Of a stretch of 64,000 bases of DNA, positions 1 through 64,000 are shown piece after piece. The position numbers and the translations under genes were made by a program. Each line of letters opens with the position of its first letter. Within the stretch, counting starts at the first letter, position 1. Source of the stretch: Scyliorhinus canicula (lineage: Eukaryota); assembly GCF_902713615.1 (NCBI RefSeq), contig NC_052146.1, positions 245,347,827 to 245,411,826 of the forward strand, written 5' to 3'. The notes below the pieces were generated by a model. That model saw nothing but the letters and a program-made list of their open reading frames with translations, was not told the origin of the DNA and ran no database searches.

Positions 1-2066
1 AGGTCATTTATAAAAATTACAAACAGCAGTGGCCCCAAAACAGATCCTTGCGGTACACCACTAGTAACTGAACTCCAGGATGAACATTTGCCATCAACCA
101 CCACCCTCTGTCTTCTTTCAGCTAGCCAATTACTGATCCAAACCGCTAAATCACCTTCAATTCCATACTTCCTTATTTTCTGCAATAGCCTACCATGGGG
201 AACTTTATCAAACGCCTTACTGAAATCCATATACACCACATCAACAGCTTTACCCTGATCCACCTGTTTGGTCACCTTCTCAAAAAACTCAATAAGGTTT
301 GTGAGACATGACCTACCCTTCACAAAACCGTGTTGAGTATCGCTAATCAACTTGTTCTTTTCAAGATGATTATAAACCCTATCTCTTATAACCTTTTCCA
401 ACATTTTACCCACAACCGAAGTAAGGCTCACAGGTCTATAATTACCAGGGTTGTCTCTACTCCCCTTCTTGAACAAGGGGGCAACATTTGCTATCCTCCA
501 GTCTTCCGGCACTATTCCTGTCGACAAAGACGACATAAAGATCAAGGACAAAGGCTCAGCAATCTCCTCCCTGGCTTCCCAGAGAATCCTAGGATAAATC
601 CCATCTGGCCCAGGGGACTTGTCGATTTTGACATTTTCTAAAATTGCTAACACCTCCTCCTTTTGAACCTCAATTCCATCTAGCCTGGTCGACTGAACCT
701 GAGTGTTCTCCTCGACAACATTGTCTTTCTCCAGTGTAAACACTGACGAAAAATATCCATTTAATGCTTCCCCTATCTCCTCTGATTCCACACACAACTT
801 TCCACTGCTATCCTTGATTGGCCCTAATCTTACTCGAGTCATTCTTTTGTTCCTGATATACCTATAGAAAGCCTTAGGGTTTTCCTTGATCCTATCCGCC
901 AACGACTTTTCGTGTCCTCTCCTCGCTCTTCTTAACTCTCCCTTTAGGTCCTTCCTGGCTAACTTGTAACTCTCAAGCGCCCTAACTGAGCCTTCATGTC
1001 TCATCCTAACATAAGCCTTCTTCTTCCTCTTGACAAGTGCTTCAACTTCCTTAGTAAACCACGGCTCCCTTGCTCGACAACTTCCTCCCTGCCTGACAGG
1101 TACATACTTATCAAGGACACGCAGTAGCTGTTCCTTGAAAAAGCTCCACATTTCGATTGTACCCATCCCCTGCAGTTTCCTTCCCCATCCTATACCTCCT
1201 AAATCTTGCCGAATAGCATCATAATTGCCTTTCCCCCAGCTATAATTCTTGCCTTGCGGTATATACCTATCCCTGCCCATTGCTAAAGTAAACATAACCG
1301 AGTTGTGATCACTATCACCAAAGTGCTCACCTACATCTAAATCTAACACCTGGCCGGGTTCATTACCCAGTACCAAATCCAATGTGGCCTCGCCCCTTGT
1401 TGGCCTGTCTACATACTGTGTCAGAAAACCCTCCTGCACACACTGCACAAAAACTGACCCATCTATAGTACTCGAACTATAGTATTTCCAGTCAATATTT
1501 GGAAAGTTAAAGTCCCCCATAACAACTACCCTGTTACTCTCGCTCCTGTCAAGAATCATCTTTGCAATCCTTTCCTCTACATCTCTGGGACTATTCGGAG
1601 GTCTATAGACAACTCCCAACAGGGTGACCTCTCCTCTACTGTTCCTAACCTCGGCCCATACTGCCTCAGTAGACGAGTCCTCAAGCGTCCTTTCTACCGC
1701 CGTAATACTTTCCTTGATTAACAATGCCACACCCCCCCCTCTTTTACCATCTTCTCTGTTCTTACAGAAACATCTAAATCCTGGAACCTGCAACAACCAT
1801 TCCTGTCCCTGCTCTACCCATGTCTCCGAAATCGCCACAACATCGAGATCCCAGGTACCAACCCATGCTGCAAGCTCACCCACCTTATTCCGGATGCTCC
1901 TGGCGTTGAAGTAGACACACTTCAAACCAGCGTCCTGCTTGCCGGTGCCCTCTTTCGAACTTTTAACCCTATCACTGACCTCACTACTCTCAACATCCTG
2001 TACACTGGGTCTACAATTTAGGTTCCCATCCCCCTGCTGAATTAGTTTAAACCCCCCCGAAGAGCA
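1..2066 (-). CDS. CR1 ORF2p (endonuclease plus N-terminal RT), partial, no upstream AUG
   Basis: Manual translation gives [68 protein letters not shown]. The track lists no stop-terminated minus ORF in 1-2040, consistent with a frame open to the window edge. Confidence 0.88.
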
Positions 2067-2977
2067 CTAGCAAATCTCCCTCCCAGGATATTGGTACCCC
2101 TCTGGTTCAGGTGAAGACCATCCTGTTTGTAGAGGTCCCACCTACCCCAGAATGAGCCCCAATTATCCAGGAAACCAAAACCCTCCCTCCTGCACCATCC
2201 CTGTAGCCACGTGTTCAACTCCTCTCTCTCCTTATTTCTTACTTCGCTAGCACATGGCACGGGTAACAACCCAGAGATAACAACTCTGTTTGTTCTAGCT
2301 CTCAGCTTCCACCCTAGCTCCCTGAATTTCTGTCTCAAATCCCCATCTCTCTTCCTACCTATGTCGTTGGTACCTATGTGGACCACGACTTGGGGCTGCT
2401 CCCCCTCCCCCTTAAGGATCCCAAAAACACGATCAGAGACATCACAAACCCTGGCACCTGGGAGGCAACACACCAACCGTGAGTCTCTTTCGTTCCCACA
2501 GAACCTCCTGTCTGTTCCTCTAACTATGGAGTCCCCAATGACAAGTGCTCTGTTCCTCTTCTCCCTTCCCTTCTGAGCAACAGGGACAGACTCTGTGCCA
2601 GAGACCTGCGCCCTATTGCTTACCCCTGGTAAGTCGTCCCCCGCAACAGTATCCAAAACGGTATACTTGTTATAGAGGGGAACGACCACAGGGGATCCCT
2701 GCACTGCCTGCCGGTTCCCTCTGCCTCCCCTGACGGTAACCCATCTACTTTCTTCTTTTACCTGAGGTGTGACTACCTCCCTATAACTCCTCTCAATAAC
2801 CTCCTCCGCCTCCCGAATGATCCGAAGTTCATCCAGCTCCAGCTCCAGGTCCCTAATGCGGCTCTCGAGGAGCTGGAGTTGGGTGCACTTCCCGCAGATG
2901 TAGTCAGAAGGGACACGAGAGGTGACCCTTTCCTCCCACATTCTGCAGGAGGAACATTCAACTGCCCTAGCCTCCAT
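2042..2977 (-). CDS. CR1 ORF1p (CxxC..CxxC zinc finger, coiled coil, GDSL/SGNH esterase)
   Basis: MEARAVECSSC...CGKC, LESRIRDLELELDEL, VIGDSIVRG, HIGTND, DGLHLN. Likely ATG at 2977; the ORF track extends it upstream to 3145. Confidence 0.92.
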   Translation of the reverse strand: MEARAVECSSCRMWEERVTSRVPSDYICGKCTQLQLLESRIRDLELELDELRIIREAEEVIERSYREVVTPQVKEESRWVTVRGGRGNRQAVQGSPVVVPLYNKYTVLDTVAGDDLPGVSNRAQVSGTESVPVAQKGREKRNRALVIGDSIVRGTDRRFCGNERDSRLVCCLPGARVCDVSDRVFGILKGEGEQPQVVVHIGTNDIGRKRDGDLRQKFRELGWKLRARTNRVVISGLLPVPCASEVRNKEREELNTWLQGWCRREGFGFLDNWGSFWGRWDLYKQDGLHLNQRGTNILGGRFASALRGGLN

Positions 2978-3149
2978 TCCCACTGAACTAACTTCCCAAC
3001 TACTGAAAAATAAAAAATAAAAACTTGTTAGTTTAGCAATCCAATGGACAGAGCTTTTTTTTTTGGTTAGAGGAGGAGGATGGGTGGGAGACACTACGTA
3101 AGTAGTGTTTCGGGTAAAGCTGTCACTCGAGAACAGCCCCTTCACAAAC

Positions 3150-3366
3150 CACCTTCAACTTACGCTGACCGCACTGCACGTATGCAAATCTCCCCGGAAC
3201 AGCCAATCAGAAGCTCTGCTCTGCTGCCCTCTGCTGGATGCTCACCTTCCGTCGAACTCCTCGGGTCACTGATGCAGGTGCACCTTCAACTTACGCTGAC
3301 CGCACTGCACGTATGCAAATCTCCCCGGAACAGCCAATCAGAAGCTCTGCTCTGCTGCCCTCTGCT
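3150..3366 (-). repeat. Two 86-bp direct repeats (131-bp period) in the CR1 5'UTR
   Basis: 3150-3235 and 3281-3366 are identical; each contains ATGCAAAT and CCAAT on the + strand. Confidence 0.9.
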
Positions 3367-4087
3367 TTCTATATAAAGGGCAGACATTGTGTTCCACCAA
3401 AAGTAAAGATGATTATAAAGTCTATGGGTTCATTAATTTTGTTGAATACCAACATTCAAACTCCTAAACCATTCCCAGTGCAGAGGCCCATTCACTCAGA
3501 GCACAGGAATAATTTCAGGTGCTCTCATGAATTTCCCTCCATAACAAACAGAAAATCGTGGGGCTCACTGCCAGGATTCCTGATTTGTATGGCCAGCCAG
3601 AGAGGTTCCATGTCAGTGCAATGCCTTTGGAAAGTTGTCTCGGTGGCACAAGGCACCTCAGAGGCATAAGAACCTTTGAGACATGGGGAGAAAGAAAAAG
3701 AGAGCGAGACATCGAAAAAGAGATCAAAATGGTTGTGGTTTACTACTGTCACTGGACGTCTGCATATTGTTTGTGATACTTTGTTCACCTGCAACAATTG
3801 TTCATGGTGGTTTAGGTATGCATCTACATCCATTATTGTCAGAGTGCTTTAGTGATGAATATCATTTTAGCTTCACAATGGGCGAGAGTGGAAAAGGTAT
3901 TGGTGTCTCGGGCAACATAGGGCTCTCTAGTTGCTCATTCAACTTGTTATTGAACGCTGGATTAGAAGGACTGAAATGTAATGTCATGTTTAGCATTGTT
4001 CCTTTAATGACAGTACTTAAACTTCAGAGTCAGGGGAGGCAGTGGCACAGTGATATTCTCACTCGACTAGTAATCGAGAGACCCAGA

Positions 4088-5608
4088 GATAGATAGATAG
4101 AGATAGATAGAGAAATACAGCACAGAACAGGCCCTTCGGCCCACGATGTTGCGCCGAACTTTTGTCCTAGGTTAATCATAGAATTTTGGACAATTTGTCA
4201 TGGCCAATCCACCCAACCTGCACATCTTTGGACTGTGGGAGGAAACCGGAGTACCCGGAGGAAACCCACGCAGTCACGGGGAGGATGTGCAGACTCCACA
4301 CAGACAGTGACCCAAGTCGAAATCGAACTTGGGACCCTGGAGCTGTGAAGCAATTGTGCTATCCACAATGCTACCGTGCTGCCCTTAAGAAGTTAACCTA
4401 CACTCCCTTATTCTACCCTAATCCAAGTACCTATCCAATAGCCGTTTGAAGGTCCATAAATTTTCCGACTCAACTACTACCACAGGCAGTGCATTCCATG
4501 CCCCCACTACTCTCTGGGTAAAGAACCTACCTCTGACATACCCTCTATATCTTCCACCATTTATCTTAAATTTATGTCCCCTTGTAATGGTGTGTTCCAC
4601 CCGGGGAAAAAGTCTCTGCGTATCTACTCTATCTATTCCCCTGATCATCTTATAAACCTCTATCAAGTCGCCCCTCATCCTTCTCCGTTCCAATGAGAAA
4701 AGGCCCAGCACCCTCAATCTTTCCTCGTATGACCTACTCTCCATTCCAGGCAACATCCTGGTAAATCTCCTCTGCACCTTTTCCAAAGCTTCCACATCCT
4801 TCCTAAAATGAGGTGACCAGAACTGCACACAGTACTCCAAATGTGGCCTGACCAAGGTTTTGTACAGCTGCATCATCACCTCACGGCTCTTAAATTCAAT
4901 CCCTCTGCTAATGAACGCTAGCACACCATAGGCCTTCTTCACAGCTCTATCCACTTGAGTGGCAACTTTCAAAGAACAATGAACATAGACCCCAAGATCT
5001 CTCTGCTCCTCCACATTGCCAAGAACCCTACCATTAACCCTGTATTCCGCATTCAGATTTGTCCTTCCAAAATGGACAACCTCACACTTGTCAGGGTTAA
5101 ACTCCATCTGCCACTTCTCAGCCCAGCTCTGCATTCTATCTATGTCTCTTTGAAGCCGACAACAGCCCTCCTCACTATCCACAACTCCACCAATCTTCGT
5201 ATCATCTGCAAATTTACTGACCCACCCTTCAACTCCCTCATCCAAGTCGTTAATGAAAATCACAAACAGCAGAGGACCCAGAACTGATCCCTGCGGTACA
5301 CCACTGATAACTGGGCTCCAGGCTGAATATTTGCCATCCACCACAACTCTCTGTCTTCTATCGGTTAGCCAGTTTGTTATCCAACTGGCCAAATTTCCCA
5401 CTATCCCATGCCTCCTTACTTTCTGCATAAGCCTACCATGGGGAACCTTATCAAATGCCTTACTAAAATCCATGTACACTACATCCACTGCTTTACCTTC
5501 ATCCACATGCTTGGTCACCTCCTCAAAGAATTCAATAAGACTTGTAAGGCAAGATCTACCCCTCACAAATCCGTGCTGACTATCCCTAATCAAGCAATGC
5601 CTTTCCAG
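4088..5608 (-). mobile_element. 5'-truncated CR1 LINE with an open RT C-terminal frame (4418-5608)
   Basis: [39 protein letters not shown]; 3' tail GGGCCGAAGGGCCTGTTCTGTGCTGT followed by (TCTA)n. Confidence 0.95.
4180..4384 (-). mobile_element. HE1/V-SINE body inside the CR1 3'UTR
   Basis: tRNA-like head GGGCAGCACGGTAGC and V-domain GTGGGTTTCCTCCGGGTACTCCGGTTTCCTCCCACAGTCCAAAGATGTGCAGG. Confidence 0.85.
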
Positions 5609-5731
5609 GGCAATTTCCAGAGTGATTGCCTGGGGACACAGGGTTTGAATTCGGTCATGGTTGAATTTATAAAATCTGGAATTAAAAGTGCAAAGATGAC
5701 CATGAATCAATTGCCGTAAAAACACACCTGG

Positions 5732-5936
5732 GGGCAGCACGGTGACACAGTGGGTAGCATTGCTGTCTCACGGCGCCAAGGTCCCAGGTTCGATCCCGGT
5801 TCTGGGTCACTGTCCCCGTGTTTGCGTGGGTTTCACTCCCACAACCCAATGATGTGCAGGGTAGGTGGATTGGCCACGCTAGAATTGCCCCTTAATTGGA
5901 TATAATGAATTGGGTACACAAAATTATTTTTTAAAA
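5732..5936 (+). mobile_element. Short HE1/V-SINE variant with A/T-rich tail
   Basis: A/B-box head (GGTTCGATCCC), V-domain remnant, imperfect ~10-bp TSD (cacacctgg/cacatctgg). Confidence 0.8.
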
Positions 5937-7329
5937 TAGCACATCTGGCTCACTAATGTCCTTTAGGGAAGGAAATCTGTCGTCCTTACCTGCTCTGGCC
6001 TACATATGACTCCAGATCCACAGCAATGCAGTTGATTCTTAAATGCCCTCAGGGATGGCTGACCCAGCAACCAATGAATGAAGAAAAATGACCAAGTCCA
6101 GCATGAGAATCAGGCAGCTCTTTTTTGACACAGAAAATGTAGATACCCACAACAGATATATTACAGCAGCAGCAGATTGATATCCAACAATGGGAATGGC
6201 TGTGGAATTTATTTCCACAGAGCTAGCTCCAGTGGAACTATAGAGGCTAGTTCTGTTTTTCCCGGGCATCGTGTGCCATTGGCCACTTCCTGTGCCACCC
6301 ACTCAGCATTCTATCAGGAAAAGGGCACAAATGTGCGTGTCCCCATCATGCACAGAAAGACTGTATATCCATGCTATCCTGGCATCACACAGCCCACCTC
6401 TGCAGAATGGCAGGGAAAGGAGCAGAGAACCTCTGCCAATTTGGAGCCAGTCTCGGTCATGCTCCTTGGCAGTGACAGAAGACTAACTGGAAGGTTAGCC
6501 AATCTACCCAGTGTCTCAATGTGTATGCCCATCAGTGCTCTCCTGTCAGCTGCACCCATCACGTTCCACAATTAGGTCCTCTGCAGCAGAACCAGCCTGT
6601 GACCTCGCTCGCCAGTGAGCTGGTAAACAAACCTTCCCTTTGACCTGACATGGCTGCAGCCGACATGTTCCTCGTTGACTCAGCACCTTCTGATCCCAAC
6701 TCTTGTTTACAGATACCGACTGTGCCAATATCTCATCTGGTGGCCCTGAGTGTCAGATAAAGTTATTGGGTTTCTTCTTCCGTGCTGTTTTGTTGCTCTT
6801 TTCCTTCCTCCTTAGGCTGAGCAGACGGAAGTTTTGGGGAGTCTGAAGCAAAAATTTAGAAGAGGGAATAGGGCGAGGGAAGTGAGCTGAAATTAGGAGA
6901 TAGACGTTCCCACCACCTGCAGCTTTTTTCATCAGGCCAGACATCAGGAATGAGAATGAGCTGTGAGTTGAGAAGGGACATAAAACAAGGGTATACTCTC
7001 ATCCTCAATGTTCTCAGTGATGGCGGAAACTGCAGGTTTTGTTACTGCTGGCCTCATCATGTGGAGAACTATCTCCTCTGTCGGGCTCAGCAGACACAAG
7101 CGTCATTGTCCACTGTCAGTTCTGCGCTGCTCCTTTCTATTATCCTATAAGAGAGATGGCAGAACTGTGTTACTTGTCTTAGTTTAATAGCTGTAAGTAT
7201 ATGTAGACAGGGAGCAGTGAGTGTGAGACTGGTAGCATTTTTAAGCGTGTGAGGGTGAGATGGAATATCTTGATGTTTGGAATGATACCCAAGTGCCAGG
7301 GACTGTCAATGGTGAGTGATGGAGGATGA

Positions 7330-7590
7330 TACAATGTGAGATATTGATATTATGGTGGGTGTCATAAGAAGCTGCATCACAACCTTCATTACCCATGTGA
7401 GGCCATTAGAGTTCTTGTGGTCTTGCTGCCAGGTCTTCAGGTCCAGGCACCTGAGGGTGGTCCTTGTGGGCCAACTGGTCTCCCGCGGAATCATGGCATC
7501 ATCTCTCTTTCTGCACACCCGTAATTTTTGTCTTTTCTTCTGTCAACTCATCATTGCAATGATTTGGAGCCTTCCTTCCTTCTGACTGCC
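7330..7590 (-). pseudogene. Possible heavily decayed Harbinger Myb/SANT-like exon
   Basis: RKAP...RKRDDAMIPR...KTWQQDHKNSNGLT resembles the R(T/S)WxQCRKKFNDL helix. Weak match. Confidence 0.3.
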
Positions 7591-7889
7591 TGCAATCAGA
7601 CAGCATCTGGCTTGTGGCAATATCTAGCTAATTGGTCAGATTCCATGGTATTTAATCTACTTCAGAAAAAAGGGCAGTCCGGATAATTACTTTGACCAAA
7701 TGTGTTTGAGCTACTCCACGTGGGCCTCTGACTCAGTGGCCTGTCCGCCGTCTCCACCTTTGGAAGCTTCTCTGTTTATTGTACATCTACTTTTTCTTCA
7801 AACTGCACACAAAGTGATCTCGTATTGCGTCTTCGAGAAATCCTACCAAAGTCATATGTTTTGCACATGGACTCAGTCTTGCCGTAAAT

Positions 7890-8420
7890 TGAAACATGAG
7901 TATGCCATTCAGCCCCTCTGCAATTCAATTATTTTTTGATTGATATGTACATTTAACTACATCAACCAGTCTTGATTCTATAACCCTCAACATCTTTTCC
8001 CGACAAAAACCTGTCAATCATAGTTTAGAAATTTTCAGTTCACCTGGTATCAACACCTTTTGCAGGAGAGAGCACTGCATTTAAACAACCCTGTGCAGGA
8101 AGAAATGTTTCCTGACATAACCTCTGAATGGCCCAGCCCTCTTGCTCTACATTCCCCACCCAAGAAAATTGTTTCTATCATCCTATCATTTCCATTAATC
8201 ATCTGAAACAACACCTTGCAGTCTTCTATATGCAAGGGAATACATTACAATCCAAGTCGACGCAACCTATTCTCATAATTTTATCATTACAGCCCTGGGA
8301 TCATTATGGTGAATCTGCATTCCATCCCCTCCAAGGTTAATGCATCTTTCCTGAGGTGCAATGTCCAGGACCAGACACAGCGGTCTAAATGGAGTTTAAT
8401 AAGAGCTTCAAATAGACTTA
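7890..8420 (-). mobile_element. Old CR1 3' fragment
   Basis: Degenerate match to the CR1 RT C-terminus and 3'UTR (gccattcagcccctc, gaagaaatgtttcctgacat). Confidence 0.6.
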
Positions 8421-8639
8421 TCATCCTGCTGCTTCCTTGATTAAACTTGTTTCATTCCCAATAAAAAGTGGCTGTGGGCAAAGATGTTCTTCGAACGCAT
8501 GGATCAACTCCTCATGTGGTTTGCCTTGAGGCTGGACAAGAGTGATCAGATTCTTCATTTATATGGGTGTTGAAGGTCTGAAGGCTGTAAATAAACTGTT
8601 CTCAATTGCAAATTCTTTTGCATCAAAATGAAGGCTTGG

Positions 8640-9510
8640 CATTGGATTCTCTATTGCAGAGATTAACTGCTGACACCGGGACAGAATTGGTGGACTTCTA
8701 CGACAACAAAATTGGTGCTCAGGGACCAATTCAGGAACCGTTAATGGAACATATTGAACACAACCAATTCCAATGAAAAACGATGTCGGATTTGCCGGGG
8801 TCGTAATTGGCACTCGGGAGGCTGACAAGCTGCAGACGCATGTTAGCACTCCACTCCCTACACACACACTCATCCCAGCCAACAGGGTGGCATGAGTTGC
8901 GTTGGAGCATGCCCATCCCGTTGATAGATTGGCTGGAGCCAGAGGATACCTGGGGGGGTGGCCTGGGGAGGACACCCATACGACCCATGGCACTAAGTTC
9001 ACAGTGGACAGTCAGCGGCATGCGCAGTTGCTTGGCTGCCTGGCAGGCTACGGCAATGCTGTTCCGTGCCATTCCACCCCAATCCCATGACCCACCCATC
9101 CTGGTCGCCCCCTGCTTCTTCGCCCCGGTGCTGCCCGCAGCCCCCCTGCTAGCAGCACAACTGTCAGCACACTATGATGATGTTGGACACTTTCTGTATC
9201 CCCTCCCTCTCCCTGAGCAGCCATGGCACCTGCTTCCCGATCTTTGAAACCACAAGTGAACCTCGCTGTCGATAATTTTTTCCAGCAGAGGCAGAGCATC
9301 GCAGAGGCACCGGAGAAAATTGGGTCAAGGCACCTAATGATAGGCAAACAACATTTACTGTACGTGCAGAGTAGAACACCTTGTCATAGCTGCTGAGGCA
9401 CTGGAACATGGCATTCTGGCAGGCACCCGGCCATGATCTTGGCCTCGTGCCCAATTTTCCACCCACCTGCCTTTCCTAATTTTGGCTTAGACCGACAAAG
9501 AATCCCATCC
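8640..9510. mobile_element. Non-autonomous Harbinger-type element, decayed
   Basis: Ends GGATTCTC...AGAATCCC resemble the other MITE TIRs; GC-rich interior. Confidence 0.5.
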
Positions 9511-9869
9511 GATTCCCAGTCCAACTAGAGTGAGGGCTCCTCAATTAACCATTTGCAAGTACAATACATATCAGAAAGCACACAAAATGAACACTGGGAA
9601 GGGACTTGCTTCCAGACTCTTAATTTCAGCAGTCCTCATTCCAGATCTGCATCTCATTTTTTAATCATTCCCCATCCGGACATTTCTAGAAAACAAACAA
9701 TAGTGTTATGGCCAGGGTTTAGAGAACCCAAAGTGTACCATGGAGTTCACCTGACCCACAACTTTTAATAGATTGTGGTATTGGGAGCACATGGCCCACT
9801 CTACAGGTGTGGTAGAGCAGAAATGGAAAAGTATTTTTTTAAGCAGAACAAAGTTTATTCTATGAACTC

Positions 9870-10865
9870 TGTAGCCATCTAAGATGGACACTGGGCTACA
9901 AAATGGAGAACTGCTAAGGCTGCAGGGAAAAACAGTCTTAGTGAGGACAAGCAGTTTGCAGAAGACTAATTTGCATTCTGCACGTACAGAAACCAGTTTT
10001 TGGCCAGGTGCAGAGTTTCAGCCAAAGGTGCAAATGGGAACAGATCTGCATAGTAATGAGGTGATCCAGATCCAGGCCCCGCACAATAGAAACATTTAAG
10101 TATCAATGGATACTTTTGCGTAGACGCCCAGACAGAATGGTGCCACAGTAACCAACGCAAAGAACCATAGGGACCGCCCCACCCATCGAGGAACGACCCT
10201 CAGATTGGGGGGTTTGGAAGATTTCGATTGGGAAAGGCCCAATCGATACATGGCAGGTAAAAGGACCGCCCCAAGGGGGCACGGACTTCTAGGACCTATA
10301 AGAATAGACCCCGCACATGGTTCGGTCTGTTTTGCTCCGGCTCTGACTGCTTTTGCTCTGGCTCTGCTTTGCTGCTACATCGCATCCTGACTCCAGTTCC
10401 AACACCAGCCGTTGAGCCAGTTCCAACACCAGCCGTTGAGCCATCAGCCATCGAACTGTAAGTGCCAATACAACGATCGCTACATGATCCAGACCTTGCT
10501 AGATCCTGACAACTTTAAGAATCTGAGAGTTGCAGACCAAGAACGAGACGAAGGCCTTGTCCCCTGACCTTGCCTGTTCCTGTCTAGATAAGTATTTTAG
10601 TTGTTTAGTATTAGAACTAAGTTAGTCTCTTTAGCGTATGCATGTGTATTTATTATATTTGTTATAATAAATATCAATCGTTTGGACTTACTAATCGGTG
10701 TACAGGTTTATTACTTTGAACCTGACCTTGATATACTTGTGACGGTGTCTAAATACGGCACCTGGCAACTCCTGAGCATAATTACATACACAGAGCCATA
10801 GTAGTGTTAAGCACACGGCCTTTAAACGGAGGCGTGTTAATCACACTCCAGTAAAACGAGCAACA
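9870..10865 (+). mobile_element. Nested ~1-kb solo LTR
   Basis: TGTAGCC...CAACA ends, 4-bp TSD ACTC (9866-9869/10866-10869), TATA-like CCTATAAG ~10296, AATAAA ~10667. Confidence 0.85.
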
Positions 10866-11299
10866 ACTCAAGTTCACCTTCTTAAAACATAAAGTGAACA
10901 TCTTAGCAACCATTAATTCAAATACAGCCCCCAAAGAATACAACACTAAGTAATCTTTTAAGCTTTCCTTTTAACATCTATAAGACTTAAAACACTTTTT
11001 ACCAGAAGCACATCAGGTTAAAGTTACTACGGTTATTAGTTTTAAATCACCAGGATCGATTTAAAGTCTTTAGATTACAGAGAGAGACACTAATACACCC
11101 TCTGGCTGTGACTGCAGCTATCGAGCTCTGAAAACGAAACTAAAACACATCCTGCAGCAAACAGCCCAAAACAAAAGTAAAAAGCTGACAGATAGCCCAG
11201 CTCCACCTACTCTCTGACATCACTGGAGTAGTAAACATCGATTTCTTAAAGGATCTCTCACTACAGAAATTTATATACACATCCATTTATAAACACCAT

Positions 11300-12043
11300 G
11301 GACGCAATTCTCCCATCGGGAGATTAAGTCCCGATGCCGGAGTGAAAACCGGAGTATTTCACTCTGGCGTCGGAGGCCGCTCCCAGCCCCCCATTCTCCC
11401 ACCCCCGGGGGGCTAGGAGTGGCGCCGTGCCATTTACGCACGCCGGGCCTTGGTGCCGCGTAAAAGCGGTGCCGCGTAAATTATATGGCCAGCGCCACGT
11501 AAATGACGTCACCTGCGCATGCGCAGGCTGGCCAGCGCCAACCCGCGCATGCGCGGTTGCCATCCTCCCCGCGGCCGCCTCGCAAGAAGATGTTGGATGG
11601 ATCTTGCGGGGAGGCGGAGGAAAGGAGGTCCTCCTTCAGAGAGGTCCGCCCGCTGATCGGTGGGCACCCATTGTGGGCCAGACCCATTTTGAGGCCCCCC
11701 CAGTGAAAGAACCCCCCTCCACCCCCCACAGGCAGCACCCCCCCCCCCCCCCCCCCCAGCGTTCCCGCTCTGTTCCTGCCGGCAGCTACCAGGTGTGGAT
11801 GGCGCAGGCGGGAACCTGTCGTGCTGGGCAGGCCGCTCGGCCCATCCGGGCCGGAGAATCGCCTCTCGCCCATTACAAATGGCGAGCTGCGATTCTCCCA
11901 GTAGCGAGGCGTGAATCTGGCCATGCGGGTTTGGGGGGGGGGGGGGGGGGAGAATCGCGTGCGGGTGCCGGGGCGGCGTGGCGGGACTCGCTCGGCGCCC
12001 TGGCGATTCTCCCACCCGGCGTGGGGGGGGAGAATTCCGCCCC
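11300..12043. mobile_element. PIF/Harbinger MITE, CpG-rich
   Basis: TIR GGACGCAATTCTCC / GGAGAATTCCGCCC; 3-bp flanks CAT/CAG. Confidence 0.8.
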
Positions 12044-13256
12044 CAGTTCTTAAAGGTACTCTCACATGACAATAGGAATTAGGTTTTAATAATAGCATGG
12101 ATTACTTGTCTCATTTAATTATGCAACCTTTAATGCATTCAGGAAAAATTTCTTCACATAATAGAGGGAAAGGAATGCTGTAATGAAACATGGTTTTCAA
12201 AGGATTTCAATAAAACCATTTTTTTTGCATCATTTATAACTACCCACAGTATTTCCTTCAGTGACTTCTAAGGTAAATGCATAACCAACAAAATGGTTAA
12301 TCAAGAGGGGCAGCCAAGTGGAAAGAAAACAGATTTTTATAGATTTTGCTCAGTTATATTTCTGATTCTGTGTGTCTTCTTCCCGATTAGAAGTCTAACA
12401 CTGTTCTTATACTTACACAGCAAACCTGAAGTAACATCAAATGAATGAGGAAATATTACATGATGCCATTGTATTTGCACCTACTGTGTTTTGCTTACCT
12501 GACACACTGATTTACTTCTGGGAACCTCACTGTGTACATGCAGGAACCTGCCTGTATCCATGCATGAGCAGCGGTGAGCTAATTTTTGATGAAGTCAAAC
12601 CTCTCAGTGTGCACAATAATTTCCTGTGGTTGCACACAGATTCAGCCTGATTAACAATATGAATCAAACAACTCTGGGCTGCAGTGATCAGGGAGAAATG
12701 GGAGCTGAACTTGCATCAGTAAATAGGTTTATTTCATTTTGTTGTTTTATGTCACCTTCAGAATGTGAATTCAGAGCTAGAATTTTCTGAGGGAGTGATG
12801 GGGGGTGGAAACCACTTAATCTTAAACGGTAATCCTTTGTTTGTATTGATAGTTCAAGAGTTAGGTTTTGCCACCCAATCAACAACTACCGGCCATCTTG
12901 TTGGCAACCCATCCCGGCCCCTGGGTGGACGCCGAGATAAGGGCCGTATGGGTGGTTGCCCCCCTCCCTCCCTTGCTCCGCCCCCCTCCTGGGCCACCCC
13001 TCCCCGACCACCCCACTCAACTAGCAACACCCACCGGGGGACCATCCAGGGCCACAGCGACGCTGCCCCCAGTGAGGGCAGTGCCGTCAAATGGTGGCCC
13101 TGGCAGCAGAGCCGAAGTCAGGACCGGGGGCATCGATGGGGTTGGGGGACATGCATGGTTGGGGCGCGCGGTGACAACCGGGGCCACCATTTAGCCCATG
13201 GTGGTTGCGCACGGGTTTATGCACCATGACAACATGCTTTTCCCTCATCCCCTGCA

Positions 13257-14045
13257 GACAATCATATTTGGTCAGCAATCAGCTACGTTGGCCCTTAGTG
13301 GCGGCGGCGACTGCCCTGCATGCAGCCCTGTGGCAGCGTGGGCGGGGCTGTCTCAGAGAGGAGGCGGAGGCAGCAGCAGAGGAGCGGGCTGCAGAGGGGC
13401 AGGTGCCGGCCGCCCGACAGAATGAGGAAGAGGAGATGGGGCCAAGGAGGCGCCGGATGAGGGCACGTGTCTACCGCAACCACAAGTGCTTTGAGAACCT
13501 CACGTGCAGGAGGAGACTGCGGATGAGCCGGGAGACTGTTCGACACATCTGCCACATGATGGCACACCTGGCACCGCGTGGGAATGGGGGAGGACACCCA
13601 CTCCCGGTGGCCGTCAAGGTGACGGTCGCACTCAACGTTTATGCGACGGGGTAGTTCCAGTCGCCGAGTGGGGACTTGTCTTGGATTTCCTAGGCATTGG
13701 CGCACAGGTGCATCCGTGCTGTCACCGATACCCTGTATGCCCTTGCGGATGGTATGTATGGTACCCTGTGGACCGCGACCACCAGGATGCCCAGGTAGTG
13801 GGCTTCGCCACCACCGCCGGGATGCCCCGGGTCCAGGGGGTCATCGATGGGTTGCATGCCACCCTGCGGCCACCGGCGGAAAACAGGCCGCTATTCAGCA
13901 ACCGAAAGGGGTACCACTCTATGAACATTCAGGTGGCCTTGACCACCAGTTGAAGATCCTGCATGTCTTTGCCTGATACCCGGGCAGTGTACATGACTCA
14001 TTCGTTTTGGCATAATCTGTGATCCCCAACATGTTCGAGGGACAC
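13257..14045 (+). pseudogene. Harbinger DDE transposase (HARBI1-like), disrupted and C-terminally truncated
   Basis: CRRRLRMSRETV, HPLPVAVKVTVALNVYATG*FQ, GMPRVQGVIDG, NRKGYHSMNIQV, YPGSVHDSFVL; in-frame stops and frameshifts. Confidence 0.88.
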
Positions 14046-14374
14046 CCCCCCCCCCCCCCCCCGGCCTCGCCCCCCTCCCCTCCCCCTCCCCCTCCCCCTC
14101 TCTCTGGTATCAACAAGGTTCTGAACATTAGCAGCCATGGAGCACAGAGAACGGACCATCTCCCTCTGTGTCTGTGCGGCCGGCCATCACCTGGGCAATG
14201 CCGCCGATGCTGTCAGCCATGGCATGCTGTGACTGGGCCACGCTGAGGAGCGCCGCTGCAATCTCCAGGTGACTCTGGCACATGGTTTCCTGTGAGAGGG
14301 CAGCCCTGTCCTGGGCCACGGCCCCCGCCTGCACAGAATGCCCCAGGCCTTGCACACACTGCCCCATGTCCGAC

Positions 14375-15295
14375 TTGGTTCCAACTCCATCTACAAGTTT
14401 GCTGATGATACGACCATAGTGGGCCGGATCTTGAATAACGACGAGTCCGAATACAGGAGGGAGATAGAGAACCTAGTGGAGTGGTGCAGCAACAACAATC
14501 TCTCTCTCAATGCCAGCAAAACTGAAGAGCTGGTCATTGACTTCAGGAAGCAAAGTACCGTACACACCCCTGTCAGCATCAACGGGGCCGAGGTGGAGAT
14601 GGTTAGCAGTTTCAAATTCCTAGGGGTGCACATCACCAAAAATCTGTCCTGGTCCACCCACGTCGACGCTACCACCAAGAAAGCACAACAGCGCCTACAC
14701 TTACTCAGGAAACTAAGGAAATTCGGCATGTCCACATTAACCCTCACCAACTTTTACAGATGCACCATAGAAAGCATCCTGTCGGGCTGCATCACAGCCT
14801 GGTATGGCAACTGCTGGGCCCAGGACCGCAAGAAACTTCAGAGAGTCGTGAATACCGCCCAGTCCATCACACAAATCTGCCTCCCATCCATTGACTCCAT
14901 CTACACCTCCCGCTGCCTGGGGAAAGCGGGCAGCATAATCAAGGATCCCTCTCACCCGGCTTACTCACTCTTCCAACTTCTTCCATCGGGCAGGAGATAC
15001 AGAAGTCTGAGAACACGCACGAACAGACTCAAAAACAGCTTCTTCCCCGCTGTTACTGGACTCCTAAATGATCCCCATATGGACTGACCTCATTAACACT
15101 ACACCGTGTATGCTTCATCTGATGCCAGTGCTTATGTAGTTACATTGTATATGTTGTGTTGCCCTATTATGTATTTTCTTTTATTCCCTTTTCTTCCCAT
15201 GCACTTAATAATCTGTTGAGCTGCTCGCAGAAAAATACTTTTCACTGTACCTCGGTACGCGTGACAATAAACAAACCCAATCCATTCCAATCCAA
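14375..15295 (+). mobile_element. Rex1/Babar-type LINE, 5'-truncated, RT C-terminus open to 15087
   Basis: KFADDTTIVG, KTEELVIDFRK, FYRCTIESIL, LLPSGRRYRS, RLKNSFFP; tail GTGACAATAAA followed by (CCAAT)n. Confidence 0.9.
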
Positions 15296-15649
15296 CATTG
15301 CCGCCCCATTGCCTCCATGCAGAAGTCACCTATGCGGTTTCGGCCTGGGGGACACGCATCACACAGATGGACTCCTCTACCTGTGTCTGCACGTTCCGGA
15401 AGTGGGCTGATATCTCCTCCTTTAGTCACTGGGTCTCTACCTGCACTATGGGTGGGACTGGACCTTCCAGGAGCCCGGGATCCGTCTGGACAGCAGCTTG
15501 TTGCTGGGGCTTTCTTGCCCACCTACCATCCGGCCCCTTGACAATTCCTACCTCCACCAGCTGTACTGGAACAACTATGTGGTGCGCACCAGTGAGTGTC
15601 CCAGAAGCCTCTTCACTAATTTGCCCAACCGAGATGGTGGAGCGTGATG

Positions 15650-16049
15650 TGTTAGGCGGGTTGGTTCGACGTTGACTGCAACTGGATGAAGGGAAGCTAG
15701 AAACAAACGTCTAACACCGGAGATGATCCAACATGGTTTTATTTAAACTATGAACTGCTATACATGTTCTGCTGTGGGTTGACACTCTACTAATCCTACT
15801 GACGACCTCTTACTGGCTCGACCAGACCTACTAGCTACCACATGGCAATAATGTCCACTGACATGGGCACTCTGACTGTCTCAGTGTCTGGCTCCTGAAA
15901 AGAGCGGGAGTCTTAATGCCCTGTGGGCGTTATAGTGGTGGTCTCTTGTCTGGTGATTGGTTGTTCTGTGTTCTGTGGTGATTGATCATCCTATGTGTCA
16001 ATCACTGCCTGTCTGCATCTCATTATATACATGGGTGGATATTATGACA
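15650..16049 (-). mobile_element. Solo LTR in Myb exon 3
   Basis: TG..CA ends, TSD GATG/GAGG. The Myb frame joins across it (SAPS|..ISVGQIS). Confidence 0.75.
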
Positions 16050-16102
16050 GAGGGTGCTGAAGACAGCTGTGATGGAAAGTCAGTCTCCTCATCTGACCCA
16101 AA

Positions 16103-16980
16103 CTCCAGGGTCTCCTGGGTCGTGGTGTCCTGGGTCATGAAGCCCTGGGTCGTAGCATCCTTGGTTGTGATGTCCTGGGTCGGGGTGGCCTGGGTCGTGG
16201 TGTCCTGGGTCATGATGTCTTAGGTCGTGGTGGCCTGGTTCGTGGTATCCTCGGTCGTGGTGTCCTGGGTCGTGGTGTCCTGGGTCGTGGTGGCCTGGGT
16301 CGTGGGTCATGATGTCTTGGGTTTGGTATCCTGGGTCATGGTGTCCTGGGTCGTGATGTCCTGGGTCGTGATGTCCTGGGTCGTTGTGGCCTGGGTCGTG
16401 GTATCCTGGGTCGTGGTATCCTGGGTCGTGGTATCCTGGGTCGTGGTATCCTGGGTCGTGGTGTCCTGGGTCGTGGTGTCCTGGGTCGAGGTGTCCTGGG
16501 TCGAGGTGTCCTGGGTCATGATGTCCTGGGTCGCGGTGGCCTGGGTCGTAGCATCCTTGGTTGTGATGTCCTCGATCGGGGTGGCCTGGGTCGTGGTATC
16601 CTGGGTCGTGGCATCCTGGGTCGTGGCGTCCTGGGTCGTGGTGTCCTGGGTCATGGTGGCCTGGGTCATGGTGGCCTGGGTCATGGTGGCCTGGGACATT
16701 GTATCCTGGGTCATGGTGTCCTGGGTCATGGTGTCCTGGGTCGTGGTGTCCTGGGTCGTGGTGTCCTGGGTCGTGGTGTCCTGGGATGTGGTGGCTTGGG
16801 TCATGGTGTCCTGGGTCGTGGTGTCCTGAGTCGTGGTGTCCTGGGATGTGGTGGCTTGGATCATGGTATTTGTGTCGTGGTTTCCCGGGTCGTGGTGTCT
16901 GGGTCATGGTGGCCTGGGTCGTGGTATCTTGTGTCATGGCTTCCTGGGTTGTGATGTCCTGGGTCATGGTATCCTGGGTC
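16103..16980. repeat. 15-bp minisatellite (GTGGTGTCCTGGGTC)n, ~55-60 units
   Basis: Direct inspection. Reads TQDTT in the Myb frame and PGHHD or VVSWV in other frames. Confidence 0.95.
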
Positions 16981-17936
16981 TTCTCGGGCAGAGTGCTGGT
17001 ATTCTGGCTGCTCTCCCTATCAGTACTCGGCTATCTGAGGGCACCGGCTCTGCCACTCGTTGGGGCCAGGGGGCCCTGGATGTGCCTGACCCAGCTCTGG
17101 CTGGTCTTGTAAGACACAAGACCAGCCGGTATGGTTAGACAGCCGGACGGGGGTGGGGCATGAGGTGGCGAGGGCTGGGGTGAGTGGGTGTGTGGGGGGG
17201 GGTTGGTATGGGTACACATTTGTCATGAGGACCAGCAACCAGGCAAGGGGGTCTCACTTTGTGGCGCGCCGCTGACTTCCGCATCGGTGACCTCCCTCTC
17301 CTCCAACCCGCCGACAATGGTTAGTGCCCTGTGCTCGGGCACGGTGAAGGGACGCAGGTCTGGTAGGTCACATCCAGTCTTCTCCCGCTCCCGGCAGTTG
17401 TGCGCAGCTTTGTCCTGGAGTGGGGCAAACACAAACAGCAACAGTGTTAGATGGCCCGACGCATGCAGCCCAGAGGTTGGGCAACTGATGGCATCAGTGG
17501 TCAGGGCACGCCCATTGCAGCTGGCATGGGTGCAGCAATGTGGGTCACGGTGGGGGTGGGGGCGGGTCACATGTGTGTGGTGGGTAGGGTGCCCCTGGTT
17601 GCCCTGAAGTGGTTGTGCAGTTTTTTTCTGCACTGGTCTGCAATCCGGGAAACCACCCCGACAGCGCTGACGGTGGCTCCCACCTCTGCCCAATGAAGGC
17701 AAATGATGGTGCCTGCTGACCGCCGTCCCGGCCTGGTGTATGGTATCAGACTCCTCTCCTCCAGGGAGTCAAATAGGGTCTCCTGTTCGGCGTCCCGGAA
17801 TCGCGGCCATGTTGGCTGCGATGCTTGTGTGTGTGTGAGGGGGAGAATGGTTTATGTACAGCCGCAGCATCACGTCAATCACGGTTGAAGTGTTGGCTAG
17901 TGTAGACTTGAGAGATGAACAGACACTTCCAACACT

Positions 17937-18789
17937 GACTGGATTGGATTGGATTGGATTTGTTTATTGTCACGTGTACCGAGGTACAGTGAAACGTATT
18001 TTTCTGCGAGCAGCTCAACAGATTATTAAGTACATGGGAAGAAAAGGGAATAAAAGAAAATACATAATAGGGCAACACAACATATACAATGTAACTACAT
18101 AAGCACTGGCATCAGATGAAGCATACACGGTGTAGTGTTAATGAGGTCAGTCCATATGGGGGTCATTTAGGAGTCTGGTAACAGCGGGGAAGAAGCTGTT
18201 TTTGAGTCTGTTCGTGCATGTTCTCAAACTTCTGTATCTCCTGCCCGATGGAAGAAGTTGGAAAAGTGAGTAAGCCGGGTGGGAGAGATCCTTGATTATG
18301 CTGCCCGTTTTCCCTCGGCAGCGGGAGGTGTAGATGGAGTCCATGGATGGGAGGCAGGTTTGTGTGATGGACTGGGCGGTATTCACGACTCTTCCTTGCG
18401 GTCCTGGGCCCAGCAGTTGCCATACCAGGCTGTGATGCAGCCCGATAGGATGCTTTCTATAGTGCATCTGTAAGCGTTGGTAAGGGTTAATGTGGACATG
18501 CCGAATTTCCTTAGTTTCCTGAGGAAGTATAGGCACTGTTGTGCTTTCTTGGTGATAGCGTCGACGTGCGTGGACCAGGACAGATTTTTGGTGATGTGCA
18601 TCCCTAGGAATTTGAAACTGCTAACCATCTCCACCTCGGCCCCGTTGATGCGGACAGGGGTGTGTACAGTACTTTGCTTCCTGAAGTTGATGACCAGCTC
18701 TTTCGTTTTGCTGGCGTTGAGGGAGAGACTTGTCGTTACACCATTCCACTAGGTTCTCTATCTCCCTCCTGTATTCTGAATCGTCGTTA
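17937..18789 (-). mobile_element. Rex1/Babar-type LINE inserted in the Gypsy 3' LTR
   Basis: Near-identical to 14375-15295 in the opposite orientation; (TGGAT)n tail; frameshifted. Confidence 0.9.
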
Positions 18790-19094
18790 TGATGAAGGTT
18801 CAACTCAATTTTATTAACTACTTCTAACTAACTAACACACGATGACTGTGGGTCTAAATGATGCTAACTTAAACTAGAGATCTAAGCCTTGTCCGAACCA
18901 GTTGATTCTCTCAGCACGTGGTGAGAGTCTGTGCTGGGCTGGATAAGTTCTTGTTACACTCAGAGGCAGCACCCAGAATGAGCGGGAACCGTGGTGCCCT
19001 CTGCTTTTATAGTGAGTGTATTCTAACTGGTGATTGGCTGTGGCCTTTGTACATGTTGATTGAGAGTTTCAGAGAGTCCACATGTGTACAGAGT

Positions 19095-22000
19095 TCATAA
19101 GTTCAGTCTCTGAGGTGGGCGACAAACTCTGGTTGACCGCCTCAAGGGTGGGATAATGGCTGGCGCCTCAGGAGCCAGGAGGGATGCAGCACTGTCAGGG
19201 GCAGGCAGAGTGACTGGAAGCGCCACACAGTCCACGGCAGGATCAGTAGCAGAGCTGGTTGGAGGATCCCTTGACGACCCTGGAACCAGGCGATGAGCAC
19301 GCCTGTTGCGGCGCCGAATGGATCCATCCGGTAAGCGGACCAGGAAGGAGCGGGGGACCACCTGCCTTAGAACGACAGCAGGCGCAGACCAGCCACCGTC
19401 CGGGAGGTGGATGCGACCCTTGTAGCGTGGATGGATGTCAGTAAGGTCAGCAGAGCACGTGAGTTGTAGGAAGTTTTCTGCTGCAGTTGAGACCTGTGCA
19501 TGTGGTGGAGCACGGGGAAATAATCGAGGTTGGGAGCGAGAATTGATGGCACCTTCGTTCTGAGGGTGCGGTTCATTAGTAGCTGAGCAGGCGACAGGCC
19601 GGTGGAGAGCGGGGTGGAGCGATAGGCTAGCAGAGCAAGATGGAAATCTGAGCCAGCGTCGGCGGCCTTGCTGAGGAGCCGCTTAACAATGTGGACCCCC
19701 TTTTCCGCCTTCCCATTGGATTGGGGGTATAGGGGACTGGACGTAACGTGCTCGAAGTTGTAGTGTTGGGCGAAGCCAGCCAATTCCTGGCTCGCGAAAC
19801 AGGGGCCATTGTCCGACATGACCGTCAGCGGAATGCCATGTCGGGCAAATGTCTCCTTACAAGCCCTGATCACAGCCGAGGATGTGAGATCATGCAGCAT
19901 GATGACCTCCGGGTAACTGGAGAAGTAGTCGATGATGATGACCTAGTCCCTGCCAATGCATGGAACAAGTCGATGCCCACTTTGGTCCAAGGCGATGTGA
20001 TGAGCTCATGGGGCATCAAGGTCTCCCATGATTGGGTGGGCTGAAAACGCTGGCAGGTAGAGCAGTTGAGCACCATATTGGCGATGATATCATTGATGCC
20101 CGGCCAGTAGACAGCTTCTCTGGCCTGCGGCGGCACTTCTCGATGCCTAAGTGCCCTTCATAGAGTTGCTCCAACACTAGCTGGTGCATGCTTTGTGGGA
20201 CGACGATGCGATCCAATTTCAGGAGCACCCCGTCGACAACCGCCAGGTCATTGCGGACGTTGTAAAATTGCGGGCATTGGCCCTTGAGCCAACCGTCTGA
20301 CATCAGGCGCATCACCCACTGCAGAAGTGGATCAGCCGCTGTCTCGCGGTGAATTTGCATCAGTCGTGCATCCGTAGCTGGCAAATGGGAGGCTGCAAAC
20401 TGAACGTGAGCAGCTATTTGGCAAATGAAGCCGTCATGATCACACGGAGTTGTGATCGACCTTGAGAGGGCATCGGCAACGGCAAGGTCCTTGCCAGGGG
20501 TATAGATCAGTTGAAAGTCATATCTGCGCATCTTGAGTAGGATACTCTGGAGGCGAGGCATCATGTCACTCAAGTCCTTTTTGATAATATTTACAATCGG
20601 GCAGTGGTCGGTTTCAACCGTGTACTGCGGAAGTCCACAGACGTAGTCGTGGAACTTCACAACTCCAGTGAGAAGGCCGAGACACTCTTTCTCAATTTGC
20701 GCATAGCGCCGCTCTGTGGGTGTCATCGCCCGCGACGCATACACAACGCGGGCCCATGACGAGGCCTCGTCTCGTTGCAGGAGCACGGCACCAATCCCCG
20801 ACTGACTGGCATCAGTAGAGATTTTGGTCGGGTCAAAAAAAACCAACACTGGGGTCATGGAGAGCTTGGCCTTCAGCTCCTGCCATTTATGCTCGTGAGC
20901 AGGGAGCCATCGGAAATCTGTAGTTTTGCGAATCAGGTCTCTGAGGGCTGTGGTGTGTGAGGCAAGATTCGGAATGAACTTCCCGAGGAAATTCACCATT
21001 CCCAAGAACCAGAGGGCCGCTTTCTTGTCCTCAGGCGTCTTCATGGACGTGATTGCTGCAATCTTGTCCTCGTCCGGACGCACCCCCTGGTGGAAGATGT
21101 GATCCCCCAGAATCTTGATACTCGACTGGCCGAAGGAGCATTTGGCCCTATTGAGTCGGAGGTCCTGTTTGTGGATGCGCCTGAAAACACGCTGAAGGCG
21201 GGCAATGTGTTCCTGCGGGGTGGTTGACCAGATAATAATGTTGTCGACATATACCCGGACGCCATCGATCCCCTCCATCATCTGCTCCATGATCCAGTGG
21301 AAAACATCGGACGCAGAGATGATGCCGAATGGCATCCAGTTGTAGCAGAACCTGCCAAAGGGTGTGTTCAACGTACACAGCTTCCTGCTTGACTCATCTA
21401 GTTGGATCTGCCAGAAACCCTTCGAGGCATCCAGTTTTGAGAATAGTTTGGCGTGGGCCATCTCGGACGTGAGCTCCTCACATTTCGGAATCGGGTAGTG
21501 CTCCCACATGATATTCTGATTCAGATCCTTAGGATCAATACAGATCCGCAGCTCGCCGGACGGCTTCTTGACGCAGACCATGGAGCTTACCCAATCTGTG
21601 GGTTCCGTGACCCTAGAGATGACTCCTTGGTCCTGGAGGTCCTGGAGCTGTTGCTTGAGGTGGTCCTTGAGGGGCGCTGGGACTCTGCGAGGTGCGTGAA
21701 CGACAGGCGTGGCTTTGGGCTTGAGCAAGACTTTGTACATGTAGGAGAGCGTGCCCATGCCTTCGAAAACATCATGGTATTGCTTGATGATGGAGTCGAG
21801 TTGCGCCCTGAAGTCTGTGTCAGAGGATGCAGACACATCGCTTGAAGAGAGAGATTGTGTACTCTGCACTAAGTGGAGCAGCTTGCATGCATGCACACCA
21901 AACAAGGAGGCGTTTGAGGCAGCAACAATCTCGAACGGGAGAATGACTGCGTGAGCACGATGTGTCACCTCAAGGCAGCAGGAGCCGCTGGCGGCGATGG

Positions 22001-22274
22001 CATTGCCATTGTAGTCCAGCAATTTACACGCAGATGGCAGGACAGCAGGCTGTACGCAGAGCTTGCGAAAATCAGACGATGCAATGAGATTGGCAGAAGC
22101 GCCAGTGTCCAGGCGGAACCTGACAGCGGACCGGTTGACCGTAAGGGTGGCACACCACTCATCATCCTGGCTGACGCGGACCGGTTCAGTGCCACGCTTG
22201 GGGGGCATCCTGTTCGTAGTAACGACGCTGATTTGGAACGGGACCTGTGGGTCATTGCAGGCAGTCGGAATCAA
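19095..22274 (-). pseudogene. Gypsy pol (PR, RT, RNase H, IN), frameshifted
   Basis: FRLDTGASAN, LRICIDPKDLN, LDASKGFWQI, MPFG, YVDN (YVDD mutated), TDASQSG, GHLGIEKC, GIDLF, SDNGPCF, PQSNGKAEK. Confidence 0.92.
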
Positions 22275-22389
22275 GGTCTAGAGTAGGTTCATTGATGGCA
22301 GGCTGGATAGCCCTGACATCTCTGTGGGGCTGGGTGGACATTTGAAAAACAGCAGGCATGGAAGATCTGCACATTGCAGCGTAGTGGCC

Positions 22390-23085
22390 TCATTTGCCAC
22401 ACTGCAGGCAGCGTCGGGACTTCGTGGGACATTGCCGCTTTAAGTGGGCGGAGCTGCAGTTGCCGCATGCCGGAGCGTCGGGACGTTCGTCGCGCCACCG
22501 CGCATGCGCGGGGCGATCCAGCATAGCGCGTACCTGCGCGAAGCGGCCCGTGACATCAGCACGCTTGCTGCGTGTAAGCGCAGGACTCCGTGAAAAGCGC
22601 GTGAAATGGCCGCCATCGTTCAGATCCAGAGCCTGAAAAGATTTAATCATTTGGACCCGTTCTGCCTTGTAAGGGGCTTGCTGCGCCCTTTCAGCAGCCT
22701 GAATGCAGGAATAGCGCGTGGAGGCATGTTCATGAAGTACACAGGTCTCAATGCCGTGGAGAGAGTGAGCTGCTTTACTTTCAGCAGCTGGCGCAGGGGC
22801 TCAGATTGAACACCAAAAACAATCTGGTCACGGAGCATGGAGTCAGAGGTGGACCCGTAGTTGCAGGACTGCGCAAGGACGCGGAGGTGGGTAATGAAGG
22901 ACTGGAAAGGCTCGTCCTTACGCTGAATTCGCTGCTGAAACATGTATATTTCGAAGCACTCGTTGACCTCGACCGCGCAGTGGCTGTCGAACTTCATAAT
23001 TATGGTCTTGGATTTGTCCTCCCCCTCATCAAAGGTGAGCGAGTTGTAAATGTGCAGAGCATGGTCACCGGCTGTGAAGAGGAAG
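22390..23085 (-). pseudogene. Gypsy gag with zinc knuckles, N-terminally deleted
   Basis: FQQRIQRKDEPFQSFITHLRVLAQSCNYG...LRDQIVFGV; CGNC..H..CP..CLQCGK. Confidence 0.85.
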
Positions 23086-23234
23086 AGAGCAGGAACCGTG
23101 GTGCCCTCTGCCTTTATAGTGTGTGTATTCTAACTGGTGATTGGCTGCGGTGTTTGTACATGCTGATTGGTCCCTGTGTGTGTCTATCAGTGTGTGTCTG
23201 CACCATGATATACTGGTGTATATTATGACAATGG

Positions 23235-23613
23235 TGTTATATTACTGGGTTGAAGTAATATCTGTCGTTAATGGTTGCTGCTGATCCTGAGGAATACATG
23301 AGTCTTCAATGTAAAGCAAACAAATTTTGGAACGATAAGACTAATAAAGGAGTTTGACACTCGACTGAACTATCTCTAGAAATAAAGTAATGAGATATAA
23401 CTATATAAACTGTATTTGAATTATACATGGTGTCTAGGCTGTGATCTAACTGCACTATGCTACTGCTGTCTAGCTACTCCTGTGTGGAAAGAGACCAAGA
23501 TCCTCTGGGAGCTAGTATATATAGTGGGATCTTGTGGTGCCCTCCAGTGGTAGTGTCATAGCTCAGTGCTGTGATTAACCCTTTAGTTACATGTCTGTCT
23601 ACATATGATTACA
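23235..23613 (-). mobile_element. Solo LTR
   Basis: TGTTAT...GATTACA ends; reconstructed 5-bp TSD CACGG (17880)/CACAG (23614). Confidence 0.65.
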
Positions 23614-23767
23614 CACAGAACCGGCGAATCGGCCACCAGTCCATTAACAGAGTGTGGAGTTTCATGATACTTCCATGCTAGCCCCTTGGGAGTCGTTGAA
23701 TCGCTGCAGCTGGGGACCCGATCACGCCGTCGTGAAACTCCACCATTTTCACAACGGCGTCAACACT

Positions 23768-25024
23768 TAGAACATAGAACATTACAGCGCAGTACAGGCC
23801 CTTCGGCCCTCGATGTTGCGCCGACCTATGAAACCATCTGAAGCCAATCTGACCTACACTATTCCATTTTCATCCATATGTCTATCCAGTGACCACTTAA
23901 ATGCCCTTAAAGTTAGCGAGTCTACTACTGTTGCAGGCAGGGCGTTCCACACCCCTACTACTCTCCGAGTAAAGAAACTGCCTCTGACATCTGTCATATA
24001 TCTACTAACCCTCAATTTAAAGCTATGTCCCCTCGTGTTGGTCATCACCATCCGAGGAAAAAGAATCTCACTGTCCACCCTATCTAACCCTCTGACTATC
24101 TTATATGTCTCTATTAAGTCACCTCTCAGCCTTCTCCTCTCTAACGAAAACAACCTCAGGTCCCTGAGCCTTTCCTCATAAGACCTTCCCTCCATACCAG
24201 GCAACATCCTAGTAAATCTCCTCTGAACCCTTTCCAAAGCTTCCACATCCTTCCTATAATGTGGTGACCAGAACTGCACGCAGTACTCCAGGTGCGGCCG
24301 CACCAGAGAGTTTTGTACAGCTGCAGCATGACCTCGTGGCTCCGAAACTCAATCCCCCTACTGATAAAGGCTAGCACACCATATGCCTTCTTAACAGCCC
24401 TATTAACCTGGGTGGTAACTTTCAGGGATTTATGTACCTGGATGCCGAGATCTCTCTGTTCATCTACACTACCAAGAATCTTGCCATTAGCCCAGTACTC
24501 TGCATTCCTGTTACTCCTTCCAAAGTGAACCACCTCATAGGGGCTGGTTTAGCTCACCAGGGGCTGGTTTAGCTCACCAGGCTAAATCGCTGGCTTTTAA
24601 AGCAGACCAAGCAGGCCAGCAGCACGGTTCGATTCCCGTACCAGCCTCCCCGGACAGGCGCCGGAATGTGGCGACTAGGGACTTTTCACAGTAACTTCAT
24701 CGAAGCCTACTCGTGACAATAAGCGATTTTCATTTCATTTCATTTTCACACTTTTCCGCATTAAACTCCATCTGCCACCTCTCAGCCCAGCTCTGCAGCT
24801 TATCTATGTCCCTCTGTAACCATAACATCCTTCAGCACTATCCACAACTCCACCGACCTTCGTGTCATCTGCAAATTTACTAACCCATCCTTCTACACCC
24901 TCTTCCAGGTCATTTATAAAAATGACAAACAGCAGTGGCCCCAAAACAGATCCTTGCGGTACACCACTAGTAACTGAACTCCAGGATGAACATTTGCCGT
25001 CAACCACCACCCTCTGTCTTCTTT
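23768..25024 (-). mobile_element. 5'-truncated CR1 LINE, frameshifted
   Basis: [29 protein letters not shown]; (TTCTATG)n-type tail. Confidence 0.93.
24538..24746 (+). mobile_element. tRNA-derived SINE with Rex1-like tail and (CATTT)n end
   Basis: GGGGCTGGTTTAGCTCA head (duplicated), B box GGTTCGATTCCC, tail GTGACAATAA; interrupts the CR1 RT. Confidence 0.85.
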
Positions 25025-25772
25025 AGTCTTCAGAATGGAGAATTTGCAGAATGTGACTGAGTACTAACAATTGCCTTTTCAGCAATTTTATAAGATATTC
25101 CTCGCATTCAATGGCAATGAGTTTAAACTTTGGTAAAATATTCTTATTGGCAGATCACCTTGCTATACAATTTTCCCAGGGCAAACAATTCGCATGACAA
25201 TAAATACCTTTTGCAGGCAATGGAGCCTCGGTAACATACACTGTTTTTTTTTCAATTTCTTGCCTCATTATTTTCTTATTTTTCTGTTTGACTTTGTAAA
25301 ATAAACCTTTACAAGACATTCAATATTGAAAAGATTATTTCAGCGATACATTTATGATTGACCAATTTACTTAACTCATGTCATCCATCCTACTGTATGA
25401 AGGTATCAAAATATGACACATTTTACCAAGGTGATGAATAGGGGCAACTTGTGGTAATTTCCCACTCCATTTTTCTTGGAGTGAGGAACACTTCCAAACC
25501 ATCTTACGGAAAAAAATCAGGAACTTGCTAAGAAGAGAATTTCAGTAGAAATTTATATCCTAACATCTCACATACAGCACCTTGGTCATTCTCTTTGAAA
25601 AGGTATCCATTTTATTTGCCCTATCAGCACTCTTTCCATTGACATTTTATTTACCTATATTTCCCCAACCTGCTGTTATTCTTTTGAGCTTTCTTTTTAT
25701 CTATATCTTTTCATTCCATCTTCATTTCACTTCTTTTTCATCCTCAAGATTTATGTCTCTCCTTTATACTTC

Positions 25773-26108
25773 GGGCTGGATTCTCTTGATTTTGCGGCTA
25801 TGTCTGGAGGAAGCGTCTGGTCTTACAACCACAAAGTCGGCGACGTCCCCGCACGGATGCTCCGTCCAATGGGGGGGCTAGCAGCCATGCCGCGTAAGGC
25901 TTTACCTGCAGATACAGACGGAGAATGCCCCCCCCCCCCCGTGACACCCCTCGCCAACCCCAGACCACCCTCCACCAGTCTCCTCAGTCCCCGCCGAAGC
26001 TCCCCCAGCTAGCGGAACGCCCCCCCCCTCGATGCCACCCCCAATTTCAGCGCAAAAACAGATTCTCTGGCCAATCAGCGAATGCAACTTGCGTCAGCAA
26101 TCCCGCCC
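25773..26108. mobile_element. Harbinger MITE
   Basis: GGGCTGGATT / AATCCCGCCC TIRs, 3-bp TSD TTC. Confidence 0.8.
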
Positions 26109-26689
26109 TTCATGTTTCTTTTCTCTTTCTCCATCGCCCTTCGTTTTGCTTCCATTGGCTGTCTCACTTCCTCTGTTTTTGTCAATGTCTCTCTCTTTCT
26201 CTATTTTTAGTCCTATGATTGTGCCAATTAGGAATTGTTTCAGCAATATTACACATTATTCCAAATTAATGACCTGTTATCACTGAAATTATTTCCCAAT
26301 GGCATGGGAACTTACTGTGTGTTGGTGCTGAAAGAAATCTGTTGTTCCCTCCTCCGTGTTTAGTGGCGGGGGGGGTCATTTAATAAGGCGGAAGGTTTGG
26401 TGGCGATGATTCCATCTCCACCCCAATCAAGTGGATGGTCTTCCTGCCTGCCACCAACTGAAACGCGCAAGTGTGCAATTGATGACCAATTAATGGCTTC
26501 ATTCCGCTGCTATTCATATTAACCCAGTGGTGGGTGGGGAACTCACTATGCCGGGAGGATGAGGGCCCTCCCCCCCCCACTGTCCTTGCTGCTGACCCCC
26601 CCCCCCACCCTGTCCTTGCTGCTGACCACCCCACCCCCCCACCCCCTTATCCCCACCTCACAAACCCCTGACTGCCAATTTAGGTGCAT

Positions 26690-29600
26690 TCGCGGGCAGC
26701 AGGAGGGCCAACACTCAAAGCATCCCAGTCAAAGTAGTCGCCAGCCCCGGGGCCAAGCCTTGCATCTGTTTGAGGATGAGGCTGAAGTGCAGCGGAATTG
26801 TTTGGCATCGCCCCATATGGCCCCTATGCACGTTCTGATACAGGGGACTAGCTGTATGCTCCAAATGGAGTTGGATCCTGGAGCTGCCGTTTCTGTGGTG
26901 GCGTAGAGTACCTTTGATCGAAGCGAGGTGTGCATACTTTGATTTTTTTAAAAAATAAATTTAGAGTGCCCAGTTCATTTTTTCCAATAAAGGGGCATTT
27001 TAGCATGTTCAATTCACCTCCCTTGCGCATCTTTGGGTTGTGGGGCCGATACCCACGCAAACACAGGGAGAATGTGCAAACTTCACACAGACAGTGACCC
27101 AGAGCCAGGATCAAACCTGGGATCTCGGCGCCATGAGACTGCAGTGCTACCACTGCGCCACCATGCTGCCCCTTACCAGCCTCCCCGGACAGGTTCCGGA
27201 ATGTGGCGTCTAGGGGCTTTTCGCAGTAACTTCATTGAAGCCTATTCGTGACAATAAGCGATTTTCATTTTCATTTCATACTTTGATTTTGACACGGCGG
27301 CCTGTTTGGACACTTACATGGGAACAATTGAATATTGTCGGGACCATCTTGCTCAAGTAGTTTATGGGCAATCAGTTTGCCTTCTCCACATTGTTGTGCA
27401 AGGAAGAGGCCCCAGCCTGTTGGGTCACAACTGGTTGCACCAGCTGCAATTGGATTGGCAACATATCCTCCAATTGGAATCTGGCAGTGTGTGAAAGGTA
27501 CTGAGCAGGTTACCCAATGTTTTCCATCCTGGCTTGGGGCCGTGTCCAAGATCCAGGTGGACCTGGAGGCCCAATCCCGATATTTTCACACCCACCAGTT
27601 TCCTGCACCTTACTGGAGAAAGTCAAGGCCGAACTTCATTGTTTGGAGAGTTTGGGCATCGTAAGTCCTGTGCATTGCACCCAGTTGGCCGCACCTGTGG
27701 TCTCTGTAATGAAGCCGGGTAAGACTGTCCACCTCTGTGGAGATTATAAATTGACAGTGATAAATTGGCTTCAAGGTTAGACCGTTATATTTTATCATGC
27801 ATCGAGGATTTGTATGCGACATTGGGCAGTGACAATACATTTACAATTGGACATGAGCAACACTTATCTGCAGCTGGAGCTCGATGAATTGTCACAGCAG
27901 TATGTCACAATCAATTCACACAAGGTGAATACACCCAGCTCCCATTCGGAGTATCCTCTGCGTGCACAGTTTTCCAGCACACCATGAAGAACATCCTGTA
28001 CGGATTGCCACACATTGCAGTTTACTTTGACTACGTGCCCCTCATAGGGACCACAGACCAAGAGCACTTGCAGAATCTCGAGGCAGTGCTGAAACATTTT
28101 TTGGAGTAAGGGGTCAGCCTGCCCCGCACAAAGTGCGTGTTTCACGTGAAGGAAGTAGTATATTTGAGGTTTTGGGGGACCTGGAAGGGTTGCAATTGGT
28201 CACCGAGAAAGTGAGAGCCATCAAAATGGCTCCCGGCCCATGAGACACCACCGGGTTTTGGTCTTTTCTTGGACTAGTAAATTTCTATGGCCGATTTATT
28301 CTGAACCTGGCAACTGCACTGGCCAAACTTCACTTGTTCCACATGAAACACCAACCATGGGAATGGAGCAAGGCCCAGGATGAGATGTTTAAGACGGTGA
28401 AATGGCGGTTGTCCTCTTCGGGGGTGTTGGCATATTTCGACCTTTCAATACCATTTTACGTCACGTAGGATGCTTCGCCATATGGGATTAGGGAAATCGT
28501 GTCTCATTGGAAAAGCAATGCCCATGAACGTCCAATCGCTTTTGCCTCTCAGACGTTGCTACGGCTGGGAGAAAATATGCTCAAATAGAAAAGGAAGCCC
28601 TGGCGGTCGTATTTGGTGTAAACACTTTCACCAGTACATCTATGGCCGCCATCTCTTTACAACGAGGCCTCTTTTTCATGAGTGAACAGTTTGTTGTTTT
28701 TATGAAAGGGAAGGGATGCACTGCGCCATACCACCTGGCATCGAATGGCTTGGCCATGATGGCCATGTAAATGATTCAATGAGGACTAAAGTAACAGATT
28801 TCAGCTCGATGGACACCAGGCTGGGAAGATTTTTGTTTGCATACAGGACCACGCTGCCCACAGTAACTGGGGTGGCTCCTATTGAGATGTTCTTGGAAAG
28901 TAGGACTCGTACACGACTGAATTTGATTATCCCAGACATCGGTGCAAGGATGTGTCGTAACCAATATTTGCAAGGGCATTGCAAAGGTGTTGCCAGTTCG
29001 ATGTCGACCTCTTCGACACTTCACACCTGATGACATGGTGTTCGTCAATGACGCTGCTCGCTGGCTTTCTCGAATTGTCAGCTGCCAAATAGGACCATTC
29101 TCTTACCAAGTTCGGGTCCGGGGGCAACTGATGCGATGGTAGTTGGATTACATTCGCTCACATTGCACCCTCGCAGGAAACCTTTCCTGGATCCTCCAGC
29201 TCCATTGTTAAACCAGCCTGCGATGACGCCTCCAGTCTCTCTCAACACTGACGTGCCCGACTCTGAAATGGAGTCGCAGACCTCTGAGGTCTCGGACGCC
29301 AACCAGCTGCCTGCCGCCGATCATCCACCACAATGTTCTTGCCGCAGACGACGTGCACCAGAAAGGCATATGCCCACCAATCCAGCGCATCAGCTCAATG
29401 ACGATTTGCCGGGCCCGAAAAGAATTTAACGTCCTCCACCTGCTCCTCCTTCTCCGCCTCATGTGTTGTCAAATGGGTGTTTGGACTTTGCGAGGGGGGG
29501 AATATAATAGACCACACGGGGCCTATGGATGGGGGGGCGATGATTATCTTCCCCATGGTCCTTTTGGAGTATGAGCTCCCCCACTCAGAGAGAAGGATCT

Positions 29601-29740
29601 TTATTAACCTCTGTTTAAAAAGTTGGAACAACCAGAACAGGAAGGAACCCGATAGGGATCTACCAAGCAGTGTAAATATTGTGTAAATAAAACTATATTA
29701 TTTTATTTTACTGGGTGTGGACTGCCCATATTCTTATTAA
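26690..29740 (+). mobile_element. Old Gypsy element (PR-RT-RH, partial IN, PPT, 3' LTR), heavily mutated
   Basis: MELDPGAAVSV, AAPVVSVMKPGKTVHLCGDYK, YAQIEKEALA, FLFAYRTT..TGVAP; PPT GAGGGGGGG at 29492. Confidence 0.85.
26947..27276. mobile_element. HE1/V-SINE (-, 26947-27172) back-to-back with a Rex1-tailed SINE 3' half (+, 27174-27276)
   Basis: Both bodies are recognisable, and a single 14-bp TSD CATACTTTGATTTT flanks the pair. Confidence 0.85.
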
Positions 29741-30653
29741 AGATTGATTTAAAGCATCTTCTAGGGAAATGGGCGAATTATGTTTACAAATCTACAAATG
29801 AATTTAGCCGCAATCATTATTTGGCATGTTTATGCTCTACGCAATTTTCATCCTGCATGATTCGACATAAACAATTTGTTATGTGTCTCTGTTTTGAAGT
29901 GGAGGTTACTGCCTCCATTGCTACAACAGAAAAAAGCTTTCAAAAATGCATCTTTGAACATTTCAAGGCAAGATCGTTCATCCTGATTAAGTAATGCAGT
30001 CATGAAATCATCATTTACTTTAATTTCTAATCAATTGTGCAGCCTCTTTCCATTAGCACAATCTACTACCACTTACATAGAATCTTCCTGGTTTCAAGAA
30101 AGCTGCACCACTAATTATCTGTGGGACATAATTTATGAAGTGAAACTGTGGCATTTCATGACAGCAAGTAGGTATTTAAAACATACAAGGAGCCAAGAGA
30201 GAAACAATAAGAAGAAATCCTGTTTGAAGGCTGCATTTATTTTCATCTGGTCCAAAGTCAGGTTAGAAACAATCTGATTTATATAAAAATTGCATTTCAG
30301 AAATTACATTCTTAATTTATTATAATACTTAAGCAGTGAGGTTTATTTAATCATATATTAACATTTTTGCAATCTGCTTGGTTATTTGTTTGAGGTCAAA
30401 TGGATGAATTTTGACTGAAATGGAATAGGTTTAATGGACTTCACTAGAAAATGGTTTGATATTGTGAAACAATGGAATTAAAATTTGGATTTTATCATAA
30501 AGTGGCCTGGTAATATTCACTGTTTTGGACCATGTCTGCTCCCCTGTGGTGGGTTATTTTAACTGCAGCTTGAAGGTTTTCTTTGCCTGTTCTTTCACAT
30601 TGTGCTGAGAGAAATTTTGAAAATGGATCGGTTTCAGAATCTTTTGAGATACG

Positions 30654-30745
30654 AAATGAAAATGAAATGAAATGAAATGAAAAATGAAATGAAAATCGCT
30701 TATTGTCATGAGTAGGCTTCAATGAAGTTACTGTGAAAAGCCCCT
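30654..30745 (-). mobile_element. Rex1-tailed SINE 3' fragment
   Basis: (AAATG)n followed by AATCGCTTATTGTCA...GTTACTGTGAAAAGCCCC. Confidence 0.8.
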
Positions 30746-30749
30746 ACAT

Positions 30750-31268
30750 AGAGCTGGATTCTCCTGTCCCCCAGCCGTGTGTTCCTCGGCAGCGGATTTC
30801 TCTATTCCTACAGCTTGGCAACGGGATTTCCCGTTGAAGCCACCCCAGGAAATCTGTGGGCAGGGGTGCGCTTCCAGAGGATAAAGAGAATCCCAATAGA
30901 TGGAGTAATTTTGCATTCACATTCAAAAACTAAAATGGATAAAATCCACAAAGAGAAATCATGATAAACTCAGTTTTTTTAACATCTGTGCAATAAACAG
31001 AATATACATTGCGGTGTTGCACATTTAACCGCACAGTACTTACTCAAACAAAGAATGCTTTTTTAAAAATGGGCCGAATTCTATGGTCTTCCAGCCGCAT
31101 GTTTCCTGGTGGTGCGTACGCCTTTCACTGGTGGCAGGATTCTCACTTCCTGCCGCTTGTCAATAGGATTTCCCATTGAAGGCACCCCATGCCGCCAGGA
31201 AACTCGTGAACGTGGGTATGCTGCTGGCGGTAAACAGAGAATCCCAATGACCAGAGAATTCTGGTCCA
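30750..31268. mobile_element. Two short related Harbinger MITEs (30750-30895, 31071-31268)
   Basis: GGATTCTC/GAATTCT...GAGAAT ends; shared core GGATTTCCC(G/A)TTGAAG. Confidence 0.65.
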
Positions 31269-32139
31269 TATTACACATGAGATTGTCAAGAATTATAGTT
31301 GGAGTAATAATAGGTATTTTAAACAGTTTATGATGTAGAGCTACTGCTTTGAGCGCAGTCTGCCGTCCACATGCAAACTGCACTCAAAGTGGTATCTGCT
31401 CAAAATCCTTTGCATGATCACAAATGTAAAAGTGGCCATGATTGGTCAGTGTATTATAAATTTATTTTGTATGCAACAATATATATAATATATGTGATAT
31501 ATATGGTATATATAATTCCAACTAAAAATGTTCAGCACAAAAAATAAGCATATCCATCAAGAGTGTGAGTAACCCGATTCTAAATTACTGTAAATTACTT
31601 TCTTTGATGCGGTTTCCAGGAAATGTACTATATTGTATCTTAGTTCTCTACCTAAAGGCAGGTCTTTGTTTTTTTTTTGTTGTTGAACCATGGCTAAGTA
31701 CAACGATACTTAGCAAATGTTAGGGAAAGGATCGGAATCTACCTCATCTGAAGCAGGGATTCAACTTTATGCTGTTGGTGCTATTTTGATCCAAACGTTA
31801 GTCATCTAGTCAACTCAGCTAACTAGCCCGTAACCTACACAATTCCAGCTTAATTTTAGGAGACTTGTCAATGCCCGCTAATGGGTACGATGAGCGGAAA
31901 CTTGCCATGGTGGTTTTTAATAAGGGACTATGGTCAGTTTTGTAGGTGAGGCCAGATTCCAGCATAATGCGTTTTACCCAAAAGAAAAGATTGCAGATAT
32001 CTGATTCACACTGAATCTGTGCTTGAACTTCCTCGATTAAGGCAAAAGACAATTAAGGCTGAAGCATTTGCAAACATTTTCAGCGCGAGGCACTGAGTGG
32101 ATGATCCAACTCAGGCTTTTCCTGAGGACTCTAACAACA

Positions 32140-33265
32140 TAGATGCAAGTCTTCAAACAACTTGATTCACCTCACATGTCAAAAAAATGGCTGAAGGCAC
32201 TGATTAAAGCAGAGGCATGGGCCCAGACAGCATTTGACTGCGCATGGCATCAAGGATTGGAGTCAATGGATAACAGGGAAAGAAAATCTCCAGTGATTGG
32301 AGTCATATCTAGCACAAAGGAAAATGGCTATCGTTGTTGGGGCATCAAAGACCTTCTGTCCAACTAAGGTGAGAAGATATTTGCTGATGATAGCAAAGTG
32401 TTCAGTATCATTTGCAACTCCTGAGATACAGAAGCAGTCCATGCCCAGATGCAGAAAGACCTGGACAACATTTGCAGACTTGAACTGATAAGTGGTAACG
32501 AACATTCGTGCCACATAATTGGCAGGTGATGACCTGCAACATCAACATCAACAATTAACATTGACGAGCAACTGAACCAGATCACTCATATAAATGCTGT
32601 GGCTACAATAGCAGCTAAGAGGCTGAGAATTCTGCAATGCTTAACTCATTTCCTGAATTCCCAAAGCCTGTCCACCACCCACAAGACACTAGTCAGGAGT
32701 GTTCTGAAGAACAGTTTTGAAGATGAGTCATATTGAACTCAAAATGTCAACTCTATTTCTCTTTTCACAGGTGCTGCTAGACCTGCTGAGTTTTTCCAGA
32801 ATTTTCTGTTTTTATCGTGGTCAGGAGTGTGATGGAATTGGAATTCACTTGCCTGAATAATTGCCATTCCAAAAACACTCAAGTAGCATCCAAGATCAAA
32901 GATGCCTACTTAATCGGCAGCCCATTCACCACTTTAAATGTTCACCGCCCCCACCACTGGTGCACAGTGACAACACCATTTGCAAGGTTCACAGCAGCAA
33001 GTCACCAGCACCTCAACAATACCATGCAAACTTGTGACCTCTACCACTTAGAACAAGGGAAACATATTCATGGGAACACCGCCATCTGCACGTTCCCCTC
33101 TAAGTCACTCTCAATCCTCACTTGGAATGGCATTACCATTCCTTAACTGTCACTGGTTCAAAAGTCTGGAAATCCTTCCTTAACAGCACAGTGGGTGCAC
33201 CTATACCACATGAACTGCAGTGATTCTAGAGGCGACTCACCCCACAACCTTTTCAAAGCTCCATT
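32140..33265 (+). mobile_element. Old CR1-group LINE 3' fragment
   Basis: Decayed RT (IFADD-like atatttgctgatgat; agtcaggagtgtgatggaat) and typical 3' region. Confidence 0.6.
32703..32816 (+). mobile_element. Penelope-like terminal repeat remnant (second copy ~39415-39590)
   Basis: ACAGGTGCTGCTAGACCTGCTGAGTTTTTCCAGAATTTTCTG motif; flanked by repeated GTCAGGAGTGT. Confidence 0.5.
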
Positions 33266-33544
33266 AAAGTGAAATTTGTGCAACTGTTTCTTCAATATTG
33301 ACACAATTTTAACCAGTTTTCTCTTTGTGGCCATAATGCCAAATTTCCACAGTGGAATAACTTCAGCGATGTTAAGCCTCAGGTACTCCATGCCATGTAT
33401 GAATAAACCAAGCACTGGAGAAGTCTCCTGCTGACTCATCCGTCCTCCTGCGGAAAACAAAAGTAGATTTGGAGGCAAAAAGCTTTCAGACAGGATAGAA
33501 TTGGTTCCAAATGCTTTGATACAAATTTTGTAATCAAGCCATCA

Positions 33545-33870
33545 ATCATGGTTTAGTTGCAGCACTCTTGTCTCTAAATCGGAAGGTTGTGGGTTCACCT
33601 AAAGACATGAGCATATAAATGAAACTCATACTGGAGTACAATACTGAGATTGTGTGAATCATTCCACAGCATCATCAAAGCAAAAGCAGTGAAGTCTTCT
33701 CATTGTGTCCTGTCCATCATTGCTGTATTAACCAACAGCCCCAAAGTAACAGGTTGGTCCTTGCATTCGCCTCGATTAAGACAGTGACGGCACTTCATCA
33801 GTTGGGAAGTAGCTTGCAGATCTATGAGCATGTGAAAGATTATTTATAAATACAAAGTTCTTTCTTTCAT
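33545..33870 (+). mobile_element. Old Deu-type SINE (SacSINE1/AmnSINE1-like)
   Basis: tRNA-like head (gaaggttgtgggttca); tail acagtgac..cttca..gtgaaag..tataaat..tctttcttt. Confidence 0.5.
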
Positions 33871-33942
33871 ATATTTGCAAATGTGTTTCAATGATATGTG
33901 CAAGTTAAGGATCAATACCTTGGAACAACATTAGGCTAAGAG

Positions 33943-34285
33943 AGGGAGGCGGTGGCATAGCGGTATTGTCACTGGACTAGAAAACCAGAGACCCAGAGGA
34001 ATGATCTGAGGAACCAGTTTAAAATCCCACCACCACAGACCGTGAGATTTGAATTCTATAAAAATCTGAAATTCAAAGTCTCGTGATGACCATGAAACTA
34101 TTGTCGATTGTGTGAAAACCCAACTGGTTCACTAATGTTCTTCAGGGAAGAGAATCTGGTGTTCTGTAACTCTAGACCCGCTGCAATATGGCTGACAGTT
34201 GCCTGCCCCCTGAAGGGCAATTAGGGATGGGCAATAAATGCTGACACAGCCTGCGAAGCCCACGTCCCATGAACTAATAAGAAAA
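33943..34285 (+). mobile_element. tRNA-derived SINE
   Basis: GGTATTGTCACTGGACTAG head; tail AGGGCAATTAGGGATGGGCAATAAATGCTG. Confidence 0.8.
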
Positions 34286-34832
34286 AAAGCCTTTTCAAAT
34301 CTGAACTGTGCCTTTAAATAGATCCTGGATTGGTAAGGTGAGTTTCTGTTCTCTGGTGGCCTACATGGATTCGGTTTGGACAGCCTGGTATCTGGTGCCC
34401 GCAATCTGAGAATACACGTGGCAAAAATTCACCATTCAGTTGGCAATGTCTTCAAAATGAAAACAAAGGAAATATACAATGATTACAGGTGCTGTAGGAG
34501 TGCTTAGATGAGGTAGGGTGAGCTGATGTTTTCAGCACAAATCACAGTGAACATGATTCCACATCTACACTACGCTGTCTGGCTGATGGAATAGTTGGTG
34601 AAAACATTAAATATCCAAAGTAGGAGAGTCCCGTTTCCAAAAACATGCCTTTCCCTTGATGAGTGCAAATAATATAAAAGAGTTTTTTGTTATCATGCTG
34701 AAGCAGTGAGTGTGTAACACAGTGCATTGGTTTTCCTACACGTGCAGACGTGGTAGGACAAAGTTCAGAGCCCATAATTCCCTGTACAGTGACATCCCGG
34801 AGTTAAAGCCTGGATCTAACGGAAAGGTTGCT

Positions 34833-34987
34833 GGGCGGGATTTACTGACCAACCCGCCGCATGATTTCTGGTCCCGCCATTGTAAAAAGGATTTCCCATT
34901 GACTGCACCCCTCATCGCCAGGAAACCCGTGTACCGTCTGTGAGACCGAAATATCCCGCCGGCATGAACAGCCAGTAAATTCCGCCT
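34833..34987. mobile_element. Harbinger MITE
   Basis: GGGCGGGATTTACTG / CAGTAAATTCCGCC TIRs, TSD GCT. Confidence 0.8.
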
Positions 34988-35209
34988 GCTAAGTGTCATT
35001 TCAGGCAGGTTTGGCTGAGAGTTGCTTTCCGGCTGTGACGGTGAGTTCCCCCTGCTATCTATCCACACTTAGTCACTTACAAGGTGCGATACACTGGCCT
35101 CGCTGCACCAGGCGAGAGAACAAGCCGGTCGGTTAGATAGAGGGAGAGACCGAAGTTCGGAACTATGCTTGGTGTCAATTGGTTTCCAATCTAACCAGAA
35201 TGCTCCTGT

Positions 35210-38200
35210 TGGCAAGATCAGAATTCTGCAGTGGCGTGGTAAGAAACCAGTAATCACCAATAAAGACCAATCTCCAGCCCATTAACGGGGAATACCCCTA
35301 TCGACCAGCCTCCAGTGATCTTACTGCCTCTCCAGCGAGCAATCAATCATTTAAAAAGGTGAAGTTGGTGGAGTAGCTGCTGTGGGGATCTTAGTAGCCA
35401 TCTTGAATTAGGGCACTCCAGCTACTGCCCCGGTGCACGCACGGGGGAGGGGGGCTTGAGGGTGGGAGGTGGAGGAGCCTCCAGGGGAGAGTGAATGGGC
35501 TCAGTAGGGGAGTTGGCCACCATTGGTGGGAGGTCCAGCGTCTGCAGGGCCCGGCATGCCAACCCCCCTGGATTGTGTATACCCATAATGGGGACAGCTC
35601 CAGACACTGCCTGTCCCACTGAACTCACCCGGGACAGTGCCCTGTACGTGGTAATATGGCGAAGGTCAATTTAACCCCCATGGACCATGGCGGCCTCTGA
35701 CTGCACAGCTGAAGGCTATTGCTAATTGGGAACTGGAAATTCTAGTAATGTGAACACTTCACAGGTCATAATGTGGATCCCTGTGGGTGCATCTACCATG
35801 GATGTGAGGGTGGGGAATGCCTGGGGATCCAAAGGGACTGGGGTGAAAGCCATAATTGTTTGTCAATCTCTCACCCTCTCTACTTCCTTTATTATGGGCC
35901 AGGGTTTAGGGAACACCCAAGTATATCCGAAAGTTCACCTGACCTACAACTTTTAATAGATTTTGGTTATGAGGAGCACAAGGGCCCACTTTCCAGGTGG
36001 TATGCAACAGAGACCTTAAGCATTTTTAAACAAAACAATGTTTATTCTATGAATCCAGTTAACATTTAATAAACACACAGTAAACATCTTATCAACTACC
36101 AACACTGATAACCCCCCAAAAATTAGTAACTTTCCTAACAACATCCATAAGCCAAACACCCTTTTTTCCTCCAAAACAGTAGGTTTGCATTCCTTACAGA
36201 AACAGGTAATACTTTGAAGTTATCACATGGTCTGGAGACATTCTTTAGCATGCAGAGAGAGAGAGAGAACAAAATATACCTCCTTGGTTTGAATGCAGCT
36301 CTCCAACTGAAAACAAAACTAAAAAGATCTCAGAGCCACAAAGCAGCTTCCAGCTCAAAATGAAAGTAAAAGACAGGATCACAGCCCAGCTCCACCCACA
36401 CAGTGACATCACTGCAGCCATTTGCTAAAACACGCTTTTCTTAAAGAGACCCTCACATGACACCTTGCAGTTATCACAGTATGAATGATATTGTGGACCC
36501 TGTTGAAGCTGCTATTGCAGTGCTGGTGGTAGGCCAGGTGGCCAGACACCGGAGAAGGCGGCGGTAGCGCATCAATGGAGTCTCGATGCGGCAGCTCATG
36601 TAAAGGGCCCCACCCTATACCCTGAGGATCCAGCCACCTGTCAGACCAGGGAGGGATCCAAAGGGGGAAGCTGGTGATGGTCCAAGGTGCACAGGCATCG
36701 CTGATCTTTCGAACAGATGTTGGACAGCATGTGCCGCAGGAGGCTCCTCCTCAACAAGGAGACGGTGCAGTACATATGCCACATCCTTGCGGACCTGGCA
36801 CCACATGGAGAGGAGAATACCTGTTCCTGGTGGTTATCAAGGTCACTGCAGTCCTGAACCTCTAAGCCTCGGGATCATTCCATGGCTCAAGTGAGAACTT
36901 GTGTAGCATTTCCCAACCTATAGCCCACAAGTGCATCCGTGAAGTCACGGATGCCCTGTTTGCCCGGGTAGCCGACTATATAAACTTTGACCTGGACCAA
37001 GCACAACAAAATGGCCATGCATCAGGATTGTCTGCCATCGTCCGGATGCCCCAGGTCCAGGGGGTAATAGATGGTTGACTCGCTCACACCAAGCGGTCCT
37101 GGAGCACGCTTCATCGACAGGAAGGGCTCCACTCCTGAACATCCAGTTAGTGTGTGACCACCTCATTCAGATCATGCACATGTGTGCATGTTTCCTCGCG
37201 AGTGTGCACGTCAGCTATATCCTGGGGCAGACGGAGATTCGAGGGACACCCCGGGATGACCGGTTGGCTCTTGGATGATGATGCCAGTACGGAGGCCAAT
37301 ATGGAGACCCGCTATAATGAAGCCCATGTGGTCACCTGGGCTGTCATTGAGTGGTGCATCGGACTCCTCAAAATGCTGTTCAGATGCCTCGACTGCTCTG
37401 GTGGTACACCGCATTACGCCACCTGGAGGGTCGCCCGCTTTGTGGTGGTCTGCTGTGCCCTCCACAACATGGCATAGCAGTGAGGCGACATGCTGGAGGT
37501 GGAGGAGAAGGAACATGTGGCCCACCTCAGGAGGAGGACAAGGAGGAGCCGGACCAGGAAGGTTTGGAAGATGAGCTCGGGGAGGACCCGCGGACAGCCA
37601 GAGGATGGAGGACGTGCAGCAGTGGCGAGGGTCCGGCATGCTCGGAGGGCCAGAGACACAGTCCTCAGCGACCGCAACATGCTCAGGGGTGCCTCAGCAA
37701 TGTCCACCTGAGACTGAGACATGCTCGGCTGAGCCTCGGAAAGATCCACCTGCACCAGGGATACATTCCCCAGTGACTGGGACATGTTTTTGAGATGCTC
37801 AGTCAGGGCTATCACTCACTGGGCCAAACCTTGGATACCATTAGTGAAGCTGCTCCAGGCTCTCCATTGCCACCTTAGCAGTGTTGTCCTCAGTGCCACA
37901 CATTGCCACCGCTATCTCCTGTGCCCATAGCCTTTGGAACTTCTCTAGTCGGCTATGACCCTGCTGGACTCAGCTGGGTCCTGGGATACGGCAGACCTCC
38001 GACTTCTGCCTCCCCTGGGTGTTCCTGCCTCCACCTGATGTGCATCTGCAACTGTGTAGTGCTCACCAGAATGTGCCCCAGAAGCCTGTTCACTACTTTC
38101 ACCCACCGGGACACGTGTCTCTGCGCTGGTGAAGGGTAGTGATGACATCCGTGAAGTGATGACGGTGGCATATGGGTCGGCACCGCCGGTTTGCAATCCT

Positions 38201-38862
38201 GCGGGAGAATGGACATGTGGTCAGTGGGAGAGAAGGATCATCAATCTGGCATGAACAACTGACGTGTGGCCGGTCATCTGGGTGGGGGCAGGTGGATCCT
38301 CACCTCTGCGGCGCAGGCCAATATCGACGTCAGTGACAAATCTACCTTCTGTAACCCCACGACATCCAGAATCTATTTCTCATAGGCTGTGAGGACCCTG
38401 AGGTCCGACACACTGCTGTCCATCTGGGTCCTCATCACTCTGTTGTGGGTGAACTTCTCTTGCCTGGACAGAGAGAGGATGTTGTCAGCCGCACGTTTCA
38501 TGCATCATGGGGGGAGGGGTCTTTGACAGGGGCCGGTTTGGGCATCAAGATGGCTGGGTGCCTAGGGGAGAGCCATCCTGCCCTGACCACCCAGGGGCCC
38601 CAAATGGCCTGGGAGACCCGACAGGTGCCGTTCTACCTATTCCACGTTTGAGCAGACCAGTACTACTCAGTGCCTGGCTGGTGTCTCCCTGGGGAGGCCG
38701 ATAAATGCAGGGTGCTGGTTAGATCCCGTATTGGCACAGTTAAGTGGGTTCTTAAACCCACTTAGCCATGTGAGACTCACAAGGAACAATGGCCATCGGG
38801 AAGCCTGGAGGGAGGCCTCTCACGACATTACCGAGCACAATGAAGCCAGTAAATCACGCCCC
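35210..38862. mobile_element. Harbinger transposon 2, decayed: transposase + ~36480-37660, Myb - ~37660-38650
   Basis: CRRRLLLNKETV, VVIKVTAVLNL, FIDRKG, AVIEWCIGLLKMLFRCLD, VVVCCALHN; right TIR CAGTAAATCACGCCC. Left end approximate. Confidence 0.8.
35890..36462 (-). mobile_element. Solo LTR (same family as 9704-12071)
   Basis: TSD CCTT (35886-35889/36463-36466); ends CACATGACA. Confidence 0.85.
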
Positions 38863-40307
38863 CTATCTAGATAAGATATCCAAGTGATGTGATTCCCACA
38901 TGAAAGAAAAATTGTAATACCATGCCCCATGCCAAATACCTTCTTGTAGCCAATTGCAGAGCAGCCTAAAATATAAGTATATTCTTTATGTTCTTCCCTT
39001 TTCCCTTAATTTCCTCTATCTAACTGCTTATTCTGGTGTACATTTCGTGAAACACTTGCCCTCTGCTAACTTACACAAGTACTCAATCTCCATTCATTCT
39101 AAGCAATGAGAGTTTCCAAGATATTTGACTGCAGGAATATCGCAACTGGAGTGTAAGTTTGCCCTCATTCATCATTCATGCATGCTTGCTCTCCCACCAG
39201 AAAATAATCAGGAGCAGGTACGCTGGCTGATTATTCCCCACTTGAGGAGACAGAGATAGATTACCATAGCCTCATGGCTGAGTTAACTGATTTCAGATCA
39301 GTGATTTACCTCAGGTGAAATTCAGCCAGTCAATAACCTTAATGAAAAAGTTAGCATTGAGTACAAAATGGAATTACTGGTTTTGTGCTTCAAGTGACTT
39401 TCGGCAGGCATTTCATCTGTGGAGAGAAAAAGAGAGTTAATGTGAAAGGTGAAAGGTCAGGCAAAAGTTCATCAACTTGAAACGTTGTCAACTTTGTTTT
39501 TCTCTCCACAGATGATGTCAGACCGATTATGCATGTGCAACATTTTCTGTTTTGATTTTTAGCATCCACAGTAGTTTGCTTTTGTATATGTTGTAGGACA
39601 CATTTTATCTCAGGGGTCTCTGTGATCTTTATGGCTGCAAAGAGTCTTATCCTTGTGTCCCAGCAAGGAAATAGCCTAAAAATACACATTGTCTGGCTTA
39701 ATATACGGAGACTGGTCACTTGGGTAAGATAGAGCAAGTGCATTTTTCAAAGGTCAGTGGAGAACACAATACTGAGGCAGCAGGCAGGTGCTATGATCCA
39801 AAACTGAATATAGCCACAGAGCGAGTGAGGAACAGAGAAACAACATGATGCCATTTGCATTGTTAATCATTTGCCATTGCTTACCTTGTCATTATATGCT
39901 AACCCTTTACCCTCTGTCCCTTTTCTAGGTCCTTCAGACAATTGTAGCAATGCAGCTGCATAGAAGCACATCTGTTTGCTTTTTTCTACTGGAACCTACC
40001 CACCAAAAATCCATGCTTTAACTGTTTACTCATTTTTAGAAATTATTGTATTTCTCTCAATATAAAACAGAACGTTAGATTTTGTATTCCTTATTCTGTG
40101 TCCAAATTACAGGGAATGCATACAAACTATATGGGGTTTTCCTGTGTCACTCACAAGGTAGATTTTACAAATTGGCACACACACAGCACTCAATTGTCTG
40201 TGCCAGGAGTATGAATTCATAAAATCCATCCAAATATATCCAACAAAATCTTTGAAAAAAGTTTGCTTTTCTAACTTCAGAAACTGGTGTCTTTCAGATG
40301 CAAGGAA

Positions 40308-41630
40308 CTGTATGTAGTATAAGGGAGTGATAGACACAGAGTAAATGTGGAACTCCGTACCAGCCACACAGTGATGTGGGAGAACACATGTCCTGCACCA
40401 AGTGGTCAGTATTACTGTTGGGCCGAGCCATGAGTAGAAGCAAGCATGGAGACAGCTCTTAGCTTGCACCTTTACTGTACTTTTGTATATATATTTTTCA
40501 TAGTTAATAAATACTTACTGTTGAACTACCTAAGACTACAATTACCTTAATAAAACCTATTGAACTAATCCTTACAAGGTGGCAGCAAATGGAACAACTC
40601 TAAACTTCGCAGAGACTGCAGAAATAATTTGAAATCTGGGAAAACTGAAGAAAAATATTCTGACCTAAAGAAAAGTTCAAGAAATTAAAGAGTAGAAAGA
40701 AATCAAAGAAAAGCTCAGGAGTAACAAAATCCTTGAAAGGGCTAAATGAATCAATGTGTCCAGCATCCAGGAGAACCTGTTTACTCTTTACTGAGCTGTA
40801 CAGAATGGCTGAAGGCTTGATTACCTTAACCTGAAAACTGAACTAATTAGGGATGGAAGTGATAGATGATGCACACACAGACATGCTTCAAATGAAGGCA
40901 GATCTAACCCTTGAAAAGGCCATCCACATTGCCAGGCAGTCTGAAATCCATCTGCAGCATAAATCCATATTAAGCAGAGAAAGCAAACCATAATATAAAG
41001 TAAACCCCACAGTCCAATCAGTGAAACAGCACAGAAACAGGAACACTCCAGGCCAAGGGAAGAATACCCTAACCGACCAGCCATGTGACTAAGCGGGCAA
41101 AGCACCCTCGCAGGCATCGTCAATGTTCGGCAATTTCAGCCCAATGTAACCAGATCAAGCACATAAGAAAGCTAGGCAAAGCCAAAATATCAAAATGCAC
41201 AAAAGATCCCAAGAGGATTCATGAGGTCAAATCAGCACACCAAGTGGAGACACAAATGTGCACCTTGGGTAAGGTCAAAGATCCTGGATTTACCTGCTGG
41301 AATGTAGACATCTTGGTTAATGCCAATTTCACAGTTGGAAATGGGAGCCAGTGTTTTGGTTTTATCAGGCAAAGAACTGTGACTGAGAGACTTCCGGCTA
41401 CGAACAACACACAACTTTATGGGCCCAGAAGAATCTGAATTCTGATCATAGATATAATTCTGGAACCAAATATTTTGATAAGTTGATTTTTTGGGGGCTT
41501 TTGTTGAAAGGAGAACACATTGTCAAGGACACTCACTTCATTCTCGGCAATTGCGGTGGTCTTTTGTGAATCAGATCATAAGTCTTAAATGGGCCTCAAG
41601 GACCTACTGGGGGTGTGCAAGTGTTGTGTG
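40308..41630 (+). mobile_element. Old LTR retrotransposon remnant (LTR, PBS, gag/PR traces)
   Basis: TGTATG start, AATAAA, ...TTACA-AGGTGGCAGC PBS-like junction ~40577; LTLEKAIHIARQSE gag-like stretch. Confidence 0.5.
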
Positions 41631-41889
41631 ACATTGGAAAAATATTAGTCAAAATTAAATTTAGAAGATGGCTGTGGATATATTGCCTACTCTCAGAGTT
41701 CAAAAGTATTCAGGAGATTTACCTAAAACCCTCATGAAAAATTAGCTGCCTCTCCAATAAACGTAATAGTTTTAGTGCACAGGTTGCAGTATGATTTGTA
41801 GAATGAAGTAAGAGGACACCGAGCTTAAGTTTATTGCCTTTCTACTCCTGAAATTAATAGTACTAACTGTTTTTTAATTATGTCTAATT

Positions 41890-42330
41890 TAGTGCCCAGG
41901 TGGCCCTGCTAGACTGGCAGGGGTACTGTCAAGATGCCAGGCTGGTAGTGTCAAGACTTGTAGGTACCAGGCTGCCCATACCAGGGATTGGGTCTAGGGG
42001 TGCCCTGCCCTTAAGAGGTGGGGTGGGGGGGGGGGGGGCGCTCAAGGACCCCCTAAGAGGTGAGTTGGGGCATGGGAGATGGTCTGAGGGTGTCCGAGGG
42101 ATCGGAGCGGTATTTATAAATGGCGCCACGATCTCTTCCTGCCCTGGTGAGCTGAGCTCGTCAGTGCAGGAAGTGAGGTAAGTGCGGCTTTGGCGGGGCG
42201 TTCCCGAGCGAGGGCAGGAAAAAGCCAAGACTCCCGTTTGATACTGAGGTCGTTCTCGGTGCTGCAGGCGCTACGAAAAACCCGACTATACACGCCCAAA
42301 ACGGGACTTTGTTTTCTGCGTGCTAAATCG
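41890..42330. mobile_element. Harbinger-type non-autonomous fragment
   Basis: GC/CpG-rich island ending CTAAATC, similar to other MITE termini. Confidence 0.45.
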
Positions 42331-43894
42331 TACTGTATTTTCTTTTATAGGTGTAAATATTTAACATTTTTCCTCTGCAGAGTAAAACATTTTGTTTTGG
42401 TCCAATCTCGGAGGCAACTGTAAATAATATGAGAACATGTTTCATAAGAGGTCCACCTATTTTAGCCATGCAGACATTTAATTACCAATATGAATTTCCT
42501 CTGTGAACCAATTACAATTCTCATACTTGACTGGAGAAATCTTTGTGCAATATTTAGGACGCCATAACAATGTGTGAATAATACGGTTGAGAGTTACTTC
42601 ATGCCTAAGCCAGAATGAGTGATAATAAGTCGGTGTATGTGTAAATGAGAAGATGATAAAATTATTCATGGTTGGATGCACGGATGAGTTTCAGACAAAG
42701 CATTAAATAATGAAAATGTAGCTTTTCCCAACTAAGTGACTTGCATTATCCACAGTGTCCTGTTTTCGGAATAAAACATTTTATGAATTAAACCAAATGT
42801 TGCTTTCTCCAGTGTTAATTCAATCCACCTTTGGGCAGATTAAAAAGGAACATGCCTGTTTATGATACAAGGTCTGGCGCTGATCATAAAGCAGATTCAT
42901 TGTTGCATTACCTGGTCTTGCTGCTGCACCAGTAGATAGAGGGCAACAGGGGGCAACTTCTTTAAAATGCAGACAGTCAGTCTGCTTGAGGGAGTGACTG
43001 ACACCATTGAACCTGTGGTAGATCAAAATACATAACATCCATTAATGTGCACTGCGTAGGCTTATACACATGGGTCACAACCTTCAGGGGATGACTGTCA
43101 GTAAAAACAAAATGGTGTGAATGCTAGTGGAAGGTATCATAAGCATTTATAATTCCCCCTCTTTTTCCTATAATACAGCGGGGGGGGGGGGGGGGGGGGA
43201 GGACTTGGGGCCTAAGTAAAGTGTTCTTTCGGAGAGTTGGGGCAGACTCGATAGGCCAACTGGTCTCCTTCTGCACTGTAGGGATTCTATGAAAATTGCT
43301 GGATCCTGATTGCAAAAGTTAACATGATACCTGAAGAGATAAAAAATAAGGGCTAAATTTGATTATGTCATGGATAAAAACAAAACAAAGCATATTCATG
43401 TACCATTGTCAGAACACTGAGGCAGGGATAGATCATATCTTATATGAGGTAGGCATCACATAATATAAGTGATGGTAAATGCAATCTTTGAGATTGGCTT
43501 TAATCTCGGCCCCAGTGCTAGGGGAGGAGGGGGTGCTATAGTGTTCCAGATCGGGGGTCGCCCCATTCGTCTGTGAGGCCTTCAAGCCATCTTTAAATAT
43601 TGAGGAGACCCATAACAGGGGTAACTACCCTTCTATCCGAACAAACACTTCCAGGACAGAGCCCTGTTCTTGGTCATATGCTGGAGACTACTTTAACTCC
43701 CTCTGACTGTGAGCAGCCTCTAGCTTCACAGCTGAAAACTATTATTAATAAGAAACTGGCCTTGTTAGTTATGTGAGCACTTGACAGCTCTCAACTGGTG
43801 CTGCAGGTTGTGTTTGCTGCTTGCTGCTGCTGGTGGCTACAAATGCCAAGAGGCTGCTGGTGTTTCTTTCCTTTTCTGTATCCGGAAAGAAGGA

Positions 43895-44272
43895 CAATTA
43901 TTTCTAAGATACCTGGGTCCTGGAACACCGGGCTCAGAGGGCTGTCTGAGTCCAGAAAGCAATCCAGTTTGAAGCAAGAAGACGCTGCGCAACATTGATC
44001 CAAATGGGCCACCTGATGTCGTTGTCAAAGAAATGCTTTCGCAGATTGCTGATGCTTTTGTTGTTGATGTGGTGAGTGTTGCATGTAACTGGCCCGTCAC
44101 CACGGGTTAAACAAGCTGGAAGTCAAGGATGTTCAACTGCACCTTGAGCGGCAGTGGGATATGTGGATGCCAGGATTTGGTTCTGGTGAGATTGGGACGT
44201 GTGGGAGGGCCTGCACAGCTGCAGCTCCTGGACAGAGAATAACACTGATGCGTGGAACAAGTAACACATTGA
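43895..44272 (+). pseudogene. TAF12: Processed TAF12 (TFIID subunit 12) pseudogene, copy A
   Basis: KIPG/PGTPGSEGCLSPESNPV; IDPN..VKEMLSQIADAFVVDVVSVAC; then after a frameshift LARHHGLNKLEVKDVQLHLERQWDMWMPGFGSGEI..ACT. Intronless. Confidence 0.92.
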
Positions 44273-44649
44273 TGGGCAGATCATTTCGATGTCAAATTTC
44301 TGGACATGATGACATATTCTCAAGCTTATCCTCCGTTTCTGTTGATGAACATGCTAGGGGTGATGCCGTGACTTTGTTTCTTTTGTGAAAATTAGCTTTT
44401 TATTGGTCCCAACATGGAATTGTGACATTGCCTTATTGATTAATGGTTAGTGTGACATATGGAATGTTAAGTAGTTGATTTTTAAATCTGTGTTACTGTT
44501 GACCATTTAATAAATAAAATATTCTCAAGTGGTGCTGCAGGTTGTGTCTGACACTTGCTGCTGCTTGTGGCTGCAAACGCCTGGAGGCTGCTGCTACTTT
44601 TCATTCTTTCCCTGTAGCCTGGAGTAAGACAACGGAGGATGGGAAGATG

Positions 44650-44846
44650 AAAATGAAATGAAATGAAAATTGCTTATTTTCACGAGTAGGCTTCAAAAGA
44701 AGTTACTGTGAAAAGCCCCTAGTCACCACATTCCGGCGCTTGTTCGGGGAGGCTGGTACGGGAATTGAACGTGCTGCTGGCCTGCCTTGATCTGCTTTCA
44801 AAGACAGTGATTTAGCCCTGTGCTAAACCAGCCCTGTGCTAAACCA
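44650..44846 (-). mobile_element. Rex1-tailed tRNA SINE
   Basis: Same family as 24538; TSD AGATGA; duplicated 5' end. Confidence 0.85.
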
Positions 44847-44884
44847 GATGACCTGCTGCCTGGGCTTGAGTAGGGGAACTCTTT

Positions 44885-45588
44885 GGCCGGGATTCTCCCC
44901 TACCCGGCGAGGTGGGGGGTCCTGGCGTGATGGAGTGGTGTGAACCACTCCGGCGTTGGGCCGCCCAGAAGGTGCGGAAATCTCCGCATCTTTAGGGGCC
45001 AAGCCCTCACATTGAGGGGTAGGCCCGCGCCGGAATGGTTGGCGCTCCGCCAGCTGGCATGGATGGCCTTTGGCGCCATGCCAGACGGGGCCGAAAGGAC
45101 TTCGCCGGGCAGCGTAAGTCCGCGCATGCACCGGAGCGTCAGCGTCTGCTGACGTCATCCCCGCGCATGCGCAGGGGAGGGGGTCACTTCTGCCTCCGCC
45201 ATGGTGAAGGCGGAAGGAAAAGAGTGCCCCCAAAGCACAGGCCCGCCCGCCGATCGGTGGGCCCCGATTGTGGGCCAGGCCACCGTGGGGGGAACCCCCC
45301 GGGGCCAGATCATCCCGCGCCCCCCTCAGGGCCCCAGCCCGCCCGCGCCATCAGTCCCGCCAGTCAGGTAGGTGTTTTGATTCCCGCCGGCGGGAGAGGC
45401 TTGACAGCGGCGGGACTTTGGCCCATCGCGGGCTGGAGAATCGCCGGGGGGGGGCCCGCCGACTGGCGAGGCGCGATTCCTGTCCCCGCCGAATCTCTGG
45501 TGGCGGAGAATTCGGACACAGCGGGGGCAGGATTGACGCCAGCCCTCGGCGATTCTCCGACCCGGCGGGGGGTCGGAGAATCCCGCCC
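44885..45588. mobile_element. Harbinger MITE, CpG-rich
   Basis: GGCCGGGATTCTCC / GGAGAATCCCGCCC TIRs; related to 11300-12043. Confidence 0.85.
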
Positions 45589-46284
45589 CAGATCTCTTCT
45601 TGCCTGCTTTGGGGGTGTTGTGTTTGATCCTTTGTACTTCAAGATAAACTCACCAAACACTTCGACCTGCCCAAACGAAGATCCTTTTATTGTGCCTCAT
45701 GTGGTAGGATGGCAATCTGATACAGAGCACATTATCATGGAGTCTTGTTACTTCTCTGAAACTTACACCTTCTGCTGACCTGTTACATGTGCATCTTATT
45801 ACACTCTATCTCGTGTTCTTCTCCAGATGGTCAGATGAGCATCTCTTTGGAAACAGGTCCCAGGTCACATGACCTTGGTCTTCAGATTGCATGGTGTGTC
45901 TGTACCGCCGCCTGCTGTTTCGAGGCCTCACACCATCCAACTATGATATGGCCCCTGGGGATATCACCTGGGGATGTGACCTTCCACTTCTGAGGAGTTT
46001 ACTGCTGGGAGCTGCAAGAGGGGGAGAGAGAGGCAGATCGATTTGGATGAGCAATGTTTGCTGCTTGTTGATGCTTGCAGCTGCAGCTGCCTGGAGGCTG
46101 TGTGTTTGTTTGCTGCCATCTCTTTGCTTTTGCAGCCTAGAGTAAGGAAAGGGTGGTAAGATGACCTGCTCCCTGGGCTGGAGCAGGAGAAGGGGAGCTC
46201 TTTCTCTCTTCTGATGTGCTCTGGGTCGGTGCAATTTTTCACTGCTGGGGAGTCTTCTTCTGGGAGCTTCAGGAAGGAGAGAGA

Positions 46285-46799
46285 AAGGCAGATTGATCTG
46301 AATAAGCAATTTGATGAAGGTGTTGAAGAAATGCCATTGCAGCTTGCAAGTGATTTTATTTTTGGTGTGGTGAGTGCTGCATGTCAACTAGCACAACACC
46401 GCAAGTCGAACATGCTGGACGTCGAGGCTGTTTTACTGCATCTTTTCTTTTAATTTACAGTACACAATTATTTTTTTCAAATTAAGGGACAATTTAGCGT
46501 GGCCAATCTACCTAACCTGCACATCTTTGGGTTGTGGAGGCGAAACCCACGCAAACACAGGGAGAATATGCAAACTCCTCACGGACAGTAACTCAAGACC
46601 GGGATTTGAACTTGAGTCCTCAGCGCCGTAGGCAGCAGTGCCAACCACTGTGCCACATGCCACCCCTGCTTTACTGCATCTTGAATTCTATTGGAACATA
46701 TGGGTATTGAGCTTTGGCTCCAATTGAATAAGGCCATATGGGAAGGCCTGTACAACGAAGGCTCGTAGACAGAGACTGATATGTAAAATGACCACATAG
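46285..46799 (+). pseudogene. TAF12: Processed TAF12 pseudogene, copy C, split by a SINE
   Basis: RQIDLNKQFDEGVEEMPLQLASDFIFGVVSAACQLAQHRKSNMLDVEAVLLHL|EFYWNIWVLSFGSN*IRPYGKACTTKARRQRL. Confidence 0.92.
46445..46669 (-). mobile_element. Short HE1/V-SINE variant
   Basis: 13-bp TSD TTTACTGCATCTT (46432-46444/46670-46682). Confidence 0.88.
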
Positions 46800-46977
46800 C
46801 AAGGATCCCCCATTCTGTTGACGACCTGTGAGGGGTGATAGTGTGTTTGATTTGTCTTTGTACAAATTAACTGTTGTAGCTTTGTGTTTGTAGTGGAAAT
46901 GTACCTGTATGTAAATGTCACAGTGCCTTTTCCTTGTTGATTAATGGTTACTGTGATTTATGGACTATTGAGTATTT

Positions 46978-47308
46978 CATAGAATCAGTGCACAAGACCA
47001 TTTGGCCCAGCGAGTCTGCACTGGCTCTTGGAAAGTGCACCCTAGCTAAGCCCACACCTCCACCCTATCCCTGTAACCCAGCAACCCCACCTAACCATTT
47101 TGAACAGTAAGGGGCAATGCAGCATGGCCAATCCACCTAACCTGCACATCTTTGGACTGTGAAAGAAAACCGGAGCACCCGGAGGAAACCCACACAGACA
47201 TGGGGAGAACATGCAGACTCCAGACAGACAGTGACCCAAACCAGAATCGAACCTGGGACCCTGGAGCTGTGAATCAACAGTGCTCACCACTGTGCTACTG
47301 TGCCGCCC
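46978..47308 (-). mobile_element. HE1/V-SINE, full length with CR1 tail
   Basis: tRNA head, V-domain, CR1-type tail. Confidence 0.88.
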
Positions 47309-47392
47309 ATAGTAGTTGGTTTTCATCTTTTTGTATAAAAGGTACTGTTGACCATTTAACAAACAAAATATTCTCAAATGCATTCTCATGGG

Positions 47393-47645
47393 TACATGTC
47401 TGCACGTCCTCCCCCTGTGTGCGTGGGTTTCCTCCGGGTGCTCCGGTTTCCTCCCACAGTCCAAAGATGTGCAGGTTAGGTGGATTGGCCATGCTAAATT
47501 GCCCGTAGTGTCCTAAAAAGTAAGGTTAAGGGGGGGTTGTTGGGTTATGGGTATAGGGTGGATACGTGGGTTTGAGTAGGGTGATCATGGCTCGGCACAA
47601 CATTGAGGGCCGAAGGGCCTGTTCTGTGCTGTACTGTTCTATGTG
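47393..47645 (+). mobile_element. HE1/V-SINE, 5'-truncated
   Basis: V-domain and GGGCCGAAGGGCCTGTTCTGTGCTGTACTGTTCTATG tail. Confidence 0.85.
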
Positions 47646-47761
47646 CCATCTCTCAGACGATGAACATTGCATCACATTTCAATCAAACCTTGAAGCCTGA
47701 ACAGTTTGCCAGAACTCTAGAAGCTTCAGCACCATATAGGCAGCAGCCAACAATCAGACAA

Positions 47762-48078
47762 GGGATGCAATGGTGTAGTGGTATTGTCACTGGACTAGTA
47801 ATCCAGAGACCCAGGGTAATGCTCGAGGGACCCAGGTTCAAATCCTGCCAGGTCAGATGGTGGAATTTGAATTCAATAAAAATCTGGAATTAAAAGTCTA
47901 AAGATGACTATGAAACCATTGTTAATTGTCGTAAAAACCCATCTGGTTCACTGATGTCCTTTAGGGAAGGGAATCTGTCATCCTTACCTGGTCTGGCCTA
48001 CATGTGACTCCAGGTTGATTCTGTGGGCAATAAATGCTGGCCAGCCAGTGATCCAGCCATGAACATACAAAGAAAAAA
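47762..48078 (+). mobile_element. tRNA-derived SINE (family of 33943)
   Basis: GGTATTGTCACTGGACTAGTAATCCAGAG head, GGTTCAAATCC B box. Confidence 0.8.
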
Positions 48079-48089
48079 ACACTCACGAG

Positions 48090-61200: not shown

Positions 61201-63694
61201 CTTAAAAAGAATTACAGATTCCACTGAACCTTTAAAGAAATTGCAAACTATCCTTGCTCTACTGTTTCTGGGTCAAAGATCATCACAGTTACATAGTGTT
61301 GACAGTTTTTAGAATGCATGTTAATTCCTGCTAAGGATTGCATTTCACTTTCATTTAGCACAGGAACTGTAATTCCATCATCAGCCCTGCTGCCGCTGAC
61401 AATTTTTGGCACAAATGGCATCTCATTTACTTTAATGTCTATGAGACCTTACTGTTGAAGATTAATAGACTTTAATATTGTTGTAAAAAAGCACACTAAT
61501 TCTCCATCTCCCATGGCCCTAGGACTCAGAGATCCAAACAGTGGGCACTGTAAATAAATTGCTCTTGCAATTGCTTTGCTAACAAGAAAGTAGAGCAAAA
61601 TTTAACTGTTCATTTTCTGTCAGGCATTTACCAGTTTGCTGTACATCCTATTTAGCTAGCTCAGAACAATGTGGAGATGACTCTAGTTCTAAATCAAAAC
61701 AATTTATTTAAAATATCTCAAGACTTCATGACACGCATGTTCACAGCTCAAGAGTTCAAATTCATACCGGAACATTCCCTGTATTGGGTCAGTACTTAAA
61801 CTCATGAGCTCCACCTACAGGCTTAAGCAATCAAGCAGGTGAGCAAGGATCAGTTACCAGACCAGCACAATCAAACACAGATTAAACAAACCATTGAACA
61901 TAACATTTAGCAGCTTGCTAAGACCACATTTTGGCAGAAATGTTTTTGAAAAAGTTCTCCTCTCTCAACATTGGTGCCCATGATCAAATTCTCCTCCCTC
62001 AACACTGGTGCCCGTGATCAAATTTAAAAATATATACCACCTGCCTTGATTGAATCTTCTTCATTCTTTTAATGGATATATTCTCCACACACCGCATGCA
62101 CTCTCTCCCCCTTGAATCATCCTCAAAGACTTTAAGATGTATTTATATCAGGGTGTAAGACCTATAGTCCAAAAGTGACTGAAAATAAGGTATACGGTTT
62201 CCATTTAAGACAAGGCAGAGAAATAAATTGTATCACAACAAGCTAATCACATCAATTTCTTCAATGATTCTTCATGATAAATTGGGCAAGGGACAAGATC
62301 TGTGGGTGTGTGGTAAATCCATCTGTCTTCTTAGGGAGATAGCCAAAACTGAACATATTTTCAGTGAAAAAAAATATAAGCGAAGTAAATACTGGGAAGT
62401 ATAGATAAAATATAGAGTTAAATGAACCGTTAAACATTGTAAGAATAGCACAAGGCTGCAACATAAAATTATCAAGCCCGGCATATATGAATTGCAAGAA
62501 TTGTTCCGAATTGTTAGCAAATGTTTTGAATAGGCTGAAATTAAAACAAAATACATTGATTAAATCTTTTAAAATAAGTCGGATGGCTATATGGATAATA
62601 ACAATATTTATGGTTATTTGAGTAATTACAGGCATCAAAAGCTGACTCAGTATCTAGCACAAAGTGCTGCTTGGAACAAGGGAAAATCATTTGTGGTTAG
62701 ACACAACTGGTAAGAGTTAGCAGTAACCTTGTTAATCACATTAGTGCCCAGGAGTACATTACAAAGAGGTTTCTTCGAAAATATATATGTCACGATTATG
62801 CTTCTCAGAAGATTAAATTTGTTAAAAATAATCTATGGCAAGATTAACTCCATATGATCGCAGAATTTAAATGCCAAAAATGTTGCCAAAAACTTAATTT
62901 TCAAAATATCTGACCATTTGCTCCAGTTTTTCACATGCAGAAAAGTTGAAAAACTGGAGTAAAGGTACTCTAATAACAAGAAGATGAAGAGATATTTCCA
63001 TTTATCGAGCACCTTTCAGGGCCTTCCAAAGAGTTTAACATCCAGCGAAGTACTGTTTAAAGTGTAGTCACTATTGAAATGTAGGAAAGTCTAGGTGATA
63101 ATTCAAAATTTAGCTTAAACTGGGAGGCAAGTTTATTACTGATTATTAGCAGTCAAGTTAATTATATATTATGTTGGCACAAAATCTTGCCTTGATGAAT
63201 GAGTTGTGGACTATGTTGTGACACAACTTCAAAGCCTTTCAAAACACTGATTAAACCTATTAGAGGGAAATTATGCCAGTCAATTGCCTTTAATACCAGG
63301 GGGCTGACAATTCAGTTTGAAAACCTCAATATGTCAGTATGAATTAGATTGGAACTAAATAATGATTTACCACGAGTTGAGCACAATACATCCAATATTA
63401 AATACAGTAAATTTTTCTGATTGGACATTCAGTGTCAGTCTTTATGAAATTTGTTAACTTCAAGTACACTTTTGTTGCTAAGTGTCACATCATAATATAA
63501 TTGCACAGGGCTCATCTCTGTTTACTTTCCATAATTGTGTTGAAAACTATGGGGGCAATTTAAGCGTGCATTGGCCCTCAGAGAGAATGGTGACATGGGC
63601 GCAAAATCTGGAAAGCATGAAAGAATGCAAGACTATCCAGTGAGATCGTGATTTCTGATTTTCAACCCCTCCTCGCTGTGGTGATATGCATCAC

Positions 63695-64000
63695 TGTAGA
63701 TACACAAGGGGTTAATGTAAATACATGTAGACTAGCTAGACACTAGAGGGAGCACCAGAGACATGGCACACAGACACTTAACCAATGGGTCAGTAAGATA
63801 GGACACGACCAATGGGCATTCATGATACACGCAGAGGTGACACTACCACAGGGGGGGGCATTACACCAACCCATATTGGCAGAAATTGGCAAAAACCCAT
63901 TACACCAACCCGACACAGCACACATGATCTTCCTCTTTCCAGTGGAGACAGTCAGTGAGTACAGACACAGGGTTGATTCAATATCACACCCACCATGTGG
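63695..64000 (+). mobile_element. LTR 5' part, inside a probable MITE starting ~63551; runs off the window
   Basis: TGTAGA start, two CCAAT boxes; composition like the other LTRs here. Confidence 0.55.

Follow-up and report, generated by a model that had tools for sequence, protein, structure and literature searches.

How the second open reading frame (ORF2) of LINEs is translated is a long-standing question, and experiments on a few elements point to reinitiation or coupling. Canonical −1 frameshift sites, as well as those of coronaviruses, arteriviruses and retroviruses, carry a downstream stem-loop or pseudoknot, and stimulation of the PRRSV nsp2 frameshift acts via an unpaired motif about 10 nucleotides downstream. 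In the parts of the sources considered here, mammalian L1 ORF2 is described as initiated independently of its AUG (PMC5009743), and silkworm SART1 as using UAAUG stop-start coupling, with the general LINE mechanism called unclear (PMC3708506). A figure legend in PMC5911963 states that ORF2 (APE, RT) of the Dictyostelium elements TRE5-A and TRE3-A needs a −1 frameshift; as far as this legend goes, frameshifting in a non-LTR element therefore has a precedent. The sections of PMC5009743 considered also rank U_UUA_AAC with the heptamers that shift most readily in mammalian ribosomes, name G_UU(A) as the form of the heptamer in equine arteritis virus, and describe how nsp1beta and a poly(C)-binding protein stimulate the PRRSV nsp2 frameshift in trans.

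CR1 is a major vertebrate LINE group. According to part of the survey in PMC4120745, CR1 subgroup 7 has an ORF1 of type IVB, that is, a zinc finger/leucine zipper plus an esterase, and the esterase ORF1 type was found in vertebrates only. The words "frameshift" and "overlap" do not occur in that part of the survey; "frameshift" is absent from the part of PMC3708506 considered and the whole word "CR1" from that of PMC5009743, and the portions of PMC5006619 and PMC6609765 hold nothing further on CR1 ORF2 translation. No description of CR1 frameshifting was found in the literature covered, which took in few subscription papers and neither the 1997 descriptions of chicken and turtle CR1 nor supplements or Repbase entries. 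Here we describe a deeply conserved feature at the CR1 ORF1/ORF2 junction, for which sequence comparison makes a −1 frameshift site lacking a folded stimulator the most likely interpretation.

Results

The window analyzed here is a stretch of 64,000 nucleotides from Scyliorhinus canicula (contig NC_052146.1, positions 245,347,827 to 245,411,826). It carries a CR1 copy on the minus strand, with the following layout.

2978..3366, minus strand: 5′ UTR of the CR1 copy, opening with tandem 131-bp monomers; its 5′ limit was set by blastn against other copies of the family
2042..2977, minus strand: ORF1, 311 amino acids, AUG at 2977, with an N-terminal Cys cluster and a C-terminal SGNH/GDSL esterase, ending in ...RGGLN and the stop
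2067..2069, minus strand: UAG, the upstream limit of the open −1 frame; frameshift entry is thereby confined to the last 25 nucleotides of ORF1
2048..2054, minus strand: candidate second heptamer, G_GGU_UUA, in the window copy and in 11 of 35 junctions
2045..2051, minus strand: slippery heptamer U_UUA_AAC, the final two ORF1 codons and candidate −1 shift site, exact in 32 of 35 junctions
2042..2044, minus strand: ORF1 stop UAA directly 3′ of the heptamer; a stop adjoins the heptamer in this way in 29 of 35 junctions
2025..2034, minus strand: G run GGGGG-NN-GGG, candidate unstructured stimulator, beginning 11 nucleotides past the heptamer
1926..2044, minus strand: −1-frame linker from the shift site to the endonuclease, without an in-frame AUG; out-of-frame AUGs at 2029-2027 and 1996-1994
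1305..1925, minus strand: APE endonuclease domain of ORF2 (PF03372, E 6e-21), with the first in-frame AUG (1559) deep within it
1..464, minus strand: reverse transcriptase domain (PF00078); ORF2 runs past the left edge of the window

The ORF1 esterase matches PF13472 (E 1e-13), ORF1 as a whole profile-matches the ORF1-encoded protein of PDB 4c1b (E 4e-43), and the closest named proteins are those of sharks and rays. Once the neighboring stretch L155 is added, the copy is complete, with a short 3′ UTR followed by a tandem-repeat tail, and the ORF2 frame is open for 963 codons from the heptamer. The element has the features of the CR1 clade, namely an esterase ORF1, an ORF2 with APE and RT, and a tandem repeat at the end of a short 3′ UTR. 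A first-pass annotation of the window had proposed an ORF1–ORF2 fusion by −1 frameshifting. Its positions for the UAG and the two heptamers, as well as its overlap of about 25 nucleotides, were all reproduced on recomputation. The −1 frame does read FKLIQQGDGN into the endonuclease motif, as it had claimed, reaching LKCVY at 1925, and the late first AUG that it reported at 1559 is codon 164 from the heptamer, beyond YRPP (codon 148). Both overlapping heptamers that it had described are present in the window, but G_GGU_UUA turned out to be lineage-specific. The two strands of the window together hold 5,564 stop triplets, of which TTTAAAC precedes one, the ORF1 stop, and any X_XXY_YYZ heptamer precedes 13; synonymous-site conservation across families is a stronger test than such a chance count.

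A DNA search of the genome for copies of the window family gave 541 candidates, of which 40 near-identical matches were scored and 30 copies fetched. Over the longest matches of the fetched copies, identity to the window copy is about 99%. All 30 share the heptamer and stop of the window junction, and all 30 keep five open −1-frame codons upstream of the UUU. None has an in-frame stop ahead of the endonuclease motif or an in-frame AUG there, the latter being an observation that the first-pass annotation had named as contrary to its reading. In each of the 30 copies, just two AUGs occur in the first 150 nucleotides past the stop, and both belong to the ORF1 frame. The window CR1 family is very young, abundant and active. 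Because it is so young and abundant, the family must make ORF2p, yet it has no ordinary start for it.

Three further families of the same genome were found with divergent ORF1 queries, and the heptamer is present in 18 of 19 located copies (20 loci), 20 of 20 and 10 of 10, respectively. In the first of them, the stop is displaced one codon downstream and the heptamer is still in phase (18 of 19 located copies). The second has a SART1-like UAAUG stop-start in 20 of 20 copies. We also searched the genome with a pattern of the catalytic motif, of which the heptamer is not a part; it gave 13,206 matches, against 0 for a control pattern. Fifty of the copies located in this way were considered, consisting of the first 30 listed and 20 hand-picked for variety from the first 100. 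The heptamer lies at the exact distance in 37 of these, is shifted by indels in 6 and is replaced by single-copy variants in 5, and the remaining 2 have no homologous sequence. The heptamer tally rests on the fetched copies.

The junction can also be followed beyond this genome. A search for ORF1 homologs found 156, of which 120 were listed, the named ones being from sharks, rays, coelacanth, frogs, turtles and squamates. The catalytic motif is present in 89 of the 120, and 85 of those end within 40 residues past it. Leu-Asn is terminal in 78 of these 85 short-tailed vertebrate-type homologs, among the matches listed. Similarly, a distant ORF1 query gave 1,497 matches, 120 of them listed and two named from the annelid Ridgeia, and Leu-Asn is terminal in 84 of 93 short-tailed annelid-type homologs among the matches listed. 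The distance from motif to end is 31 or 39 residues in the annelid type versus 26 in the vertebrate type; since the same ending is found at differing distances from the motif, it tracks the stop codon and not the fold. Leu-Asn is absent at the aligned end of the solved esterase 4c1b. A metagenome scan gave 44 loci, and the 26 with a match near the ORF1 end were examined. Six end short of the junction, one (L106) has another ORF1 type without the junction, and 19 reach the junction, 17 with U_UUA_AAC, one (L074) with G_UUA_AAC and one with U_UUA_AAU. The nearest named proteins are from turtle and snake (38–51%) for the eight sauropsid-type loci tested and from Ridgeia (62–86%) for three annelid-type loci; L074 was left unassigned. 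ORF2s of sauropsid- and annelid-type loci are 40–43% identical to that of the window. No related loci were found in viral contigs or in prokaryote genome contigs.

To compare substitutions, 35 of 43 junctions with less than 90% identity were kept, 19 from the metagenomes and 16 representatives from the S. canicula genome; four degenerate S. canicula copies, whose families had other members in the set, were dropped. The junctions share ancestry and were partly hand-picked. The Leu codon is UUA in 35 of 35 non-redundant shark-, sauropsid- and annelid-type junctions, and the Asn codon is AAC in 33 of 35. The wobble base just before the Leu codon is U in 34 of 35, and the codon to which it belongs spans nine amino acids. 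On a tree built from upstream sequence, the seven heptamer positions show 1, 0, 0, 0, 0, 0 and 2 parsimony changes (3 in total), against 7–14 at each wobble position in the seven codons before them. Invariant residues of the catalytic loop show 5–11 changes at their wobble positions (27 sequences), and the third base of the ORF1 stop shows 8, with UAG, UAA and UGA interchanging. A protein-level need for Leu-Asn was ruled out as the cause, as it leaves the fixed synonymous bases unaccounted for. Judged by these substitution patterns, the heptamer is conserved as RNA. The conservation of heptamer, −1 phase and synonymous sites that the first-pass annotation had proposed to check thus holds across shark-, sauropsid- and annelid-type CR1s.

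Of the 35 junctions, 23 allowed the endonuclease to be located, and 20 of these have it in the −1 frame; the three exceptions are single copies with a stop inside the linker. Linker length varies from about 37 to 88 codons across the junctions with a located endonuclease. The −1 frame of 18 intact linkers contains 0 stops, versus 49 and 78 for the other two frames, the zero being partly a selection effect as these linkers were picked as intact. An in-frame AUG is absent from 9 of the 18 and lies anywhere from codon 3 to codon 48 in the other 9. Across the 35-junction set, no AUG or near-cognate codon is conserved at a fixed linker position, and a conserved AUG overlapping or adjoining the ORF1 stop, as in SART1, is not seen; an in-frame AUG lies within 10 nucleotides of the heptamer in 6 of 35 junctions and not in the window family. 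A near-cognate start at the Leu of LKCVY was rejected, as both residue and codon vary. The TURBS of calicivirus-type termination-reinitiation has a UGGGA motif upstream of the stop. No UGGGA was found at a fixed distance upstream of the ORF1 stop; it occurs within 90 nucleotides in 17 of 35 junctions, scattered, and in 22 of 35 in a control stretch further upstream, the matches mostly coming from Trp codons.

These observations bear on termination-reinitiation near the ORF1 stop, either AUG-independent as in L1, the foremost alternative to frameshifting, or UAAUG-coupled as in SART1, which would give a separate ORF2p, with the heptamer and G run holding the 40S subunit. Reinitiation or coupling is the route in experimentally studied animal LINEs, according to parts of PMC3708506 and PMC5009743. 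It would equally predict an open in-frame linker, and it agrees with a stop that adjoins the heptamer in most junctions, with the UAAUG family and with the six nearby AUGs. However, no start codon is fixed and the window family has none, two out-of-frame AUGs would lie in the path of a scanning subunit in that family, and the fixed upstream UGGGA is absent. Furthermore, reinitiation leaves unexplained why the letters form a phased X_XXY_YYZ and why they persist when the stop moves. We therefore consider it unlikely as the explanation of the junction, and it may operate alongside frameshifting in families with a nearby AUG.

The first-pass annotation had seen no convincing stimulator by eye. 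Computation likewise found no conserved folded one, but an unpaired G run is conserved in its place. The fold downstream of the window junction is not unusually stable (z = 0.06). For 39 junctions, MFE and a search for stems and H-type pseudoknots against shuffles gave nothing conserved, with z values of −1.9 to +1.8 and a pseudoknot score above 95% of shuffles in just 2 of 39. RNAalifold on 25 aligned junctions gave no consensus pair, and the stem-loop or pseudoknot 5–9 nucleotides downstream of canonical sites is not found here. In 27 of 33 junctions the first base of the G run lies at +11, with starts ranging from +8 to +13 overall, and its positions show 1–3 changes each, versus 5–11 in the eight positions before. 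The Gly codon in the G run is GGG in 27 of 28 cases versus 64 of 224 elsewhere; the run is therefore more than glycine coding.

Several partners or structures for the G run were tried and rejected. A G-quadruplex is predicted in 13 of 39 junctions and not in the window family, and is therefore not general. A C-rich stretch about 650 nucleotides upstream in ORF1 scores well in several families, but two shark families lack it and it shows no covariation with changes in the G-run spacer. A C-tract in the 3′ UTR is absent in the window family and is complementary, by eye, to a stretch lying immediately 5′ of it within that UTR. A C-tract in the 5′ UTR matches in the window family by eye, but in another family complementarity does not extend across the spacer. 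Within ORF2, the best sites recur in no more than 8 of 17 elements. We infer that a stimulator at the candidate G run would be bound by protein or contact the ribosome.

The heptamer and G run might instead be kept for another RNA job, such as ORF1p binding, packaging, dimerization or termination control, with ORF2 expressed by an unrelated route. The lack of a classical stimulator and the self-complementarity of TTTAAA would fit such a role. We regard it as very improbable, since the motif keeps strictly to the codon phase of ORF1 and sits in the only few codons with an open, overlapping −1 frame, and families without an AUG would still need some route to ORF2.

Four raw RNA runs labeled as the same species cover all bins, and no recurrent splice joint into ORF2 or listed indel at the junction was found in them at the thresholds used. 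Because depth at the junction is low (about 7–32 reads per run) and both strands were read, this result is weak and rare forms are possible. A spliced, subgenomic or polymerase-slipped RNA that gives ORF2 a start or cancels the frame offset, for which one could cite the run of seven G before the heptamer in the window family and a pyrimidine tract with CAG before ORF1, is the most improbable of the explanations, as that upstream G run is not conserved and the RNA runs list neither kind of product at this depth. Fused copies with one long frame number 4 among 378 scored matches and represent 3 events, two of the copies being one duplication with identical flanks; no sign of naturally fused copies having multiplied was seen in these 3 events. 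A search for longer proteins, a weak test, gave 4 matches and no full fusion.

Discussion

The best reading of the junction is that low-level −1 programmed frameshifting on U_UUA_AAC probably yields an ORF1–ORF2 fusion, since the shared heptamer and stop, the −1 continuation and the frequent lack of a start codon make a −1 slip the likely source of the enzyme. This is the fusion that the first-pass annotation had proposed; sequence comparison supports it, and none of the contrary sequence patterns it had named was found. The junction shares with canonical −1 sites a phased X_XXY_YYZ, an open −1 frame into the downstream protein and synonymous conservation. Against frameshifting speak the failure to find a conserved downstream fold, the in-frame AUG in 9 of 18 intact linkers and close to the heptamer in 6 of 35 junctions, the UAAUG of one family, the reinitiation or coupling described for animal LINEs studied by experiment, and the naturally fused copies, which showed no sign of having multiplied.

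Under frameshifting, tRNA-Leu and tRNA-Asn would slip in tandem from UUA-AAC to UUU-AAA, and the product would read ...GGLN-LIQQGDGN... The trans-frame peptide from a shift on U_UUA_AAC would start GGLNLIQQGDGN, and that from a shift on G_GGU_UUA would start GGLKLIQQ. A minority of ribosomes would shift, and a fusion of about 1,272 amino acids would supply endonuclease and reverse transcriptase. Most ribosomes would terminate one codon on and release ORF1p, giving a high ratio of ORF1p to ORF2p, as for Gag versus Gag-Pol. With less confidence, the pause may come from slow termination at the adjoining stop together with the G run lying unpaired at the entry channel for mRNA, and not from a pseudoknot.

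A conserved phased slippery site would fix the missing N-terminus of CR1 ORF2p and predicts an esterase–endonuclease–RT fusion, and if the frameshift reading is true, the annotation and expression of CR1 ORF2 would change. A fixed G run in place of a folded stimulator would also be of interest to the recoding field, apart from transposons. We suggest, tentatively, that the esterase-type CR1s of annelids, sharks and sauropsids may have used a Gag-Pol-like RT fusion since before the protostome-deuterostome split, with a structure-free signal of U_UUA_AAC, stop and G run whose reader would be a protein (ORF1p, or a host factor that binds G tracts) or the ribosome entry channel. If the structure-free reading of the G run is true, frameshift stimulators would gain a new class, and transposition might be under feedback control through it.

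In the comparison with known systems, no downstream stem-loop or pseudoknot was found at the CR1 junction, unlike at coronavirus, arterivirus and retroviral sites. Its G run is a conserved unpaired motif at a fixed downstream distance, as at the arterivirus nsp2 type of site; the CR1 motif is G-rich, and a CR1 binder would be hypothetical. According to part of PMC5009743, coronavirus and arterivirus ORF1a-1b and retroviral gag-pol have in common with CR1 the heptamer class and a short overlap, the viral sites produce the upstream or structural protein in excess over the polymerase, and the G_UUA_AAC variant of one CR1 junction (L074) resembles the equine arteritis virus form. CR1 is like L1 and SART1 in its bicistronic LINE RNA and presumably low ORF2 output, but most CR1 families here, unlike SART1, have no conserved AUG or UAAUG. 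With CR1 subgroup 7, as presented in part of PMC4120745, the window element shares the esterase ORF1, the N-terminal Cys cluster and an ORF2 with APE and RT; unlike in that part of the survey, the esterase ORF1 and the same junction are seen here in annelid-type elements too. TRE5-A and TRE3-A, as stated in the legend in PMC5911963, are likewise non-LTR elements of the APE type, and their ORF2 needs a −1 shift, as proposed here for CR1. They differ in being amoebozoan and tRNA-gene-targeting and in having another ORF1, whereas CR1 has a phased U_UUA_AAC and stop across animal lineages.

Sequence features of the CR1 copy and RNA reads

Four minus-strand features were noted in the window:

3366-3150, minus strand: tandem 131-bp monomers, making up the 5′ end of the CR1 copy
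3020-3002, minus strand: pyrimidine tract with CAG at its end, close upstream of the ORF1 AUG
about 2710-2690, minus strand: short GC-rich inverted repeat in the ORF1 codons for QGSP
4418-5767, minus strand: second CR1-like fragment, whose RT frame stays open over 449 codons

The tract at 3020-3002 looks like a splice acceptor by its sequence, and no joint at this position is among those listed from the RNA reads (four runs with the same species label). Loose read ends with mixed flanks were found at each edge of an ~87-nucleotide stretch within the CR1 endonuclease region (about 1767-1855), where the plus strand carries a pyrimidine tract with AG, as well as a GT. This arrangement is compatible with a cryptic exon that lies in antisense orientation to the LINE and is spliced into host transcripts. 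The GC-rich inverted repeat at the QGSP codons, which is seen again in several shark families, may form a local hairpin. For the second CR1-like fragment, neither an ORF1 nor an endonuclease match was found.

Other CR1 copies and comparison with known elements

In the natural copies L200-L203, ORF1 and ORF2 are joined in a single frame that stays open for about 1,320 codons; of these copies, L200 and L201 are identical across 6.9 kb, flanks included. Two vertebrate-type CR1 ORF1 proteins (P0007 and P0087) are filed as bacterial and flatworm sequences, and host contamination is the probable cause in those records.

Several additional 131-bp monomers are present in other CR1 copies (L023, L007, L016, and L200), and every monomer of the CR1 5′ end contains the octamer ATTTGCAT as well as a word of the CCAAT type. 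Mouse L1 promoters are made of monomers, and the tandem CR1 monomers are similar to them. Esterase-type ORF1 is also carried by annelid-type CR1 elements, represented by three DNA loci (L072, L073, and L075) and, among the matches listed with a distant ORF1 query (120 of 1,497), by proteins P0122-P0241. These annelid-type elements differ from the account in PMC4120745, in which esterase-type ORF1 was detected in vertebrate subgroups of the superfamily of CR1 alone.

Follow-up and report, generated by a model that had tools for sequence, protein, structure and literature searches.

How did an intron-free piece of TAF12 come to lie three times over, head to tail, at one locus of the catshark genome, and was a mobile element involved? 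The locus lies in a window of 64,000 nucleotides from Scyliorhinus canicula (contig NC_052146.1, 245,347,827 to 245,411,826; positions below are those of the window). The initial annotation of this DNA had described tandem units of TAF12 histone-fold sequence behind a shared leader, and had proposed either a retrocopy recruited into a unit that amplifies head-to-tail or a fast-evolving array of TAF12-like paralogs.

The TAF12 identity of the units, and their lack of introns, were confirmed by comparison with protein profile, transcript and gene. Pfam PF03847 matched at 46160-46450 (E = 5.8e-15), 43973-44107 (1.1e-6) and 44089-44385 (5.3e-6). Elasmobranch TAF12 mRNA aligned with the array by blastn at E = 1e-65, unit A matching positions 409-1147 of transcript L002. 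The 25-kb skate TAF12 locus served as gene reference in place of the catshark gene, which spans about 27 kb; blastn aligned unit A with skate exons 2-6 (67–82% identity), and unit C aligned with exons 3-6 (70–82%). The five skate exons matched by these two units (12503-12550, 14699-14737, 17078-17192, 21080-21169 and 23475-23855) are spread over 11 kb and fall at adjoining coordinates in the units, with seamless joints and all introns gone; intron positions in TAF12 agreed with shark isoforms and single-exon ORFs. In protein searches with the ORFs of the units, every match was either a genuine TAF12 gene or a single exon from another animal; pseudogene ORFs from sharks were not among them. An N-terminal likeness of a unit ORF to P0003 looked like chance and was set aside.

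At their 3' ends, the tails of units A and C aligned with the 3'UTR of L002 until 4 bases short of its poly(A), matching up to ...AATAAAATATT(A)CTCAAC(T)TG, after which poly(A) comes next in the transcript. The 3' segment common to A and C, correctly noticed at the outset, is plain TAF12 3'UTR as far as the cleavage site and not a shared segment foreign to TAF12. The copies combine the loss of introns with an end at the parental polyadenylation site, as processed pseudogenes do. No run of A follows any tail in the array, in agreement with the initial annotation. Its companion statement, that there is no target-site duplication, holds for a free duplication, which was not found; yet the whole array is bracketed by a direct repeat, CTCTCAACTG (43788-43797) on the left and TTCTCAAATG (47371-47380) on the right. 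This sole repeat is 8–10 bases long and equal to the final bases of the TAF12 mRNA, which it overlaps. ATTCTCAANTG was considered as a LINE-type 3' tail motif and rejected, being present only at the two tails.

The array consists of three head-to-tail units, A, B and C (Table 1). Sequence comparison showed the leader to be common to all three, as first described. The reported junction before both A and B was likewise recovered, with the joint word GTGCTGCAGGTTGTGT exactly at 43798 and 44532 and CTCAA(C/G)TG ahead of each; the boundaries between units coincide precisely with the cleavage site of the mRNA and lack any intervening A. TAF12 homology begins at one identical point in all units, GTGGTAAAGATACC, in the middle of exon 2. 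Unit A does not, then, keep more of the N-terminus than unit C, as had been thought; units B and C have a replaced or expanded stretch in their TAF12 part. Unit B had been described as a third copy cut at its start. It is truncated, but on its 3' side: the leader (HMM matches at 44531-44649 and 44846-44881) and the first TAF12 part are present, and the TAF12 part stops after ...RQIDLDEQ (46054), where the leader of C starts. Within these units, 45982-46055 (B) is 80% alike to 46237-46310 (C).

The units are broken up by later insertions. The short interspersed repeat in unit B is bordered by AGATGA (44645-44650 and 44846-44851), the non-coding element beside it has a sibling at about 11300-12043, and the insertion in the histone fold of unit C has duplicated 17 bases of its target (46428-46444 and 46667-46683). 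Segment 45625-45975 of unit B had no relative in the window, in TAF12 mRNA, in the TAF12 gene or in Rfam.

Table 1. Features of the TAF12 array and of the Harbinger copies compared with it (window coordinates).
Feature	Position	Strand	Remarks
Sibling Harbinger without TAF12	35405-38140	+	8 kb away; empty site 35768/35769
Harbinger left arm	43483-43797	+	about 70% alike to 35405-35768 of sibling
Unit A	43798-44531	+	leader 43798-43904; TAF12 coding-derived part 43905-44262 (mid exon 2 to stop)
Unit A, 3'UTR-derived part	44263-44531	+	terminal bases ATTCTCAAGTG
Unit B	44532-46054	+	leader 44532-44640, then beginning of TAF12 part; broken up by later insertions
Short interspersed repeat in unit B	44651-44845	-	88% alike to 24544-24748
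Non-coding element with terminal inverted repeats in unit B	44885-45588	.	arms 44885-44916 and 45557-45588
Extra segment of unit B (about 350 bases)	45625-45975	+	absent from unit C
Unit C	46055-47380	+	leader 46055-46152, without its first 13 bases
Unit C, TAF12-derived parts	46153-46444 and 46667-46796	+	Pfam PF03847; skate exons
SINE-like insertion in histone fold of unit C	46445-46666	+	copies at 26958-27173 and 51681-51863
Unit C, 3'UTR-derived parts	46797-46974 and 47315-47380	+	tail HMM; terminal bases ATTCTCAAATG
SINE-like insertion in 3'UTR part of unit C	46975-47314	+	copies at 53688-53975 and 57990-58295
Harbinger resumption behind array	47381-47397	+	aligns with sibling across joint
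Transposase remnants and region upstream	48290-49524	+	TAF12 units in same orientation
Rightmost shared part of array-bearing copy	51302-51475	+	81% alike to 37966-38131

The leader, of about 100 bases, is joined to the TAF12 part 190 bases inside exon 2, and units A, B and C align straight through this joint. Since a single leader/TAF12 joint is common to the three units, they descend from one ancestor. No match to the leader was found in TAF12 mRNA, in the 25-kb skate locus or in Rfam, consistent with the original remark that it could not be matched to TAF12 coding sequence. The suggested comparison of leader and tail with the TAF12 UTRs therefore gave a divided answer, the tail being 3'UTR and the leader matching neither mRNA nor gene. 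An origin from the 5'UTR or an intron of TAF12 was rejected on these results and on the position of the joint within exon 2, and an origin from a known small RNA or tRNA was rejected after searches, including Rfam, returned no match. Kinship with a minus-strand repeat (11068-11161 and 36239-36283) was suggested by nhmmer at E = 0.02 and rejected because the MAFFT alignment disagreed; TAF12-tail-like sequence is absent from this repeat. Substitutions among the leaders are nearly star-like (AB 19, AC 17, BC 23), a pattern also compatible with one burst.

The surroundings of the array belong to a decayed copy of a PIF/Harbinger element (43483-51475), in which it sits downstream of the left arm and upstream of the transposase remnants. 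Pfam DDE_Tnp_4 (PF13359, cut-off 24.8 bits) matched the sibling element at 37151-37474 with 32.4 bits (E = 8.7e-8); matches in the array-bearing copy, at 49214-49411 (2.1e-4) and 49038-49157 (0.043), and in a third copy were collinear in the profile and below the cut-off. The array-bearing copy is 68% alike to 36705-37656 of the sibling over 1014 bases (E = 6e-108), a similarity that extends to 48342/36463 and 48290/35833, and its similarity to both sibling Harbingers stops near 51475/38140. Behind the transposase, rearrangement has produced a palindrome. No Pfam match to the Myb/SANT-like partner protein, the product of a second gene in such elements, was found among 27 reading frames taken from across the window rather than picked from the regions expected to hold that gene.

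On the left, similarity to the sibling continues to the first base of the array, with CTCTCAACTG as the final 10 bases of the arm; the flanks as a whole (43483-43797, 47381-47397 and 48290-51475) are collinear with sibling 35405-38140. When the array was excised in silico, 43797 joined to 47381 aligned through the joint with sibling 35769-35797, although the stretch aligned over the joint is a short one (27 bases, fixed-position P about 0.03). Transduplicated cargo is recognized by a host fragment inside an element with an empty site in a sibling, and the collinear flanks and the array-excised joint show just such an arrangement here. The idea that the unit was mobile thus gains a concrete candidate vehicle, the PIF/Harbinger element around the array. 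Neither terminal inverted repeats nor a 3-base target duplication were found at the array-bearing copy or its sibling, copies that are about 30% diverged and perhaps truncated; the ends of the Harbinger are therefore undefined, and the cargo reading is based on internal collinearity only. No inverted repeats border the array itself.

We favour, with a probability of roughly 55%, the reading that a single chimeric TAF12 cDNA found its way into a PIF/Harbinger element, was then triplicated in tandem and has left the array as its dead remnant. A 5'-truncated, deadenylated TAF12 cDNA, joined beforehand to the leader by a template switch or as filler, would have been captured where the transposon was broken or nicked, via microhomology with the last bases of the mRNA. 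The first tandem copy could have arisen when the two flanking repeats slipped or exchanged unequally, and the next by exchange between whole units; because B and C share a derived replacement, they would have split from each other later than from A. A later deletion may have taken the end of B together with the first 13 bases of the C leader, and the units would then have drifted neutrally and received three SINEs and a small inverted-repeat element. The TAF12-bearing Harbinger itself likely moved while it was still active. Head-to-tail growth is explicable by ordinary tandem duplication alone. Counted against this account is the repeat of 8–10 bases, which is short for unequal exchange; the account also leaves about 300 bases between array and transposase (47653-47755 and 48081-48289), as well as 45625-45975, unaccounted for. 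What it retains of the initial proposal of a retrocopy in a head-to-tail amplifying unit is the cDNA origin, the joint multiplication of leader, TAF12 and 3'UTR, and the deadness of the copies.

A wider role for the element is conceivable, although we regard it as rather improbable. In that case a shark Harbinger subfamily would be a vertebrate 'Pack'-type vehicle of spliced host cDNA, which took the leader-TAF12-3'UTR module to many sites, the module multiplying in tandem within the element as well, since a repeat identical to its own 3' end stands on either side of it. Slightly less probable again is a one-off accident, in which a TAF12 retro-sequence fell by chance into a dead Harbinger, was duplicated locally and never moved along. 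The window holds three Harbinger copies in collinear blocks, and the presence of TAF12 in just one of them, the lack of TAF12 pieces outside the array within 64 kb, and the lack of intact transposon ends around it are all consistent with such an accident.

Concatenation at the RNA level is more doubtful. Reverse transcriptase would have switched from the 5' end of one TAF12-leader RNA onto the 3' end of another, and so on, with a single insertion of the resulting multimer; as part of this doubtful reading, the 10 bases at the left edge would represent a fourth, extremely 5'-truncated unit. Unit joints placed at the cleavage site with no A between them, and the nearly star-like divergence of the leaders, are consistent with this mechanism, and an array that begins in the last 10 tail bases and ends with a full tail resembles a 3'-anchored, 5'-truncated product. 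The sibling, however, has native Harbinger sequence with which these left 10 bases align too, and neither a LINE-type 3' tail nor poly(A) is present. Moreover, the derived replacement and a 6-base gap occur in B and C but not in A, so that at least one duplication at the DNA level is required anyway.

Coding capacity has been lost throughout. In unit A, 7 bases have been inserted, the reading frame meets a TGA at 43970 and it is shifted by 1 base near 44085; unit C has a stop at 46725 and a SINE within the fold; none of the three units has a start codon in place. Stops, frameshifts or truncation in every unit bear out the initial annotation in calling the copies disabled. Changes private to A and to C are spread evenly over the codon positions (11/17/9, p = 0.25, and 17/11/20, p = 0.27, respectively), with branch lengths of 0.20 for A, 0.26 for C and 0.11 for the common stem plus parent lineage. 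The units thus appear to have drifted neutrally, by about 0.20–0.26 substitutions per site each. A second species shares roughly a fifth of unit A's 31-mers, which implies about 95% identity and hence a locus older than the split of the two species. That the units are working, fast-evolving TAF12-like paralogs, or encode a histone-fold protein for the transposon, is highly improbable and for these copies already contradicted, for although an open stretch of 97 codons in unit C is still recognized as a TAF12 fold, every unit is broken and without a start, codon positions have changed evenly, the fold of C is split and related ORFs are absent from protein searches. The locus is old, broken debris, with no function at stake here.

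In plants, cut-and-paste transposons are well known to capture pieces of host genes; to our knowledge, few cases have been reported in animals, and these involve genomic rather than spliced fragments. Among animals, the locus would be a rare example of a spliced host-gene copy within a DNA transposon and, if the favoured reading is true, joining at microhomology with the end of the mRNA would be the route by which a cDNA entered a DNA transposon. A literature search found no papers linking TAF12 with Harbinger or with a retrocopy. Like LINE-mediated processed pseudogenes, the copies are intron-free, collinear with the mRNA, 5'-truncated, furnished with the mRNA's own 3' end and neutrally decayed. 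They differ from such retrocopies in the lack of poly(A), in a flanking repeat that is microhomology to the mRNA end, in the leader fusion and in the head-to-tail triplication. Template switching produces chimeric retrocopies of the U6-L1 type, and the R2 reverse transcriptase jumps between templates end-to-end. The array shares with the former a foreign 5' part on an mRNA-copy 3' part at a non-splice position, and with R2 template jumping the fact that templates can join head-to-tail without added bases; in contrast to template-switch chimeras, its leader is no known small RNA (Rfam), poly(A) is lacking and multiplication took place partly at the DNA level. Transduplication by cut-and-paste transposons is represented by plant Pack-MULE and Pack-TYPE elements and by Turmoil-1, of the Harbinger superfamily, in C. 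elegans; in Turmoil-1 and most Pack elements the fragments are genomic, retain their introns and are often placed within or close to the terminal repeats (PMC2572040; PMC8903248). The composite shark element is a candidate mobile element. It resembles these elements in having a host-gene pseudogene piece inside a Harbinger-superfamily DNA transposon and a sibling element without the piece, whereas the shark piece has been spliced in full and extends to the polyadenylation site behind a foreign leader, and its three tandem copies stand upstream of the transposase gene. Such capture would be clearly exemplified in vertebrates by a Harbinger that holds TAF12 in fully spliced form, especially if it has spread.

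The tandem arrangement first proposed for this region was confirmed: three units (A, B and C), each comprising a leader of ~100 bases followed by TAF12 sequence, lie head-to-tail, and Pfam searches recovered the TAF12 histone fold (PF03847) in unit C (5.8e-15) and, in two frames, in unit A (1.1e-6 and 5.3e-6). The 16-mer GTGCTGCAGGTTGTGT occurs exactly at 43798 and 44532, preceded in both cases by CTCAA(C/G)TG, in agreement with the CTCAA(C/G) junction reported before A and B. Unit C lacks the first 13 bases of the leader. Unit B had been read as cut at its start; the truncation observed is on its 3' side. B and C share a derived stretch, replaced or expanded, immediately upstream of the exon 2/3 joint.

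Features of the TAF12 array, its later insertions and a related Harbinger copy
Feature	Positions	Orientation	Remarks	Basis
Unit A	43798-44531	same as B, C		direct reading of 43000-48200 and self-comparison
Unit B	44532-46054	same as A, C		direct reading of 43000-48200 and self-comparison
Unit C	46055-47380	same as A, B		direct reading of 43000-48200 and self-comparison
SINE-like repeat	44651-44845		later insertion in unit B; flanks AGATGA	
Element with inverted ends	44885-45588		later insertion in unit B	
SINE	46445-46666		inside histone fold of unit C; 17-base target duplication	
SINE	46975-47314		later insertion in unit C	
Third partial Harbinger copy	13301-15634			flank comparison within window

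True elasmobranch TAF12 references were obtained by HMMER search and cluster look-ups, giving three transcript contigs (L001-L003) and the thorny-skate gene (L004). Identity between L002 and L004 was 98-100% in exons 2, 4, 5 and 6, with a value of 95% for exon 3, indicating that the transcripts come from a skate. The catshark TAF12 gene covers a range of ~27 kb, so the parent gene has introns. Units A and C match skate-gene exons at 12503-12550, 14699-14737, 17078-17192, 21080-21169 and 23475-23855, and these pieces, separate in the skate gene, adjoin one another inside the units, bearing out the description of the TAF12 sequence as intronless. Shark isoforms and single-exon ORFs of other vertebrates gave identical intron positions. 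On these alignments, the units are spliced TAF12 copies. The common tail of A and C aligns over its length with the TAF12 3'UTR, ending ATATTCTCAA(G/A)TG where the real transcript ends ATATTACTCAACTTG and then poly(A); as originally noted, poly(A) is missing, with no A run after any tail of the array. Compared with true TAF12 UTRs, the notion of distinctive flanking segments failed for the tail, which is ordinary 3'UTR, and stood for the leader, which is foreign to TAF12: it has no match in TAF12 transcripts, the 25-kb skate locus or Rfam, consistent with the initial annotation, which could not match it to TAF12 coding sequence. Among public-library proteins, P0002, a glutamine-rich protein of 389 residues that is not a shark sequence, contains two near-identical tandem TAF12 histone-fold copies.

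TAF12 homology starts at GTGGTAAAGATACC in all three units. Because this point lies 190 bases inside exon 2, the leader/TAF12 joint is not a splice joint, and its recurrence in three units means that all descend from one chimeric ancestor. With the array excised, 43797 joined to 47381 aligned through the joint with 35769-35797 of a sibling Harbinger copy that lacks TAF12 (P about 0.03), marking the empty site and indicating that CTCTCAACTG (43788-43797) belongs to the transposon itself. This stretch and TTCTCAAATG, which ends unit C, are the two copies of a direct repeat between which the entire array lies; the repeat equals the last bases of TAF12 mRNA. We propose that a 5'-truncated TAF12 cDNA without poly(A), its leader already joined, was fixed in the transposon at this microhomology, and that the repeats on either side then slipped or exchanged unequally, generating head-to-tail copies with joints exactly at the mRNA end. 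The changes common to B and C call for one or more duplications at the DNA level. It is also possible that a template-jumping reverse transcriptase concatenated the copies in one step.

On its left side the array is preceded by 310 bases (43483-43797) that resemble 35405-35768 of the sibling. Beyond its right end, 48554-49524 and 36705-37656 are 68% alike over 1014 bases (E=6e-108); this similarity reaches 48342/36463 and 48290/35833, with more blocks onward to 51475/38140. The matching blocks encode DDE_Tnp_4 transposase remnants with readable Harbinger motifs, scoring above the cut-off in the sibling (32.4 bits) and giving weaker, collinear matches in the array-bearing and third copies. Collinear flanks and transposase remnants thus show that the array is inserted within a PIF/Harbinger copy, now decayed, upstream of the transposase and in the same orientation, a setting absent from the initial annotation. 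Inverted terminal repeats of the array-bearing element were looked for and not found.

Two further decayed Harbinger copies with DDE_Tnp_4 remnants lie at 35405-38140 and 13301-15634. In the first, another insertion, distinct from the array and akin to 9706-11228, occupies 35892-36462, at a distance of 118 bases from the TAF12 site; the second is interrupted at 14296-15084 by an insertion that bears a reverse transcriptase. Between array and transposase, 47653-47755 and 48081-48289 match neither sibling Harbinger, TAF12 nor window repeats. A near-perfect palindrome (49869-51261; arms 49869-50278 and 50849-51261, 99-100% complementary, around a ~570-base middle with a long C run) consists of Harbinger sequence homologous to 37662-37941; it either arose recently by inverted duplication or is an artefact of the assembly. 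Elsewhere on the minus strand are an LTR-retrotransposon pol region (19367-22274; a 751-residue open frame with protease, RT and RNase H domains, adjoined by an integrase piece) and LINE remnants (2042-5740; one ORF with a reverse transcriptase domain, another with a GDSL-lipase-like domain), near which 1950-2075 holds a possible frameshift site.

All copies are dead, as initially described: an in-frame stop and a frameshift interrupt unit A, which also has a 7-base insertion, unit C has a premature stop and a SINE in the fold, and a start codon in place is absent from all three units. When A, C and the parent were compared over 285 aligned coding sites, changes by codon position were 11/17/9 private to A, 17/11/20 private to C and 6/4/13 shared; among shared changes, the third-position excess fits synonymous substitution on the lineage of the parent. 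Branch lengths were 0.20 for A, 0.26 for C and 0.11 for stem plus parent. Units A and C drifted neutrally; codon-position spread and branch lengths indicate that the units separated early and drifted afterwards. About one-fifth of unit A 31-mers are held by a second species, equivalent to ~95% identity, so the locus predates that species split. The GC-rich, non-coding element of ~700 bases at 44885-45588 recurs at about 11300-12043; with inverted ends containing GGGATTCTCC...GGAGAATCCC and recurrent internal GAGAATC words, it looks like a MITE family.

The array is a real observation and the object is dead debris. Our literature search found no paper tying TAF12 to Harbinger or to retrocopies. 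Of the known systems, transduplication by DNA transposons comes closest. In the Harbinger-type Turmoil-1 of C. elegans, the captured fragment retains an intron (PMC2572040), whereas the TAF12 piece is spliced, complete to its 3' end and triplicated.
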